Shown here: positions 1 to 64,000 of the stretch, piece by piece | How positions within the stretch are numbered: the first letter of the stretch is position 1 | Layout: each line of letters starts with the position of its first letter | Program-made: the position numbers and the translations under genes | Origin: Clostridiales bacterium | GTDB taxonomy: Bacteria; Bacillota; Clostridia; TANB77; SIG350 | DNA length: 64,000 bases | Assembly: GCA_015056545.1 (NCBI GenBank) | Contig: SVGE01000002.1 | Location: 12,120 to 76,119 of the forward strand | Direction: 5' to 3' | Notes under the pieces: model-generated | Seen by the model: the letters and a program-made list of their open reading frames with translations, nothing else | Databases searched by the model: none | Told to the model about the DNA's origin: nothing

Positions 1-909
1 ACATCAGATTCATTTGGAGCTTTAAGCGAAGATGAAAAAGCTCAGGCTATGGAGCTTACTAAGGCAGATAATGAAGCTATAAACAAGCTTATGAAAGAAT
101 ATAAAAATAAGGAACATGTACCAGATACAGAAGTGCAAATGATGAAGAATCAATATGGTGATGATTTTGATGCATATTTTGTAGCTAAATATAAGGATAA
201 AAAATATTCAACAGAAGAAGTTGTACAAATGCTTGTAGAATCAACAGATTTAACAAATCAATATAAAACAGAAGAAGAAGCAAGAGCAGCTGCTGAAAGA
301 ATTATTGAAAAAATGGAAACAGTAAAAAATGAATATATAAAACCATTAGAAGTAGTTATTTGTATGATAACAGCAGTTATTGGATATTTTGTTCCAATGC
401 TAATTCTTAAATTCCAAAGGAAAATGAGAGAATTAGAAAGAGAAAACGAGGTAATGCAATTCCAAACATTAATATTAATGCTTATGAGAATTGAAAGAAT
501 ATCTGTTGAAACAATACTTGAATGGTTAGAAAGATTTGCAAATATATTTAAGCCAGCAATATCAACTTGTGTAAATAACTTTGAAGCAGGTGGATATGAG
601 GCATTAGAAGAATTAAAAGAAAATTCTACATATCAACCATTTATTAGAATAGTAGAAAATCTGCAATCAGCAGTAGATAAAATACCAATAGTAGATGCTT
701 TTGATGAATTAGAATCTGAAAGAGCTTTCTTCCAAGAAAAAAGAAAAGAAGCTAATGAAAGATTAATTACAAAAAAATCTATGTATGGTAAAGTAATAGG
801 ATTTGCGCCAATGATATCTCTATTTGTAGGATATCTAATAGTGCCATTAATATATGTTAGTATTGTATATATGGGTGAATATATGACACAAATGTCAGCA
901 ACCATGTAA
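1..909 (+). CDS. Type II secretion system F-domain (TadC/GspF-like) inner-membrane platform protein; 5' end probably lies outside the window
   Basis: Frame 1 has no stop between nt 1 and the ATG at 49, so the ORF is open at the window edge. It has a central TM (VVICMITAVIGYFVPMLIL), a helical soluble domain of about 150 aa, then a C-terminal TM pair (VIGFAPMISLFVGYLIVPLIYVSIVY), which is TadB/TadC-like topology. It sits directly upstream of the pilin-like genes. Confidence 0.55.
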   Translation, partial: TSDSFGALSEDEKAQAMELTKADNEAINKLMKEYKNKEHVPDTEVQMMKNQYGDDFDAYFVAKYKDKKYSTEEVVQMLVESTDLTNQYKTEEEARAAAERIIEKMETVKNEYIKPLEVVICMITAVIGYFVPMLILKFQRKMRELERENEVMQFQTLILMLMRIERISVETILEWLERFANIFKPAISTCVNNFEAGGYEALEELKENSTYQPFIRIVENLQSAVDKIPIVDAFDELESERAFFQEKRKEANERLITKKSMYGKVIGFAPMISLFVGYLIVPLIYVSIVYMGEYMTQMSATM

Positions 910-959
910 TACTTACTATAAATAAAGAATGATTAAATTAATATAAAGGGGGTGAATAT

Positions 960-1364
960 ATGGAAAACGCAAGTAAAGCTCTTTTAATAGCAGGTGCTAT
1001 ATTATTAGTTATAGCTATTATAGCTATAGGTATGACTATATTAGGTCAAGGACAAGATGTTGTAAATAAAACTGGAGGTCAAATAGGTGCTATGGCAATT
1101 AATGCTCATAATAGTCAATTTGGTGAAATACATAATAATGCAATAGTTAAAGGTACTGAATTAAAAAGAATTGCTTCAGTAGCTTTATCAAATAATCAAC
1201 AATCACAAGCAAATAAAGTATGTGATGTTACTATTACTATTGATGGAGTAGTTTTAGCAGCAAATACATTAGGAAATATAGTTACAAGTAGAGATTATAC
1301 AATAACTTTAGTAACATATACTAATGATGGTGCTATAACATCTTTCACAGCTACAGTAAGATAA
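960..1364 (+). CDS. Pilin-like paralog 1 (N-terminal MENASKALLIAG hydrophobic helix); possible major subunit
   Basis: Strong SD (aaaggggg) lies 8 nt upstream. The N-terminus is MENASKALLIAGAILLVIAIIAIG, with an AHNSQF motif and a C-terminal GAITSFTATV strand. It is the first of seven paralogs and is followed by a stem-loop. Confidence 0.6.
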   Translation: MENASKALLIAGAILLVIAIIAIGMTILGQGQDVVNKTGGQIGAMAINAHNSQFGEIHNNAIVKGTELKRIASVALSNNQQSQANKVCDVTITIDGVVLAANTLGNIVTSRDYTITLVTYTNDGAITSFTATVR

Positions 1365-1373
1365 TTACAAATT

Positions 1374-1413
1374 ACATATATGAGCAGTTATATTTAATAA
1401 CTGCTCTATATGT
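1374..1413 (+). promoter_or_regulatory. Stem-loop after the first pilin-like gene (no U-tract); possible partial terminator, RNA-stability or processing element
   Basis: Imperfect inverted repeat acatatatgagcagtta / taactgctctatatgt. It is followed by a 95-nt AT-rich spacer before the next SD. Confidence 0.35.
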
Positions 1414-1507
1414 AAAAATAAATATATTAATATATTATTTTATATAGTATATTAATATGTTTAGAAGTTTTAAACATAAAAAATTATTTTTTTAGGAGGA
1501 ATAAATT

Positions 1508-1954
1508 ATGGAAAACGCAAGTAAAGCTTTGCTTATCGCAGGAGCGATATTATTAGTAATAGCTATTATAGCTATAGCAGTAGGAATAGTAAGTTCTACA
1601 AGAGGTACAATTGGTGTAGCAGAAAATCAAATTGATGCAATGGAAGTAAAAATGCATAATAATCAATTTACAATATATGAAGGTGAAGTAACAGGTGCTG
1701 AAGTAAAAGATTGTGTTTCAAAAGCATTATCTAATAACACCAATACTAAACAATCAGAGATGAAAGTATGGGTTGTAGTTACTGCTAAAAATAGTGCAGG
1801 GGCAAATGTTACAACAAATTATGGAGTAAATGGTTCTACTACATATAATACAACATTTACATCATCAAGTGTAGAGACTAGTGCTAGATTTAATTGTGTT
1901 ACTTCAATAAATTCACAAGGTATAATAAATAAAATTACTTTTACACAAAAATAG
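1508..1954 (+). CDS. Pilin-like paralog 2
   Basis: SD aggagg. N-terminus MENASKALLIAGAILLVIAIIAIAVGIVSSTRGTIGVAENQIDAM, MHNNQFTIYEG motif, C-terminal GIINKITF. Confidence 0.6.
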   Translation: MENASKALLIAGAILLVIAIIAIAVGIVSSTRGTIGVAENQIDAMEVKMHNNQFTIYEGEVTGAEVKDCVSKALSNNTNTKQSEMKVWVVVTAKNSAGANVTTNYGVNGSTTYNTTFTSSSVETSARFNCVTSINSQGIINKITFTQK

Positions 1955-1964
1955 GTGATAAATT

Positions 1965-2396
1965 ATGGAAAATGCAAGTAAAGCATTATTAATAGCTGGT
2001 GGCGTTTTAGTAACATTAGCTGTAGTTTCAATAATAATGATAATATTTAATAAAGGAAGAGACTTTAATAAAACTCAAGTTGATAGTTTTGATAAAAAAA
2101 AGATTGCTTATCATAATAGCCAGTTTGCTGCTTATGAAAGAGAATTAGAAAAAGCAGAACTTCAAAAATTAATTGATGTAGCTATTAAAAATAACATAAA
2201 TGCAGAAAATAAAGAATATGTAGTTTCTGTTATATATAATGGTGTTAATTATTCTTTTAATCCTACATCTAAAAAATTAATGTATAACGGAAATGATTTA
2301 GAAGATATTAAACATGATAGTTTAGATAAATTTAATTGTTACACCAAAACTAATACTTATGGAATAATTACTGAAATTTATATAAATAAAATTTAG
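1965..2396 (+). CDS. Pilin-like paralog 3
   Basis: SD ggtga. N-terminus MENASKALLIAGGVLVTLAVVSII, YHNSQFAAYE motif, C-terminal GIITEIYI. The gap from the previous gene is 10 nt. Confidence 0.6.
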   Translation: MENASKALLIAGGVLVTLAVVSIIMIIFNKGRDFNKTQVDSFDKKKIAYHNSQFAAYERELEKAELQKLIDVAIKNNINAENKEYVVSVIYNGVNYSFNPTSKKLMYNGNDLEDIKHDSLDKFNCYTKTNTYGIITEIYINKI

Positions 2397-2407
2397 GGGG
2401 AAAACCT

Positions 2408-2902
2408 ATGGAAAATGCAAGTAAAGCATTATTAATTGCTGGAGCAATATTATTAGTAATAGCAATAATAGCAATAGCTGTGGGGATAGTAAGTAGTACC
2501 AGAGGAACTATAGATGTGGCAGGTAATCAAATAGATGGAATGTCAGTACAAATGCATAATAAACAATTTGAAGAGTATGCAGGTATTGGAAAAAGTATTG
2601 ATGAAGCAAAAGAATTAATAAGATTAGTAGCTTCTAATAATAGTAGCACACAAGATTCAAAAAGAAAAATAGAAGTTGAACTTTGGAATCAATTTGCTAC
2701 ACATGATCAAAATAAATTTGAAGGACAATATTGGGATAAATTACGTTCAGAAACAGAAGTAACTACTATATATAACTGGAGATTTTTTACCGAAGGTTCT
2801 GAAACAACTGGTGGAAATATAGGTAGAACATATAATATTAAATTAACATATGATTCATCAGGTTACATAACAAAGATTGATTTTTATAGAAGGTATAAAT
2901 AG
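2408..2902 (+). CDS. Pilin-like paralog 4
   Basis: SD ggggga. N-terminus MENASKALLIAGAILLVIAIIAIAVGIVSSTRGTI, MHNKQFEEYAG motif, C-terminal GYITKIDF. Confidence 0.6.
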   Translation: MENASKALLIAGAILLVIAIIAIAVGIVSSTRGTIDVAGNQIDGMSVQMHNKQFEEYAGIGKSIDEAKELIRLVASNNSSTQDSKRKIEVELWNQFATHDQNKFEGQYWDKLRSETEVTTIYNWRFFTEGSETTGGNIGRTYNIKLTYDSSGYITKIDFYRRYK

Positions 2903-2921
2903 AATTTAGGAGGAATAAACT

Positions 2922-3413
2922 ATGGAGAATGCAAGTAAAGCATTACTTATTGCAGGAGCAATATTACTAGTAATAGCTATAATAGCGATAGGAGTAGGAA
3001 TAGTAAGTAGTACTAGAGGAACGATAGGTGTAGCTGAAAATCAAATATCTTCAATGGAGATACAAATGCATAATGAACAATTTAAAAAGTATGAAGGTAA
3101 AGGAAAAACATATAATCAAGTAAAAGAAATATTAGCAGAAATGACAGCATATAACTCAGGCTTAAAAGATTCTGGTTTAAAAGTACAAGTAAAAACATAT
3201 AGGTATGCTAATGCTACTAATACTACTATTAATTCAAGCCATTCTTGTACTAAAGATCCAGATGCTATATATACAGGAGCAGGTTGTTATTTATTTGGAA
3301 GTAAAGCAACTTATGGAGCAAGTCATACAGAAAATTATTTATATGATATTTTCTGTGAATATGATGCTACAGGTGCTGTTAAATATATAAAATTGGTAAG
3401 ATACTATAACTAA
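2922..3413 (+). CDS. Pilin-like paralog 5
   Basis: SD aggagg. N-terminus MENASKALLIAGAILLVIAIIAIGVGIVSSTRGTI, MHNEQFKKYEG motif, C-terminal GAVKYIKL. Confidence 0.6.
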   Translation: MENASKALLIAGAILLVIAIIAIGVGIVSSTRGTIGVAENQISSMEIQMHNEQFKKYEGKGKTYNQVKEILAEMTAYNSGLKDSGLKVQVKTYRYANATNTTINSSHSCTKDPDAIYTGAGCYLFGSKATYGASHTENYLYDIFCEYDATGAVKYIKLVRYYN

Positions 3414-3426
3414 AGTGGGTGATGAT

Positions 3427-3849
3427 ATGGAAAATGCAAGTAAAGCTGTTATAATAGCAGGAGCAATATTGCTAATGTTAGCTATAATATCAATGGGAGT
3501 TATAATATTTGGAAAAGGAAAAATATTTGTAGATACTATGGATAAGCAATTATCTCAAAGTGATATACAAAACCACAATGCACAATTTACTAGATTTGAG
3601 GGTAATGTTTCAGGTGCAGAAGTAAAAAATGCGTGTAATGCTGTGGCACAAACAAATGAAAAAAATAAAGTTATATCTATGCAAATAATTGTATTAGAAA
3701 AAAATGGTACACAGTTTGCTAAGCATTCTAAGACTAATGATAATTTAAATAAAATTATGAATCAAGTTTCTAATACTCAAATGTTTAAAGGTAGTGTAAC
3801 ATATAACAGTGAAGGAATAATAGATACATTAACATTTAAAAAACAATAA
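3427..3849 (+). CDS. Pilin-like paralog 6
   Basis: The ORF track starts at GTG 3415. ATG 3427 restores the family N-terminus MENASKAVIIAGAILLMLAIISMG, and gtgggtga serves as the SD. It has an NHNAQFTRFEG motif and C-terminal GIIDTLTF. Confidence 0.6.
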   Translation: MENASKAVIIAGAILLMLAIISMGVIIFGKGKIFVDTMDKQLSQSDIQNHNAQFTRFEGNVSGAEVKNACNAVAQTNEKNKVISMQIIVLEKNGTQFAKHSKTNDNLNKIMNQVSNTQMFKGSVTYNSEGIIDTLTFKKQ

Positions 3850-3937
3850 TACATTAATAGAAATATTAATGTATATATGTCCTAGTTTTTAGGATATATA
3901 TATATTAATATATATATAGTTGGAAGGAGATAAATAT

Positions 3938-4402
3938 ATGGAAAATGCAAGTAAAGCATTATTAATAGCTGGTGGAGTTTTAGTTGCTCTTTTAGTAATA
4001 AGTTTAGGTATGTATATAATAGGGCGAGCACAAAATACAGCTGTTTCAGCAGAAGAAAGAAGATTACAAACTTTAACACAAGAACAAATAAATAAATTTT
4101 CACAGTATTCAGGAGAAATATATGGTATGGAAGTTGAAAACTGTATAAGAAGAATAGCTTCATATAATAAAGATAAAGCAAGTTCTGAAAGAATATTAAT
4201 AACATTATCTAAAAATACCGGTGGAACAGGTATAGTAGAATATGATGGTTCAGCAGATGAAATAATTGATCCTGCAATTGCAAATAAAATGAAAAATATT
4301 ATGAGTGAAACAGATAGAAATGATATATATACTGGGACAATAACATATTTAGCTAATGGAATGATAGAAAAAATAGATTTTGTTTTAAAAGAAAAAAAAT
4401 AA
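3938..4402 (+). CDS. Pilin-like paralog 7 (most divergent)
   Basis: The ORF track starts at TTG 3920. ATG 3938 follows SD ggaaggag and restores MENASKALLIAGGVLVALLVISLG. The HNxQF motif is degenerate (INKFSQYSGE) and the C-terminus is GMIEKIDF. Hairpins at about 3850-3900 precede it. Confidence 0.55.
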   Translation: MENASKALLIAGGVLVALLVISLGMYIIGRAQNTAVSAEERRLQTLTQEQINKFSQYSGEIYGMEVENCIRRIASYNKDKASSERILITLSKNTGGTGIVEYDGSADEIIDPAIANKMKNIMSETDRNDIYTGTITYLANGMIEKIDFVLKEKK

Positions 4403-4414
4403 GGAGAATAAAAT

Positions 4415-4882
4415 ATGGAAGATGCTGCAAAAGCAATTGAATTAGCTGTTGGTGTAATTATTTTTATTGTTGCATTAACAATAGGACTTTTATTATATAA
4501 TAAATTAGCAGATACAGCTAATAATGCATTAACTATAAATGATACACAAAATAGTGTTACATATAATAAAAATGATTTACCTAAAGATTTCGGATATATA
4601 TATAATTCAGAAGATATATATTATCTAATAAAAGATATAAAAAGTGATAATGAATTATATAGTGAAGTTAATAGAATTTATGTAGGAGAAGGGAATTATA
4701 CAAATGAAGAAGGTATTTCATATACTCCTAAAACTAAAGTATCAATTAATGAAAATCAGTTTAATGGCAGTAATGAAAAATATAAGCTAAAATATGAATA
4801 TGAGTATATTGAAAAAGATATTTTAACAGAGTTAAATACTCATAAACCAAAAGAAATATATATTATTAAATATGTAGAATAA
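4415..4882 (+). CDS. N-terminally anchored small protein, possible TadE-like minor pilin
   Basis: SD aaggag. The N-terminus MEDAAKAIELAVGVIIFIVALTIGLL has an A-I-E-L-A + hydrophobic pattern resembling the TadE/Flp A-(V/I)-E-(F/Y)-(A/G)-L core. It is in the same operon as the pilin-like genes. Confidence 0.35.
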   Translation: MEDAAKAIELAVGVIIFIVALTIGLLLYNKLADTANNALTINDTQNSVTYNKNDLPKDFGYIYNSEDIYYLIKDIKSDNELYSEVNRIYVGEGNYTNEEGISYTPKTKVSINENQFNGSNEKYKLKYEYEYIEKDILTELNTHKPKEIYIIKYVE

Positions 4883-4901
4883 ATAGAAAAGGAGAGTAAA
4901 T

Positions 4902-5474
4902 ATGGGAGATATTTTAGAGAAAATATTTGCAGTAATTTTGGTAGTAATTTTGATGTTTTTCTTTCCTTTACTTGATTCATTTGAAAGGATGGATGACTTA
5001 TCATATATGACAGTTTATGCAGCAACTGTTAAATTTGTTGATGCAGTTAGAACTACTGGTCATATTACACCAACAATGTATTCAGAATTTATGCAAAAAT
5101 TAAATTCAACAGGAAATAAATATGATGTAGAAATGGTACATAGAAAAAGCATGTATTATCCAGCAAAAGATGTTGGAGGAATTGCTCCAGAACATGGAAA
5201 TGTTCGTTTGGATGAGGAATTTAATACTGAGCAAATATTATTTAGTATGGGATATTATACATATGATAATGCAACAAATACATTAAATGAAACTTCTCCA
5301 ACAAGTGATGAAGGATATACAAATTTTTCTGTAGGAGATTATTTTTATGTATCAGTACAAAACACATCAGCAACACCAGCAACTGTAATAAAAAGAGTTA
5401 TATATGGAAATAATGTAACAGATTTAGTTATTATGGTTCCATATGGAGGAATGGTACAAAATGATGGAAAATAG
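4902..5474 (+). CDS. N-terminally anchored protein of the filament operon (function unknown)
   Basis: SD aaggagag. There is a single N-terminal TM (IFAVILVVILMFFFPLL). The gene is tightly spaced within the operon. Confidence 0.4.
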   Translation: MGDILEKIFAVILVVILMFFFPLLDSFERMDDLSYMTVYAATVKFVDAVRTTGHITPTMYSEFMQKLNSTGNKYDVEMVHRKSMYYPAKDVGGIAPEHGNVRLDEEFNTEQILFSMGYYTYDNATNTLNETSPTSDEGYTNFSVGDYFYVSVQNTSATPATVIKRVIYGNNVTDLVIMVPYGGMVQNDGK

Positions 5475-5487
5475 AAAGAGGTAAAAT

Positions 5488-8400
5488 ATGAAAATAGTAT
5501 CATGGGGGATAATATTTGTAATAGTTATTTTTTCTTTTTCTTTTATTAATAGGGTAATTCTTAATGATAAAATGGAAATAATGAAGGAAGAAGTTAATTA
5601 CAATAATACATTAGAATTAGCTGTAGGGGATGCAACTACTGAATTAAAAGCTCAAATGAATAGTATTATGGGAACATATAATGAAACTCAAGAAATGATG
5701 CTAACTGTAGCAAAAAAGTTTTTTGATAGTTTTTCAATTGGGTTTGGATACTATGGAGGAAATTCAAAAGAGTCCCTAGTAAAAATGTATATTCCAGCAT
5801 TAACAATGATGACTTATGATGGCTTTTATATGTATACATTAGATTATGTAACAGATAATGCAGGGAATCAATATATTGAGCATACATTAAAACCAGAAGT
5901 AAAATATGTATATAATGATAGTGAAAGTAAAATAAATTTTACTTTAGATAATAGTATAATATTAAATGAAAATGTGCAAATCATAGATTATTCTAATCCT
6001 GTTATGGAACCAGTTTATGCAAAAGATGAAGCTGGAAATGATGTGTTTGATGCAGATGGAAATAAAGTAATTATAGGATATGAGCAAAAGAAAGACCCAT
6101 CTACTGGAAATTTAATTTATTATTTAAAGGATACTAATACAGGTAGGGTTGTTGATTTAAATCATTATTATGATATAGAGATTAGAAGTGATTCTTCATG
6201 GCAACAGGAAATTGGAGGAAAAACATTTACTTTTAGAAAAGAAGGAAATTTATGTTATACTTCAAATGAAGCATATGAAGCAGATGTAAATAAAGTAATA
6301 GTATATGAAAAATCATTTTATAATCTAAATGGAATAAGATATTTACTTGAAGAATGGAGAATAAAAGCAACAGATGAATTAATAGAACAAAGAATGACAG
6401 AATATACAGAAGAACAATTAGTTTTTTCACAATCAATTGAAGCTAATATAAGTAATAAATATGGTGAAACAAATGAAATTACTAGTGGTGGATATTTAGT
6501 TTGGGAAACAGATAAACTAAATCCATCAAAAGAATATATAACATATCTTACAAGAGGAAATTCTGAAAATGAAGGTTTTGTAAATCCTTTAACAGGAGAA
6601 TATGAAATAGGTGAATTCCATAAAGTAAGAAGAGAAGTAATAACAAAACAAATTAAAGATAATTTAGAATATTATATATTATTACATAATAAATTTGCAG
6701 AAAATAATGGAATTACATATACATTTACTGTACCTGAGGTAAAAGATACAGATTGGGAAAATGCTATTACAGATATGTCTGTATTTGCATTTGTACAAGG
6801 TATACCAATGGTAAGTGGGGAATATTATAATAATTATGGTATAGCAGGAGCTAAGGTAATAAATAAAGAATTATTTTATGGATTGCCACCTGAAACTGCG
6901 CAAATAGAGCCAGGAAAGGTACCAACATATTATTCAAGCAGACATATTGGTTCAGCAAAAACATATTTATTTGAAAGAAATAATGCACGTGTTTTTGATA
7001 ATCCAAAAGATGCAGCAGATTATGGATATTATCCTAATATAGATGGAAATATAGAGCAGGTAGAAGAATTAGAAAGAGATGTATGGGATATAGATATAAT
7101 AAAAGAAGGATTTAATTGTATAAAAGCAGGTGATGTAATATCTATACCAATAATTTTATCAGATGATATAATTCCATCTGAAATAAAATGGGTGCAAGGA
7201 GAAGAGTCAAGATATTATTTCTCAAGTGCAGGAAATGCTAAAAATATTGGTACAAAACGTGTACAATATGATGCAGGAAAAGTATTAGATACTGCAGTAG
7301 ATATTACTGTACAAGATGGAACTAATATTTCATGGCAATATGCACAACGAGAAGGAAAAAGAGTAGTATTTATTGTGTTAAATGCAGGATATGCACCAAC
7401 TTCTGTTGGAACTACATCATATACAATATTTATTAGAGATATGGAAGGTAATAGTAAAGTTGCAACTATATCATTAAATATAGTAAATAACAATGATATG
7501 ATAATATCTCAAACATCAAGTAAAACAGATAATGATACAGATCCTAATAATACTATTACAGGAACTTTTAGTTATAGAAATTGGAGTAATTTATTAAAAG
7601 AAGATACTCCTAATAATAAAGATTTAGATTTAACAAATGATACATATATGGCATATTGGGCAAAAGGAAAACTAAATGGTTTAACAATTGAGTCATATTA
7701 TGAAACATTACTTCAAGGAAATTCTGTATCAGGGGTAAATGAACTTAACCAAACAGGAACAAATTCATGGTCATTTAATGTAAATGAATATGGATACTAT
7801 ACAGTATTTGTTTGGGACTGTACTGGAGAACCTTGGGTAGGGGAAATAATTATTCTTCCTGAATTAAAAGTTACATATAGAATAGATGCATATGGACCAG
7901 ATATTGCTACAGGAAATAATATGTTAATAGAGACAATTGAGTATGATGAACTAGGTAATATAATATCTGGATCAACAGAAATAGAGCAGCAAATAGATTA
8001 TGGAAAGGTATATATAGAAATTAATAGAACATTAGAGCAATTGAAGTATGTAGAATATAAAAAAGGTAATTTTGATGTAACTGCTAATGCAAGTGCTGGT
8101 ATAGAGGCATATGTACCTAATACAGGAACTAATATTAAAGGAATAAACACATTTGATTTAACAGAAAACAACTATTACACTGTATATGTCGAAGATGTTA
8201 TATCTGCAAAAGAATGTGTACAAATTAACTTTGAGTTAATAACAAGTGCATTTATACCAAACTTTAATAATTGGATTATACCAGATTTAGAATATCAGAA
8301 AAAAGAAAAATCTGTAACTAATACATGGTATTGTGATGTAAATATGGATGACCCAAGTTGTATACTAGGAACACATTATGATATTGTTAATCATAGTAAA

Positions 8401-9039
8401 GGAACAATAAAGTCTCGTGAGACTGGCAGCAGATTTGAACCTATTATAAGAACTCAAAATACATTAACTTTTGGAGGGTATGAAAGTGAAAGCTATTCAG
8501 ACATTATTTTTACAAATGCAGATCCAAAATATGAAATAGTATTTAGATATACAATAAATGATGCTGATGTATCTTATCATAGTTCTAAAGGAGCAGGTTT
8601 CTTATTTGATTGTAATGTAACTACTACAACTAGAAGTGATGGATATAAAAATTATACTTTAAATTCAGCTTATTTACTATTATATGAAAAATCTAGCATA
8701 AATCTATATCGAGTTAATAGTAGTAGTAATTTAACAGGAGTAAGGAATAGTTCGCTTAGTTTAGTCTCAACAGGTAATAGTAGTACAAAGCTTTCAGGAG
8801 GAATACATGAAACTAGATTAGAAATTAGACAAATAAATGATACACAGCAAAAATTAGTATTAAAAGAAAAAAATTCATCTGGAAATTGGCAAGAACTTAT
8901 TAATACGACAATTTCTCATAATAAGCAAACTGAAAATGCATATGGAGTAATAATGAAACATTCTAGTCATGCGTGTGAATATGTATCAGCATTTAAATTT
9001 AATAATATGAGTATAATACAAAAAGATTATGCAAATTAA
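5488..9039 (+). CDS. Large (1183 aa) N-terminally anchored, Asn/Thr/Tyr-rich multidomain protein; putative filament-associated adhesin
   Basis: SD agagg. There is an N-terminal TM (IVSWGIIFVIVIFSFSFI). A beta-sandwich-type module ending recurs three times (TSYTIFIRDMEGN, GYYTVFVWDCTGE, NYYTVYVEDVISA). The C-terminal 220 aa or so look like a jelly-roll/lectin fold, but this is inference only. It is the last gene before the hairpin at 9047. Confidence 0.45.
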   Translation: MKIVSWGIIFVIVIFSFSFINRVILNDKMEIMKEEVNYNNTLELAVGDATTELKAQMNSIMGTYNETQEMMLTVAKKFFDSFSIGFGYYGGNSKESLVKMYIPALTMMTYDGFYMYTLDYVTDNAGNQYIEHTLKPEVKYVYNDSESKINFTLDNSIILNENVQIIDYSNPVMEPVYAKDEAGNDVFDADGNKVIIGYEQKKDPSTGNLIYYLKDTNTGRVVDLNHYYDIEIRSDSSWQQEIGGKTFTFRKEGNLCYTSNEAYEADVNKVIVYEKSFYNLNGIRYLLEEWRIKATDELIEQRMTEYTEEQLVFSQSIEANISNKYGETNEITSGGYLVWETDKLNPSKEYITYLTRGNSENEGFVNPLTGEYEIGEFHKVRREVITKQIKDNLEYYILLHNKFAENNGITYTFTVPEVKDTDWENAITDMSVFAFVQGIPMVSGEYYNNYGIAGAKVINKELFYGLPPETAQIEPGKVPTYYSSRHIGSAKTYLFERNNARVFDNPKDAADYGYYPNIDGNIEQVEELERDVWDIDIIKEGFNCIKAGDVISIPIILSDDIIPSEIKWVQGEESRYYFSSAGNAKNIGTKRVQYDAGKVLDTAVDITVQDGTNISWQYAQREGKRVVFIVLNAGYAPTSVGTTSYTIFIRDMEGNSKVATISLNIVNNNDMIISQTSSKTDNDTDPNNTITGTFSYRNWSNLLKEDTPNNKDLDLTNDTYMAYWAKGKLNGLTIESYYETLLQGNSVSGVNELNQTGTNSWSFNVNEYGYYTVFVWDCTGEPWVGEIIILPELKVTYRIDAYGPDIATGNNMLIETIEYDELGNIISGSTEIEQQIDYGKVYIEINRTLEQLKYVEYKKGNFDVTANASAGIEAYVPNTGTNIKGINTFDLTENNYYTVYVEDVISAKECVQINFELITSAFIPNFNNWIIPDLEYQKKEKSVTNTWYCDVNMDDPSCILGTHYDIVNHSKGTIKSRETGSRFEPIIRTQNTLTFGGYESESYSDIIFTNADPKYEIVFRYTINDADVSYHSSKGAGFLFDCNVTTTTRSDGYKNYTLNSAYLLLYEKSSINLYRVNSSSNLTGVRNSSLSLVSTGNSSTKLSGGIHETRLEIRQINDTQQKLVLKEKNSSGNWQELINTTISHNKQTENAYGVIMKHSSHACEYVSAFKFNNMSIIQKDYAN

Positions 9040-9046
9040 AATATAT

Positions 9047-17040: not shown

Positions 17041-17625
17041 TTATTTTTTCATCATATCTTCATACATTTGTCTGTATGGATCTGTTGCGAGAAGTTCTTT
17101 TCTGAGTCTATCATACATTTTATGAGTTTTTTCATGAACAAATTTTGACCAATATTCAAAATCGTCTCTTACAAGCGCTTCTCTAAGTTTCGTAGCAGAT
17201 ATAGGAATTCTACTACGAGGCATTACATGTTCAGCGGTATCTTGGATGTCCTCAGGATCAAACCATTTACTACGAAATTCATCATTACCATATACCATAA
17301 GAGAGGGGGCTTTTCGAATATGCAATTTTACATTTTTTAAAACGTAACGACCCCAATCAGCTGTTATATCATTTTCGTTAGTTAGATCATTTAATTCTTT
17401 CACAATAAATGTATCATTATCTTTTCCATATATTTCACGAATTACATCAATTCGTGTTGATGGTAGATAAGGATTTCTTAATGTTCCAGATTCTTGTGCA
17501 GAGCCAACTAATATTAAGACTCTGTCACAATATTTTAATGCAGTTTGAACTAAAAGATCATGTCCGATGTGATAATGCTGAAACCGTCCTACAATTAATG
17601 CTACGTCCTCAGGCTTCTTATACAT
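17041..17625 (-). CDS. Nicotinamide/nicotinate-nucleotide adenylyltransferase, NadM-type cytidylyltransferase fold
   Basis: GRFQHYHIGH ((H/T)xGH motif in the GRFQPxHxGH context) and ISATKLR (ISxTxxR motif). Confidence 0.65.
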   Translation of the reverse strand: MYKKPEDVALIVGRFQHYHIGHDLLVQTALKYCDRVLILVGSAQESGTLRNPYLPSTRIDVIREIYGKDNDTFIVKELNDLTNENDITADWGRYVLKNVKLHIRKAPSLMVYGNDEFRSKWFDPEDIQDTAEHVMPRSRIPISATKLREALVRDDFEYWSKFVHEKTHKMYDRLRKELLATDPYRQMYEDMMKK

Positions 17626-17742
17626 AATAAAACCTCACTTTCATAATTTTTAATTTTCTGTATTATATCACGGTTGTAAACATAATTCAAGTATGTATAT
17701 AATCAGATAATTTGATGTTTATCATAAATGTAGGTTATCATA

Positions 17743-18633
17743 TTAATTACTAGATATAATTTCAATAAGTTTTTGGGTGCAATAACTTGGCATATAATTT
17801 TTTTTAGTTAATACAACTATTTTGTGTTTAGGAAGAGAAGGAATCGTATTTATTGTAAATAGTTCTTTGTTTTCTAATTCTTTTTTCACAAAATCTTTAG
17901 CAACAAAACCAATTCCCATACCAATTCTAGCAAATTCAATAATTAACGCATAACTTGAAAGTTCAATATCACTATTTATTTTTATATTATTCTCATTCAA
18001 AAATTTATCTAATATTCTTCTTGAATTAGAATTTGGTTGTTGCAGTAAAATAGGGTAGTTTACTAATTTTTCTATAGGAATATTATTTTTAGTTAATTCA
18101 ATAAAATCACTATTACATATGAATGAATATTGTATATCTTGTGAATATTCAATATTAAAGTTTTTAAAATTTAGATTATCATTTGTAATTATAGCTATAT
18201 CTATTTTACCATTTTCTAATTTATTTAATATTTCCGATGTCATACTTGTATCAATATTTATACTTACTTTAGGATATTTATCATGAAATTTTTCAAGATG
18301 ATCTATTAAAAAATATTTTGTTAATGTTGTTCCAATACCAATGCGAATATTACCTGTTTCTAAGTCTTTTAAACTAGCTAATCTATTTTCTCCTAGTTTT
18401 AAATTTTCCATAGCATTAGAAACATGTTCATATAATACTTTTCCTTCATTTGTTAAAATTACTCCTCTTTTAGTACGTATAAATAAAGTTGTTTCTAATA
18501 AATCTTCTAATTTTTTAATATCCATTGTAACTGCTGGTTGTGAAATATATAAACTTTCAGCAGCTCTTGTTATATTACCTAATCTAGCAACAGTATAAAA
18601 TATTTTATATAATTCAATATCTATTTCCATCAT
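17743..18633 (-). CDS. LysR-family transcriptional regulator
   Basis: An N-terminal wHTH (FYTVARLGNITRAAESLYISQPAVTMDIKKLE) plus a substrate-binding domain of about 200 aa. It is divergent from coaE. Confidence 0.85.
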   Translation of the reverse strand: MMEIDIELYKIFYTVARLGNITRAAESLYISQPAVTMDIKKLEDLLETTLFIRTKRGVILTNEGKVLYEHVSNAMENLKLGENRLASLKDLETGNIRIGIGTTLTKYFLIDHLEKFHDKYPKVSINIDTSMTSEILNKLENGKIDIAIITNDNLNFKNFNIEYSQDIQYSFICNSDFIELTKNNIPIEKLVNYPILLQQPNSNSRRILDKFLNENNIKINSDIELSSYALIIEFARIGMGIGFVAKDFVKKELENKELFTINTIPSLPKHKIVVLTKKNYMPSYCTQKLIEIISSN

Positions 18634-18719
18634 AATCTCTCCTTATTATATGTATAAAAAATATATATTTTGATTATAACATTATATGTGATATAATTCA
18701 AGCAAAGGAGGAGATAATT

Positions 18720-19301
18720 ATGTTACTGATTGGACTAATGGGCAAGTCAGGGAGTGGTAAAACTTTAATAAGTAATTTGCTTAAAGAAAGAGATAATAGT
18801 TTGCAAGTTATAGATATAGATAAAATAGGTCATAATTCACATAAAGATTTATATGTAAAAACACAATTACTTAAATCATTTGGGAAAGATATTTTTGATG
18901 AAAATGGAGAAGTGGATAGAAAAAAATTATCTTCTATTGTATTTAAAGATGAACAAATGATGGAAAAATTATGCTTAGCTACATATGAATATATGGTAAG
19001 AAAAATAGATAAATTAATTTCTCAAAGCGAAATAACTATTTTAGATTATGCACTGCTTCCGAAAACAAAATATTTTAATATGTGTGATGTGAAAGTTTTA
19101 GTAGAAGCAACATATGAAGAAAGAAGTAATAGAGTAATTTTAAGAGATAATATTTCAACTGAAAAATATGATGAAATAAATTCAAATAGCTTAGATTATT
19201 CTAATTTATCTTTTGATTATGTTATTAAAAACAACAAAGACATTAATTATTTAAGAAAGGTTGTAGGTGAGATTTATGAAAAAAGTATTGTATCCAGGTA
19301 G
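18720..19301 (+). CDS. coaE: Dephospho-CoA kinase
   Basis: P-loop GLMGKSGSGKT near the N-terminus. The pattern D(I/A)D..GH...FG..IF.ENGEVDRKKLS.IVF is typical of CoaE. It overlaps coaD. Confidence 0.65.
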   Translation: MLLIGLMGKSGSGKTLISNLLKERDNSLQVIDIDKIGHNSHKDLYVKTQLLKSFGKDIFDENGEVDRKKLSSIVFKDEQMMEKLCLATYEYMVRKIDKLISQSEITILDYALLPKTKYFNMCDVKVLVEATYEERSNRVILRDNISTEKYDEINSNSLDYSNLSFDYVIKNNKDINYLRKVVGEIYEKSIVSR

Positions 19302-19767
19302 TTTTGATCCAATAACTTATGGGCATATGGATGTTGTAGAGCAAGCACTTAATATTTATGACAGGGTAATAATTGCAGTACTAAAAAATGAAAGCAAAAG
19401 TAGAGGCTGGTTTACACTTGAGGAAAGAAAAGAGTTAATAAAAGCAATATATAAAGATAATCCAAAAGTTGAAGTAATAACATCTGACGCTAATACAGCT
19501 GTTGTAGATGTAGCTTTAAGTAATGGTTGTACTACATTAGTAAAAGGATTAAGAGATGTAACAGATTTTGAATATGAAAGAAAAATGGCTGCTCTTAATT
19601 TAATGTTATCAGACAACAAAGTTAATACTATAACATTATTTGCTAATCCTGAGCATACAACAATTTCCTCATCAAATGTAAAAGCAATATATAATATTGG
19701 TAAAAAAATAACTTCTTTTGTTCATCCAATTATTGAGAAAGCAATAAATGAAAAATATTCAAAATAG
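19276..19767 (+). CDS. coaD: Phosphopantetheine adenylyltransferase
   Basis: ATG 19276 gives MKKVLYPGSFDPITYGHMDVV, the canonical CoaD N-terminus with TxGH. The ORF-track start at 19267 is a GTG inside coaE. Confidence 0.9.
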   Translation: MKKVLYPGSFDPITYGHMDVVEQALNIYDRVIIAVLKNESKSRGWFTLEERKELIKAIYKDNPKVEVITSDANTAVVDVALSNGCTTLVKGLRDVTDFEYERKMAALNLMLSDNKVNTITLFANPEHTTISSSNVKAIYNIGKKITSFVHPIIEKAINEKYSK

Positions 19768-19778
19768 GGGTAAATATT

Positions 19779-20540
19779 ATGAAAAAATTAATTGTTATAC
19801 CATTAGGTACAGTTTCACCTTATTGCAAACAAAATATGAATTGTCCATGTTTTCTAATAAAGTATGAAAACAATAATATATTATTAGATTGTGGAAATGG
19901 AATTACAAGATTAATGAATTTTCCAACTGATTTAGATAATCTTCATGTTTTTGTATCACATTTTCATAAAGATCATTATGGAGACTTGGGTGCTATCCAA
20001 TATGCTTCTTTTGTATATCATAATCTTGGTGTTACAAAACAACCAATAAAAATATATCTTCCAGAAAATGATTTTAATTTTAGTAAGCAAGAAATATTAT
20101 CAAATAATGAAGCTTATGCGAATTATTATGATATATCTGAAGGCAAAGAATATATTATTGGAGATTTAAAAGTATCTTTTCATAATAATAATTCTCATAC
20201 TATTGAAACATTTACAATAAAAGTTGAAACAGCAGACTTTAAAGTAGTATACACATCAGATGTAGGAAATACAAATATTGAAGGTTTAGCTAAATTTTGT
20301 AATAATGCAGATTTGTTAATTTGTGAAAGTTCGTTTTTGAAAAAACATAATTCAAATAGCAAAACACATTTAACAGCATATGATGCAGCAAATATTGCAA
20401 AACAAGCAAATGTTAAAAAATTATTATTAACACATTTTTGGCCTGAAGAAAATAAAAAAGAATATTTAAGAGAAGCTAAAAGTGTATATAAAAGAACAAA
20501 AGTTGCAAAGGAAGGTAAGAAAATTGTATTAAGGAGCTGA
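19779..20540 (+). CDS. MBL-fold metallo-hydrolase
   Basis: HxHxDH motif (HFHKDHYGD). Confidence 0.75.
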   Translation: MKKLIVIPLGTVSPYCKQNMNCPCFLIKYENNNILLDCGNGITRLMNFPTDLDNLHVFVSHFHKDHYGDLGAIQYASFVYHNLGVTKQPIKIYLPENDFNFSKQEILSNNEAYANYYDISEGKEYIIGDLKVSFHNNNSHTIETFTIKVETADFKVVYTSDVGNTNIEGLAKFCNNADLLICESSFLKKHNSNSKTHLTAYDAANIAKQANVKKLLLTHFWPEENKKEYLREAKSVYKRTKVAKEGKKIVLRS

Positions 20541-20545
20541 GAATA

Positions 20546-21394
20546 ATGATAATAGATTTACATGTTCATACAATATATTCAGATGGTGAAAAATCACCAT
20601 TAGAAATATTAAAAATGTGTAATGACAATAGTATTTCAACAGTAGCTATTACAGACCATGGTAATATTTTAGGGGCAAAAAAAGCTATTAAAGAAAATCC
20701 TTATCCTAATATTAAAATTATACCTGGTATAGAGTTAACAGCAATATATTCTAAAAAAGGATGTAATCTTCATATTTTAGGATATAATATAGACTTAGAA
20801 AATAAAGAACTCAACAATTTAAGTAATGCAATTATGGAAGATGCTGAAAGAAGAGTTAAATCTTTTATTGAACAGTTGAAAATATGTTACAATATATCTT
20901 TTCAACAAAAAGATATTGATGAGATATTTAATTCAGTTGGAAATATTGGAAGACCAGATGTAGCTAAATTATGTGTAAAATATGGATATGCTAAGACTGT
21001 ACATGAAGCATTTAAAAAATTACTTGATCCTCTTGAAGATAAAGTAGAAAAGAGGAGAGTAAGACCTACTGCAAAAGACTGTATAGAATATATACAAAAT
21101 GCGGGAGGAATAGCTTGTCTAGCTCATCCAATTGAGTTAAAAAAAGATATGGATGAATTAAAGGAATATATTGCTGAACTAAAAGGGTATGGACTTAAAG
21201 CAGTTGAAGTTTATCAGAGTAAACATACAAAAGAATATAGCAGACAGTTACTTGAAATAGTAAATGAACTTGGTCTTTTGTATAGTGTTGGAAGTGATTA
21301 TCATGGACCTATAGTTTCACCAGATATTGAAATAGGTAGTGGTAAGGAAAATAACTTAAATATTAGCAATGTTAGTATATTAAATAACTTGTGA
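20546..21394 (+). CDS. PHP-domain phosphoesterase
   Basis: N-terminal IDLHVHTIYSDG and a later AHP motif, typical of the PHP family. Confidence 0.75.
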   Translation: MIIDLHVHTIYSDGEKSPLEILKMCNDNSISTVAITDHGNILGAKKAIKENPYPNIKIIPGIELTAIYSKKGCNLHILGYNIDLENKELNNLSNAIMEDAERRVKSFIEQLKICYNISFQQKDIDEIFNSVGNIGRPDVAKLCVKYGYAKTVHEAFKKLLDPLEDKVEKRRVRPTAKDCIEYIQNAGGIACLAHPIELKKDMDELKEYIAELKGYGLKAVEVYQSKHTKEYSRQLLEIVNELGLLYSVGSDYHGPIVSPDIEIGSGKENNLNISNVSILNNL

Positions 21395-21404
21395 GGTGAC
21401 TATT

Positions 21405-22187
21405 ATGAAAAGAGTCGAATTATATGTTAATTCAACAAAACAAAAGGCAATAATGCTTTCAAATCAAATACAAGAAGAACTTCTGAAAAGTGGTTATGAA
21501 ATAGTTCGGGAAGCACCTGATATAATTATAGGCTTTGGTGGTGATGGAACACTTCTAAATCTTTTAAGAGAAAGAACTTATTCATTAGGAGCCAAGTATA
21601 TTGGAATTAATTGTGGAACATTAGGTTTTATGCAAGACTTTGAAGTAACAGATATTCACCAATTTGTGCAAGATATACCAAATTATATACAACAAAAAAT
21701 TAATCTTATATCACTTGAAGCTATAAATGGAAAAGAGAAGAAAGTATTTAATGCACTAAATGATTTTAATATTCAAAATAAGAATAATAAGACATTTAGA
21801 GCAAAGGTTGAAATAAGCAATGAATTTCTTGAAGATTATATAGGAACAGGTATTATTTTCTCAACACCAACAGGTTCAACAGCACATAATTTATCAGCAG
21901 GTGGTAGTGTAATTTTCCCAGAAATTGAAGTTATACAGATAACGCCAAGAGAAGCTATTGCTAATAGAGAAATGCATTGTTTACCTAAAAGTATTTGTAT
22001 TCCTAGAAATCTAACTGTTAGTTTATCTCCAAATAATGAGGAAGAAATAGAAATACTTTCTGATGCGGATACTGTATATACAGGAAAATATGAAAGAATT
22101 AATATTTACAAATCTAATTTGTCATTAACAAAACTGACAGACAAAAATAGTAGTTTTGTAAAAAAGATACGGGAAAAGCTTATTTAA
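21405..22187 (+). CDS. nadK: NAD kinase
   Basis: GGDGTLL motif and a TPTGSTAHNLSAGG motif. ATG 21405 follows SD gaggtga. Confidence 0.85.
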   Translation: MKRVELYVNSTKQKAIMLSNQIQEELLKSGYEIVREAPDIIIGFGGDGTLLNLLRERTYSLGAKYIGINCGTLGFMQDFEVTDIHQFVQDIPNYIQQKINLISLEAINGKEKKVFNALNDFNIQNKNNKTFRAKVEISNEFLEDYIGTGIIFSTPTGSTAHNLSAGGSVIFPEIEVIQITPREAIANREMHCLPKSICIPRNLTVSLSPNNEEEIEILSDADTVYTGKYERINIYKSNLSLTKLTDKNSSFVKKIREKLI

Positions 22188-22236
22188 AAAACAAAAACAC
22201 ATTTCATTTAGAAGTGTGTTTTTTTATACAAAACTA

Positions 22237-22265
22237 TTGAAAAGTTAAAAAACATATGTTATATT
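22237..22265 (+). promoter_or_regulatory. P1 promoter of leader copy 1 (TTGAAA-17-TATATT)
   Basis: ttgaaa at 22237-22242 and tatatt at 22260-22265. The position is conserved in all three copies. Confidence 0.65.
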
Positions 22266-22290
22266 ACAAACAGAAAAGAGGTGTAAGAAA

Positions 22291-22356
22291 ATGTCAAATA
22301 AACCTAAGCCAAACTGCCAGAAAGTGCTAAATACTAGGGGGGGGGGATGTTTATAG
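22291..22356 (+). CDS. Leader sORF, 21 codons (MSNKPKPNCQKVLNTRGGGCL), containing the poly-G tract
   Basis: SD aaagaggtg lies 7 nt upstream of the ATG. SD, ATG and the MSNK...C.KVLNTRGG core are conserved in all three copies. Translation has not been demonstrated. Confidence 0.35.
   Translation: MSNKPKPNCQKVLNTRGGGCL
22337..22346 (+). repeat. Homopolymeric G10 tract
   Basis: Counted directly: 4 G at 22337-22340 plus 6 G at 22341-22346. The homologous tracts are G11 and G8. Confidence 0.95.
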
Positions 22357-22393
22357 TATAAAAACATCTTTAATTGACATGCAAAAAAATACA

Positions 22394-22445
22394 AAGAACT
22401 TAAGAATATATTACGAGAAAACGTAGTATAGTCTTAGGTTCTTTT
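22394..22445 (+). terminator. Long imperfect hairpin plus T-run inside the leader (intrinsic terminator/attenuator)
   Basis: aagaacttaagaatatattacg / cgtagtatagtcttaggttctt forms a 22-bp stem with 3 mismatch/wobble positions and an agaaaa loop, followed by tttt. Confidence 0.6.
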
Positions 22446-22542
22446 AATTTGCCAAAATTAAAAAACAAATAATTTGGCAATAATAAAATAAAGAACTGAG
22501 GAAGGGAGGAAAAAATAAAATAAAAAAACATCAACAAAACAG

Positions 22543-22582
22543 TTGAAGTTAAACTGAAAGTGTTATACAATAAAATTGTATA
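22543..22582 (+). promoter_or_regulatory. P2 promoter (TTGAAG-17-TACAAT) overlapped by the palindrome tatacaat-aaa-attgtata
   Basis: ttgaag at 22543-22548 and tacaat at 22566-22571. The 8-bp inverted repeat at 22564-22582 covers the -10 box. Confidence 0.55.
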
Positions 22583-22612
22583 AGAAAATTAAATTTAAAG
22601 GAGGAAAAAATC

Positions 22613-23764
22613 ATGAAAAATTTAAGTAAAAGAGCTGGAATCAGCTTAGTTGCATTAATTGTAACAATAATTGTGCTAATAATATTAACTGCTGCAGTTA
22701 TAGTTACGTTTATGGAAGGTGGAATAATAGACAGAGCAAAGGAAAGTGTATTTAAAAGTGATATAAGAACATATCAAGAAATATTAGCAGTAAAAAGAGC
22801 AGAAGAACAAATAAAGTTAGCAACAGGAAATGGCGAAGAAGAATTAAAATTAATAGACAAAACAATAACAGGGGAAGAAATAAAAGATATATTACCAGAA
22901 TTTAAAGTAGAAGAATATGGAGAATTAATAGAAGTAGCAAATGGAGAAATAGTAGCAAAAAAAGAATTAGATGAAGAAGTTATGCAAGAAAAATGGTTAA
23001 TAGAATTAGGAATAGGACTAGGAAGTAAAATTGGTAATATAGGAATTGTTCATAATGATATTATTCCAGAAGGTGGAACTTATTATAAAGGGATTAAATC
23101 TGTAGATGGCCCAGAAGGAACACCTGTTTATATGGTAGGAGATTATTCAACTGCAGAAGAGGTATTTAGTGAAGGAGATAATTTCCCAAATTTAGAAACA
23201 GGAGATGTTTATGTATATGGGGATTATGAATATAGATATAATTCTGAACTTACATCTATGTATTATATTTGGAATGGAGATATTTTTAAAAATGGTTGGG
23301 GAGTTGCTGTTAGAGAGCAAAACAAATCCGAGTATGGAGATATTTTAACTACTATTAATGGTAGTAATATTATAAGTATGAGAGCTACATTTTGTGGGTT
23401 TGGTAATTTGGAAAATGCACCATCAATTCCAAATACAGTAGCAATATTAGGAGAAACTTTTTTATCTACATCTATAACACAAGCTCCAATAATTCCAGGA
23501 AGTGTTACAGATATGGGATTTACTTTTTCTTCAAGCAGTATTGTTAATGCTCCTACTATACCGTCTAACGTTATTTATTTAGACCATATATTTGAAGGTT
23601 GTGCATCATTAACAGGTACAATCGAAATTAATTCTAATACATCAAATTATTCGGGTGCATTTATTGATACTGTTCAACCTATTACTCTAACAGGTTCTTC
23701 TACAAAACTAGCAGAAATAGCAGCAACAGCAAACAATGGAAATGTAACTGTGGCAACTAAATAA
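22613..23764 (+). CDS. Prepilin-like N-terminus (Gly(-1) kept, Ile(+1), Ala(+5)) fused to a BspA-type leucine-rich-repeat surface domain
   Basis: SD aaggagg. MKNLSKRAG/ISLVALIVTIIVLIILTAAVIV resembles the type IV prepilin (K/R)G/F(T/S)L(I/V)E core. The C-terminal repeats are of the IPxxV...F..C..L type (NAPSIPNTVAILGETF, APIIPGSVTDMGFTF, NAPTIPSNVIYLDHIFEGCASL). Confidence 0.6.
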   Translation: MKNLSKRAGISLVALIVTIIVLIILTAAVIVTFMEGGIIDRAKESVFKSDIRTYQEILAVKRAEEQIKLATGNGEEELKLIDKTITGEEIKDILPEFKVEEYGELIEVANGEIVAKKELDEEVMQEKWLIELGIGLGSKIGNIGIVHNDIIPEGGTYYKGIKSVDGPEGTPVYMVGDYSTAEEVFSEGDNFPNLETGDVYVYGDYEYRYNSELTSMYYIWNGDIFKNGWGVAVREQNKSEYGDILTTINGSNIISMRATFCGFGNLENAPSIPNTVAILGETFLSTSITQAPIIPGSVTDMGFTFSSSSIVNAPTIPSNVIYLDHIFEGCASLTGTIEINSNTSNYSGAFIDTVQPITLTGSSTKLAEIAATANNGNVTVATK

Positions 23765-23877
23765 AATAACAACAAAAATACAGTATTTATGCTGTATTTT
23801 TGTTTTGTGCTTGTAAAATAAGCAGAGATGTATTAATATATTTATGTTAATTTATATATAAGGAGGTTGTTGTAGTT

Positions 23878-24741
23878 ATGGAAAATGTAAAATTATTTGA
23901 TGCATCTTTTGATAAATATGCAAAAAATTATGATAATGCAAGACCTAAATATCCAGAGATTATGTATGAGGATATAATAAAGTTTTGCAAACTGTCTGCT
24001 AAAGATGAAATTTTAGAAATAGGATCTGGAAGCGGATTAGCTACAAAAGAATTTGCTAAAATAGGTTCAAAGATTATATCAGTTGAACCAGGAGATAATT
24101 TAGTAGAGGTTGCTAAATATAATTTATCTGAATATACAAATATTGAATATATTTGTGATACATTTGAAAATTGTAATTTTTCTGAAAAACAATTTGATAG
24201 TATTATATCTGCAACAGCTTTTCATTGGTTAGATAAAGAAACTAAATATATGAATACAGCAAAATGTTTGAAAGATAATGGTTTTTTAATATTATTTTGG
24301 AATAGTTTTTGTAGAGATAATTCAGATGTAATGAAAAAAATAGATGAAGTATATGATAAACATTTATCTGGAGTATATGCTAAAAAAGGAGATGTTAATA
24401 CAGGTGTTTTAAATAAAGTAATAACTAGAGAACAAGAAATAATAAATAATGAATATTTTTATTTAGCAAGTTTAAAAAGATATAAGACTGAATATTTGTA
24501 TGAAGCTCAAAGTTATGCAGCTTTATTAAATACATTTCCAGAGATTATTAAATTAGATGAGAATACTAGAAAAGTATTTTTTGAAGATATTATGAAAGTA
24601 ATAGGGGATAGTGGAAGTAAAATTAAGTTACCTGTAATGACAACTGTATACATATTAAGAAAAAAAGAGCAATTTACAAATGATTTTGGAACAAATATTC
24701 AGGATATTTATTCATTTGAAGAAAATGAAATTAGAATGTAG
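23878..24741 (+). CDS. Class I SAM-dependent methyltransferase
   Basis: Motif I ILEIGSGSGLAT and an N-terminal Y...RPKYP pattern. Confidence 0.75.
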   Translation: MENVKLFDASFDKYAKNYDNARPKYPEIMYEDIIKFCKLSAKDEILEIGSGSGLATKEFAKIGSKIISVEPGDNLVEVAKYNLSEYTNIEYICDTFENCNFSEKQFDSIISATAFHWLDKETKYMNTAKCLKDNGFLILFWNSFCRDNSDVMKKIDEVYDKHLSGVYAKKGDVNTGVLNKVITREQEIINNEYFYLASLKRYKTEYLYEAQSYAALLNTFPEIIKLDENTRKVFFEDIMKVIGDSGSKIKLPVMTTVYILRKKEQFTNDFGTNIQDIYSFEENEIRM

Positions 24742-24788
24742 AATTAAAAAAGAGGTTGTCAGTAGACTTCCTCTTTTAATGTATATCA

Positions 24789-25586
24789 TTAGAATGATTT
24801 TATTGAATACTTATTTACTAAATCAGTAATTTCATCGTGAACTTTTCCATTACTAATAATTGCTCCATCTATATCTTGGTCATATCTTTGTTCATCTCCA
24901 AATAAATTTGTTACTTTACCACCCGCTTCTTCAACAATAACTTTAACTGCAGCAATATCACAATTTTTATGTTTTGTTCCAGGAAATAGGGCTAAATTAA
25001 ATTCACCATTAGCAACACACATTCCAGCTCTTATAACACTTCCTAAACTTACACAATATGATTTTTCTATAAGTTCTTTTATTGGCCCACTTATATTATA
25101 ATATTGTTCTTTCGGCATTATATCTACATTAGAAACACTTCTTATATCATTAAAATCTATATCATTTACTTTTATTTTTTTGTTGTTTTGGTATGCTCCT
25201 TTTCCTTTAATTGCAGAATATAAGTTATTAGTGAATGGATCGTATACAACACCAACAATTGGTTTTCCATGAACAACTAATGCAAGAGAAAATACAGCAG
25301 TAGGAATGTGTCTTGCATACATTGCTGTTCCATCTACTGGATCACATACCCAAATATAATTACTGTTTCCAAATTGATCTTCTTCACCATCAACAGAATG
25401 TGTTGGAAATACTTTTTTTACTTGTTTGATTAAATAATCATTTATTTCAGTATCAGCTTTTGTTACAATTGTTTGATCAATTTTATAGCTAGCACCATTA
25501 TTAGTTTTAAAATATTTCAACATTATTTTTCCAGCTTTATAAGCTATATTCTTAGCAAATTCTAAATATTTTTCTTCAATTTTCAT
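24789..25586 (-). CDS. Inositol monophosphatase family protein
   Basis: WVCDPVDGT (the DPxDGT motif). ATG 25586 follows SD aaggaga. Confidence 0.8.
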   Translation of the reverse strand: MKIEEKYLEFAKNIAYKAGKIMLKYFKTNNGASYKIDQTIVTKADTEINDYLIKQVKKVFPTHSVDGEEDQFGNSNYIWVCDPVDGTAMYARHIPTAVFSLALVVHGKPIVGVVYDPFTNNLYSAIKGKGAYQNNKKIKVNDIDFNDIRSVSNVDIMPKEQYYNISGPIKELIEKSYCVSLGSVIRAGMCVANGEFNLALFPGTKHKNCDIAAVKVIVEEAGGKVTNLFGDEQRYDQDIDGAIISNGKVHDEITDLVNKYSIKSF

Positions 25587-25675
25587 GTTTTTCTCCTTAG
25601 TATTATATATTATCATTTTTATTATATTATAAATATTTTAATATTGCTATACCTTTACTAAAAAAATAAAAATAG

Positions 25676-25704
25676 TTGCTTATTTATTAAAAAAATGTTA
25701 AAAT
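25676..25704 (+). promoter_or_regulatory. Promoter (TTGCTT-17-TAAAAT with TG extension) for the riboswitch-led transcript
   Basis: ttgctt at 25676-25681 and tgt-taaaat at 25696-25704. Confidence 0.55.
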
Positions 25705-25726
25705 ATTATTGTATGAAAATTAAATA

Positions 25727-25832
25727 AAAATGCTGAATCTTTGTAAAAAGAGCCGAGGAACCAATTTTGGGGTGTATCATATAAATGAGGGAAACCTTTT
25801 ATTCCTAACCCGTCAGCTAACTTGGCAAGCTA
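25727..25832 (+). promoter_or_regulatory. ydaO/kimA-class c-di-AMP riboswitch aptamer
   Basis: Blocks match the recalled consensus in order: tgctgaatc, gagccgaggaaccaa, ttggggtgtatc, gagggaaacc, aacccgtcagctaacttggcaagc. Compare B. subtilis ...GAGCGGGGGACCCA...UUGGGGUGAAUC...ACCCGUCAGCUAACCUCGUAAGCG. Confidence 0.75.
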
Positions 25833-25853
25833 TATAAGAGGAAAATAACTAAG

Positions 25854-25878
25854 TCATAGGATTTTCCTGTGATTTTTT
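25854..25878 (+). terminator. Riboswitch expression-platform terminator
   Basis: tcatagga / tcctgtga forms an 8-bp stem with one G-U pair and a 3-nt loop, followed by T6. Confidence 0.7.
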
Positions 25879-25910
25879 GTTTTCACAAAAGATGAGAGGA
25901 GATAGATAAT

Positions 25911-26972
25911 ATGAAAAATAGTAAAATTAGTGTAATTGTACCAATATATAATGTGGAAAATTATTTGAATAATTGTATAGATAGTATAATTAATCAAACA
26001 TACTCAAATTTAGAAATAATATTAGTAGATGATGAATCAACAGATAATTCAGGAAAAATTGCAGACGAATATATTAAAAAAGATAATAGAATTAAAGTTA
26101 TTCATAAGAAAAATGGAGGATTATCTGATACGAGAAATGCAGGAATAGAAATTGCTACAGGGGATTATTTAATGTTTATCGACTCAGATGATTTTTTCCC
26201 TATAAATGCATGTGAAGTTTTAGTAAATAAAATTGAAGAAAAGCAAGCTGATTATGTAATCGGAAATTATATTAATACCCAGGAGAATGGAAAGCTATGG
26301 GAAAAGCCTATTTTTAATACAGAGAAATATAAAGAGTTTGAATTAAGTATAAAAGATTATAAAGATTCTTTTTATATAATGAATTCTAGTGCTTGTAATA
26401 AAATATTTAAAGCAAGTTTTATAAAAGAATTGAATTTAAAATTTGAAGTAGGTTTGCCGGCAGAAGATGCTATATTTACTACATATTGTTTTATTAAAGC
26501 AAATAAAGTTGTATATATTCCAGAAATAATTTATTGTTATAGACAAAGAAATGCAGGGACATCCATTTCTATGAATTGTACAGAAAAGTATTTTAATGGA
26601 ATCAATAATGCATATAAAATAATTTATAATAATTTTAAAGAAAATGATGAAATAGGTTTTTACAGATTTTTTTATGCAAAAAGTATGACATATATGTTGT
26701 ATAAATTCATAGATTCAAAATTTATAAATGATGAACAAAAAATAGATATTTTATCACAAATGAGATGGTTTTATAAATTAAGCAAAGAACTTAATGTTCC
26801 GGCGTGTCAAGAGTCATTAAGTTTAATTATAGATAAAATAATTAATGGAGATTATAAAGATGTTATAGATATTTGCAAAGTTATTGCAGAAGTAAGAACA
26901 TTTATGCCACAAGATATTAAAGAAACTATGTCTAAGCCACAGGCAGATATGTATTTAAAAATGATGGAATAA
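25911..26972 (+). CDS. Family-2 glycosyltransferase (cell-envelope polysaccharide/teichoic-acid type)
   Basis: ISVIVPIYNVENYLNNCIDSIINQTYSNLEIILVDDESTDNSG...DSDD is the canonical GT2 N-terminal domain. Confidence 0.8.
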   Translation: MKNSKISVIVPIYNVENYLNNCIDSIINQTYSNLEIILVDDESTDNSGKIADEYIKKDNRIKVIHKKNGGLSDTRNAGIEIATGDYLMFIDSDDFFPINACEVLVNKIEEKQADYVIGNYINTQENGKLWEKPIFNTEKYKEFELSIKDYKDSFYIMNSSACNKIFKASFIKELNLKFEVGLPAEDAIFTTYCFIKANKVVYIPEIIYCYRQRNAGTSISMNCTEKYFNGINNAYKIIYNNFKENDEIGFYRFFYAKSMTYMLYKFIDSKFINDEQKIDILSQMRWFYKLSKELNVPACQESLSLIIDKIINGDYKDVIDICKVIAEVRTFMPQDIKETMSKPQADMYLKMME

Positions 26973-26984
26973 TTGGAGGATATT

Positions 26985-27998
26985 ATGAATAAATTAATAA
27001 CTGTAATTGTACCAGTATATAATGTTGAGAAATATATTAGAAATTGTATAGAAAGTATAATTAATCAAACTTATTCTAATTTAGAAATAATATTAGTTGA
27101 TGATGGTTCTTTAGATAGTAGTCCACAAATAATAGATGAATATGCTAAAAAGGATAAAAGAATAAGAGTTATACATAAGGAAAATGGAGGAGTTTCATCT
27201 GCTAGAAATGCAGGCTTGAAAATTGCGAGTGGTGAGTATATAACATTTGTAGATAGTGATGATACAATTAATAGTAAAATATATGAAATATTATATAATT
27301 TAATAAAAAAATATGATACAGAAATTACTATGTGTGAAGCAATAAAAGTTTATGAAGATGAAGAAGGAAAAATTATAATTCCAGAACTTGAAGAAAATGA
27401 TATTCAAGAAAAAGTACTTAATAGTGGTGAAGCAATTAAATTAATGATAATGGATGGAAATATAGGTAATTTTGCTTGTACAAAGTTATTTAAAAAAGAG
27501 TTGTTTAATAATATAACTTTTCCAGATGGAAAAGTTTATGAAGATGCGGGAACAACATATAAGGTTGTCCACAATGCTAATAAAATTGTTTATACAAATT
27601 TAAAACTATATAATTATTTTTATGGTAGGATAGGATCAATTACATCAACTTTTACAGAAAAAAAGATATTAGATAGTTTAGAAGCATATTTTGAACAATA
27701 TTTATTTATATTAAATAATTATCCAGAAATTAAACAATATGCTAATATTACATGGGTGAGAATGTATACAAGTGCAATGGAAAAAATATGTATGAATAAT
27801 TATATTGATTTATGGGATAGAGAAGATGTAATAGAAAAATATGAATATTTCAAGAAAGCAATAGATGAAATTGATAAAGAAATATTATATAATAACTTAG
27901 AACAATATAGATTGATAAGTGCAGTTATATTAAGACATAGTAGAGAAATATATAAAAAGATGTTTAAAACAATATATAATAATTTAAAAAATATTTAA
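26985..27998 (+). CDS. Family-2 glycosyltransferase (paralog of the preceding gene)
   Basis: ATG 26985 follows SD ggagg. The GT2 N-terminal domain reads ITVIVPVYNVEKYIRNCIESIINQTYSNLEIILVDDGSLDSS...DSDD. Confidence 0.8.
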   Translation: MNKLITVIVPVYNVEKYIRNCIESIINQTYSNLEIILVDDGSLDSSPQIIDEYAKKDKRIRVIHKENGGVSSARNAGLKIASGEYITFVDSDDTINSKIYEILYNLIKKYDTEITMCEAIKVYEDEEGKIIIPELEENDIQEKVLNSGEAIKLMIMDGNIGNFACTKLFKKELFNNITFPDGKVYEDAGTTYKVVHNANKIVYTNLKLYNYFYGRIGSITSTFTEKKILDSLEAYFEQYLFILNNYPEIKQYANITWVRMYTSAMEKICMNNYIDLWDREDVIEKYEYFKKAIDEIDKEILYNNLEQYRLISAVILRHSREIYKKMFKTIYNNLKNI

Positions 27999-28001
27999 AA
28001 T

Positions 28002-28040
28002 GAGAAATGACTTACTATCGATATTAGTAAGTCATTTCTT
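28002..28040. terminator. Bidirectional terminator
   Basis: gagaaatgacttacta / tagtaagtcatttctt. Confidence 0.75.
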
Positions 28041-28046
28041 TTAGTA

Positions 28047-29081
28047 TTATTTTTTTACATTTTCAGCAAATGTATTATTTACTATTTTATTATATGGTGC
28101 CATAGTATCTAATTCACCAGCTTCCATAATTACTTTTTGCAATAAGTTAAAAGAATCTTCACTCATGTATGGAGTAGTATTCCATACATCAATTTTTTTA
28201 TAATTTTCAATAGCTTTTGTTAGTAATTCTTTATCTGAATCTGGAAATGAAGATATTGTAGCATCTGCTATTTCTTCTGAAGAATGCTGATTTACCCATA
28301 CTTGACCTTTGTATATTGCATTAGTGAATTTTTGGATTATATCTGAATTTTTTTCAATATAACTTTTTTTAGCAAAATATGCTGTATAGGGGATTTCTTC
28401 AGTTGCACTACCGACAGCGGCTACGATATATCCAGCACCTTCTTTTTCAAGTAAACTTGCAGCAGGTTCAAATGATGTAACATAATCTGCTGTTCCACCA
28501 ACAAATGATGAATTCATTGCATCAAAACTTATTGATGTATCTAGATTTAAATCATTAACAATATCTAAACCATTTTGTTTTAAAACATATTCAAATGTCA
28601 TATATGGTGCTCCGCCTTTTCTTCCTGGAAGAACATGTTTCCCTTTCAAATCAGTCCAAGAAAAATTATCTGTTTTTTCTCTTGCAACTAAAAATGAACC
28701 ATCTCTTTTAGTTACTTGTGCAAATACTTCAGCATAATCTTCTTTTCCTTCATTATATACATAAATAGCCGCTTCTGGACCAGCAAATCCAATATCTACC
28801 TGATTAGATAAAACAGCAGTCATAACATTATCTGCACCACCACCATTAATAAGTTCAATTTCCAACCCTTCTTCTTCAAAAAAGCCTAAATTCATTGCCA
28901 CATATTGTGGAGCATAGAAAATAGAATGTGTAACTTCGCTTACAGATATTTTTTCTAATTTTGTAGGTGAAGTAATATTAGGTGAAGTAGGAGAAGTAGT
29001 ATTGCTTAAATTAATAACTAATATTGATACAATAATAATTATAACAACAATTGCTAAAAGAATATAAATTAATTTTTTCAT
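28047..29081 (-). CDS. ABC transporter substrate-binding lipoprotein-like protein, NMT1/THI5 (nitrate/sulfonate/bicarbonate) family
   Basis: ATG 29081 follows SD aaaggagg and gives MKKLIYILLAIVVIIIIV. The upstream 42 codons of the track ORF overlap the permease gene. The family call rests on overall pattern only. Confidence 0.55.
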   Translation of the reverse strand: MKKLIYILLAIVVIIIIVSILVINLSNTTSPTSPNITSPTKLEKISVSEVTHSIFYAPQYVAMNLGFFEEEGLEIELINGGGADNVMTAVLSNQVDIGFAGPEAAIYVYNEGKEDYAEVFAQVTKRDGSFLVAREKTDNFSWTDLKGKHVLPGRKGGAPYMTFEYVLKQNGLDIVNDLNLDTSISFDAMNSSFVGGTADYVTSFEPAASLLEKEGAGYIVAAVGSATEEIPYTAYFAKKSYIEKNSDIIQKFTNAIYKGQVWVNQHSSEEIADATISSFPDSDKELLTKAIENYKKIDVWNTTPYMSEDSFNLLQKVIMEAGELDTMAPYNKIVNNTFAENVKK

Positions 29082-29152
29082 AAAACCTCCTTTATATGTA
29101 TGCACTTGTTTTTTACAAGTGCATTTAAATATATTAAATAATATGCAAATTA

Positions 29153-29962
29153 TTAAGAATTGTGCATAATAAATTTTAAAATTCCTTTTTCTAAAAGAAC
29201 AACACATTTATACATTGCCCATGCCATTAAAGCTAATATTATTACACTTGTCATAACTAAATCAAATTTAAATACCTGACCACCATATACAATTAGATAA
29301 CCAAGTCCAGCTTTTGATACTAAAAATTCACCAGATATTACACCAACAAGAGAAAGGCCAATATTTACTTTTAATGCGTTTATTAATGTTGATATATTAG
29401 ATGGAAAAACTATTTTAGTAAATATTTGTAATTTAGTAGCATTAAAAGTTTCAGCCATTTTTATTTTATTTTTATCAGTTCTTAAGAAGCCATTTAACAT
29501 TTCAAGAATTGTAACAATTAACGAAATTGCAAGCGCCATAGTAATTATAGCTGGCATACCAGCTCCAACCCAAACAATTATAATTGGACCAAGAGCAACT
29601 TTAGGTAAGCTGTTTAATATAACTAAATAAGGTTCAGCAACTTTGCAGCAAAATGGAGACCACCATAATATACATGCAATTATTGTTCCTGCAATTGTAC
29701 CAAGTAAAAAGCCTATGACTGTTTCAAAACAGGTTACAAACAAATGCATAAGCAAATTATTAGAAGATAAATCCATTATTGTGTTTAACACTCTTGAAGG
29801 TTGACTTGTTAAAAATCCATCAATAATATTAAATCTAGCAAGTAATTCCCAAATAACTATAAATCCAACTAATATTGTAATTTGAGTAATAATAATAGCA
29901 ATTTTTTGTTTTTTTCTTTTAGCTAAATATTTTTTTCTATCTTCAGAAATGTTATTATCCAT
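29153..29962 (-). CDS. ABC transporter permease (BPD-transport type)
   Basis: Six TM helices and an EAA-like loop. It lies between the ATPase and SBP genes. Confidence 0.7.
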   Translation of the reverse strand: MDNNISEDRKKYLAKRKKQKIAIIITQITILVGFIVIWELLARFNIIDGFLTSQPSRVLNTIMDLSSNNLLMHLFVTCFETVIGFLLGTIAGTIIACILWWSPFCCKVAEPYLVILNSLPKVALGPIIIVWVGAGMPAIITMALAISLIVTILEMLNGFLRTDKNKIKMAETFNATKLQIFTKIVFPSNISTLINALKVNIGLSLVGVISGEFLVSKAGLGYLIVYGGQVFKFDLVMTSVIILALMAWAMYKCVVLLEKGILKFIMHNS

Positions 29963-29964
29963 AT

Positions 29965-30723
29965 TTAATTTAGCTCCCTCCAAATAGTATCAAAGTACTT
30001 ACTAAAATTAGGATCTTCTCTACAAGATAAAGGAGTTCTATTTTTTATATTAAATTTTATATCATGTACACTTTTAATAACGGCAGGTCTTTGTGTCAAA
30101 ACAATAATTTTATCTGACATACTAATACTTTCTGGAATATCATGTGTAACCATTATTGCAGTAATATTTTCATTTTTAATAATTTGGTATACATCATTTG
30201 TTACAGATAATCTTGTTTGGTAATCTAAGGCGGAAAAGGCCTCATCTAAAAGTAATATATCTGGATTTGTTGCTAATGTTCTAATTAATGCAACACGTTG
30301 TTTCATTCCTCCAGATAATTGTGCAGGATATTTATCTATAAATTCGCCTAAACCATATGTTTTTAAAAGATTTATCGCATAATTTTTTGTTTTTTCATTA
30401 AGCATATTCTTGATTTCTAATCCAAAACAAACATTTTGTAAAATATTGCGCCATTCTAATAGATAATCTTTTTGTAACATATATCCAATATTAGTTATTT
30501 TACCAGTAATATCTTGATTATCTATATAAACACTACCTGATGTTGGAGCTTCTAATCCTGATATAATAGAAAGCAGGGTAGATTTACCACAACCACTAGG
30601 ACCTACGATACTAATAAATTCCCCTTTTTTAAAATTATAGCTAAAATCTTTTATAGCTAAAATCTCACTATTTATATCTTGATAAACTTTACTTATATTT
30701 TTTAATGATAGAGTAGAGTTCAT
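29965..30723 (-). CDS. ABC transporter ATP-binding protein
   Basis: Walker A GPSGCGKST, signature LSGGMKQR, Walker B ILLLDEAFSALD. ATG 30723 follows SD agaggtg. Confidence 0.9.
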   Translation of the reverse strand: MNSTLSLKNISKVYQDINSEILAIKDFSYNFKKGEFISIVGPSGCGKSTLLSIISGLEAPTSGSVYIDNQDITGKITNIGYMLQKDYLLEWRNILQNVCFGLEIKNMLNEKTKNYAINLLKTYGLGEFIDKYPAQLSGGMKQRVALIRTLATNPDILLLDEAFSALDYQTRLSVTNDVYQIIKNENITAIMVTHDIPESISMSDKIIVLTQRPAVIKSVHDIKFNIKNRTPLSCREDPNFSKYFDTIWRELN

Positions 30724-30796
30724 ATTTTTCACCTCTTTTAATAAGTATTCTTTATACATAATATGTGAAAAATATAAAAATTGTGTAATAATATAA

Positions 30797-30825
30797 TTGA
30801 AAAAAATATTAAGTTATATTATAAT
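30797..30825 (+). promoter_or_regulatory. Promoter (TTGAAA-17-TATAAT) for the second tRNA-Gly
   Basis: ttgaaa at 30797-30802 and tataat at 30820-30825, 13 nt upstream of the tRNA. Confidence 0.7.
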
Positions 30826-30838
30826 AAAAAAGAAAGAT

Positions 30839-30912
<74 letters not shown>

Positions 30913-30950
30913 TAAGGTAAAATCGTCGCATCAATGTGACGTTAATGATT

Positions 30951-30978
30951 AAATCAATCTGCAAAGATTGATTTTTTT
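30951..30978 (+). terminator. Rho-independent terminator after the second tRNA-Gly
   Basis: aaatcaatct / agattgattt with a gcaa loop, followed by a T-run. Confidence 0.8.
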
Positions 30979-31045
30979 GTTTCTATCAAAACCACAGATA
31001 GTCCGGGAGGTTGATAAAGTTTTAGCGATAAGTAGACAAAGAAAA

Positions 31046-31251
31046 CTCCTTTCTTGTATAATAAATTTGCGACTTACCGGAAGCAAATTTATAAAAGAAA
31101 GGAGAGCATTTAAAATGAAATCAATCAAATTAAATGATATAAGAAGTTTAGCACATATTTCGTGGAATTGCAAATATCATGTGGTATCTGCACCAAAGTA
31201 TAGAAGAAAAGACTTTTAGGACAAAAGGAAAAAACACCAGCTACGCTGGTG
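31046..31251 (+). mobile_element. IS200/IS605-family remnant: RBS-sequestering hairpin plus a truncated tnpA 5' end
   Basis: Long hairpin ctcctttcttgtataataaatttgc / gcaaatttataaaagaaaggag (31046-31106) covers the SD, as in IS200. Only 34 tnpA codons remain. A small hairpin caccagc/gctggtg sits at 31235-31251. Confidence 0.6.
31115..31219 (+). pseudogene. Truncated IS200/IS605 Y1 transposase (tnpA) N-terminal fragment
   Basis: MKSIKLNDIRSLAHISWNCKYHVVSAPKYRRKDF* matches the conserved ...H..W.CKYH(I/V)V..PKYRRK.. start of TnpA and then stops. Full-length TnpA is about 130-150 aa. Confidence 0.7.
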
Positions 31252-31322
31252 AAAATTTGTTTAATAATTCATATACTTGTTTTTTTACTTTTTCTATCAT
31301 TTTTTCTCTTAAAATATTTAAT

Positions 31323-32087
31323 TTAATTCATTTTATAATAATTAATAACATCTGTACTTCTTCTATAAACATTACATATTTTTGATAATTCAGATATTAT
31401 AATATCTTCATCCTTAATTGAATTATAAAACAATTCATTTTTATTTGAAAAATGTACTGTTTCATTCGTTATATTACCTGTAAAAATACTTCCTACGACG
31501 ACATCTTTAATATTATAGTGTTCTATGTAACTTTTATATAAATCCAAATCTTTAACTGTTATATTTTCAAGAATTGGTTTCATATATAATATAACTGGAA
31601 TATTTAAACTTTTTGACATTTCAAAAGTTTCAAATCTTTTTTTTATTGATTCTGTATTTTTTTCTATAACACTATGCTTAGAAATTGTTGTAGAACTAAC
31701 AAAAACAATTAATTGTCCATAATATTTTATATAAGGAACTAATATAGTAAGTTCTTCGCTAGAAATTTTCTTCTTAGTAGATAATTGAATTTGATTCCCT
31801 TTCTTTAAGAAATATTCAATTATTTTTAATGTTTCTTTTTTGTTGTGATTATCCCAACATTCAGAAAAGCAACCTAGAGTAATTAATGTATCTTTGGTTA
31901 GATTAAAATTGTTTTTTTGTATCATTTCTATTACATCATTTGCAGATATTGTTTTATAATTATTATCTTTATTACCATAACCTAGTTTAGGTAAATAACA
32001 ATATAAGCATTCACCTGAACATCCTAAACTAGTATTAATAAACAGCCTTTTATTATCTTTAGCAAATAAATAACCATTATCTATCAT
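31323..32087 (-). CDS. Small radical SAM protein (SplB/DNA-photolyase-like COG1533 type)
   Basis: CxxxCxxC near the N-terminus (CSGECLYCYL). It is 254 aa long and lies 11 nt downstream of the methyltransferase gene on the same strand. Confidence 0.6.
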   Translation of the reverse strand: MIDNGYLFAKDNKRLFINTSLGCSGECLYCYLPKLGYGNKDNNYKTISANDVIEMIQKNNFNLTKDTLITLGCFSECWDNHNKKETLKIIEYFLKKGNQIQLSTKKKISSEELTILVPYIKYYGQLIVFVSSTTISKHSVIEKNTESIKKRFETFEMSKSLNIPVILYMKPILENITVKDLDLYKSYIEHYNIKDVVVGSIFTGNITNETVHFSNKNELFYNSIKDEDIIISELSKICNVYRRSTDVINYYKMN

Positions 32088-32098
32088 GATAAGCCTCC

Positions 32099-32869
32099 TT
32101 AAACCTTACCAATATACATCTCAGTATGAAAGTCAAATCTTACATAATCATCAATTTGGTATTTGTTGAAAATTTCTATAATTCCTTTAATAAATTCATC
32201 ATAATAAATTTCCTCTTCTTTTGGTGCATATGATAAAGATTTAGATAAACCTATTAACATTTCTAAATTATACTGTTTCGAATGAATAAAAGTATATGTA
32301 TCATACAAACCTTCTTTAAAAAAATTCTTTCTATCATCAACATTTTTGTGTTGATACTTTCTACCTGTTAATTTTGTATTCCATTCACTTATATATTTAA
32401 AATAACTTTTACTAAATTCATTATTCTCATCTTCCCAATTATTCCATACTATTGCAAAATATCCATTAGGTTTTAATAATCTTTTTACTTCTTCTTTTAC
32501 AGTAGTTTTATCAAACCAATGAAAACTTTGTACTGCAAAGATAATGTCTGCAATATTACTAGGAAGCTTCGTATTTTCTGCACTATTATTAATAAAGGTT
32601 ATATTATAGCAATCATTGCAATATTCTTTTCCTTTATTTATCATATCTATATTAGGTTCTACATAGTAAATTTTATTACAATATGCGCTAGCTATTTTAG
32701 AAAACTTTCCTGTTCCAGCACCCAATTCAACTATATCTTTACTTTTTAAATTATAATCTTTAACTAGAAATTCAAATAACTCTTCAGGATAACTTGGTCT
32801 AAATTTAGAATAGTCTTCCTGTTTGCCAAAATAAAATTTTGTACTATCTATTATTTTTTTATAATCCAT
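32099..32869 (-). CDS. Class I SAM-dependent methyltransferase
   Basis: Motif I VELGAGTGKFS and an N-terminal Y..FRPSYP pattern, like the 23878 paralog. Confidence 0.75.
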   Translation of the reverse strand: MDYKKIIDSTKFYFGKQEDYSKFRPSYPEELFEFLVKDYNLKSKDIVELGAGTGKFSKIASAYCNKIYYVEPNIDMINKGKEYCNDCYNITFINNSAENTKLPSNIADIIFAVQSFHWFDKTTVKEEVKRLLKPNGYFAIVWNNWEDENNEFSKSYFKYISEWNTKLTGRKYQHKNVDDRKNFFKEGLYDTYTFIHSKQYNLEMLIGLSKSLSYAPKEEEIYYDEFIKGIIEIFNKYQIDDYVRFDFHTEMYIGKV

Positions 32870-32937
32870 AATTATATTCCTCCAAGCATTTTGTTAAGTA
32901 TATTATACAATAAATCACAAAAAAATTCCATACTCCC

Positions 32938-33067
32938 TTGAAAATATCTTAGAAAATGATATAATTGATTTATCAGAGAGATTTAATCAAATCTTATAGT
33001 CTTAATTTCGTAAACGTGTATAGTTAAGGCTCTACTTTTAAATAGAAAATACTATTTCTATTTTTTT
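32938..33067 (+). ncRNA. Candidate small non-coding RNA transcription unit (promoter through terminator)
   Basis: TTGAAA-16-TATAAT at 32938-32965. The roughly 95-nt region has no ATG. There is an internal 8-bp stem agtcttaa/ttaaggct. The terminator is aaatagaaa/tttctattt plus T7 at 33039-33067. The next gene has its own TTGAAA-17-TATAAT promoter. Confidence 0.35.
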
Positions 33068-33077
33068 ATTTAGAAGG

Positions 33078-33106
33078 TTGAAAAATCATGTAAAGAGTAA
33101 TATAAT
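33078..33106 (+). promoter_or_regulatory. Promoter (TTGAAA-17-TATAAT)
   Basis: ttgaaa at 33078-33083 and tataat at 33101-33106. Confidence 0.6.
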
Positions 33107-33195
33107 AACGTATATAATTATTTTATAAATATGCGAACTATAATTAAGAAGAGCAAGTTATAAATTTTAATAAAAAATTGTTAGGGGGAAAGATA

Positions 33196-33465
33196 ATGGC
33201 TAATAATCCCAAATATCGGTTTTCACGTGGTGAAGATGGATATATAATTTTTGACTCAAAGGGATATATTGTAGAGGCTAAAGGTTTTAGTTCTCTTATG
33301 TGGAGTTCTAATCTCAAAATTGATGAAGAATTGGTTGGAAAACATGTGGATGAGTTAGCGGAAATGCTAAAAAAGAATGGAAAAAGCCGTGATGAATATT
33401 TTAGATTTGAAGCATATGTTCATGTAGAGCTTTTAAAAGAAATGTTAAAAAATGCAAATGGGTAA
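33196..33465 (+). CDS. Hypothetical small protein (89 aa)
   Basis: ATG 33196 follows SD ggggga. The terminator hairpin aaggatatca/tgatatcctt lies at 33474-33504. No motif was recognised. Confidence 0.45.
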   Translation: MANNPKYRFSRGEDGYIIFDSKGYIVEAKGFSSLMWSSNLKIDEELVGKHVDELAEMLKKNGKSRDEYFRFEAYVHVELLKEMLKNANG

Positions 33466-33589
33466 ATTAATAGAAGGATATCATATTTGGTGATATCCTT
33501 TTTGCTTTATTGAAAAGTTATTGAAAAAATAAATTATATATGTTAAATTATAATTAATAATAATTATATAAAAAAAGAGGGAGAATACA

Positions 33590-34057
33590 ATGAAACCACA
33601 AATGTTTAAATTAGTAAAATATGAAGAATTTATACCTATTATTAAAGAATTCGATACAATATTAAACAAAGAAGCTTTTTTAGATTTTTATAGTAAATAT
33701 ATATATATGTTTAATAATTCTAAAACAATTATTTTAAATGAAGATTGTATAACTGGATATGAAAAAGGTTCAATTTTTTATGATGAAAAAGATTATACTA
33801 AAGAATTAGAATTTGAAATATTAAGACCAATAACTTCAAGACAAATAACATGTTTTGATAATGCACTTAAAACATTATTTTCAGATTCTCCTTATTATGA
33901 TAATAGGGAAGAACAAAAAGAGCATGATAGTTTAGCAGAATTAGTTGATTGTTTTTTTGATTATAGTAGATGTGAAAAAAAACAATATATTAGTTATAGT
34001 GAGTATCTTTTATTTAATAAACTAATGGATATATTTATAAACATATATAAAAAATAA
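33590..34057 (+). CDS. Hypothetical protein (155 aa)
   Basis: SD agaggga. No motif was recognised. Confidence 0.45.
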   Translation: MKPQMFKLVKYEEFIPIIKEFDTILNKEAFLDFYSKYIYMFNNSKTIILNEDCITGYEKGSIFYDEKDYTKELEFEILRPITSRQITCFDNALKTLFSDSPYYDNREEQKEHDSLAELVDCFFDYSRCEKKQYISYSEYLLFNKLMDIFINIYKK

Positions 34058-34087
34058 CATACTCAATAGAGTATGTTATTCTTGGTA

Positions 34088-34531
34088 TTAAAGATTTAAA
34101 GCATCAGCTTGCTCTTTTGTTATAATATGTGTTCCTTGTTTAATGAGTATGTCTTTTAAAAGACCAAGATGACTTTCAAGTAATTCAATTTTTTTCTGTT
34201 TACGAGCAATTTTTTCAGATTGGTGTAAACTTTGCCATGTTAACCATTCTTGTGCATCATAAAGATACCATGCATCATTTTTATCAATTTTAATACAATT
34301 ACCATTTGAATCTTTCAATGTGTAGGAGCCTAAAAAGCCATCGTCTTTTTGTACAATAGTAAAAACTGAAGGAGCTAAATATTGTGAAAGAGGGTGTACT
34401 GTAGGACTTGCATTTGGTCCCCAATCTACATCCTGTCCATATACAACCATTTGATTAACTTTTCCATTACCATGAATGGAATTGATGTTAATTTTTTTAC
34501 CATCTTTAAAAAATTCTAACACGACAAACAT
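34088..34531 (-). CDS. Hypothetical protein (147 aa) downstream of the orphan receiver gene
   Basis: An ORF with coding-like composition. It has a C-terminal coiled-coil-like segment (KIARKQKKIELLESHLGLLKDIL). No motif was recognised. Confidence 0.4.
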   Translation of the reverse strand: MFVVLEFFKDGKKININSIHGNGKVNQMVVYGQDVDWGPNASPTVHPLSQYLAPSVFTIVQKDDGFLGSYTLKDSNGNCIKIDKNDAWYLYDAQEWLTWQSLHQSEKIARKQKKIELLESHLGLLKDILIKQGTHIITKEQADALNL

Positions 34532-34621
34532 CCTTTCTTATGTCCGTGAGATTGGATTTGCCTGTATAGGCTTCTCACAAACATTATATAAATTTAATCC
34601 ACATAAATATTTGTGGAAAAT

Positions 34622-35026
34622 TTATTTATCAATGATTTTAATAAAATCAAACAAGAAATCTCCTTTTAATTCAGAAATATGTTCGATAATTCCATTTTGT
34701 TTTCGATATTTTTCAAATAATTCTTTTTCATCAAGAATTTCAGTAGTAGAATTAATAATTACAGGCATTTTAATATTTTTTCGCATTAATTCTTCAATTA
34801 TAAATAAGCCCCCTAAACTATCGTACTCACTACCATCATCTGAAAAAGGTAAGCCTAAGTCTAGTATAATCAAATCAATTTCATGAAAATGTTTAAATAG
34901 ATACCTCATTGCATTTGAGCTACTTTTGGTTATTTCATAAGAAAAAACTAAGTCTTGTTTTTTTAAGTATTCAATAAGATGGTTAATTTTAGCTTCTGGC
35001 ATATCTTCTATAAATAATATATTCAT
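34622..35026 (-). CDS. Stand-alone response-regulator receiver (REC) domain protein
   Basis: ATG 35026 follows SD ggaggt, which lies inside the longer track ORF. MNILFIEDMP..., DLIILDLGLP (phospho-acceptor Asp context) and VIINSTT are typical CheY-like elements. No output domain is present. Confidence 0.6.
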   Translation of the reverse strand: MNILFIEDMPEAKINHLIEYLKKQDLVFSYEITKSSSNAMRYLFKHFHEIDLIILDLGLPFSDDGSEYDSLGGLFIIEELMRKNIKMPVIINSTTEILDEKELFEKYRKQNGIIEHISELKGDFLFDFIKIIDK

Positions 35027-35202
35027 ATTTACCTCCATAAAAAGTTTATTTGAGTTTATATAATATTAAAATACTAAAACATTATACAATGTTTTTATGT
35101 AAACTTCAAGTATTTTATTGAAAAAGAAAGGTAAAGATGGTATAATACAAAAGAAATAAATTATTTTTAATATTTTAAAAATTTTTTTTAGGAGGAATTA
35201 AC

Positions 35203-35559
35203 ATGAATTTAGAAAACAAAATCTATTGTCATTGGGATTTTGTGCGGCTTATTTCAGAAGATAAACTTGTAGGTGAAGACGGAGAATTTAGAACAATGTC
35301 TGTTTCTTGTGGAAATAAATCAGAACTAATGATTTTCCTCGGAAAAGAAGGGGAAGAATACGTGGTAAGAGTATATAAAAATGAACCAACAGATAAGTAT
35401 GTTCAGAATGTTTCAGATAATGTAAAAAGTTTTGTAGATAATGATGAATATGCTACTTTCTTTTTTGATGAATATGAACATGCACAGTCTTTTGTTGATA
35501 ACTTGCCATATATTCATCCAGAGTATAGAAAAAGACCAAATAGACTTATAGAAAAATAA
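35203..35559 (+). CDS. Hypothetical protein (118 aa)
   Basis: SD aggagg. The terminator acagttacaa/ttgtagctgt lies downstream. No motif was recognised. Confidence 0.45.
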   Translation: MNLENKIYCHWDFVRLISEDKLVGEDGEFRTMSVSCGNKSELMIFLGKEGEEYVVRVYKNEPTDKYVQNVSDNVKSFVDNDEYATFFFDEYEHAQSFVDNLPYIHPEYRKRPNRLIEK

Positions 35560-35708
35560 GAACTTAAAAAACAGTTACAATTTGTAGCTGTTTTTTATAA
35601 TTTGTATAAAACAACATCAGTTGACATAATCATTGGAAAAGTGATATAATAATATTGGACAACATTATTATTGTTGTACTATTTAACCCATTATTTTTGG
35701 GTGAAAGG

Positions 35709-36131
35709 ATGAAAAAAGTGTTTAAATTTTGGAGAAAAAAGAAAGTTGTATCAAAGCAACCTCAGGAGGAAGTTAAACATGAGGAAAAAACGGAGGTAAA
35801 AGTGGAGAAAGACCGGATTCAGTTTGTAAAAGGACGAAAAGTTTATCTTACGAATCCTGAAGAAGCAAAGGATATCCCTGTATGGAATTATGTTTCGGTA
35901 TTTCGGAATACCGGACATTCAGAATGGGAGTTCTATATGGGAAATACAATAATTTCTGCTTCTAAAGCGGCTATTGAAGAAGGGAAAACTGAGGCAGATA
36001 TTACTCATCTTTTCGAAGAAGACTTAATTTATGGTGATATGATATTTACAGGAGAAAAAATATTTAACCATATAATAAGGTTCTTTACTATAGCAAAAGA
36101 AGAGGAAAACGCTATCTACATAAGAATTTAA
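35709..36131 (+). CDS. Hypothetical protein (140 aa) with a Lys/Glu-rich N-terminus
   Basis: ATG 35709 after gaaagg. GC content is visibly higher than the neighbours. A terminator (gcagtcaca/tgtggctgc) follows. Confidence 0.4.
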   Translation: MKKVFKFWRKKKVVSKQPQEEVKHEEKTEVKVEKDRIQFVKGRKVYLTNPEEAKDIPVWNYVSVFRNTGHSEWEFYMGNTIISASKAAIEEGKTEADITHLFEEDLIYGDMIFTGEKIFNHIIRFFTIAKEEENAIYIRI

Positions 36132-36171
36132 AAGTAGGTAGTAAAAAGCAGTCACATTTTGTGGCTGCTTT

Positions 36172-36852
36172 TTAATCTATTGTAGTAGATGTTCTACCTG
36201 TACCAACAACATTTTCTTGAAGTGAGCGCCAAGTATTACATCCTATAATACCATCAGGAGTTAATCCTCTACTTGATTGATAGTCTCTTACAGCATTAAA
36301 TGTATTATTACCAAATATTCCATCAAGTCCACCAGTTGTAAATCCAAGTGTATTTAAATCATCTTGTGCAATTAATACATACACACTTAGGTTTCCTCTT
36401 TTTAATAAAGGATAGCCACCAGTTAAGCAAGCAGGAGGAAATTGTCTTCTATCAAAATGTACCCAAGTAGGGGAAATACTAATAGGTTCTACATAGCTCC
36501 ATAATCCAGAATTTCTTGCACTATTTCTTAAAACAGCCCTTTGTGCATTTGTCCATCCTTGAGCAACATCGAAAGCAGTTCCTGCATAATGTTGTGATTG
36601 ATTTCCATGACCACCTTCCCAAGGTCTTCTAAAAGCAAAACCAACTGGAATTGGTGCACCATAAATACGCCTTTGTGAATTCCAAGATTTCATTGTTTTT
36701 TTTGTTGTCCATAATGTGTCACTATTACTTGCACCTCTAAATTCTTGAACAGTTAATGTTTTATTATAATTATATGGCATACGTTCTGTTAAATCCCTAT
36801 AATATGTTTCCATACGGTCAGTATCATTATTGTATACAATGATTTTTGCCAT
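36172..36852 (-). CDS. Peptidase M15-type (VanY/YcbK-like zinc D,D- or L,D-peptidase) with a C-terminal PG_binding_1 domain
   Basis: SQHYAGTAFDV (H-x6-D) and WVHFD zinc-ligand motifs. The C-terminal LDGIFGNNTFNAVRDYQSSRGLTPDGIIGCNTW matches the peptidoglycan-binding repeat. Confidence 0.65.
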   Translation of the reverse strand: MAKIIVYNNDTDRMETYYRDLTERMPYNYNKTLTVQEFRGASNSDTLWTTKKTMKSWNSQRRIYGAPIPVGFAFRRPWEGGHGNQSQHYAGTAFDVAQGWTNAQRAVLRNSARNSGLWSYVEPISISPTWVHFDRRQFPPACLTGGYPLLKRGNLSVYVLIAQDDLNTLGFTTGGLDGIFGNNTFNAVRDYQSSRGLTPDGIIGCNTWRSLQENVVGTGRTSTTID

Positions 36853-36965
36853 TTAATTCACCTCTTTAGTATATATTTTATGAAATAAATATAAAAATGG
36901 TGAAATGTTTAATGATGATAAAAAACAAAGTATTACAGTAATTACTGAAATACTTTGTTAAAGTG

Positions 36966-38105
36966 TTATTCAATTAGTTCACAAGTTCCTAATATAGAAA
37001 CTTTAATTTTTATAGTTTGATTAAGTTCAAGTTTTTTCCAAGATTCAAAATCAATCGTTAATTCTTTTGATTTATTATCTTTGTCTAAATATATAATATA
37101 GTATTTCTCAGATTTACTTGAAACTCTTTCATTTTTACTAAGGTTTGTTTCACCCCAATATGGATTTTTATCTTTACCATTTGTTTCTACATATCTTTCA
37201 TGTAGCCATTTATCAATTTCATAATAATATTTTGTTAGATAAATAGGTACATCTTTATATACAGGTTCTTCATAATACTCTGTTTCATAATATGTTTCGT
37301 AAATCGGTCTTTGTGAAGTTATTTCTTCATAATACCCATTACCAAGATCTCTATGACCTGTTACATATTCTTCATAACCAACAATACGTTCTTTGGCTAC
37401 TTGTCTGCTTTTAGTTTCATAGTGGTCTAGAACCTGTTGAAAATGTGAAAATTCAAGATTTGAATAAAGTAATCTTGCATTACTTGGAAGTGACCAGTCA
37501 CTTTCTTTAACCGTTTGATACCGTTCAATATCTATTGAACGTTCCCATCTTAAATTATCTATTGTTACTGTTTGTTCTTTTGGAATAAATAGATAAATCA
37601 TACCAATTATTAAAGCTAAGATAATTGGTATACCAGTTAATACTTTCCAATTATTTTTGAAGAAGTTAGAAGAAGAACTATTAGATGAAGAAGAGTAATT
37701 ATTATAATAATCCGAATAGTTATCATCATCATCTTTTTCAGAAGAATCCTCTTCATAGTTGGAAAAAGAATCATTGGAATAACTTGAAAGCGTAGATTCT
37801 TTTACTTCAAGTTTGGCTTTATTTTCAAAGTAATCTAAATTTTCAGAAGTTCTTTCTGCGCCACAAGACTTACAAGTTGTAACACTGTCAGGATTTAAGC
37901 TATTACAATATTGACATAACCAATCAGGATTTCTGCTTATATTTTTTGCTTCTTCTTCAGGTACATAAGTTATTTTATCAGGCATTTCAAATCTTGTATC
38001 CTTATCTCGTGGTTTACCACAATTAGGGCATTCTCTAAATCTTCCTTTAATTTTTTGACTACCGCAATATTTACAGTTCCAAAATCCTTCAATAATTCTT
38101 CCCAT
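36966..38105 (-). CDS. Zinc-ribbon membrane protein (hypothetical)
   Basis: Two CxxC...CxxC ribbons (CKYCGS..CPNCGK; CQYCNS..CKSCGA). There is an Asp/Ser/Tyr/Asn low-complexity linker, one TM (VLTGIPIILALIIGMIYLFI), and an extracytoplasmic domain of about 200 aa. Confidence 0.55.
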   Translation of the reverse strand: MGRIIEGFWNCKYCGSQKIKGRFRECPNCGKPRDKDTRFEMPDKITYVPEEEAKNISRNPDWLCQYCNSLNPDSVTTCKSCGAERTSENLDYFENKAKLEVKESTLSSYSNDSFSNYEEDSSEKDDDDNYSDYYNNYSSSSNSSSSNFFKNNWKVLTGIPIILALIIGMIYLFIPKEQTVTIDNLRWERSIDIERYQTVKESDWSLPSNARLLYSNLEFSHFQQVLDHYETKSRQVAKERIVGYEEYVTGHRDLGNGYYEEITSQRPIYETYYETEYYEEPVYKDVPIYLTKYYYEIDKWLHERYVETNGKDKNPYWGETNLSKNERVSSKSEKYYIIYLDKDNKSKELTIDFESWKKLELNQTIKIKVSILGTCELIE

Positions 38106-38320
38106 ACACGAAGACTCCTTTCATTAAATTATATAAAATAAATTAAATAAAAATATGAATAAAATTGTATGCAATATAATAACATGTTTTTAGAGCAAAT
38201 GCAAGAAAAGTAATTTACATAAATTGAAAATTATTAATAATTATGATATAATTCAAAAAGTTTATATTATTTAATATTATAATTAATAAAATAAGATTTT
38301 ATTATGTGGAGGGAAAATGA

Positions 38321-38914
38321 ATGTATTTAAAATTAAAACAATCATTAATTAAAAACTGGTGGGTTGCTCCTAAAGATGATCCAATGACATTTATTAATAT
38401 TTTAAAAAGGGAAAATATAAAACAGGATTTATTGGTTGTAGGTGAATATGAACATAGTATATCAACGAGTACAAATAAGGTGAAAAAGGTTACACAAAAC
38501 GGAGTTATAACAGCTAAAGGAACATTTTATCCTTTTGAAGAAGCTAATGGAATATATATGCAATTTCTTGTTGAGATAAATAAAGCAAATGTTATTTTTG
38601 CAACATGGTGGGAAAAACGGGGGAAAAACAAAATAATTGCAGATATTGAATATGGAAATAAAACAATAAAAAAAGCAGAATTTGATTTTGTTCCATATGC
38701 GAATTCTTTTGGTATATATATTTCTGGTTTTTCAAAAAGGTTAGATGCAAATGTAGTGTTAAATCCGCTTAGAGAAGGAAATTATTGTACAAAACTTATG
38801 ATACCAGATGAAATTAAGCAAAAAATATATAAAGGAAGATTTTTCTTAGGTTTAACACCTGCAGAAAAAGAAAGAATAAAAAAAATCAGACAAATATTTT
38901 ATAGTAATCTATAA
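38321..38914 (+). CDS. Hypothetical protein (197 aa)
   Basis: SD ggaggg. The terminator (agcatcataa/ttatgatgct) follows. No motif was recognised. Confidence 0.45.
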   Translation: MYLKLKQSLIKNWWVAPKDDPMTFINILKRENIKQDLLVVGEYEHSISTSTNKVKKVTQNGVITAKGTFYPFEEANGIYMQFLVEINKANVIFATWWEKRGKNKIIADIEYGNKTIKKAEFDFVPYANSFGIYISGFSKRLDANVVLNPLREGNYCTKLMIPDEIKQKIYKGRFFLGLTPAEKERIKKIRQIFYSNL

Positions 38915-38962
38915 TAATAAAAGCATCATAATTTAATTATTAAGTTATGATGCTTTTTCATT

Positions 38963-39439
38963 TTAATTGTTTTCTAATTTTCTCAAAACTTCAATTAAGT
39001 CTTCTTCAAATACAGTGCCTTTAGCTAAATCAATATACCAATCTTTTGTTTCTTTAATATATTTTTCTTGGAATTTAAGTGAAGCTAAATTAGCTTCTGA
39101 AAGATTGTGTATTCTATCAGCTAGTTTTACCATTTTTGCAATTGGATTATTCCTAATTCCTTCTATATATTCTTCCATGATATATCCTTTTTCTTTGGTA
39201 AGAAGCTTAACAGCATTTGCTATTGATAAATTTGTTAAACTTAATATTTCTTCAAAAGTAGTGTTAGTATCTTCTAATAAATCATGAAAAAGACCAACAA
39301 TAATATATTCATCAGAAAAACCTTTATTTTTTAGAATATCTGCTACAGCCATAGGATGAGTATAATATGGAGCTCCATGTTTTCTTGTTTGACCTGCATG
39401 TTTTTCTTTAATAAATTCTAAATATTTATTAAAATCCAT
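38963..39439 (-). CDS. HD-domain small alarmone ((p)ppGpp) hydrolase-like protein
   Basis: HAGQTRKHGAPYYTHPMAVA....GLFHDLLEDT is the RelA/SpoT-type HD hydrolase signature in a 158-aa stand-alone protein. Confidence 0.7.
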   Translation of the reverse strand: MDFNKYLEFIKEKHAGQTRKHGAPYYTHPMAVADILKNKGFSDEYIIVGLFHDLLEDTNTTFEEILSLTNLSIANAVKLLTKEKGYIMEEYIEGIRNNPIAKMVKLADRIHNLSEANLASLKFQEKYIKETKDWYIDLAKGTVFEEDLIEVLRKLENN

Positions 39440-39591
39440 TATAAAAACTCCTTTCTTTAAAAAGTGTATTAGTAAATAATAATATGTTTTTTGTAGATTA
39501 TATCAAAAATAAAAATAAAACACAAATATTTTAAAATTTTTCTTCCAATTAATTAAGAAGTGTGATAATATCTATACGAAAAGAGGTAAAT

Positions 39592-41148
39592 ATGAAAAAG
39601 AGTTTTGTTAAAACATTTAGTACAGTCTTTATAATTACATTAATTTCTAAAGTTTTAGGACTTTTAAGAGATATTGTATTTGCTAAATATTATGGAACAG
39701 GATATATTGCAACAGCATATTTTGCTGCTATACGTATTCCAACACAATTATTAGATATTGGATTAAGTGCAGCTATTACTTCAACATTTATTCCTGTTTT
39801 TAATGAAATACTTCAAAAAGATGGTAGAGATAATGCAAATAAATTTGCTGGTAATTTTATTAATATAATTGCTGCTATTGCAACAATTATATCAGTAATT
39901 GGAATAATATTTTCTGAGCAAGTGGTAACATTGCTTGCAGGAGGATTTGAAACACAAACATTTAATTTAACAGTTGATTTAATAAAAATAACTTTCCCAA
40001 TGATAATATTTACAGCAATAGCTTTTTCTTTTGTAGGCTTTTTGCAGTCATATGGTCAGTTTAATATACCAGCAATGATTAGTGCAATATCTAATTTAGC
40101 ATTGATTATATATTTAGTATTATTTAGAGAAAATTTTGGTATATATGGTGTTACAACATTTATGCTAATTGCATGGGCACTGCAAGTACTTATTCAATTA
40201 CCATCAGCATATAAAAATGGATATAGATTTAAATTTAAAATAGATTTTAAAGATGAAAATATTAAGAAAGTATTCAAATTAGCTATTCCAATAATATTTA
40301 GCACATCAGTACTTTCAGTAAATAATTTAGTAGCTACGAGATTGGCTTCAAATATGGGAGATAGTGCTGTTGCAGCATTAGAATATTCATACAAACTATA
40401 TTTAGTTATTGTTGGTGTATTTTCATATGCTATTGGGAATATTATATTTCCAGAGCTAGCTAGAAGTAGTGTTGAAAAAGATAATACAAAATATATTGAT
40501 ATAATTCAAAAAGGTGTTAGAATTTTATCATATTTATTAATACCACTTACGATAGGAATAATGATATATAAAACAGATTTAGTAAGTGTAATTTATCAAA
40601 GTGGTGAATTTAATGAAAATTCAACACTATTAACATCAGGTGCATTACTTTTTTATTCAATAGGTATGCTTGGATTTGGAATTGTTGAAGTTATGAATAA
40701 AGCATTTTATGCAAAAAAAGATGCTAAAACACCTATGTTAATAGGAATTGTAGTTATAATAGTTAATGTAGCATTAAGTTTTGGATTATCTAGAATTATG
40801 CAATTTAATGGTTTAGCATTATCTACTGCAATAACATCAACTTTAAATGCAATTATTTTGTTAATTTGTGCTAATTATAAAGAAAAGGGAATAATAAACA
40901 AAGGATTAATAATAAATTTATTTAAAATATTAATTAGTGCAGGGGTTATGTGTGTAGTTGTTATACTAATAAATAATGGACTTATTAATATAATTAATGG
41001 AAATAAATTAATGCAAATAATAAGAGTAGGTATTGGAGCATTAGTAGGTGTAATGATTTATTATTTATCTACATTACTTTTAAAAGTTGATGAAGCTTTA
41101 ATACCAGTTGATTATATAAAAAATAGAAAAAATACAGTAAATGAATAG
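39592..41148 (+). CDS. murJ: Lipid II flippase MurJ
   Basis: ATG 39592 follows SD agagg. It has LGLLRDIVFAKYYGTG near the N-terminus and about 14 TM helices in 518 aa. Confidence 0.85.
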   Translation: MKKSFVKTFSTVFIITLISKVLGLLRDIVFAKYYGTGYIATAYFAAIRIPTQLLDIGLSAAITSTFIPVFNEILQKDGRDNANKFAGNFINIIAAIATIISVIGIIFSEQVVTLLAGGFETQTFNLTVDLIKITFPMIIFTAIAFSFVGFLQSYGQFNIPAMISAISNLALIIYLVLFRENFGIYGVTTFMLIAWALQVLIQLPSAYKNGYRFKFKIDFKDENIKKVFKLAIPIIFSTSVLSVNNLVATRLASNMGDSAVAALEYSYKLYLVIVGVFSYAIGNIIFPELARSSVEKDNTKYIDIIQKGVRILSYLLIPLTIGIMIYKTDLVSVIYQSGEFNENSTLLTSGALLFYSIGMLGFGIVEVMNKAFYAKKDAKTPMLIGIVVIIVNVALSFGLSRIMQFNGLALSTAITSTLNAIILLICANYKEKGIINKGLIINLFKILISAGVMCVVVILINNGLINIINGNKLMQIIRVGIGALVGVMIYYLSTLLLKVDEALIPVDYIKNRKNTVNE

Positions 41149-41157
41149 GAGAGAAAT

Positions 41158-41658
41158 ATGTTTTATCCAAATGAAATATATGAAGCTATTGAAAAAATAG
41201 ATATACAAAAATTATTAAATAATAATATACAAGGTATGATATTAGATGTAGATAATACACTTATTGACCATAATAGAATATTAACAGATAAAGTTATTAA
41301 TTGGGTAAATGAAGTTAAAGAAGCGGGAATAAAAGTATATATTTTATCTAATACAATAAAGAAAAGAAAAGTTGAAGATGTGTCTAAAAAATTAGATATA
41401 CCATATATAATGTTTGCAAAAAAACCTTCTAAAAAAGGATTTATTGAGTGTATAGAAAAATTAAATATTAAACCTGAAAATATATGTGTAATTGGTGATC
41501 AGATTTTTACAGATATATTAGGTGGTAACAGAATGGGGATGTATACTATTTATACAAAACCTATTAATAAAAAAGATTGTAGTATAACTACAACTGTAAA
41601 AAGACCATTTGAAAAAATAGTTTTAAAAAAATATGTACAAAAGAAAGGTGATAAATAA
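41158..41658 (+). CDS. YqeG-family HAD-IIIA phosphatase
   Basis: The DxDxT motif (ILDVDNTL), SN...KP.., and GDQIFTDILGGN are typical of the YqeG family. Confidence 0.8.
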   Translation: MFYPNEIYEAIEKIDIQKLLNNNIQGMILDVDNTLIDHNRILTDKVINWVNEVKEAGIKVYILSNTIKKRKVEDVSKKLDIPYIMFAKKPSKKGFIECIEKLNIKPENICVIGDQIFTDILGGNRMGMYTIYTKPINKKDCSITTTVKRPFEKIVLKKYVQKKGDK

Positions 41659-42377
41659 TGATAATGACTTTTTATAATGCAATTATATGTTTAATATTAG
41701 CTGTAGTTGGAATGCTTGTTGGGCAAATTAATTTAGTTTGCTATAAAGTACTTCCATGTGGTGATGATGAAAAAGAACCACCTGTTTTTAGAAAAGAAAA
41801 TTTTAAAAATGAATTTAATCTATTGTTTGGACTTCCTACAATGATACTATTTCCATTGCTTTTCTTAAAATATGGAATAGCTTTAGAGTTTTTTGCTTAT
41901 TCATTATTAAGTGTAGCATTAGTAACAGTTGTAGCAGTAGATTTTAAACATTGTATTATTCCGGATAAAATAAATTTATTTATTGTTATAACAGGAATAA
42001 TATATATAATTGGTTTATTTATTACGAAGCAAACATCAGTAGCAATTAGTCATATATTAGGTGGATTAATTGGAGGAGGAATTTTCCTTGCATTAGCTTT
42101 AATATCTTTAGTTATATATAAACAAGAAGGTATGGGATTTGGTGATGTTAAATTAATGACAGGTTTAGGATTATTTTATGGAATTAAAGGAATTCTTGTA
42201 TTAACATTAGTTGGATTTGCATTAGGAGCAGTTGTTTGTATAGCATTAATTGTTGCTAAAATAAAAAGCATGAAAGACTATATTCCTTTTGGACCATTTC
42301 TTGTAATTGCAGCTACTTTATTAATGTTTATTCCATCAGGATTTTTTGTAGACTGGTATTTAAATTTATTAAAATAA
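41658..42377 (+). CDS. A24-family prepilin (type IV leader) peptidase, short form
   Basis: Both catalytic Asp contexts are present (IIPDKINLF and GMGFGDVKLMTGLG). It is multi-TM, with no Cys-rich N-terminal methyltransferase/zinc region. It lies directly upstream of leader copy 2. Confidence 0.8.
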   Translation: MIMTFYNAIICLILAVVGMLVGQINLVCYKVLPCGDDEKEPPVFRKENFKNEFNLLFGLPTMILFPLLFLKYGIALEFFAYSLLSVALVTVVAVDFKHCIIPDKINLFIVITGIIYIIGLFITKQTSVAISHILGGLIGGGIFLALALISLVIYKQEGMGFGDVKLMTGLGLFYGIKGILVLTLVGFALGAVVCIALIVAKIKSMKDYIPFGPFLVIAATLLMFIPSGFFVDWYLNLLK

Positions 42378-42481
42378 AATAATTATGGCATCTAAGAGAT
42401 AGATGTCATATTTTTTTATAAAACTACTTGAAATGATGAAATACATATGGTATATTACAAACAGAAAAGGGGTGAATAAAA

Positions 42482-42553
42482 ATGTCAAATAAAACCAACC
42501 TAAACTGCCATAAAGTGCTAAATACTAGGGGGGGGGGGATGTTTATAAAATAA
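42482..42553 (+). CDS. Leader sORF copy 2, 23 codons (MSNKTNLNCHKVLNTRGGGMFIK)
   Basis: SD aaaggggtg. The position is homologous to 22291. Confidence 0.35.
   Translation: MSNKTNLNCHKVLNTRGGGMFIK
42528..42538 (+). repeat. Homopolymeric G11 tract
   Basis: Counted directly: 3 G at 42528-42530 plus 8 G at 42531-42538. Confidence 0.95.
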
Positions 42554-42584
42554 GAACATCTTTATTTGACATGCAAAAAAGTAG

Positions 42585-42637
42585 AGAACTTAAGAATATA
42601 TTACGAAAAAAACGTAGTATAGTCTTAGGTTCTTTTT
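42585..42637 (+). terminator. Leader hairpin/terminator copy 2
   Basis: agaacttaagaatatattacg / cgtagtatagtcttaggttct followed by ttttt. Confidence 0.6.
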
Positions 42638-42712
42638 AGTGCGCGCAAAAAAGGACTTAGGCATCCATTAGCCTATAATGGAAAAATTAAATTTTAAAGG
42701 AGGAAAAAGATT

Positions 42713-43963
42713 ATGGAAAAAACAAGTAAAAGAGCTGGAATCAGCTTAGTAGCACTAATTGTAACAATAATTGTACTAATAATATTAACAGCTGCAGTTA
42801 TAGTTACATTTATGGAAGGGGGCATAATAGAGAAAGCAAAAGAAGCGGTATTTAAAAGTGATATAAGAACATATCAAGAAATACTAGCAGTAAAGAATGC
42901 AGAAAAACAAATAGAACTAGCAACAGGAAATGGAGAAGGAGTACAATTAAATGCAACAGAGTTAGCAGAAATACAAGAAATAATACCAGAATTTAAAGAA
43001 GAGTATAAAGATTTAATAGCAATAAGTAATGGAGAAATAGTATTAGGTTCATTAGAAAAAGAGCCATATAGTGGATGGTTAGCAGATTTAGGAATAGAAT
43101 TATCTTCAGAAGCTAAAAAATCTATAACAACAAATTTAAAAGTAGGAGACTATGTAGATTATAATATAGCAGGTGGAACATATAGAATAACTGAAGAAGA
43201 AAGAAGCTGGGTATTTAATGACTTAGATAAAGGTTCTCATGAAAGCAGAACAATAGATTTTGACGAAGGTGAAGATATAATAGAATATCAAGATATAAAT
43301 TGGAGAGTATTAAAAAATGATGGTTCAGTGGTAACATTAATAACTGCAGACCCAGTATATAATATATGTTTGTATGGTAAAAAAGGTTTTTTTGAAGGCT
43401 TAAATAAACTAGATGAGATATGTCAAATAGTATATGGAGGAAGAAACCTAAAAATAGAGGATGTAAATGAAGTATTAAAAGTAAATGTAGGAGAAGATGT
43501 TAATCCATCTTATATGGAGGCGATAGATTATACTCGAATAGAAATGGAAGCTGGGGCAACATTTGGAGATGCAATTGATCATTACGGTTACGATGTAAGC
43601 CAATATCCAGAGTCAGTTAATAATTATAGAGACTATGAATTATCATATTCTTATAATAAGTCAATAGTAACAAAAGCTACTGAAATTGAAAAAGAAATTG
43701 TATTTATAGATAACGAATACTGGTTGTCTTCAGCGTGTATTGATGTATGTTTCCATGATGATGCCTATTTTTGTTTACGTTCTGTAAATGCTAATTATGT
43801 AATGGGACAGTATTGGTTGTATAGACCAAGTAGTCTTGAAAATTTACAAGAATTTGCTCTAGTATTTGGTCTTCGTCCAGTAGTAACTCTTAGTTCTAGT
43901 ACACAAATAGCAGATGTAACTGGAGATGGTTCTAGTGCAAGTTCACCATGGCAATTAAAATAA
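42713..43963 (+). CDS. Prepilin-like N-terminus (G/ISLVA) fused to a C-terminal surface domain of about 300 aa (W-R-V-L motif family)
   Basis: SD aaggagg. The N-terminal 60 aa are nearly identical to 22613 and 59058. It shares EPYSGWLADLGI, DINWRVLKNDGSVVTLI, EDVNE, EYWLSS and the tail GDGSSASSPWQLK with 59058. Confidence 0.6.
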   Translation: MEKTSKRAGISLVALIVTIIVLIILTAAVIVTFMEGGIIEKAKEAVFKSDIRTYQEILAVKNAEKQIELATGNGEGVQLNATELAEIQEIIPEFKEEYKDLIAISNGEIVLGSLEKEPYSGWLADLGIELSSEAKKSITTNLKVGDYVDYNIAGGTYRITEEERSWVFNDLDKGSHESRTIDFDEGEDIIEYQDINWRVLKNDGSVVTLITADPVYNICLYGKKGFFEGLNKLDEICQIVYGGRNLKIEDVNEVLKVNVGEDVNPSYMEAIDYTRIEMEAGATFGDAIDHYGYDVSQYPESVNNYRDYELSYSYNKSIVTKATEIEKEIVFIDNEYWLSSACIDVCFHDDAYFCLRSVNANYVMGQYWLYRPSSLENLQEFALVFGLRPVVTLSSSTQIADVTGDGSSASSPWQLK

Positions 43964-44097
43964 TATATATAAATTTATGACAGAAAAGGAGAATATATTT
44001 CCTTTTCTGTTTTTCTTTTGTATAAAAATAAAATACAATATTGTTAAAATAAAATTAATGTGATATATTGTTAATATCAAAAAAAATAGGAGGAATT

Positions 44098-44946
44098 ATG
44101 ATTAGATTTGGACCAGGTGGAAATGATAGTTTATTTTATAGTGAAGGAAATAAAGAGTCTACTCAAATGCCAGCTTTTTTAAGCAAAAAAGGGCTTAATG
44201 CTTATGAATATCAATGTAATAGAGGTGTTAGAATATCTGAAGCTAAGGCTAAATTAATGTGTGAAGAAGCAAAAAAATATGATATAGATATTAGTGTACA
44301 TGCTCCATATTATATTTCTCTATCAAGTCAAGATGAAGAAAAAAGAATAAATTCAATAAAATATATAACAGATAGCATGAATGCTGTTAAATTAATGGGA
44401 GGAAATAGAGTTGTTGTTCATGCCGGTTCTGTAATGGATATGGAAAGAAGTTTTGCTGTAAAAACTGCTATTGAAACATTAAAAAGAGCAGTAGATAAAG
44501 CAGATGAATTAGGTTTAGGAGATATTCATATATGCCCAGAAACAATGGGAAAAATTAATCAATTAGGAAATGAAAAAGAAATAATTGAGATGTGCAAAAT
44601 AGATGAAAGATTATTTCCAACAATAGATTTTGGACATTTGCATTGTAGAAATCTAGGAAGTTTAAATTCTGAAAAAGATTTTAGAGATTTACTTAATATG
44701 TTTTTAAGTGAATTAGGTTATGAAAGAATGAAGAATTTTCATGCACATTTTAGTAAAATGGAGTTTACACAAGGTGGAGAAAAAAGGCATGTAACTTTTG
44801 AAGATAAAGGATATGGACCACATTTTGAAAATTTAGCAGGTGTTTTAAAAGAATTAAAACTTGAGCCTAATATAATTTGTGAGTCTAAAGATACAATGAC
44901 TTCAGATGCAATGAAAATGAAAGAAATATATATGAATTTAAAGTAG
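44098..44946 (+). CDS. Xylose-isomerase-like TIM-barrel protein (endonuclease IV/sugar-phosphate isomerase superfamily)
   Basis: ATG 44098 follows SD aggagg. It has a pattern of H/E/D metal-ligand strands (SVHAPYY, VVHAG, CPET, DFGH). This is a family-level call only. Confidence 0.5.
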   Translation: MIRFGPGGNDSLFYSEGNKESTQMPAFLSKKGLNAYEYQCNRGVRISEAKAKLMCEEAKKYDIDISVHAPYYISLSSQDEEKRINSIKYITDSMNAVKLMGGNRVVVHAGSVMDMERSFAVKTAIETLKRAVDKADELGLGDIHICPETMGKINQLGNEKEIIEMCKIDERLFPTIDFGHLHCRNLGSLNSEKDFRDLLNMFLSELGYERMKNFHAHFSKMEFTQGGEKRHVTFEDKGYGPHFENLAGVLKELKLEPNIICESKDTMTSDAMKMKEIYMNLK

Positions 44947-44953
44947 GTGACTT

Positions 44954-46015
44954 ATGAATAAAATACAATTGATTTTGGGAGAATTAAATAAAAATAATAT
45001 TGATGTTGAGGTATTTATTGTTACTAATATGTCAAATATTAAATATATAACAGGAGAAGAAATAGAAGGATATATTTTACTTGAAAAAGATAAAACATAT
45101 ATTGTAACAGATGGTAGATATATTGAAGTTGCAAATAATGTTTGTAAAAAAATAGATAATGCAAATGTTATAGATATATTAGATAAAGAAAAAATTGAAA
45201 ATATATTATCTAAAAAGTGTGTTGGTATTGAAGCAGGAAATATTACAGTAGCTAGATTAAATAATATGAAAGAAAAATATAATTTTAAGAAAGTTATAGA
45301 TACAGTAAATATTGTTGAAAAAATTAGATGTATAAAAATAAATGAAGAATTAGATAAAATTCGTGAAGCTTGCAAAATTACTGATAAAGCATATGAATAT
45401 ATAAAAGTATATATAAAACCTGGCATGACTGAAAAAGAGGTGAAAAATGAACTTGAATATTATATGAAAAAATTAGGTGCAGAAGATGTATCTTTTAGTG
45501 CAATTGTTGCATTTGGAGCAAATTCAAGCAAGCCACATCATGTTTCAGGAGATACTAAACTAAATAAACAAGATATAGTTTTAATAGATTTTGGTTGCAA
45601 AGTTGATGGTTATTGTAGTGATATGACAAGAACGTTTTTTATAGGTGGTATAACTGAAAAACAAAAAGAAATATATAATATTGTTCTTAATATTCAATTA
45701 GAAGCTGAAAAAAATGCAGTAAAAGGGGTTAATGTTAAACATTTAGATAATATTGTAAGGGCAGATTTTGATAAACACAATTTAACAGAAAAGTATTTAC
45801 ATTCCTTAGGACATGGAGTAGGATTAGATATACATGAAATGCCTAGTTTATCATATAAAAGTGATTGTAATTTAGAAAAAGGAATGGTTGTTACAATAGA
45901 GCCAGGTCTTTACTTTGAAAATGAATTTGGTATTAGAATTGAAGATACAATAATAATTACAGATGGAAAACCAGAAATTTTATTTAATTCTAGTAAAGAG
46001 ATACAAATAATATAA
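44954..46015 (+). CDS. M24-family Xaa-Pro aminopeptidase/dipeptidase
   Basis: DFGCKVDGYCSDMTRT, HSLGHGVGLDIHE, and the EPGLY...GIRIED metal-ligand set. Confidence 0.85.
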   Translation: MNKIQLILGELNKNNIDVEVFIVTNMSNIKYITGEEIEGYILLEKDKTYIVTDGRYIEVANNVCKKIDNANVIDILDKEKIENILSKKCVGIEAGNITVARLNNMKEKYNFKKVIDTVNIVEKIRCIKINEELDKIREACKITDKAYEYIKVYIKPGMTEKEVKNELEYYMKKLGAEDVSFSAIVAFGANSSKPHHVSGDTKLNKQDIVLIDFGCKVDGYCSDMTRTFFIGGITEKQKEIYNIVLNIQLEAEKNAVKGVNVKHLDNIVRADFDKHNLTEKYLHSLGHGVGLDIHEMPSLSYKSDCNLEKGMVVTIEPGLYFENEFGIRIEDTIIITDGKPEILFNSSKEIQII

Positions 46016-46181
46016 AAATTAAAAGAAAAGTAAGATTTATTCTTATTTTTCTTTTGCATATATAAAGAAATATATATATATTAAAAAATAGGATAAAATA
46101 CTATTGAATATTTAAAAAATAACTGGTATTATACTAAATGAAGGTAATATATAATATATAAAGAAAATAAGAAAGGAGAAA

Positions 46182-46226
46182 ATGATAGATATATCATTTA
46201 AAATAAAATGGCGGATAATTTATTAA
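46182..46226 (+). CDS. 14-codon leader ORF (MIDISFKIKWRIIY) overlapping the topA start codon
   Basis: A strong SD (gaaaggag) lies 6 nt upstream of ATG 46182. The topA ATG at 46208 has no SD of its own. The ORFs overlap out of frame by 19 nt. Confidence 0.35.
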   Translation: MIDISFKIKWRIIY

Positions 46227-48202
46227 TAGTTGAATCACCAGCTAAAGCTAATACAATTAAAAAGTTTTTAGGTTCTAAGTATAAAGTAGTTGCTTCTATG
46301 GGACATGTCAGGGATTTACCTAAAAGTACGTTAGGTGTAGATATAGAAAATGATTTTGAACCTAAATATATAAATATGAGAGATAAAACAAAAACAATTA
46401 AAGAATTGAAAAAAGAAGCTAAAGGCATGAAAAAAATAATTCTTGCAACTGACCCTGACCGTGAAGGTGAAGCCATTGCATGGCATTTAGCACATATTTT
46501 AGATATAGATTTAAATTCAAATTGTAGAGTTACATTTAATGAAATAACAAAAGAAACTGTTACAAAAGAGATTAAAAATGCAAGAAAACTTAATATGGAT
46601 ATTATTGATGCACAACAAGCTAGAAGAGTATTAGATAGAATTGTTGGGTATAAAATAAGTCCATTGCTTTGGAAAAAAGTTCAAAAAGGTTTAAGTGCAG
46701 GAAGAGTTCAGTCAGTAGCAACTAGATTAGTTGTTGAAAGAGAACATGAAATTGAAGAATTTGAACCACAAGAATATTGGTCTTTAATTGCTAATTTATT
46801 AGACAGTAAAAGTAAAAAAAGTTTTGAAGCAAGTTTAATAAAATATAAAGATAAAAAATTAGAAATTGAGTCAAAAGAAAAAGTAGATAAAATAATAGCA
46901 GACTTAAATAATGCAAAATATATTGTAAAAGATGTTAAATTGGGTGAAAGAAAAAGACATTCTGCACCACCTTTTACAACAAGTACACTTCAACAAGAAG
47001 CTTCAAGAAAGTTAGGCTTTGCACTTAAAAAAACAATGTCTGTTGCACAAACTTTATATGAAGGTGTAAAAGTTGATGGTAAAGTTACAGGTCTTATAAC
47101 ATACATGAGAACAGACTCTGTAAGAGTGTCAGAAGAAGCAAGAGCTATTGCAAAAGATATAATAATTTCTAAATATGGTAAAGAGTATTACGAAGGAACA
47201 TATTATAAATCTAAATCTAATAGCCAAGATGCACATGAAGCTATTAGGCCAGCACATATTGAATTTGAACCAAACCAAATAAAAGAATTTTTAAGTAATG
47301 ATCAATTTAAGTTATATAACTTAATATATAATAGATTTATTGCATCTCAAATGTCTAGTGCTGTTTATGATACTATTGCTATAGAAATAGACGCAAATGA
47401 TTATCTATTTAAAGCAACTGGTTCTAAAATTAAATTTGATGGCTTTATGTCTGTATATATTGAAAAAACAGATGAAAAAGAAGAAAAAGAAAAAATGTTA
47501 CCAATAGTTGAAGTAGGACAAGAATTAAAATTAAAAGAAATTAAACCTGAACAACATTTTACAGAACCACCACCAAGGTATACTGAAGCTAGTTTAGTAA
47601 AAACATTAGAAGAAAAAGGAATAGGTAGACCAAGTACTTATGCCCCAACTATTACAACAATACTTGCAAGAAGATATATTGAAAAATCTGAGAAAAAATT
47701 ATTTGCAACAGAATTAGGCAAAATTGTTACTAATTTATTAATAAATAATTTTGGAGATATTGTAGATATTGAATTTACTGCAAATATGGAAACAGAATTA
47801 GATAATATTGAAGAAGGTAAAGAAGAATGGAAACAAATTATTAGAGAATTTTATAAACCATTTGCAATTCAACTAGACAAAGTAGAAAAAGAACTTGAGC
47901 ATGTTGAATTAAAACCAGAAGAATCAGATGTTACTTGTGAATTATGTGGTAGAACTATGGTATATAAATATGGTAGATTTGGTAAATTTTTAGCATGTCC
48001 AGGTTTTCCTGAATGTAGAAATGCTAAACCTATTATTGAAAAATTAGATATCCCATGTCCAAATTGTGGTGGTGAAATATTAGTTAAGAAAAGTAAAAAA
48101 AATAAAAAATACTATATTTGTGAAAATAACAGAGAAGATAATGAAAATAGATGTGAATATATTTCATTTTTAAAACCTAAAAAGAAAAAAGAAGGTAAAT
48201 AG
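46208..48202 (+). CDS. topA: DNA topoisomerase I
   Basis: Toprim N-terminus LLIVESPAKANTIKKFLG and DPDREGEAIAWH. The active-site region is LITYMRTDS. C-terminal zinc ribbons are CELCGR...CPGFPECRN and CPNCGG. Confidence 0.95.
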   Translation: MADNLLIVESPAKANTIKKFLGSKYKVVASMGHVRDLPKSTLGVDIENDFEPKYINMRDKTKTIKELKKEAKGMKKIILATDPDREGEAIAWHLAHILDIDLNSNCRVTFNEITKETVTKEIKNARKLNMDIIDAQQARRVLDRIVGYKISPLLWKKVQKGLSAGRVQSVATRLVVEREHEIEEFEPQEYWSLIANLLDSKSKKSFEASLIKYKDKKLEIESKEKVDKIIADLNNAKYIVKDVKLGERKRHSAPPFTTSTLQQEASRKLGFALKKTMSVAQTLYEGVKVDGKVTGLITYMRTDSVRVSEEARAIAKDIIISKYGKEYYEGTYYKSKSNSQDAHEAIRPAHIEFEPNQIKEFLSNDQFKLYNLIYNRFIASQMSSAVYDTIAIEIDANDYLFKATGSKIKFDGFMSVYIEKTDEKEEKEKMLPIVEVGQELKLKEIKPEQHFTEPPPRYTEASLVKTLEEKGIGRPSTYAPTITTILARRYIEKSEKKLFATELGKIVTNLLINNFGDIVDIEFTANMETELDNIEEGKEEWKQIIREFYKPFAIQLDKVEKELEHVELKPEESDVTCELCGRTMVYKYGRFGKFLACPGFPECRNAKPIIEKLDIPCPNCGGEILVKKSKKNKKYYICENNREDNENRCEYISFLKPKKKKEGK

Positions 48203-48212
48203 GAGGAAAAAT

Positions 48213-48692
48213 ATGAAAAAAGGAAACATTTTAATAGTTATACCAATGTTAATGATATTAATGGGGTCTGTAATATATACAGGGGCGAAAACACCAAAAC
48301 AAAACAGATCAGCAATATTTTATAATGATATATCAATTTTGCAAGAAGCAGTAACACTTCAAGCTTTAACTAATTACGTGGAAAGTCAACAAATGCAAAA
48401 TTATGAGAAAGATAAATATGATGGAATATTATCACAACAACAAGTTATTGGGGAGAATATTAATAATCAATTAGGTAATTCAGTCGTATTATATAAATTT
48501 GAGCAAAATCCGGAAATTGATGCAGGAAATATAGATTTTACACAATTTTGCGCAGATAAGGAAACAGGTACTGTATATCATATAAAAGGAGTTGTAATCA
48601 AGGAAAATGGCAAAAAAACAGTAATATATAATAAAAACACAAAATCAACTGTAAATATTCCAAGTACAGCTATAGATATATCAGAATATTAA
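48213..48692 (+). CDS. N-terminally anchored/secreted hypothetical protein
   Basis: SD aggagg. N-terminal hydrophobic segment ILIVIPMLMILMGSVIY. It starts 10 nt after topA. Confidence 0.4.
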   Translation: MKKGNILIVIPMLMILMGSVIYTGAKTPKQNRSAIFYNDISILQEAVTLQALTNYVESQQMQNYEKDKYDGILSQQQVIGENINNQLGNSVVLYKFEQNPEIDAGNIDFTQFCADKETGTVYHIKGVVIKENGKKTVIYNKNTKSTVNIPSTAIDISEY

Positions 48693-48795
48693 AATTTCAA
48701 AGATAGAACTATAAATTCTATCTTTTTTTACTTATTTTACACAAATATATAATTTTATGGTATAATATTTAAGTAGATTAAAAAGGAGAAAAAAT

Positions 48796-50013
48796 ATGTA
48801 TAAAGAATTAATTAATAAATGTGAATTAGAAGTTAAAGAAGAATTTGAAAAAGTAAATAAAATTGTTGAAGCAAATTGTGAGAAAGTTTTAAAAACATTT
48901 TGGAAATATAATGTTGATGAAACATTATTTAATACATCAACAGGATATGGATATGGAGATAAAGGTAGAGATACAATAGAAAAGATATTTGCAGATATTT
49001 TTGATAAAGAAGATGCATTAGTTAGAATTCAATTTATATCTGGTACACATGCTATTTCAACTGCACTTACAGCTCTGCTTAGACCAGGAGATACAATGCT
49101 TAGTATTTGTGGTAAACCATATGATACATTAGATGAAGTTATTGGTATAAGAGAAAATAAAAGCTCTCTTAAAGCATTTGGTGTTGAATATATGCAAATA
49201 GATTTATTAGAAGATGGATCTTTTGATGAAGAAAAAATTATTAATACTATTAAAGAAAATAAAATTAAATTAATAGAAATACAACGTTCAAAAGGATATA
49301 GTTACAGACCAACATTAAGTGTAGACCAAATTAATAATATATATAACAAAATTAAAGAAGTGGATAAAGATATAATAGTTATGTTAGATAATTGTTATGG
49401 TGAATTTGTAGATTATACAGAGCCTAATGTAGATGTAATGGTTGGTTCACTTATTAAAAATCCAGGTGGTGGTATTGCCCCAACAGGTGCATATATCGTA
49501 GGGAAAGCTGAATTAGTTGAATTATGTGCAGACAGATTATCTGCAGCAGGACTTGGAAAAGAAGGTGGAGCAAGTTTAGGATATAATAAATCAATACTTC
49601 AAGGAATATATATGGCACCAAAAGTTGTTGGAGATAGCTTAAAAATGGGAATACTTACTAGCAGAGTTATGCAAGAATTAGGATATATAGTTTCACCAAA
49701 ATATAACGAAAAAAGAAATGATATTATTCAAACAATTAAATTTGAAGATGAAAATAAATTAATAAAATTCTGTCAAGGAATACAAATGGGGTCTGCAGTA
49801 GATAGTCATGCAATACCTATGCCATGGGATATGCCAGGTTATGATAGTAGGGTTATTATGGCATCTGGAGCATTTACACAAGGTTCATCAATTGAACTAA
49901 GTTGTGATGGTCCTATTAGACCACCATATGTTGCGTTTATGCAAGGTGGTTTAGTATATGAATATAGTAAATTAGGATTAAATAAGGCTTTAGAAAATTT
50001 AGAAAGGGATTAG
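48796..50013 (+). CDS. Methionine gamma-lyase-family PLP protein (YnbB / aluminium-resistance-protein type)
   Basis: The length and pattern (N-terminal helical region, GYGYGDKGRD, ISGTHAI, IQRSKGY) fit this family as I recall it. Confidence 0.55.
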   Translation: MYKELINKCELEVKEEFEKVNKIVEANCEKVLKTFWKYNVDETLFNTSTGYGYGDKGRDTIEKIFADIFDKEDALVRIQFISGTHAISTALTALLRPGDTMLSICGKPYDTLDEVIGIRENKSSLKAFGVEYMQIDLLEDGSFDEEKIINTIKENKIKLIEIQRSKGYSYRPTLSVDQINNIYNKIKEVDKDIIVMLDNCYGEFVDYTEPNVDVMVGSLIKNPGGGIAPTGAYIVGKAELVELCADRLSAAGLGKEGGASLGYNKSILQGIYMAPKVVGDSLKMGILTSRVMQELGYIVSPKYNEKRNDIIQTIKFEDENKLIKFCQGIQMGSAVDSHAIPMPWDMPGYDSRVIMASGAFTQGSSIELSCDGPIRPPYVAFMQGGLVYEYSKLGLNKALENLERD

Positions 50014-50017
50014 TTTT

Positions 50018-50716
50018 ATGATAAATACTATATTAATTCAAGGGGCAATGCTAAAAGAAATACAAATATTTCTGAATAATATGAATAATGCAGAATGTAA
50101 AAATATAAATGGATATAATTTTTATATAGGAAATATTAATAATAAAAAAGTAGTTATATCTGAAACTAAGATAGGGATAATTAATACATCTGTAGCTACA
50201 ATTTTAGGTTTAAATTTATTTAAACCTGATTTAGTACTAAATCAAGGTTGTGCTGGTGGTTATGGTAATATAAAAACAGGAGATATTGTTATTGCCAGTG
50301 ATGTTATTAACATTAATTCATATGAATATGAAAATGAATATAAATTAAAGACATTTAAAACAGATGCTGATGGTGGAGATATAGAAGGAGAGATGATTAC
50401 AAGTGATGGCAAATATTCAGACAGCATATATAATTACTTATCCAAAACATATGATAAAAATGTTATAAAAGGTATTTTAGGAAGCGGAGACTGTTGGAAT
50501 AAGAATATAGATAAAATTAATTATTTGAATAATAAATATAATGTTTTGTGTGAAGATATGGAAAGTATTGCTACATTTAGAGTGTGCAGAGATAATAATG
50601 TAAAAGTTTTGGGTGTTAGGATTATATCTAATAATGAAGTTTTAGGATTGCAATATGATTCAAGTGTTGTATATAGATTGCAAGAATTAATATTAGAATA
50701 TATAAAAAATATGTAA
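50018..50716 (+). CDS. mtnN: 5'-methylthioadenosine/S-adenosylhomocysteine nucleosidase-like (PNP_UDP_1 family)
   Basis: An IQGAM..E N-terminus, a NQGCAGG central strand, and CEDMESIA corresponding to the (V/E)EME(G/S)AA motif. Confidence 0.55.
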   Translation: MINTILIQGAMLKEIQIFLNNMNNAECKNINGYNFYIGNINNKKVVISETKIGIINTSVATILGLNLFKPDLVLNQGCAGGYGNIKTGDIVIASDVININSYEYENEYKLKTFKTDADGGDIEGEMITSDGKYSDSIYNYLSKTYDKNVIKGILGSGDCWNKNIDKINYLNNKYNVLCEDMESIATFRVCRDNNVKVLGVRIISNNEVLGLQYDSSVVYRLQELILEYIKNM

Positions 50717-50727
50717 TGGAGATAATT

Positions 50728-51966
50728 ATGAAAGTTATAGTAATAGGAGGAGGTCCAGCTGGCTTAATGGCGGCAGGGACTGCTGGTAAAAATGGAAATG
50801 AGGTTATATTAATTGAAAAAATGCCTACTATAGGTAGAAAATTATTAATTACTGGTAAAGGAAGATGTAATATTACAAATAATTGTGATATATCTGAATT
50901 TGTTGAAAATATACCTGGTAATGGTAATTTTCTATATAGTGCTTTATATTCATATACAAATCAAGATGTAATAGATTTTTTTGAAAAATATGGTGTTAAA
51001 ACAAAAGTAGAAAGAGGGCAAAGAGTATTTCCTGTTAGTGATAAATCTAATGATGTTTTAACAGCTTTAAAAAAATATGTAAGTGATAATAATGTAAAAA
51101 TATATACAGATGAAAAAGTAAATGAAATACTTACTCAAGATAATAAAGTTGTAGGAATAAGAACAAGTAAAAGAAAACTATTTTGTGATAAATTAATAAT
51201 TGCAACAGGTGGAAAAAGTTATAAAATAACTGGTTCAACAGGTGATGGATATAAGCTTTTAGAAAATATTGGACATAGTATTGTAAGTCCAAAAGGAAGT
51301 TTAATACCACTTGAAACATATGAAATTTATGATATGCAGGGACTTAGTTTAAAAAATATAGGTATTAAAATATTAGATATAAAAAACAATAAAAAAATAT
51401 ATACAGACTTTGGAGAAATGTTATTTACACATTTTGGAGTATCTGGTCCAATAATTTTATCTTCTAGTGCGCATTTATTAAGATATAAAGATATTGAAAA
51501 TAAATTAAAAGAAAAAGAAATTAAGTTATATATAGATTTAAAGCCAGCTTTAGATAAAGAAAAGTTAACCAAAAGAATTGAAAGAGATTTTCTTGAGGTT
51601 AGAAATAAAATGTTTAAAAATAGTTTAGATGAATTATTACCTAAGAAAATGATACCAGTTATAATCGATTTATCTGAAATAAATCCAGAGAAAAAAGTAT
51701 GTGATATTTCTAAAAAAGAAATAGAAAAATTAGTTGAATTACTTAAAAACTTTGAATTAAGTATAAAGAAATTTAGACCAATTGATGAAGCTATAATAAC
51801 TGCTGGTGGTGTTAATATTAAAGAAATTAATCCAAGTACAATGGAATCTAAGATAATTAAAGATTTATATATAGCGGGAGAGCTTATAGATGTTGATGCA
51901 TATACAGGAGGATTTAATTTGCAAATAGCATTTTCAACAGGATATTTAGCAGGAATGTTAGAATAA
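50728..51966 (+). CDS. HI0933/BaiN-family FAD-dependent flavoprotein
   Basis: ATG 50728. The dinucleotide fold is VIVIGGGPAGLMAA and the family signature is TGKGRCNITN. Confidence 0.8.
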   Translation: MKVIVIGGGPAGLMAAGTAGKNGNEVILIEKMPTIGRKLLITGKGRCNITNNCDISEFVENIPGNGNFLYSALYSYTNQDVIDFFEKYGVKTKVERGQRVFPVSDKSNDVLTALKKYVSDNNVKIYTDEKVNEILTQDNKVVGIRTSKRKLFCDKLIIATGGKSYKITGSTGDGYKLLENIGHSIVSPKGSLIPLETYEIYDMQGLSLKNIGIKILDIKNNKKIYTDFGEMLFTHFGVSGPIILSSSAHLLRYKDIENKLKEKEIKLYIDLKPALDKEKLTKRIERDFLEVRNKMFKNSLDELLPKKMIPVIIDLSEINPEKKVCDISKKEIEKLVELLKNFELSIKKFRPIDEAIITAGGVNIKEINPSTMESKIIKDLYIAGELIDVDAYTGGFNLQIAFSTGYLAGMLE

Positions 51967-51986
51967 AATTTAGAAAGGAAAAAAAT

Positions 51987-52766
51987 ATGAAAGTATTAGT
52001 AATAGGAGATATTGTGGGAAGAATGGGAAGAGAAAAAGTAAAAGAATTACTTCCTAAAATTAAAAAAGAAAATAATATAGATTTAGTAATAGCAAATGTA
52101 GAAAATGCTTCAGGTGGAATGGGATTAACTATACACGGATATAATGATTTATATATGATTGGTATAGATGTAATGACAATGGGGAATCATACATGGGCTA
52201 AAAGAGAAATATTTACAATATTTGAAGAAAAAGATAATATAATTAGGCCAGCAAATTATTCAAATAATGTACCTGGTGTTGGATATTTAGTAACTAATGT
52301 AAAAGGAAAAAATGTTTTAGTTATTAATTTATTAGGTAGAGTAGATATTAATATTAATTCAGATTGTCCATTTACTACTGCTGAAAGGATTATTGAAAAA
52401 GTTAAATCTAAACAAAAAATAGATATTGTAATAATAGATTTTCATGCAGAAGCAACTGCTGAAAAAATAGCTATGGCATATTATTTAAAAGATAAAGCAA
52501 CAATTGTTTTTGGAACACATACACATGTTCAAACAAGTGATGAAAGAATATTTGATACTGGTATGGGGTATATAACTGATATTGGTATGACAGGACCGAT
52601 AGATTCTGTTTTAGGAATGAAAGTTGAAGTTGCATTAAAAAGATTTTTAACACAAATACCAGAAAGATATTCAGTAGCAGAAGGAAAAGCAAAATTTTCA
52701 GGTGCAATTTTTGACATAAATGATAATACTAACAAAGTTGTTGATATTAAAAGATTATATATGTAG
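51987..52766 (+). CDS. ymdB: YmdB-family metallophosphoesterase (2',3'-cyclic-nucleotide phosphodiesterase)
   Basis: MKVLVIGDIVGRMGR, ANVENASGG, GNHTW, DFHAEAT, GTHTHVQT. Confidence 0.85.
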   Translation: MKVLVIGDIVGRMGREKVKELLPKIKKENNIDLVIANVENASGGMGLTIHGYNDLYMIGIDVMTMGNHTWAKREIFTIFEEKDNIIRPANYSNNVPGVGYLVTNVKGKNVLVINLLGRVDININSDCPFTTAERIIEKVKSKQKIDIVIIDFHAEATAEKIAMAYYLKDKATIVFGTHTHVQTSDERIFDTGMGYITDIGMTGPIDSVLGMKVEVALKRFLTQIPERYSVAEGKAKFSGAIFDINDNTNKVVDIKRLYM

Positions 52767-52885
52767 AAATATGTAATTTTTTGCGATGAAAAGTTTAACA
52801 AATTCATAGAAAAGTATGGTAATTTATTCCAAACTGTATATAATATTAATGTGCTAAAAAATATATTATTATAGGAGGAGAATTT

Positions 52886-53146
52886 ATGGAAATGTTAAGA
52901 ATATCAACAAAATCAAACCCAAATTCAATTGCAGGAGCAATAGCTGGGTTAATTAAGGAAAAAGGTCGTGCAGAAATGCAAGCAATTGGTGCAGGTGCAT
53001 TAAATCAAGCAGTTAAAGCAGTGGCAATTGCAAGAGGATTTGTAGCACCAACTGGTGTAGATTTAGTTTGTGTACCAGCATTTGCAGAAGTTAAAGTAGA
53101 AGGTGAAGAAAGAACAGGTATAAAACTTGTTATTGAATCTAGATAA
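52886..53146 (+). CDS. spoVS: Stage V sporulation protein S
   Basis: The 86-aa protein is nearly collinear with B. subtilis SpoVS (SKSNPNS.AGA.AG...E.G.AE.QAIGAGALNQAVKAVAIARGFVAP.GVDL.C.PAF). Confidence 0.95.
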   Translation: MEMLRISTKSNPNSIAGAIAGLIKEKGRAEMQAIGAGALNQAVKAVAIARGFVAPTGVDLVCVPAFAEVKVEGEERTGIKLVIESR

Positions 53147-53320
53147 TTTAAAATACATATACATAGGGATATAAAAATATCCCTATGTATCATAATTCTA
53201 ATTTTAAAATTCTTTATATAATTCTATATAAAATTTCATTAAATATATTTTCAAATTACATAAAATATAATATAATACTTAAACAATAATTATGATTATT
53301 TTAATTTAAAAGGAGTTTGT

Positions 53321-54151
53321 ATGTTTTTAAATAAAGATTATACAAATGATGAAATAATTCATTTAAAAAAAGAAGATATTGAAGTATTACAGTTTAAAGC
53401 ATTATTAAAATATGAAGATGAGATAACGCATTTTTTTACATTAAGAAAAGGTGGATTTAGTAAAAATGAATTTGATTCATTAAATTTAGGATTATTTAAT
53501 AATGATAATATAAATGATGTAAAGAATAATTATATTAAACTTTCAAATTGTATGAATATTGAATATAACAATATATTTATTCCAAAACAAATACATAGTG
53601 ATAAAGTAATATTTGTTGATGAAACTAATACTCATACATTGATGAATCAAAAATATATTGAATGTGATGGAGGTATTACAAATATTTCTAATATTCCACT
53701 TGTAAGTATATGTGCAGATTGTATGACTGTTTTAATATATGATGTAAAAACAAAATATATTGCATCAGTACATTCTGGTTGGAAAGGGGTATTAAATCAA
53801 ATAATTGTTAAAACAGTTAATAAAATGATAGATGAGTATAATAGTAATGCTAAAGACATTATTATATGTATTGGACCATCTATTTGCAGAAATTGTTTTG
53901 AAGTTAAAAATGATGTAAAACAATTATTTGAAGAAAAGTTTGAATATACAGATATAATTAAACCAAAAGATGATATTAAATATTTAATAGATTTACCCAA
54001 AATAGTTTTAAATGATTTATTAAATTATGGTATAAGAAAAGAAAATATACATTTTGCCAATATATGTACAAAATGTAATACAAATGATTTTTATTCATAT
54101 AGAGAAAATACAGTTACAGGAAGAATGGGACATTTTATTATGAAAAAGTAA
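53321..54151 (+). CDS. pgeF: Peptidoglycan editing factor PgeF (YfiH/DUF152 laccase-domain family)
   Basis: QIHSDKV, ADCMTV and HSGWKG motifs. Confidence 0.8.
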   Translation: MFLNKDYTNDEIIHLKKEDIEVLQFKALLKYEDEITHFFTLRKGGFSKNEFDSLNLGLFNNDNINDVKNNYIKLSNCMNIEYNNIFIPKQIHSDKVIFVDETNTHTLMNQKYIECDGGITNISNIPLVSICADCMTVLIYDVKTKYIASVHSGWKGVLNQIIVKTVNKMIDEYNSNAKDIIICIGPSICRNCFEVKNDVKQLFEEKFEYTDIIKPKDDIKYLIDLPKIVLNDLLNYGIRKENIHFANICTKCNTNDFYSYRENTVTGRMGHFIMKK

Positions 54152-54170
54152 GTTTAAGGTAGGAAATATT

Positions 54171-55724
54171 ATGAGAATGAAAAAGAGTGTAAAAAGATTT
54201 TTTGTATTTATTATATTATTATTAATTTGTATGATTTTATATAGTATTAATAAGGAAAAAGGTTTGTTAAATAATTTAATATTAGAAGATGAAAATGTAG
54301 GACAAACTGAAAATGTAGAAAATTATGAAAAAATTATTAATATAAGTTTAGTAAATGTTGATACATTTAATCCAATATTAACTAAAAATACAGACGTTAT
54401 TAATTTTTTAAATCTTGTTTATGATAGTTTATTTTATTATGATAAAGAAATGAAGCTTAAATCTAATATTGTTGAAGAATATAACTATAATGCAAATACA
54501 TTATTTATAAGGATAAAAAAAGATATTTTATGGAGTGATGGTACAGAATTTACTACAAAAGATATTAATTTTACTATAGAAATGATTAAACAATATGGTG
54601 GGATTTATTTGTCATGTATAGATAATATTGAAACAATTGAAATTATTGATAATTGGAATATTAAATTTGTATTAAAAGAACCTAATAATTTAAAACATTA
54701 TAGTTTAATTTTTCCTATTATGTGTCAAAAATATTATGAAAATGAAGCTTTTGATGTATCTACAAGAAATAATATTCCAGTAGGTACAGGTATTTTTAGA
54801 TATGGCGAAAAAGTATCTGATACAGTTCATATATATAAATTAAATGCATTTAAAAATACTCAAAATATAAAGATAGAGCAAATAACTGTTAATATGTATT
54901 CTACTGTAGGAGAAGCATTTGCTAATTTAAAGAATAAGAAAACAGATATTGTAAATACTGGTTTAACAAATTATGAGGAGCATTTAGGAACAATAGGATA
55001 TGGTAAGTTAGAATATGCAAATAACACATTTTTGTGTTTAGGTATTAACAAAAACAATTCTTATTTAAGTAATGTAAATATTAGAAAATCAATTAATGAA
55101 GTTATAGATAAACAAGCTATATGGCAAAATGTATATAATTCAAAAGGAATAATATCACAAAGTAATATATATCCTAATAGTTATTATTATCAAAATGAAG
55201 AATATGTATATAACGTAGATAAAGCAAAACAAGATTTTGTTAATAGTAATATTAGTGATAATATTGTATTGAATTTAGTTATAAAAGAAAATAATGAAAA
55301 ACATACTAATATTTCTAATATGCTAAAAGAATATTTGAATAAATTAAATATAAAACTTAATGTAATATCAGTTAATAATACAGAATATGCTAAAAGGTTG
55401 CAAGAAAAAAATTATGATTTAGTATTAGTTAATTTTGATATGCCAAGAGTAATAGATTTTAATATGTATTATTCAGATAAATATAATGGTTTATTTAATT
55501 TAAATAATGAGCAAATAAGAACAAAAATATCAAATATAAATGATGAAAATTCGTTAAAAGAAGTAATGAATGAAATACAAAATATTATTTTAAATGATAT
55601 TCCGTTTATAGGTATAGGATTTGAAAAAGGAACTGTTTTAAGTAATAATAATTTAATAGGTTTAAGTAATGTTAATTATCTAAGTATTTATTATGATATA
55701 AATACAATGTATAAGAAAAGATAA
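54171..55724 (+). CDS. Extracellular solute-binding protein, family 5-like (peptide/nickel type), stand-alone
   Basis: There is an N-terminal anchor. The size (517 aa) and pattern (FNPIL...Y.SLF.YD; W.DG..FT..D..F) resemble SBP_bac_5. No adjacent permease or ATPase genes are present. Confidence 0.5.
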   Translation: MRMKKSVKRFFVFIILLLICMILYSINKEKGLLNNLILEDENVGQTENVENYEKIINISLVNVDTFNPILTKNTDVINFLNLVYDSLFYYDKEMKLKSNIVEEYNYNANTLFIRIKKDILWSDGTEFTTKDINFTIEMIKQYGGIYLSCIDNIETIEIIDNWNIKFVLKEPNNLKHYSLIFPIMCQKYYENEAFDVSTRNNIPVGTGIFRYGEKVSDTVHIYKLNAFKNTQNIKIEQITVNMYSTVGEAFANLKNKKTDIVNTGLTNYEEHLGTIGYGKLEYANNTFLCLGINKNNSYLSNVNIRKSINEVIDKQAIWQNVYNSKGIISQSNIYPNSYYYQNEEYVYNVDKAKQDFVNSNISDNIVLNLVIKENNEKHTNISNMLKEYLNKLNIKLNVISVNNTEYAKRLQEKNYDLVLVNFDMPRVIDFNMYYSDKYNGLFNLNNEQIRTKISNINDENSLKEVMNEIQNIILNDIPFIGIGFEKGTVLSNNNLIGLSNVNYLSIYYDINTMYKKR

Positions 55725-55752
55725 AAAATTTTTATAAAAATAAAAAAAACTA

Positions 55753-55781
55753 TTGACAAGTTCGCACATAAAATATATTAT
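55753..55781 (+). promoter_or_regulatory. recA promoter (TTGACA-17-TATTAT)
   Basis: ttgaca at 55753-55758 and tattat at 55776-55781. Confidence 0.65.
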
Positions 55782-55792
55782 ATAGACACAGA

Positions 55793-55806
55793 CGAACAAA
55801 TGTTTG
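55793..55806 (+). promoter_or_regulatory. LexA (Cheo/DinR) box
   Basis: cGAACaaatGTTTg fits the Gram-positive CGAAC-N4-GTTCG consensus with one deviation. It lies between the -10 box and the recA SD. Confidence 0.65.
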
Positions 55807-55830
55807 AATATATGAAAAGAGGTAAAAATT

Positions 55831-56877
55831 ATGAGTGAAAATATTGAAAGAAAAAAAGCGTTAGAAGCGGCTATGGGCCAAATTGAAAAACAATTTGGAA
55901 AAGGGTCAGTAATGAAATTAGGAGATGCAGCACATACAGAGGTAGAGGTTATACCAACTGGTGCATTAAGTTTAGATATAGCATTAGGTATTGGAGGACT
56001 TCCAAGAGGAAGAATTATAGAAGTATTTGGACCTGAATCATCTGGTAAGACAACAGTTGCATTACATGTTGTTGCAGAAGCACAAAAAATGGGTGGTGAA
56101 GCAGCATTTATAGATGCTGAGCATGCATTAGATCCAGTATATGCTAAAAAATTAGGTGTTGATATAGATAATTTAATAGTTGCTCAACCAGATACAGGAG
56201 AACAAGCGCTAGAGATAACAGAAGCATTAGTAAGAAGTGGTGCAATAGATATAATTGTTGTTGACTCTGTTGCAGCATTAGTACCAAAGGCAGAAATAGA
56301 TGGTGAAATGGGAGATTCTCATGTTGGTCTTCAAGCAAGACTTATGTCACAAGCATTAAGAAAATTAGCAGGTATTATTAATAAAACAAATACAGTTGCA
56401 ATATTTATAAACCAATTAAGAGAAAAAGTTGGAATTATGTTTGGAAACCCAGAAACTACACCAGGTGGTAGAGCGTTAAAATTCTATTCATCTGTTAGAT
56501 TAGATGTTAGAAAAAGTGAATTATTAAAACAAAGTACAGATGTTGTTGGAAATAGAGTAAGAGTAAAAGTTGTAAAAAATAAAGTTGCACCACCATTTAG
56601 AGAAGCTGAATTTGATATTGTCTATGGTGAAGGTATTTCAAGAGAAGGAAATATTTTAGATGTAGCAGTTAATTTAGATATAATAGATAAATCAGGTGCA
56701 TGGTTTGCATATAATTCACAAAAAATAGGTCAAGGTAGAGAAAATGCTAAAAACTTCTTAAAAGAAAATCCAGATATATGTGCAGAAGTTGAACAAAAAA
56801 TACGTAATAATTATAATCAAGCATTTGAAAATGCATTAGAAGAAAACATAGCACAAGTTGATGAGGATGAAGAATAA
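55831..56877 (+). CDS. recA: Recombinase A
   Basis: [23 protein letters not shown], Walker [10 protein letters not shown], and full-length collinearity with RecA. Confidence 0.98.
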
Positions 56878-56893
56878 ATAAAATAAAACAAAA

Positions 56894-56929
56894 AAAGAAA
56901 ATATCAAGATTATTCTTGGTATTTTCTTT
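56894..56929. terminator. Bidirectional terminator after recA
   Basis: aaagaaaatatcaaga / tcttggtattttcttt forms a 16-bp stem with one G-U pair. Confidence 0.8.
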
Positions 56930-56937
56930 ATTTTGCT

Positions 56938-57426
56938 TTATATAGTAGGTGGAACTACATTAGGATTAACAGGACATTTAGAATTATTTATACTAATTAT
57001 TTTAATAATTGGTATAGTAAAACCATTTCTTTCAATAATATCTATAGTTCCTTCAATCTCAACCCATGAAGATACTTCAAATTTATCTATTCCAGAATAT
57101 TCACAAAGGATACCAACAACAACAGGGTCATTTTCACAGCAAACTATCATATTTCTAGCTAAAACAAATTGATTTTTATCTAATGTATTATCAATAAAAA
57201 TAAATCCATTTCCTTTTATTGGGTGATTTTTATATCTATCTGGATACATGTGTATTTCTTTTAAAACATTTGTATAATTATCTGTATTTAATTCAATTAA
57301 ATCAGGATTTGTAATGTTTTTAGAAACACCAAATACTGAATAAATTGAGAAACCAGTTATTATTAATGCAATAATTATACAAATAATAATTATTGTTTTT
57401 AAATTAATCTTTATATTTATAAACAT
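56938..57426 (-). CDS. N-anchored protein with a DUF1980/TIGR03943-like C-terminal domain
   Basis: There is a single N-terminal TM. The FVLARNMIVCCENDPVVVGILCEY motif resembles the F.L.R..I.CC.AD...G signature of that family. Confidence 0.4.
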   Translation of the reverse strand: MFINIKINLKTIIIICIIIALIITGFSIYSVFGVSKNITNPDLIELNTDNYTNVLKEIHMYPDRYKNHPIKGNGFIFIDNTLDKNQFVLARNMIVCCENDPVVVGILCEYSGIDKFEVSSWVEIEGTIDIIERNGFTIPIIKIISINNSKCPVNPNVVPPTI

Positions 57427-57542
57427 ATAATATCAGTCCTTCCATAATATCTTTACTAAAAATATATGTACTAACTTAAATATTATGACTTTATTGACAT
57501 TTTAAAATATATTGATTACAATAAAAATGAGAGGTGAAAGAT

Positions 57543-58118
57543 ATGAAGAAAGTATCAAATTTAATGATGTTTGTATTAGGATTAGCACAAATTGTTTTAG
57601 GAGTATGTATAGCATTTGCAAGTGAAAGCATTATTGAAACAATATTTAAAATAGTTGGAGGAGCATTCTTAGCTGTAGGAGTAATACAATTAATAGTTAC
57701 TTTGTTAAAAAAAGAAATAAAAAATTATGCTGAAATTAATATTGTATCATCAGCATTAAATATAGTTATTGGAATAATATTAATTACTACTTCTAAATTA
57801 GTTTTAGGTATAATTACTGTTATTATTGGTATTTGGGTAATGATAAATGGTGTTCTTCAAATATCTTCAGCAGTATCTATTAAAAGATTAGGATTAAAGT
57901 ATTGGCCAATAGTTCTTATTCTTGGTATAGCTGTAACAATACTTGGTTATTTACTAGTAACAGCTAGTGAGCAAACAATTGCTTCAATAGTAAATGTATA
58001 TATAGGAGTAGGACTTACATTAAATGGTATAGGAACAATATTAACAGCTTTTTTTACAAGAAAAGAAATTGATGTAAAAGTTGAGATAAATGAAGAAACA
58101 TACAAAATAGAAGAATAA
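57543..58118 (+). CDS. HdeD/DUF308-like multi-pass membrane protein
   Basis: ATG 57543 follows SD gagagg and the promoter TTGACA-17-TACAAT at 57494-57522. It has six TMs with repeated G-(I/V)-x-x-(I/L)-x-x-G spacing. Confidence 0.45.
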   Translation: MKKVSNLMMFVLGLAQIVLGVCIAFASESIIETIFKIVGGAFLAVGVIQLIVTLLKKEIKNYAEINIVSSALNIVIGIILITTSKLVLGIITVIIGIWVMINGVLQISSAVSIKRLGLKYWPIVLILGIAVTILGYLLVTASEQTIASIVNVYIGVGLTLNGIGTILTAFFTRKEIDVKVEINEETYKIEE

Positions 58119-58209
58119 TTTATTGATATAGTTAACATAATATGATATAATATTTATGGTAAAAAATATTATTTATATTTACTAATAATTTTTATTAGGA
58201 GGAAAAGTG

Positions 58210-58617
58210 ATGTTAACAAAATATCAGAAATCAAATTTCAGAAAAAATAAGGAAGTATACAAAATATTTAAAGTTGTAGTTTGGGAAAGACGGAAAAATC
58301 GGGTAAGTGATAATTTTATTATAGAGTTCTTTAATATGATTAACAGGAAGAAAATCAATATAATTTCACAAATATCTGATGAGTTCGTAAATAATCTCCC
58401 GTATCTTTATGTGAAAAGAATAATAACTGAAATTTTAGTTATGGAAGAATATGAAATAAACAGACTGTTTGTAAGTAAAAATGGAATAAATTTGAATAGA
58501 GAGGTAAATAGTATAAAACAGTTTGTATATGATATAAGTAAGTACAACAAACATTTAATGAAATATCCTTATTCATTACTTGAATTGTATGCTAAACATG
58601 TAGGAATAAAATTTTAA
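58210..58617 (+). CDS. Hypothetical protein (135 aa)
   Basis: SD aggagg. A terminator lies at about 58623-58665. No motif was recognised. Confidence 0.4.
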   Translation: MLTKYQKSNFRKNKEVYKIFKVVVWERRKNRVSDNFIIEFFNMINRKKINIISQISDEFVNNLPYLYVKRIITEILVMEEYEINRLFVSKNGINLNREVNSIKQFVYDISKYNKHLMKYPYSLLELYAKHVGIKF

Positions 58618-58728
58618 AGAGTAAAGAGTTTAGAGTATCTAATTAGATATTTTAAACTCTTTTTAATTAAACTATTGCAAAGTTAAAATACATATGGTAA
58701 TATTAAAAACAGAAAAGAGGTGTAGAAA

Positions 58729-58797
58729 ATGTCAAATAAAACCAGCGTAAAGTGCCAGAAAGTGCTAAATACTAGGGGGGGGATGTTTATAGCATAA
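58729..58797 (+). CDS. Leader sORF copy 3, 22 codons (MSNKTSVKCQKVLNTRGGMFIA)
   Basis: SD aaagaggtg. The position is homologous to 22291. Confidence 0.35.
   Translation: MSNKTSVKCQKVLNTRGGMFIA
58775..58782 (+). repeat. Homopolymeric G8 tract
   Basis: Counted directly: 6 G at 58775-58780 plus 2 G at 58781-58782. Confidence 0.95.
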
Positions 58798-58828
58798 AAA
58801 CATCTTTAATTGACATGCCAAAAAATAC

Positions 58829-58880
58829 AAAGAACTTAAGAATATATTACGAAAAAACGTAATGTAGTCTTAGGTTCTTT
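58829..58880 (+). terminator. Leader hairpin/terminator copy 3
   Basis: aaagaacttaagaatatattacg / cgtaatgtagtcttaggttcttt followed by a T-run. Confidence 0.6.
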
Positions 58881-58983
58881 TAATTTGCCAAAATTAAAAA
58901 AATATATTTTGGAAATAATAAAATAAAGAGCCGAGGGAAGGAGGTAATAACAAAAGAAAAATAAAAAAACTACAACAAAACAG

Positions 58984-59021
58984 TTGAAGTAAAACTAAAA
59001 GTGTTGTACAATGGTATTGTA
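58984..59021 (+). promoter_or_regulatory. P2 promoter copy 3 (TTGAAG-17-TACAAT) with the overlapping inverted repeat tacaat-ggt-attgta
   Basis: ttgaag at 58984-58989 and tacaat at 59007-59012. The inverted-repeat partner is at 59016-59021. Confidence 0.55.
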
Positions 59022-59057
59022 TAAAAACAAATTTAAAATACGAAGGGAGAAAAGATT

Positions 59058-60350
59058 ATGAAAAAATCAAGTAAAAGAGATGGAATCAGCTTAGTAGCAC
59101 TAATTGTAACAATAATTGTACTAATAATATTAACTGCTGCAGTTATAGTTACATTTATGGAAGGTGGAATAATAGAAAAGGCGAAAGAAGCGGTATTTAA
59201 AAGTGATATAAGAACATATCAAGAAATATTAGCGGTAAAAAATGCAGAGAATATGATTAATTTAGCAACCGGAAATGGAGAAGATACTCCGCTTAATGCG
59301 ACAGAATTAGAAGATATACAAGAAATGATACCAGAATTTAAAGAAGAATATGATGGGTTAATAGTAATAAGTAATGGAGAGATAGTATTAGGAACAGAAA
59401 GTAAAGAGCCATATAGTGGATGGTTAGCAGATTTAGGGATAGGAGTAGCACCATTACCAGAAAATGCGATAGCAAATAAAGTAGAAGTAGGAGACTATGT
59501 GGCATATACTCCAGGAGAAGAAGAAAGAAGTTACGAATTATTAGGAACAGATAGTGGTTATTTTACACCAGAAGATTCATACGAGGGATCGGATCCATCC
59601 TATTATCCAAATAGCTTGTTAGACCAAACAATAGAAAGAAAGCATGATATAAATTGGAGAGTATTAAAAATAGATGGTAATAAAGTAACATTAATAAGTG
59701 AAACACCAATAGATGATATAGGTTTTGGAGGAAACTTAGCATATTTAAATGGTCCACAACAATTAGATAATATATACTCAAGTTTATATAGTAAAACAGG
59801 TGTAGGTACAGCAAGAAATATAGATGTAGAAGATGTAAATGAAATAATGGGAGTAGTAATAGGTGAAGATGTAAAATCTGTATACCAAGATGGAGATGGT
59901 ACTGAAACAGAAGTTGATGTAGGCACTAAACTAGGAGAAGTATATGATGCATATGGCTGGCTTGATATGACTAGCTTTTGCAATGTTGAAGATTTGGAAT
60001 ATGATAATACTTTTGGATATTATTATGGTGATTATGAAATTTCATATTATACATATAATGGAAGTACATATGAAGAAGGTAAAGAAACAGAATATGATTT
60101 ATTGTTTAATGGAGAATATTGGCTTGCTTCACAAACAGCTTATTTAATGCTTTGTGGTGATTCACCATTTTATATGCGTAAGATTAAAGGAGATGTAATT
60201 TCAGCTGAATATTTTTGGAATACATGTAATACTTGGAGAAGCTTAAGCCTTCCAGGTCGTCCTATAGTTGAATTAAATGCTAATGTAGAAATATCTGAAA
60301 GTAATACAGGAGATGGAACTAGTGCAGCTTCAGCATGGCAATTAAAATAA
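59058..60350 (+). CDS. Prepilin-like N-terminus (G/ISLVA) fused to a C-terminal surface domain (paralog of 42713)
   Basis: SD gaaggga. MKKSSKRDG/ISLVALIVTIIVLIILTAAVIV. It carries EPYSGWLADLGI, DINWRVLKIDGNKVTLI, EDVNE, EYWLAS and the tail GDGTSAASAWQLK. Confidence 0.6.
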   Translation: MKKSSKRDGISLVALIVTIIVLIILTAAVIVTFMEGGIIEKAKEAVFKSDIRTYQEILAVKNAENMINLATGNGEDTPLNATELEDIQEMIPEFKEEYDGLIVISNGEIVLGTESKEPYSGWLADLGIGVAPLPENAIANKVEVGDYVAYTPGEEERSYELLGTDSGYFTPEDSYEGSDPSYYPNSLLDQTIERKHDINWRVLKIDGNKVTLISETPIDDIGFGGNLAYLNGPQQLDNIYSSLYSKTGVGTARNIDVEDVNEIMGVVIGEDVKSVYQDGDGTETEVDVGTKLGEVYDAYGWLDMTSFCNVEDLEYDNTFGYYYGDYEISYYTYNGSTYEEGKETEYDLLFNGEYWLASQTAYLMLCGDSPFYMRKIKGDVISAEYFWNTCNTWRSLSLPGRPIVELNANVEISESNTGDGTSAASAWQLK

Positions 60351-60362
60351 TATAAATATTTG

Positions 60363-60394
60363 GTCTAAAACATATTTGTTTTAGACTTTTTTTT
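60363..60394 (+). terminator. Rho-independent terminator
   Basis: gtctaaaaca / tgttttagac followed by T8. Confidence 0.85.
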
Positions 60395-60451
60395 ATTGTA
60401 AAAATTATTCAATTTTGCCAGTAAAAAACTTTAATTTTTGTCGAAAAATTA

Positions 60452-60480
60452 TTGCAACTTTTTGCTTGTTTTGTTATACT
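60452..60480 (+). promoter_or_regulatory. Promoter of the hydrogenase operon (TTGCAA-17-TATACT)
   Basis: ttgcaa at 60452-60457 and tatact at 60475-60480. Confidence 0.55.
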
Positions 60481-60509
60481 ACACTTGGAGATTTTTTAAA
60501 GGAGGAAAT

Positions 60510-60995
60510 ATGATGTGTAATTGTGAATGTAATGACAAAAAACAAAAACTTTTAGAAATTATTGAAAAGTACAAAAATGACAAAAGTAATTTAATGCAAG
60601 TACTTCATGAAGCACAAGAAGTGTATGGTTATTTGCCACTTGAAGTACAAAAAGAAATATCTTTAGGAATGGGAATACCTATGGCTGAAATATATGGTGT
60701 TGTAACATTTTATTCAAGATTTTCATTAGAACCAAAAGGAAAATATAATATAGCTGTATGCTTAGGAACAGCTTGTTATGTAAAAGGTTCTGAAGCTATT
60801 ATTAATAAATTTAAAGAAAAATTAGGTATAGATGTAGGTCAGTGTACAAAAGATGGTAAATTCTCTTTAGAAGCTACTAGATGTATTGGTGCATGTGGTT
60901 TAGCTCCTGTATTTACTGTTAATGAAGAAGTTTATGGTAAGGCTACATTAGAAACTGTAGATAAAGTTTTAGAAGAATATATGAATAAAGAATAG
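60510..60995 (+). CDS. hydC: NuoE-like [2Fe-2S] subunit of the NAD(P)H-linked [FeFe] hydrogenase
   Basis: ATG 60510 follows SD aaggagg. The cluster Cys are in CLGTACYVKG and CIGACGLAP. Confidence 0.85.
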   Translation: MMCNCECNDKKQKLLEIIEKYKNDKSNLMQVLHEAQEVYGYLPLEVQKEISLGMGIPMAEIYGVVTFYSRFSLEPKGKYNIAVCLGTACYVKGSEAIINKFKEKLGIDVGQCTKDGKFSLEATRCIGACGLAPVFTVNEEVYGKATLETVDKVLEEYMNKE

Positions 60996-61005
60996 AGGTG
61001 AAATA

Positions 61006-64000: not shown

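Follow-up and report, generated by a model that had tools for sequence, protein, structure and literature searches.

Three copies of a leader cassette, each with an uninterrupted poly-G tract inside a small upstream ORF, precede paralogous genes for pilin-like proteins in the 64-kb stretch of DNA analysed here (the window), and in one uncultured gut Clostridia bacterium the cassette recurs in front of at least 20 dispersed genes for probable surface proteins. We give a probability of about one half to the reading that every cassette works as a slipped-strand contingency switch of its own, serving a single member of a large pilin-like surface-protein family whose genes are dispersed. That the tract acts as a functional phase-variation switch on the downstream gene is, taken by itself, likely; the specific mechanism described below, in which ribosomes act on a terminator and the long reading frame is the ON state, is advanced a little less firmly than the switch as a whole. 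The cassette probably lets each gene switch at random, in a manner not previously described.

A repeat search of the window, in which the cassette copies make up families D3, D5, D7, D9, D13 and D15, places three direct copies in one orientation at spacings of ~20.1 kb and ~16.3 kb, and a MAFFT alignment gives the same order of elements in all three (Table 1). Pairwise identity between copies is 86-91% from promoter P1 to the hairpin and 88-91% over codons 1-75 of the downstream genes, compared with 56-64% in the remainder of the genes past codon 75 and 54-59%, the level of AT-rich background, in the 200-nt flanks on both sides; the ~90% block extends from P1 through ~codon 75 of three paralogous genes. 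The initial annotation, made from the sequence alone, had described such a three-fold repeat of leader and 5' coding sequence with near-identical gene starts, and the alignment agrees with it in these respects and in the elements listed: P1, the small ORF with SD and ATG, the poly-G tract, the hairpins, the ttgacatgc block, the T-run and the aaagtgctaaatacta block were all found, and among the three copies the second hairpin, the purine block and a TTGAAG-17-TACAAT site occur in copies 1 and 3 only. Its count of three is correct for the window and too low as a total, at least 17 family members with E7311 locus tags being present in one metagenome-assembled genome (MAG) of an uncultured 'Clostridiales bacterium', in which the cassette precedes many of the paralogs. 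The cassette always leads into one gene family in one orientation, and each copy is preceded by the terminator of the upstream gene and is therefore insulated from upstream transcription. The leader DNA pattern had no matches in GTDB genome contigs, JGI metagenome contigs (two scans) or viral contigs, collections from which the organism is evidently absent, and genome contigs scanned at the protein level yielded one distant relative that is without the cassette.

Table 1. Positions in the window of the elements of the three cassette copies, their genes and the adjoining peptidase gene.
Feature	Position	Strand	Details
Copy 1 promoter P1 (TTGAAA, 17-nt spacer with TG, TATATT)	22237..22265	+	10/12 matches
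Copy 1 SD GAGGTG	22278-22283	+	sequence
Copy 1 SD and leader small ORF	22278..22356	+	ATG 22291; 21 codons at present 10 G
Copy 1 poly-G tract, 10 G	22337..22346	+	run scan
Copy 1 hairpin 1 (GATGTTT / AAACATC)	22346..22368	+	folding
Copy 1 TTGACAT block	22374..22380	+	complementary to small-ORF start ATGTCAA (22291-22297)
Copy 1 long hairpin (13 + 9 bp) and T-run	22393..22445	+	proposed intrinsic terminator/attenuator
Copy 1 hairpin 2 (TTGCCAAAATT / AATTTGGCAA)	22449..22480	+	folding
Copy 1 purine block GAGGAAGGGAGG	22498..22509	+	in every long-type leader
Copy 1 candidate promoter P2 (TTGAAG-17-TACAAT)	22543..22583	+	9/12, chance level
Copy 1 gene, 383 aa, pilin-like N-terminus (MKNLSKRAG/ISLVALIVTIIVLIIL)	22613..23764	+	
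Prepilin (type IV leader) peptidase gene	41658..42377	+	PF01478, E = 6e-16
Copy 2 promoter P1	42428..42456	+	10/12 matches, with TG
Copy 2 leader small ORF, 23 codons at present 11 G	42482..42553	+	
Copy 2 poly-G tract, 11 G	42528-42538	+	
Copy 2 long hairpin and T-run	42583..42637	+	
Copy 2 short-type spacer	42638..42712	+	without hairpin 2, purine block, P2
Copy 2 gene, 416 aa	42713..43963	+	
Copy 3 promoter P1 (TTGCAA, 17 nt, TG-n-TAATAT)	58675..58703	+	sequence and alignment
Copy 3 leader small ORF, 22 codons at present 8 G	58729..58797	+	
Copy 3 poly-G tract, 8 G	58775-58782	+	
Copy 3 long hairpin and T-run	58829..58881	+	
Copy 3 candidate promoter P2	58984..59012	+	9/12
Copy 3 gene, 430 aa (= P0018)	59058..60350	+	

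The window, at 26% GC, has no G/C runs of 7 or more besides the tracts, of 10, 11 and 8 G in copies 1, 2 and 3, and in 17 related loci every G run of 6 or more, on either strand, lies within a leader. Given the composition of the window, 64 kb should contain ~0.01 runs of 8 or more G; the three observed, which share one position in the cassette, exclude a chance origin. Each of the three is uninterrupted and long enough for hypermutability (a homopolymer of ~7-8 or more). Lengths of 8, 9, 10 and 11 G are read in DNA among the related copies and the window, and we infer a 12-G state from peptide P0131. Length polymorphism at the same locus between populations, as in contingency loci, is seen between assemblies: loci L007 and L008 have 9 and 8 G with identical flanks, both inside contigs of >100 kb; one Gly is the sole difference between P0128 (9 G) and P0131 (12 G); P0129 and P0130, both with 9 G, correspond respectively to L015 and L016, both with 10 G; and P0124, in the 9-G frame in another assembly, has the same leader peptide as window copy 1 (10 G). 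All of this polymorphism is between assemblies, and the lengths come from consensus assemblies, several of whose contigs break at the cassette or are chimeric there; length change would presumably also be reversible within a population. The tract thus differs between copies, and one allele has different lengths in different assemblies, in keeping with the probable stochastic control that had been suggested. The suggestion of common control does not survive, since each copy has its own tract and independent switching is expected; only the design is shared.

Two points had escaped the initial annotation. One is that each tract falls within the small ORF, the frame of which, relative to the long hairpin, it determines; the other, treated below, is the descent of this ORF from the ancestral gene start. 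In at least 13 distinct alleles, frame analysis places the ends of two frames 8 or 13 nt past the tract, shortened to 7 or 12 nt where the tract has absorbed the next base (the L010/L011 allele), >30 nt upstream of the long-hairpin stem, and the third frame, of 43-51 codons, ends in the loop, 3' arm or T-run of the long hairpin in every allele, a layout that is held even with spacer indels of -2 or +1. In copy 1 the small ORF at 10 G stops at TAG 22354-22356, the loop of hairpin 1 containing the stop codons of both short frames, and at 9 or 12 G it would have 44 or 45 codons and stop at TAG 22424-22426; in copy 2 the 9- or 12-G form, of 51 or 52 codons, would span the whole hairpin and T-run. 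Two early stops together with one frame open to the hairpin arise in ~5% of dinucleotide shuffles of the 95-nt segment, and the alleles are related, so that the recurrence of this geometry does not amount to independent trials. The small ORF has the properties of the promoter-proximal, translated short ORF of an attenuator: its SD, GAGGTG, lies 7 nt before a start codon that is ATG or TTG in all alleles, its codons 4-9 are hypervariable yet free of stops and indels, the indels falling just outside the ORF, and it is homologous to a real N-terminus in relative L018. A gene caller predicts the 44-aa form in L007 and ~14 other alleles, and the small ORF is probably translated. The long frame is present in only 1 or 2 of 20 leader instances fetched via their downstream proteins and in none of the three window copies, which have short frames; this rarity fits a family that is mostly OFF.

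Two other roles for sequences in this part of the leader were considered and set aside. The poly-G is unlikely to be a promoter spacer in the manner of porA, tp0126 or vlp: inspection by eye showed no -35/-10 pair flanking the tract, and the TTGACA within ttgacatgc, which lacks a -10 box at a spacing of 16-18 nt, pairs with the small-ORF start region instead. As a structural switch the tract has no conserved C/U-rich partner, only its last G's pairing with UUU at the base of hairpin 1.

In the mechanism that we propose, the transcript would start at P1, the ancestral promoter of the gene, and its first feature would be the SD-bearing small ORF, a remnant of the ancestral pre-protein leader, the reading frame of which would be set by the hypermutable tract of 8-12 G within it. 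In two frames the ribosome would halt ~8-15 nt past the tract, inside the small-hairpin loop, and after this early stop the 22-bp hairpin and T-run would form and end or inactivate the transcript, leaving the gene OFF or low. In the third frame (9 or 12 G) 43-51 codons would be translated, across the 5' arm and into the 3' arm; this would block the hairpin, transcription would reach the gene, which has its own SD, and the gene would be ON. The logic would be that of pyrBI-type ribosome-mediated antitermination, set by a heritable and reversible frameshift and not by a metabolite. In pyrBI attenuation of E. coli a promoter-proximal ORF of ~44 codons runs through an intrinsic terminator, and a closely following ribosome prevents the hairpin. 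The third frame of the cassette is likewise a promoter-proximal ORF of ~44 codons running through a hairpin; the signal differs, being UTP-dependent pausing in pyrBI and, as proposed, a homopolymer frameshift in the cassette, where no metabolite-sensing codons are evident in the small ORF. Reports describe only weak coupling of transcription and translation in Firmicutes, B. subtilis among them; a pause would then be needed, and hairpin 1 is no more than a candidate for it.

The long hairpin, of 22 bp, is stable on folding (dG -23.8 kcal/mol, z = -7.1) and is 98.9% paired across alleles. Seen by eye and in folding only, compensatory changes preserve two of the stems: in relative L027, a second species, the long hairpin is kept via a compensatory G-C to A-U change and the loss of a mismatch, and in allele L015a the stem of hairpin 1 has become TGTTCT/AGAACA. 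At the hairpin 2 position L027 also keeps a hairpin, with a different distal stem (TTTGCCCTA/TAGGGCAAA). The helix between TTGACAT and the small-ORF start is in both the MFE and centroid structures. In a covariation test, a check that the initial annotation had proposed, on 13 within-genome alleles, the helices, including that of TTGACAT, are 98% paired, against 39-51% in slid controls, but changes are one-sided and no pair has changed on both sides. No leader matched Rfam at gathering thresholds, the only matches in that scan, which covered the entire window, being a c-di-AMP riboswitch and two tRNAs outside the leaders, and the best match of a leader in a permissive Rfam scan had an E-value of 0.26, far below gathering. 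With the 5' arm of the long hairpin no conserved alternative pairing of the trp/his antiterminator type was found, and a candidate antiterminator formed by that arm and the hairpin-1 loop was ruled out by variation of the loop sequence among alleles; pyrBI-type attenuation needs no antiterminator.

Besides termination, the details of the long hairpin admit a second reading. A simple consensus terminator scan left it uncalled in all three copies, its T-run is short (4-5 T; TTTT(A/G/T)...) and partly paired with the upstream A-run, and at 22 bp its stem is longer than intrinsic terminators usually have, would suit RNase III too and belongs to the length class of RNase III substrates. The phase switch could thus be real with the long hairpin acting after transcription, as an RNase III or processing site or as a stability element. 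The long frame might in that event mean OFF, reversing the frame logic, or the response might be graded; the small hairpins just 5' of the gene SD in both leader types could then protect the 5' ends left by cleavage. There is a precedent in H. influenzae hmw1A, in which a heptamer repeat in the 5'-UTR takes part in a repeat-dependent hairpin that is processed by RNase III (PMC12721329). The hmw1A tract is transcribed in the 5' leader, as that of the cassette would be, and a long leader hairpin is essential for phase-variable output there (PMC12721329) and, as proposed, in the cassette. In contrast, the hmw repeats form an arm of the hairpin and output is graded (PMC12721329), whereas the cassette tract is outside the hairpin and a period of 3 is predicted. 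We regard this post-transcriptional role as unlikely, since the layout of A-run, stem and T-run is typical of intrinsic terminators and the long-frame stop is always inside or just past the hairpin, for which ribosome occupancy is the simplest account, although protection from RNase III also fits.

Judged from sequence comparison, the small ORF and P1 descend from the original gene start. P1 is conserved in all leader copies in the alignment, including copy 3, where a simple promoter scan left it uncalled, and is homologous to the promoter directly upstream of the gene in relatives L018 and L019. In L018 the same promoter and SD are followed by the ...SNKNYQLVLNTHKL leader, fused directly to GISLV..., and the divergent paralog L019 has a P1-like promoter directly before its gene; P1 is therefore the ancestral promoter of the family, and the hairpin module lies between P1 and the gene. 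The 'second promoter' of the initial annotation (P2) fared less well, matching at 9 of 12 positions, a level at which three sites were found against 3.0 expected by chance in this AT-rich DNA. Across copies its -35 box varies and its -10 box and hairpin are conserved, the copy 1 candidate overlapping a small hairpin (TTATACAAT/ATTGTATAA). Short-type leaders (copy 2, L014 and L016) are without the entire P2 region, and their genes are therefore without another obvious promoter; the short-type spacer of copy 2, which is shared with L014 (9831) and L016, contains a small hairpin, CCATTA/TAATGG, and an SD. In long-type leaders P2 may be a promoter in its own right that bypasses the switch.

This ancestry raises the question of whether the module is simply a decaying duplicate of the gene 5' end (promoter and first 17 codons), kept alike by gene conversion, with the genes expressed from P2 or other promoters and the poly-G without regulatory effect. 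The homology of the small ORF to the ancestral N-terminal leader and the P2-like site in long-type leaders speak for such a history. The leader and first 75 codons are homogenised to ~90% while the rest has diverged, and conservation alone is therefore no proof of function. Decay is nevertheless a rather poor explanation of an SD, a start, an open frame, an uninterrupted tract of at least 8 G, both short stops and the hairpin remaining intact in every allele, of long G runs that are otherwise absent from the 26%-GC window and related loci, of short-type leaders with no P2, and of hairpins that survive in a different species via compensatory changes.

It is improbable that the 43-51-aa long form is itself the product, a phase-variable small protein, with the downstream gene separately regulated. 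The long form is called as a gene in ~15 alleles, two of them on 10 and 13 contigs, but indel alleles differ over the hairpin (...NLRIYYEKT vs ...ELKNILRKNVM), so that it is the open frame and not the peptide that is conserved, and no homolog was found outside cassette leaders. Still less credence attaches to the view that the tract-length differences are sequencing or assembly artefacts and the cassette a fixed, non-switching leader. Homopolymers are error-prone, and contigs break or turn chimeric at the cassette; against this, L007 and L008 differ in tract length within long contigs with identical flanks, tracts of 8-12 G recur across many assemblies from different pipelines (JGI, ENA), and per-read errors are averaged out by consensus calling.

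Different contexts, upstream and downstream, are often joined at the cassette in metagenome contigs, and in one protein, P0135, the N-terminal module is a swapped one. Recombination between copies is a plausible cause, and assembly chimeras at a repeat of at least 500 nt would look alike. We suggest only tentatively the wider scheme, which would be a new design of contingency locus, in which the leader-ORF frame decides whether ribosomes melt the terminator, 20 or more dispersed genes switch independently, and the ~90% 5' cassettes are recombination handles. That the repeat is a mobile-element end or a phage-derived module is scarcely credible: it is dispersed in many copies and different genomic contexts, but it always runs into the same gene family, no transposase or integrase adjoins the copies, and it proved not to be a known mobile-element terminus, with no Rfam or viral-contig match and only marginal, AT-rich matches in phage and plasmid BLAST of the leader.

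The initial annotation's proposal of a cis-regulatory cassette common to paralogous genes is upheld, and the gene products, which have a pilin-like N-terminus, are probably surface proteins. The family N-terminus (...SKRAG/ISLVALIVTIIVLIILTAAVIV) has the short basic leader to Gly and the ~20 hydrophobic residues after it that define a class III signal, and the position +5 Glu of type IV pilins is absent, +5 being Ala. An AlphaFold model of the copy 2 protein (mean pLDDT 83.5) predicts helices at residues 12-35 and 38-71; a Foldseek search of this model against the PDB gave no match with E below 1. Family proteins had no match in Pfam, and their sole NCBIfam match, to GspG, is below threshold (E = 0.04-0.1). 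A Peptidase_A24 gene adjoins copy 2, ending 23 nt upstream of its cassette, and its product is a candidate enzyme for processing the leader peptides of the family. In relative L018 the neighbours of the homolog encode T2SSE, T2SSF and a ParA-like protein.

Host-adapted pathogens such as Neisseria, Haemophilus, Campylobacter, Treponema and Mycoplasma provide the textbook cases of phase variation driven by repeats. To our knowledge such variation is hardly documented in Clostridia, whose known switches are invertible DNA elements, and a full-text literature search found no Clostridia example of it. The opa genes of Neisseria, ~11 dispersed paralogs with CTCTT repeats in the region coding for the signal peptide, resemble the cassette family in being a dispersed surface multigene family with its own tract per copy near a conserved 5' end and variable 3' parts; they also show independent frame-based on/off switching and recombination between copies, of which the former is proposed and the latter plausible for the cassette family. 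Whereas the opa repeat is in the gene's own frame, the cassette tract is a homopolymer in a small ORF distinct from the gene and upstream of it; a long hairpin with T-run comes next, the gene has its own SD and start codon, and the host is a Gram-positive anaerobe. In the vlp family of Mycoplasma hyorhinis, from a low-GC Firmicute-related lineage, a poly-A tract lies in a conserved 5' block; there too a block of promoter, leader and signal sequence is common to paralogs with variable 3' parts, and each gene has one homopolymer, but the vlp tract is in the promoter spacer, the genes are clustered, and no leader ORF or terminator is known there. In siaD of N. meningitidis a frameshift in the poly-C tract stops translation early, and transcription then terminates within the gene. 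Both there and, as proposed, in the cassette a homopolymer frameshift acts via loss of translation, which permits downstream transcription termination, in siaD through Rho-dependent polarity inside the structural gene and in the cassette through a dedicated small ORF and hairpin, with the gene intact. The opa genes of Neisseria are also mentioned in PMC3745409. In Treponema pallidum, poly-G tracts of 7-11 G lie upstream of paralogous outer-membrane protein genes (the tpr genes and tp0126) and vary within and between isolates (PMC7864442); the cassette shares this length range and the association with a paralogous surface family. The T. pallidum tracts act on transcription initiation from within the promoter or just upstream of it: the TSS follows the tract by 4 nt, or the tract separates the -35 box from the -10 box (PMC7864442). 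The cassette tract, in contrast, follows the predicted TSS by ~65 nt and lies 45 nt into an ORF that looks translated.

The cassettes break and scramble metagenome assemblies, and families like this are easily missed or mis-joined in MAGs. If the reading proposed here is correct, frameshift-controlled leader-peptide attenuation would join the known modes of gene control by repeat tracts, and the small ORF would be a clear case of an old gene 5' end put to new use as a regulatory ORF. An uncultured gut anaerobe would then possess a large, stochastically expressed surface or pilus-like family, in which independent switching of 20 or more genes would generate combinatorial surface variation, and the cassettes would also serve to swap variable 3' domains.

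The window, with a GC content of 26.3%, holds three direct copies of a leader cassette, each before a pilin-like gene, at start-to-start distances of about 20.1 kb and 16.3 kb (repeat search; families D3, D5, D7, D9, D13 and D15). In a three-way alignment the order of elements was identical across copies 1-3, and pairwise identity was 86-91% from the promoter before the small ORF (P1) to the long hairpin, 88-91% over codons 1-75 of the downstream genes, 56-64% over the remainder of these genes, and 54-59% over 200-nt flanks, which is background for AT-rich DNA here. The triplicate repeat of the initial annotation was borne out, with all of its listed elements found in the sequence, as was its statement that copy 2 lacks the second hairpin, the purine block and the second promoter-like site; this copy is shorter by about 90 nt. 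The neighbours of the cassettes are housekeeping genes, encoding NAD kinase, a methyltransferase, MurJ, a HAD phosphatase, an AP-endonuclease-like protein and a NuoE-like ferredoxin.

Each cassette begins with P1 (in copy 1 TTGAAA-17-TATATT with a TG motif; score 10/12 in copies 1 and 2) and a small ORF whose Shine-Dalgarno (SD) site, GAGGTG or GGGGTG, lies about 7 nt before its ATG. A poly-G tract sits 45 nt inside this ORF in each copy, and these are the only three runs of at least seven G or C in the 64 kb. Directly 3' of the tract is hairpin 1 (GATGTTT/AAACATC), followed by a TTGACAT block complementary to ATGTCAA at the small-ORF start, and then by a long hairpin of 13 + 9 bp with an A-run on one side and a T-run on the other (dG -23.8 kcal/mol; z = -7.1 against shuffles). 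Equivalent pairing blocks occur in copies 2 and 3, the helix reaching 11 bp in copy 2, and this start-region helix might limit re-initiation on the small ORF. The window also encodes two copies of tRNA-Gly(UCC), the tRNA needed for the GGG codon run of the leader ORF; GGG is a rare codon in a 26%-GC genome, and the ribosome might conceivably pause or slip on the tract.

Coordinates of cassette elements and other features in the window
Feature	Position	Strand	Remark
Small-ORF start ATG, copy 1	22291		
Small-ORF start ATG, copy 2	42482		
Small-ORF start ATG, copy 3	58729		
Poly-G tract, copy 1	22337-22346		10 G
Poly-G tract, copy 2	42528-42538		11 G
Poly-G tract, copy 3	58775-58782		8 G
AUGUCAA and conserved UUGACAU, copy 1	22291-22297; 22374-22380		can pair
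Long-hairpin 3' arm, copy 1	22422-22444		
Long-frame stop, copy 1 (as it would be with 9 or 12 G)	22424-22426		TAG, within 3' arm
Prepilin (type IV leader) peptidase gene	41658-42377	+	PF01478; ends 23 nt before copy 2 cassette
tRNA-Gly(UCC) genes	16468-16541; 30839-30912	+	
c-di-AMP (ydaO-type) riboswitch	25721-25845	+	90.9 bits
GT2-like glycosyltransferase genes	25911-26972; 26973-27998		tandem paralogs
ORF with repeat family D12	15072-16130	-	repeats at 15355-15475
Tandem paralogous ORFs	960-4402	+	region continues to 9985

When the number of G was varied in every distinct allele, two frames stopped 8 or 13 nt past the tract, in the loop of hairpin 1, to give peptides of 21-23 residues (7 and 12 nt in the allele of loci L010 and L011, where the tract has absorbed the next base). 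The third frame, entered with 9 or 12 G, runs for 43-51 codons and stops within the long hairpin, in its loop or 3' arm, or in copy 2 immediately after the T-run. Alleles with spacer indels of -2 or +1 read the hairpin in another frame (...ELKNILRKNVM versus ...NLRIYYEKT) that is still open, and it is therefore openness that has been kept, not peptide sequence. Dinucleotide shuffling of the 95-nt segment gave the same layout of stops in about 5% of cases, and the geometry is therefore suggestive, not proof. Only one or two of 20 leader instances, fetched via their downstream proteins, were in the long frame, and each of the three window copies has a short-frame tract.

In the mechanism that we propose, P1 would fire and the small ORF would be translated. 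With a short-frame tract the ribosome would come off the RNA over 30 nt upstream of the long hairpin, which would then fold and stop or inactivate the transcript; with 9 or 12 G, translation would cover the 5' arm and enter the 3' arm, the hairpin could not form, and polymerase would continue into the gene. Hairpin 1 may serve as a pause site at which the ribosome catches up with polymerase, a step that we only infer. The logic is that of pyrBI-type attenuation joined to a slipped-strand switch. Chief among the alternatives, the 22-bp stem may be a site of processing and not a terminator.

Alternatively, the module could be a non-functional, gene-converted remnant. Across 13 alleles the three helices (start region-TTGACAT, hairpin 1 and the long hairpin) were 98% paired, against 39-51% in controls with the partner slid by 1-3 columns; every helix change among these alleles was one-sided, such as A-U to G-U, and no two-sided pair change was found among them. 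Allele L015a has a compensatory TGTTCT/AGAACA in hairpin 1 in place of TGTTT/AAACA. A contig of a second species (L027; protein 41% identical), which begins within the long hairpin and was compared from there on, shows in that hairpin a compensatory exchange of G-C to A-U and a repaired mismatch, and its hairpin 2 differs in the distal stem.

Tracts of 8, 9, 10 and 11 G were read as DNA, and a peptide (P0131) implies a 12-G state. Because some contigs break off at the cassette or are chimeric there, calls of polymorphism were limited to matches over both flanks or the whole peptide. The clearest same-locus case is that of protein P0002, with 9 G in L007 and 8 G in L008, both tracts lying within contigs of more than 100 kb with identical flanks on both sides. 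A protein-database search with the 44-aa long-frame peptide returned 11 distinct products and three more in one cluster, including the copy 1 leader as read with 9 G (P0124), 9-G readings of the L015 and L016 leaders (P0129 and P0130), where the DNA contigs show 10 G, and a pair exactly one Gly apart (P0128 and P0131; 9 versus 12 G). Of the control by which the initial annotation linked the three genes, the stochastic part is supported as probable and the common part is not supported, each copy having its own tract (10/11/8 G).

A protein search found 367 relatives of the copy 2 product, at least 17 of them with locus-tag prefix E7311, that is, from one NCBI MAG ('Clostridiales bacterium'), in which the N-terminal 120 or so residues are nearly identical and the C-terminal parts differ, some with leucine-rich repeats (LRR). 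The same organism has the sporulation genes SpoIIP, SpoIVA and SpoIIM. In the 26 related loci that we fetched from ENA, JGI, NCBI and Logan assemblies, the cassette is common to every member of the expanded subfamily with readable upstream sequence, and occurs as a long type, with hairpin 2, a purine block and a P2-like site (P2 being the candidate second promoter), and a short type (copy 2, L014 at 9831, and L016), in which about 75 nt with only a small hairpin and the SD site of the gene follow the long hairpin. In all of the proteins ISLVALIVTIIVLIILTAAVIV follows a short basic leader whose last residue is Gly, and the AlphaFold model of the copy 2 product (pLDDT 83.5) begins with a long helix that has a break at GG (residues 12-35 and 38-71) and continues with mixed alpha/beta domains. 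Several results speak against assignment to the type IV pilins, and we did not make it: Ala takes the place of Glu at position +5, pilin models of Pfam and NCBIfam did not score above threshold against the family proteins, and Foldseek found no relative of the copy 2 model in the PDB. We call the products pilin-like; they are probably surface-exposed. Two neighbourhoods favour the pilin-like reading: that of copy 2, with the prepilin peptidase gene, the sole pilus-machinery gene recognised in the window, and that of the homolog in the relative L018, with T2SSE, T2SSF and ParA-like genes.

More distant relatives suggest where the module came from. In L018 (1-8190, from Logan ERR11635919; protein P0020), which has a similar promoter and SD site without a cassette, the start ATG...SNKNYQLVLNTHKL runs directly into GISLVTLIITIII..., and the small ORF (MSNK....CQKVLNTRGG) is therefore a remnant of the family's original pre-protein leader, with the poly-G tract in the former place of the cleavage-site Gly codon. 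The divergent paralog P0113 (L019), in the same genome, has a P1-like promoter directly before the gene, without small ORF, tract or hairpin. Together, the promoter placements in L018 and L019 mark P1 as the ancestral promoter; in the expanded subfamily the tract-hairpin module has been set between P1 and a gene with a new SD site and start codon. The L018 homolog adjoins divergently oriented T2SSF, T2SSE, ParA/CbiA-like ATPase and TraG/DUF87-like P-loop genes, a neighbourhood resembling a Tad- or conjugation-like assembly module.

Recombination between the copies, also proposed initially, fits several observations. The same gene lies behind different upstream contexts, or the reverse, in L001/L002, L003/L004, L014/L016 and L022/L023, and the nearest relative among the three window copies changes by cassette segment. 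Protein P0135 joins the LRR C-terminus of P0026 to the N-terminal module of P0007; one LRR C-terminal domain thus occurs with two N-terminal modules in different samples, through a swap of modules between paralogs or through chimerism. Recombination is plausible, but De Bruijn assemblers yield such patterns at long repeats as well. Metagenome contigs frequently terminate within the cassette, in several cases at the poly-G tract itself, and others join different chromosomal contexts there (L002, L004-L006, L011, L013, L016, L017 and L021-L027 in all), through either repeat-induced misassembly or real rearrangement.

Elsewhere in the window, eight tandem paralogous ORFs of 134-164 aa, all starting MENASKALLIAGAILLVIAIIAI, precede genes for N-terminally anchored proteins of 155, 190, 1183 and 292 aa that had no match in Pfam; this region (960-9985) may be a filament- or pilus-like operon, of unassigned type. 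The c-di-AMP riboswitch lies directly upstream of the two glycosyltransferase genes, and D12, with three 52-nt copies, appears to encode an acidic Asp/Tyr-rich stretch on the coding strand.

Surface-protein multigene families with one repeat tract per gene are well known, among them Neisseria opa and Mycoplasma vlp. T. pallidum tpr is a further such family (PMC7864442). The tracts of opa, tpr and vlp are placed either in the promoter or in the reading frame of the gene itself, whereas here the tract lies in a dedicated leader ORF. In H. influenzae hmw a transcribed repeat works with a leader hairpin, of which the repeats make up one arm (PMC12721329). Full-text searches for phase variation together with leader peptides, terminators, upstream ORFs or Clostridia turned up no account of a homopolymer that sits in a leader ORF of its own before a terminator, no Rfam family matched the leader, and no similarity of the leader to mobile elements was found. 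The principle of one tract per gene is thus known, and a homopolymer in a leader ORF upstream of a terminator is a variant of which we found no description. Going beyond the initial annotation, the cassette of this uncultured, presumably gut-dwelling Clostridia bacterium would be a poly-G contingency switch of unusual design, set before the members of a large pilin-like gene family.

Follow-up and report, generated by a model that had tools for sequence, protein, structure and literature searches.

A poly-G tract in a small leader ORF as a probable slipped-strand switch upstream of pilin-like genes in a Clostridiales bacterium

Three poly-G leaders and the genes that follow them

The stretch of DNA analysed here (the window, 64 kb in full), from an uncultured gut-type Clostridiales bacterium, is composed of 40% A, 33% T, 15.9% G and 10.4% C (26% G+C). 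It carries a leader of ~170 nt in three copies, which share roughly 88% identity. One gene lies 3' of each leader and encodes a pilin-like protein of about 380-430 aa. All features described below are on the forward (+) strand. The order of elements in the leader is conserved: a sigma-70 promoter, a Shine-Dalgarno sequence and ATG, a small ORF, a short hairpin and a 22-bp intrinsic terminator. In copy 1, a consensus scan (10/12 matches) predicted the promoter at 22237-22265, with TTGAAA, a 17 nt spacer, TATATT and a TG extended -10. Sequence comparison found a promoter of this type conserved in all leaders, including those predicted in copy 2 (42428-42456, TTGAAA ... TGGTATATT) and copy 3 (58675-58704, TTGCAA ... 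TGGTAATATT). The copy 1 Shine-Dalgarno sequence, AGAGGTG, was read from the sequence at 22277-22283, 7 nt before the leader ATG at 22291. This arrangement of AGAGGTG, 7 nt and then ATG is conserved in 8 leaders and would begin a putative translatable ORF in which the tract occupies codons 16-19.

A run-length census located the poly-G tracts at 22337-22346 in copy 1 (G10), 42528-42538 in copy 2 (G11) and 58775-58782 in copy 3 (G8), exactly where the initial annotation had placed them. That annotation had also described the flanks as identical and the tracts as compositionally extraordinary, and both descriptions hold: AAAGTGCTAAATACTA[G]nATGTTTATA is the same in 3/3 copies, and the census returned no other run of G or of C above 5 nt anywhere in the 64-kb window, for which the base composition predicts ~0.02 G runs of at least 8 nt. 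The three lengths lie within the range of an SSR (an uninterrupted homopolymer of about 7-8 nt or more). The three window copies are paralogues and therefore do not represent three independent events. Judged across leaders, what is beyond chance is the retention of an uninterrupted G run at at least 10 distinct leaders, every one of which keeps it while other leader positions differ by ~12%. Across the other leaders examined (n = 10) the tract spans G7-G12, and leader codons 5-8, only 25 nt from the tract, are hypervariable while the G run is never broken.

With G10, the copy 1 leader ORF (22291-22356) encodes 21 aa, MSNKPKPNCQKVLNTRGGGCL, and ends at a TAG in the loop of hairpin 1, 36 nt before the 5' arm of the terminator. 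The copy 2 ORF with G11 (42482-42553) encodes 23 aa ending in RGGGMFIK, and the copy 3 ORF with G8 (58729-58797) encodes 22 aa ending in RGGMFIA; both end at TAA, 29 nt and 31 nt before the terminator, respectively. These translations, and the RGGGCL terminus of the G10 peptide, agree with those first reported for the small ORFs. For reasons set out below, all three window copies are predicted to be OFF.

Folding placed hairpin 1 of copy 1 (GATGTTT/AAACATC) at 22346-22368, with the stops of both short frames in its loop. The segment that follows, UUUAAUUGACAU (22369-22380), is the 3' arm of a long-range helix, P1, which pairs with the start-codon region AUGUCAAAUAAA (22291-22302) in MFE and centroid folds of 3/3 copies; once formed, P1 would sequester the leader start codon. 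Across 8 leaders, P1 and hairpin 1 are 95-99% paired with little variation. P1 has 98.6% of cells paired, with almost no variation and no covariation found, and hairpin 1 has one compensatory pair, in L020. The whole leader folds far better than shuffled sequence (z-scores -4.5 to -6.7). A scan of the window against Rfam (Rfam 15) at the gathering score returned no family for the leader, and at E = 10 the leader gave chance-level matches only (E 0.2 or higher).

The intrinsic terminator separates the leader ORF from the structural gene. It was predicted by folding at 22393-22445 in copy 1 (dG -23.8 kcal/mol, with a T run at the end), 42583-42637 in copy 2 (-23.3 kcal/mol) and 58829-58881 in copy 3 (-23.8 kcal/mol), giving a 22-bp stem of about -23.5 kcal/mol followed by a T run. 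In copy 1, the 5' arm (22393-22415), loop (22416-22421) and 3' arm (22422-22443) precede the T run, and the 5' arm begins 46 nt after the tract, in line with the distance of about 50 nt noted earlier. The stem is 100% paired in 8 distinct leaders, with 7 one-sided changes and 1 compensatory pair.

In long-type leaders (copies 1 and 3), the terminator is separated from the gene by ~170 nt that include two more hairpins. A weak sigma-70-like match is found in this region at 22543-22571, 3' of the copy 1 terminator, and likewise in copy 3. Because this sequence precedes the gene in copies 1 and 3, some switch-independent expression is possible. We considered a second promoter at 22543-22571 as a conserved bypass of the switch and rejected it. 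Conservation of the hexamers is lost in L003 and L020, whose -10 region instead makes up one half of a hairpin that covaries, and the region is missing from short-type leaders (copy 2, L017 and L021).

The putative regulated genes lie at 22613-23764 (copy 1, 383 aa), 42713-43963 (copy 2, 416 aa, P0085) and 59058-60350 (copy 3, 430 aa, P0101). The N-terminal ~135 aa of their products are highly conserved and begin with a segment ending in KRxG, followed by ISLVALIVTIIVLIILTAAV, which is a pilin-like leader and then a hydrophobic helix; the C-terminal domains differ among family members. In the copy 1 protein, the conserved module of ~135 aa is joined to an LRR-like C-terminus, and a Pfam search gave no match. 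An AlphaFold2 model of the copy 2 protein (pLDDT 82) has a helix at residues 12-70, then globular domains, and Foldseek found no PDB fold match for this model. Taken together, Pfam, PDB sequence profile and Foldseek searches for the identity of the downstream proteins gave only the pilin-like N-terminal helix. Type IV pilins are marked by a short basic leader that ends in Gly and a hydrophobic helix of ~20 aa (N_methyl motif, Glu at +5), in company with a prepilin peptidase. Both KRAG followed by ISLVALIVTIIVLIIL and the helix at 12-70 fit type IV pilins; the window proteins have Ala, not Glu, at +5 and gave no Pfam match. The distant homologue P0037 has GFTLIE and PF07963.

A gene for a prepilin peptidase (Peptidase_A24, PF01478; 41658-42377) lies directly 5' of the copy 2 leader, the call being transferred from L001 and L011, whose copy of the gene is identical and annotated as PF01478. 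This adjacency suggests that the family proteins are prepilin-type substrates. A database search added at least 19 paralogues, all from a single NCBI MAG labelled 'Clostridiales bacterium' (locus tags beginning E7311_). Many relatives have BspA-type LRR (PF13306) or DUF285 domains, and some have a prepilin N_methyl motif. On these grounds, the targets of the leaders would form a large lineage-specific family (>20) of pilin-like surface proteins with variable heads. Genes of this type are of the kind usually controlled by contingency loci.

Tract length in other assemblies and the third reading frame

Orthologous loci were retrieved from other metagenome assemblies by exact-protein look-ups. 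Five loci matched their counterparts over 2.6-5.2 kb with 0-2 mismatches, and tract length, read in every case from metagenome consensus assemblies that may contain miscalled homopolymers or chimeric joins at the repeated leader, differed at 4/5. At the copy 1 locus, L010 has G9 (2 mismatches), and the window and L028, which is 100% identical to it, have G10. The copy 2 locus has G9 in L011, G10 in L001 and L002 and G11 in the window. With 0 mismatches throughout, the only departure from the window is one 1-nt gap each in L001 (4251 bp) and L002 (2939 bp) and a 2-nt gap in L011 (5156 bp). Four lengths were found at the P0011 locus, G10 (L004) and G11 (L003) as well as G9 (P0142) and G12 (P0144), the last two from called peptides only, and three at the P0031 locus, G9 (L032), G11 (L033 and L034) and G12 (L031), with 0-1 mismatches in 2.6 kb. 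At the copy 3 locus, the window, L025 and L026 all have G8, and both L025 and L026 are 100% identical to the window.

By this comparison of otherwise isogenic backgrounds, no other position changes nearly as fast as the length of the tract. Single length calls may be in error because they come from consensus assemblies, because contigs often break at the repeated leader and because some joins look chimeric (L029 and L016). The G9 alleles of two other loci (P0123 and P0135) are identical across 10-15 contigs, and this reproducibility argues against random homopolymer error. We consider it very probable, from the alignments as a whole, that the tract is genuinely hypervariable. The initial annotation had proposed a phase-variation switch, driven by slipped-strand mispairing and acting through the leader ORF and terminator. 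The comparative data lend support to this proposal, since at 4/5 orthologous loci tract length is the only or nearly only difference over kilobases.

That proposal had also rested on two reading frames, G10 compared with G11 and G8, as these are the frames present in the window. Tract length does shift the frame of the ORF, as had been argued, and it had been expected to shift the position at which ribosomes stop relative to hairpin 1. Both window frames stop in the loop of that hairpin, 29-36 nt before the terminator, and are therefore probably one functional state (OFF). The third frame, produced by G9 or G12, would be the deciding state and does not occur in the window. In this frame the ORF is open for 43-52 codons through the terminator and spans hairpin 1, the P1 3' arm and the entire terminator 5' arm. 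The long frame stops at a TAG at 22424-22426 in copy 1 and a TAA at 58860-58862 in copy 3, both at the start of the terminator 3' arm, and at a TAG at 42637-42639 in copy 2, at the end of the T run.

The pattern of one long and two short frames was found in 8/8 distinct leaders, counted among related and not fully independent sequences: exactly one length class stops in or after the terminator, and the remaining two end 41-49 nt short of the core of the terminator arm. Divergent leaders with a changed tract flank, namely L020 (G9 then TG) and L021 (G7 then TG), keep the pattern. Indels in the spacer (-2 or +1 nt) shift the frame in which the long ORF crosses the terminator, so that the peptide ends in KNLRIYYEKT in some leaders and in RELKNILRKKRSIVLGSF in others, and the frame is still open. 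The conserved trait is therefore the potential for translation through the terminator and not the peptide sequence. In random sequence of this composition, the chance of one open frame of ~26 codons among three is ~0.2 (simulation), so the argument from the long frame rests on its conservation and context.

A search with long-frame peptides returned 15 clusters comprising 24 distinct proteins of 43-76 aa that had been called in public assemblies. These include the exact copy 1 and copy 2 leaders with G9 (P0122 and P0126), as well as alleles with G12 (P0121 and P0144).

We also looked for the leader beyond these loci. A scan of GTDB representative genomes with a 20-mer from the terminator gave 0 matches, which places the organism outside that collection, and a tract-agnostic flank pattern gave only 5 chance matches in the metagenome collection, all in unrelated coding sequence. 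A protein-based scan of genome contigs with the N-terminal module retrieved two distant relatives only (31-36% identity). L024, the sole distant relative with upstream sequence, has no G tract or similar leader, and the leader therefore appears to be lineage-specific.

Proposed readout of tract length and its alternatives

We propose that the poly-G tract is a slipped-strand contingency repeat within the leader ORF that gates the terminator via the ribosome, a reading that we hold to be probable. The leader ORF is preceded by a promoter that looks constitutive and followed by a strong intrinsic terminator, 5' of one pilin-like gene, and tract length would set its reading frame. Lengths such as G8, G10 and G11 make up two of the three classes, and with these a translating ribosome would stop in the hairpin-1 loop, 29-36 nt before the terminator; the terminator would then form and transcription would end (OFF). 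For the third class (G9 and G12), the ORF would run for 43-52 codons and stop either within the terminator (loop or 3' arm) or where the T run ends. A ribosome moving behind RNA polymerase would occupy the 5' arm, no hairpin would form, and read-through to the gene would follow (ON). Most likely, then, tract length switches the pilin-like surface-protein gene on or off, and we favour ribosome-mediated antitermination, with fair confidence, as the route by which it would do so. This route calls for translation of the putative ORF and for close coupling of ribosome and polymerase. Transcription-translation coupling is weak in some Firmicutes, such as B. subtilis.

Several other readings were weighed against this one. 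It is improbable that tract length acts on RNA or DNA independently of translation, through folding or spacing, a G-quadruplex, protein binding, or slippage or pausing, and so grades termination. The leader is strongly structured, as its z-scores show, the P1 helix encloses the tract, and homopolymers can cause RNA polymerase slippage. However, varying the tract from G7 to G13 left the predicted fold unaltered and moved dG by 2.5 kcal/mol at most, and on this ground we rejected RNA structure as the readout; length is therefore most plausibly read by the ribosome. The leader also contains no C-rich partner for the G run and has no Rfam match, and a conserved Shine-Dalgarno sequence, ATG and three-frame stop geometry would not be needed without translation. 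We judge it unlikely, too, that there is no switch at all, with a neutral tract inherited along with a recently amplified leader repeat and length differences arising as Illumina or assembler artefacts. The data all come from consensus metagenome assemblies whose contigs frequently break at the leader, and features shared by paralogous leaders that are ~88% identical could simply be inherited. Yet the G9 and G8 alleles recur without change in 3 to 15 independent contigs, length is the sole change in up to 5.2 kb, and an unbroken run of 7-12 G persists at every distinct leader in a 26% GC genome, close to hypervariable codons 5-8.

A role for the long-frame product itself, in which a phase-variable tract would switch a small protein of 44-52 aa with its own function and the pilin-like gene would be transcribed from elsewhere, is quite unlikely. 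Long-frame ORFs of 43-52 aa with a good Shine-Dalgarno sequence are called as genes in many assemblies, and the weak sigma-70-like site 3' of the terminator in copies 1 and 3 could serve such transcription. Against this, the C-terminal half is read in two frames across leaders and so shows no conserved amino-acid sequence, its stop codon falls within the terminator stem or at the T run, and the long-frame peptide search found no homologues outside these leaders; the downstream promoter-like hexamers, for their part, are neither conserved in L003 and L020 nor present in copy 2, L017 and L021. Least probable, and in our estimate very much so, is an attenuator that senses a metabolite or tRNA, either glycine through stalling at GGG or a ligand of a riboswitch with a P1/hairpin-1 aptamer. 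The succession of P1, an internal hairpin and the terminator resembles a riboswitch expression platform, the tract amounts to 2-3 GGG codons, which are rare codons for glycine, and the window includes two genes for tRNA-Gly(UCC). However, MFE and centroid folds offer neither terminator arm an alternative antiterminator partner, stalling on the tract would leave the ribosome ~46 nt short of the terminator, where it could have no influence on it, and the downstream genes encode surface proteins and not glycine metabolism. The lack of an Rfam match even at E = 10 and of covariation in P1 likewise speaks against an aptamer.

Relation to known switches and implications

The closest counterpart of the proposed ribosome-gated switch is found at the pil1 and pil3 loci of S. 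gallolyticus, where the frame of a leader ORF shifts with the number of GCAGA repeats that it contains (Danne et al. 2014, PLoS Pathog, PMC3894217). Expression there is low with short peptides, which end 28-39 nt upstream of the terminator, and high with long ones, which end within or after the hairpin. Mutants showed that the effect requires the start codon, that inserted stop codons block it and that deleting the terminator fixes expression in the ON state (PMC3894217). Both systems consist of a promoter, an SSR-bearing leader ORF and an intrinsic terminator followed by pilus or surface-protein genes, both hosts are Firmicutes, and each has more than one locus per genome. The stop geometry is also alike, with short frames stopping 28-39 nt upstream there and 29-36 nt upstream here, and long frames stopping within or after the hairpin. 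As far as can be read from sequence, the leader has every defining feature of a pil1-type leader-peptide attenuator.

The two systems differ in several respects. The repeat is a mononucleotide G run (7-12) here and about 13-23 GCAGA units in S. gallolyticus, and one of three frames is long here, whereas both out-of-frame classes are long there. The genes behind the leaders are single type-IV-pilin-like genes here and sortase-pilus operons there, at least 10 loci are confirmed and >20 are likely here compared with 2 in S. gallolyticus, and hairpin 1 and the start-codon-sequestering P1 helix are extra elements of the leaders described here. The mechanism was proven by mutants in S. gallolyticus and is predicted here from sequence. 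Because the repeat is mononucleotide G and no GCAGA array was found in the three window leaders, we regard the poly-G leader as an analogue of the pil1 leader and not a homologue. A search of the full-text literature found no precedent beyond S. gallolyticus pil1/pil3.

Contingency loci with poly-G or poly-C tracts are found in Campylobacter jejuni, Neisseria (pilC), Helicobacter pylori and Haemophilus. They share with the present leaders G/C tracts of 8-13 nt in AT-rich genomes, slipped-strand mispairing, an association with surface structures and many loci per genome. In those loci the tract lies in the structural gene, where it causes frameshift and truncation, or in the promoter spacer, whereas here the structural gene and promoter are untouched and a separate leader ORF would be read out via the terminator. 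The opa genes of Neisseria offer a similar family-wide arrangement, in which ~11 surface adhesins each have their own 5' repeat and switch ON and OFF independently and stochastically, producing a combinatorial repertoire. The opa repeat is CTCTT in the signal peptide of the gene itself, and its effect is purely translational, without a leader ORF or terminator.

Other systems resemble the proposed mechanism at the level of the terminator. In Clostridioides difficile, phase variation of the surface protein CwpV depends on an intrinsic terminator in the 5' leader of cwpV that is either allowed to form or prevented from forming. The change there is a site-specific DNA inversion by RecV with no leader peptide, in contrast to a change in repeat length here. 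In trp and pyrBI attenuation, as in our proposal, a downstream intrinsic terminator forms or fails to form according to where the leading ribosome stands on a leader ORF. Those systems sense charged tRNA or UTP by stalling and use an antiterminator hairpin, whereas here the frame would set ribosome position genetically and no antiterminator hairpin is predicted. No upstream partner for either terminator arm, of the kind that stalling at regulatory codons favours in trp-type leaders, appears in the MFE or centroid folds; the Gly codons of the poly-G leader lie ~46 nt before the terminator.

Family genes are present on about 22-25 contigs, and long-frame alleles were recovered on 15 (P0135), 13 (P0136), 10 (P0123) and 8 (P0139) contigs, with 1-3 for the others; these contig counts, from samples that are possibly not independent, hint at a pattern in which few loci are ON. 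Each of the >20 members appears to own a tract, and a population would therefore display a stochastic and reversible subset of variants. We consider the chances about even that every member of this >20-gene family has its own poly-G leader attenuator, arisen independently of the Streptococcus case, and that the result is combinatorial, reversible display with few loci ON at once. Differing joins of leader and gene occur in L012, L013, L014, L016 and L029, of which L016 and L029 look chimeric, and recombination at the leader that the family shares may also exchange switches among genes.

Because the structural genes are intact in every state, screens for tracts in ORFs or promoters would miss this family. 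The proposed mechanism predicts that expression follows a 3-nt periodicity in tract length, and public metagenomes already hold G8-G12 alleles. A family-wide set of such attenuators, if true, would be the first homopolymer-based and the first genome-wide use of SSR-in-leader-ORF attenuation. An independent, non-homologous version of the S. gallolyticus switch would make the repeat switch acting through a leader peptide and terminator a recurrent solution and not a curiosity.

Variable codons and a predicted helix in the leader ORF

Codons 5-8 of the leader ORF form a hypervariable patch (22303-22314, 42494-42505 and 58741-58752 in the window) that differs among the three copies (CCTAAGCCAAAC, ACCAACCTAAAC, ACCAGCGTAAAG), while the remainder of the leaders is approximately 90% identical. 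The codons directly 3' of this patch, encoding C-(Q/H)-KVLNTR, are invariant among leaders.

We also identified a predicted long-range helix, P1, with arms at 22291-22302 and 22369-22380 in copy 1 and at the corresponding positions of the other two copies, in which the leader start codon is paired with the sequence directly 3' of hairpin 1. According to this fold, P1 would mask the start codon after approximately 90 nt of transcript have been made. One possible consequence is that only the first, co-transcriptional ribosome can translate the leader; alternatively, P1 may serve as a pause signal. Because there is almost no covariation in P1, either role is speculative.

Two classes of terminator-to-gene spacer

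The region between the terminator and the pilin-like gene falls into two classes. The long type (22446-22612 and 58882-59057; about 155-176 nt) contains two conserved hairpins, TTGCCAAAATT...AATTTGGCAA and GTTATACAAT...ATTGTATAAC, the second of which has a compensatory change in the metagenome contig L020. Copy 2 (42638-42712) and contigs L017 and L021 have the short type (about 60-75 nt), which carries a AAAAAGAACUUAGG-like segment complementary to the 3' arm of the terminator and its U run. In structure prediction with the terminator 5' arm masked, this segment folds into an alternative hairpin.

Leader-gene joins and contig ends

In other metagenome assemblies, the same region with an AAA_14/DUF4143 gene precedes differing combinations of leader and family gene, the latter encoding pilin-like proteins (L029, 800-1200; L016, 2400-2718; L012, L013 and L014, 2500-4100). 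Depending on the assembly, one and the same leader sequence precedes three different family genes, with products of 283, 414 and 399 aa. These joins either arose by recombination between leaders, which would add a second level of variation, or are assembly chimaeras. The L029 leader starts with TTG, not ATG.

Metagenome contigs repeatedly end in or beside a leader (L002, 1-5; the 3' ends of L010, L015 and L016; the start of L027), and the first base of L002 lies 4 nt 5' of the G tract. Such ends fit an assembly-breaking repeat made up of the leader and the conserved 5' end of the gene, or a loss of coverage at the G run.

Other features of the window

Two tRNA-Gly(UCC) genes are on the forward strand (16468-16541 and 30839-30912). 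This tRNA reads the rare codons GGG and GGA, and the poly-G tract contains GGG codons. A c-di-AMP riboswitch (RF00379, 90.9 bits; 25721-25845, forward strand) precedes an ORF at 25911-26972.

Eight tandem paralogous genes (960-4402) encode products of about 135-165 aa, all starting with MENASKALLIAGAILLVIAIIAI, a pilin/Flp-like hydrophobic N-terminus. They are followed by genes for two further small proteins and an 1183-aa protein (4415-9039). No protein of this cluster, from the paralogues to the 1183-aa protein, had a match in Pfam. The cluster is a possible second pilus or fibre locus of a different kind.
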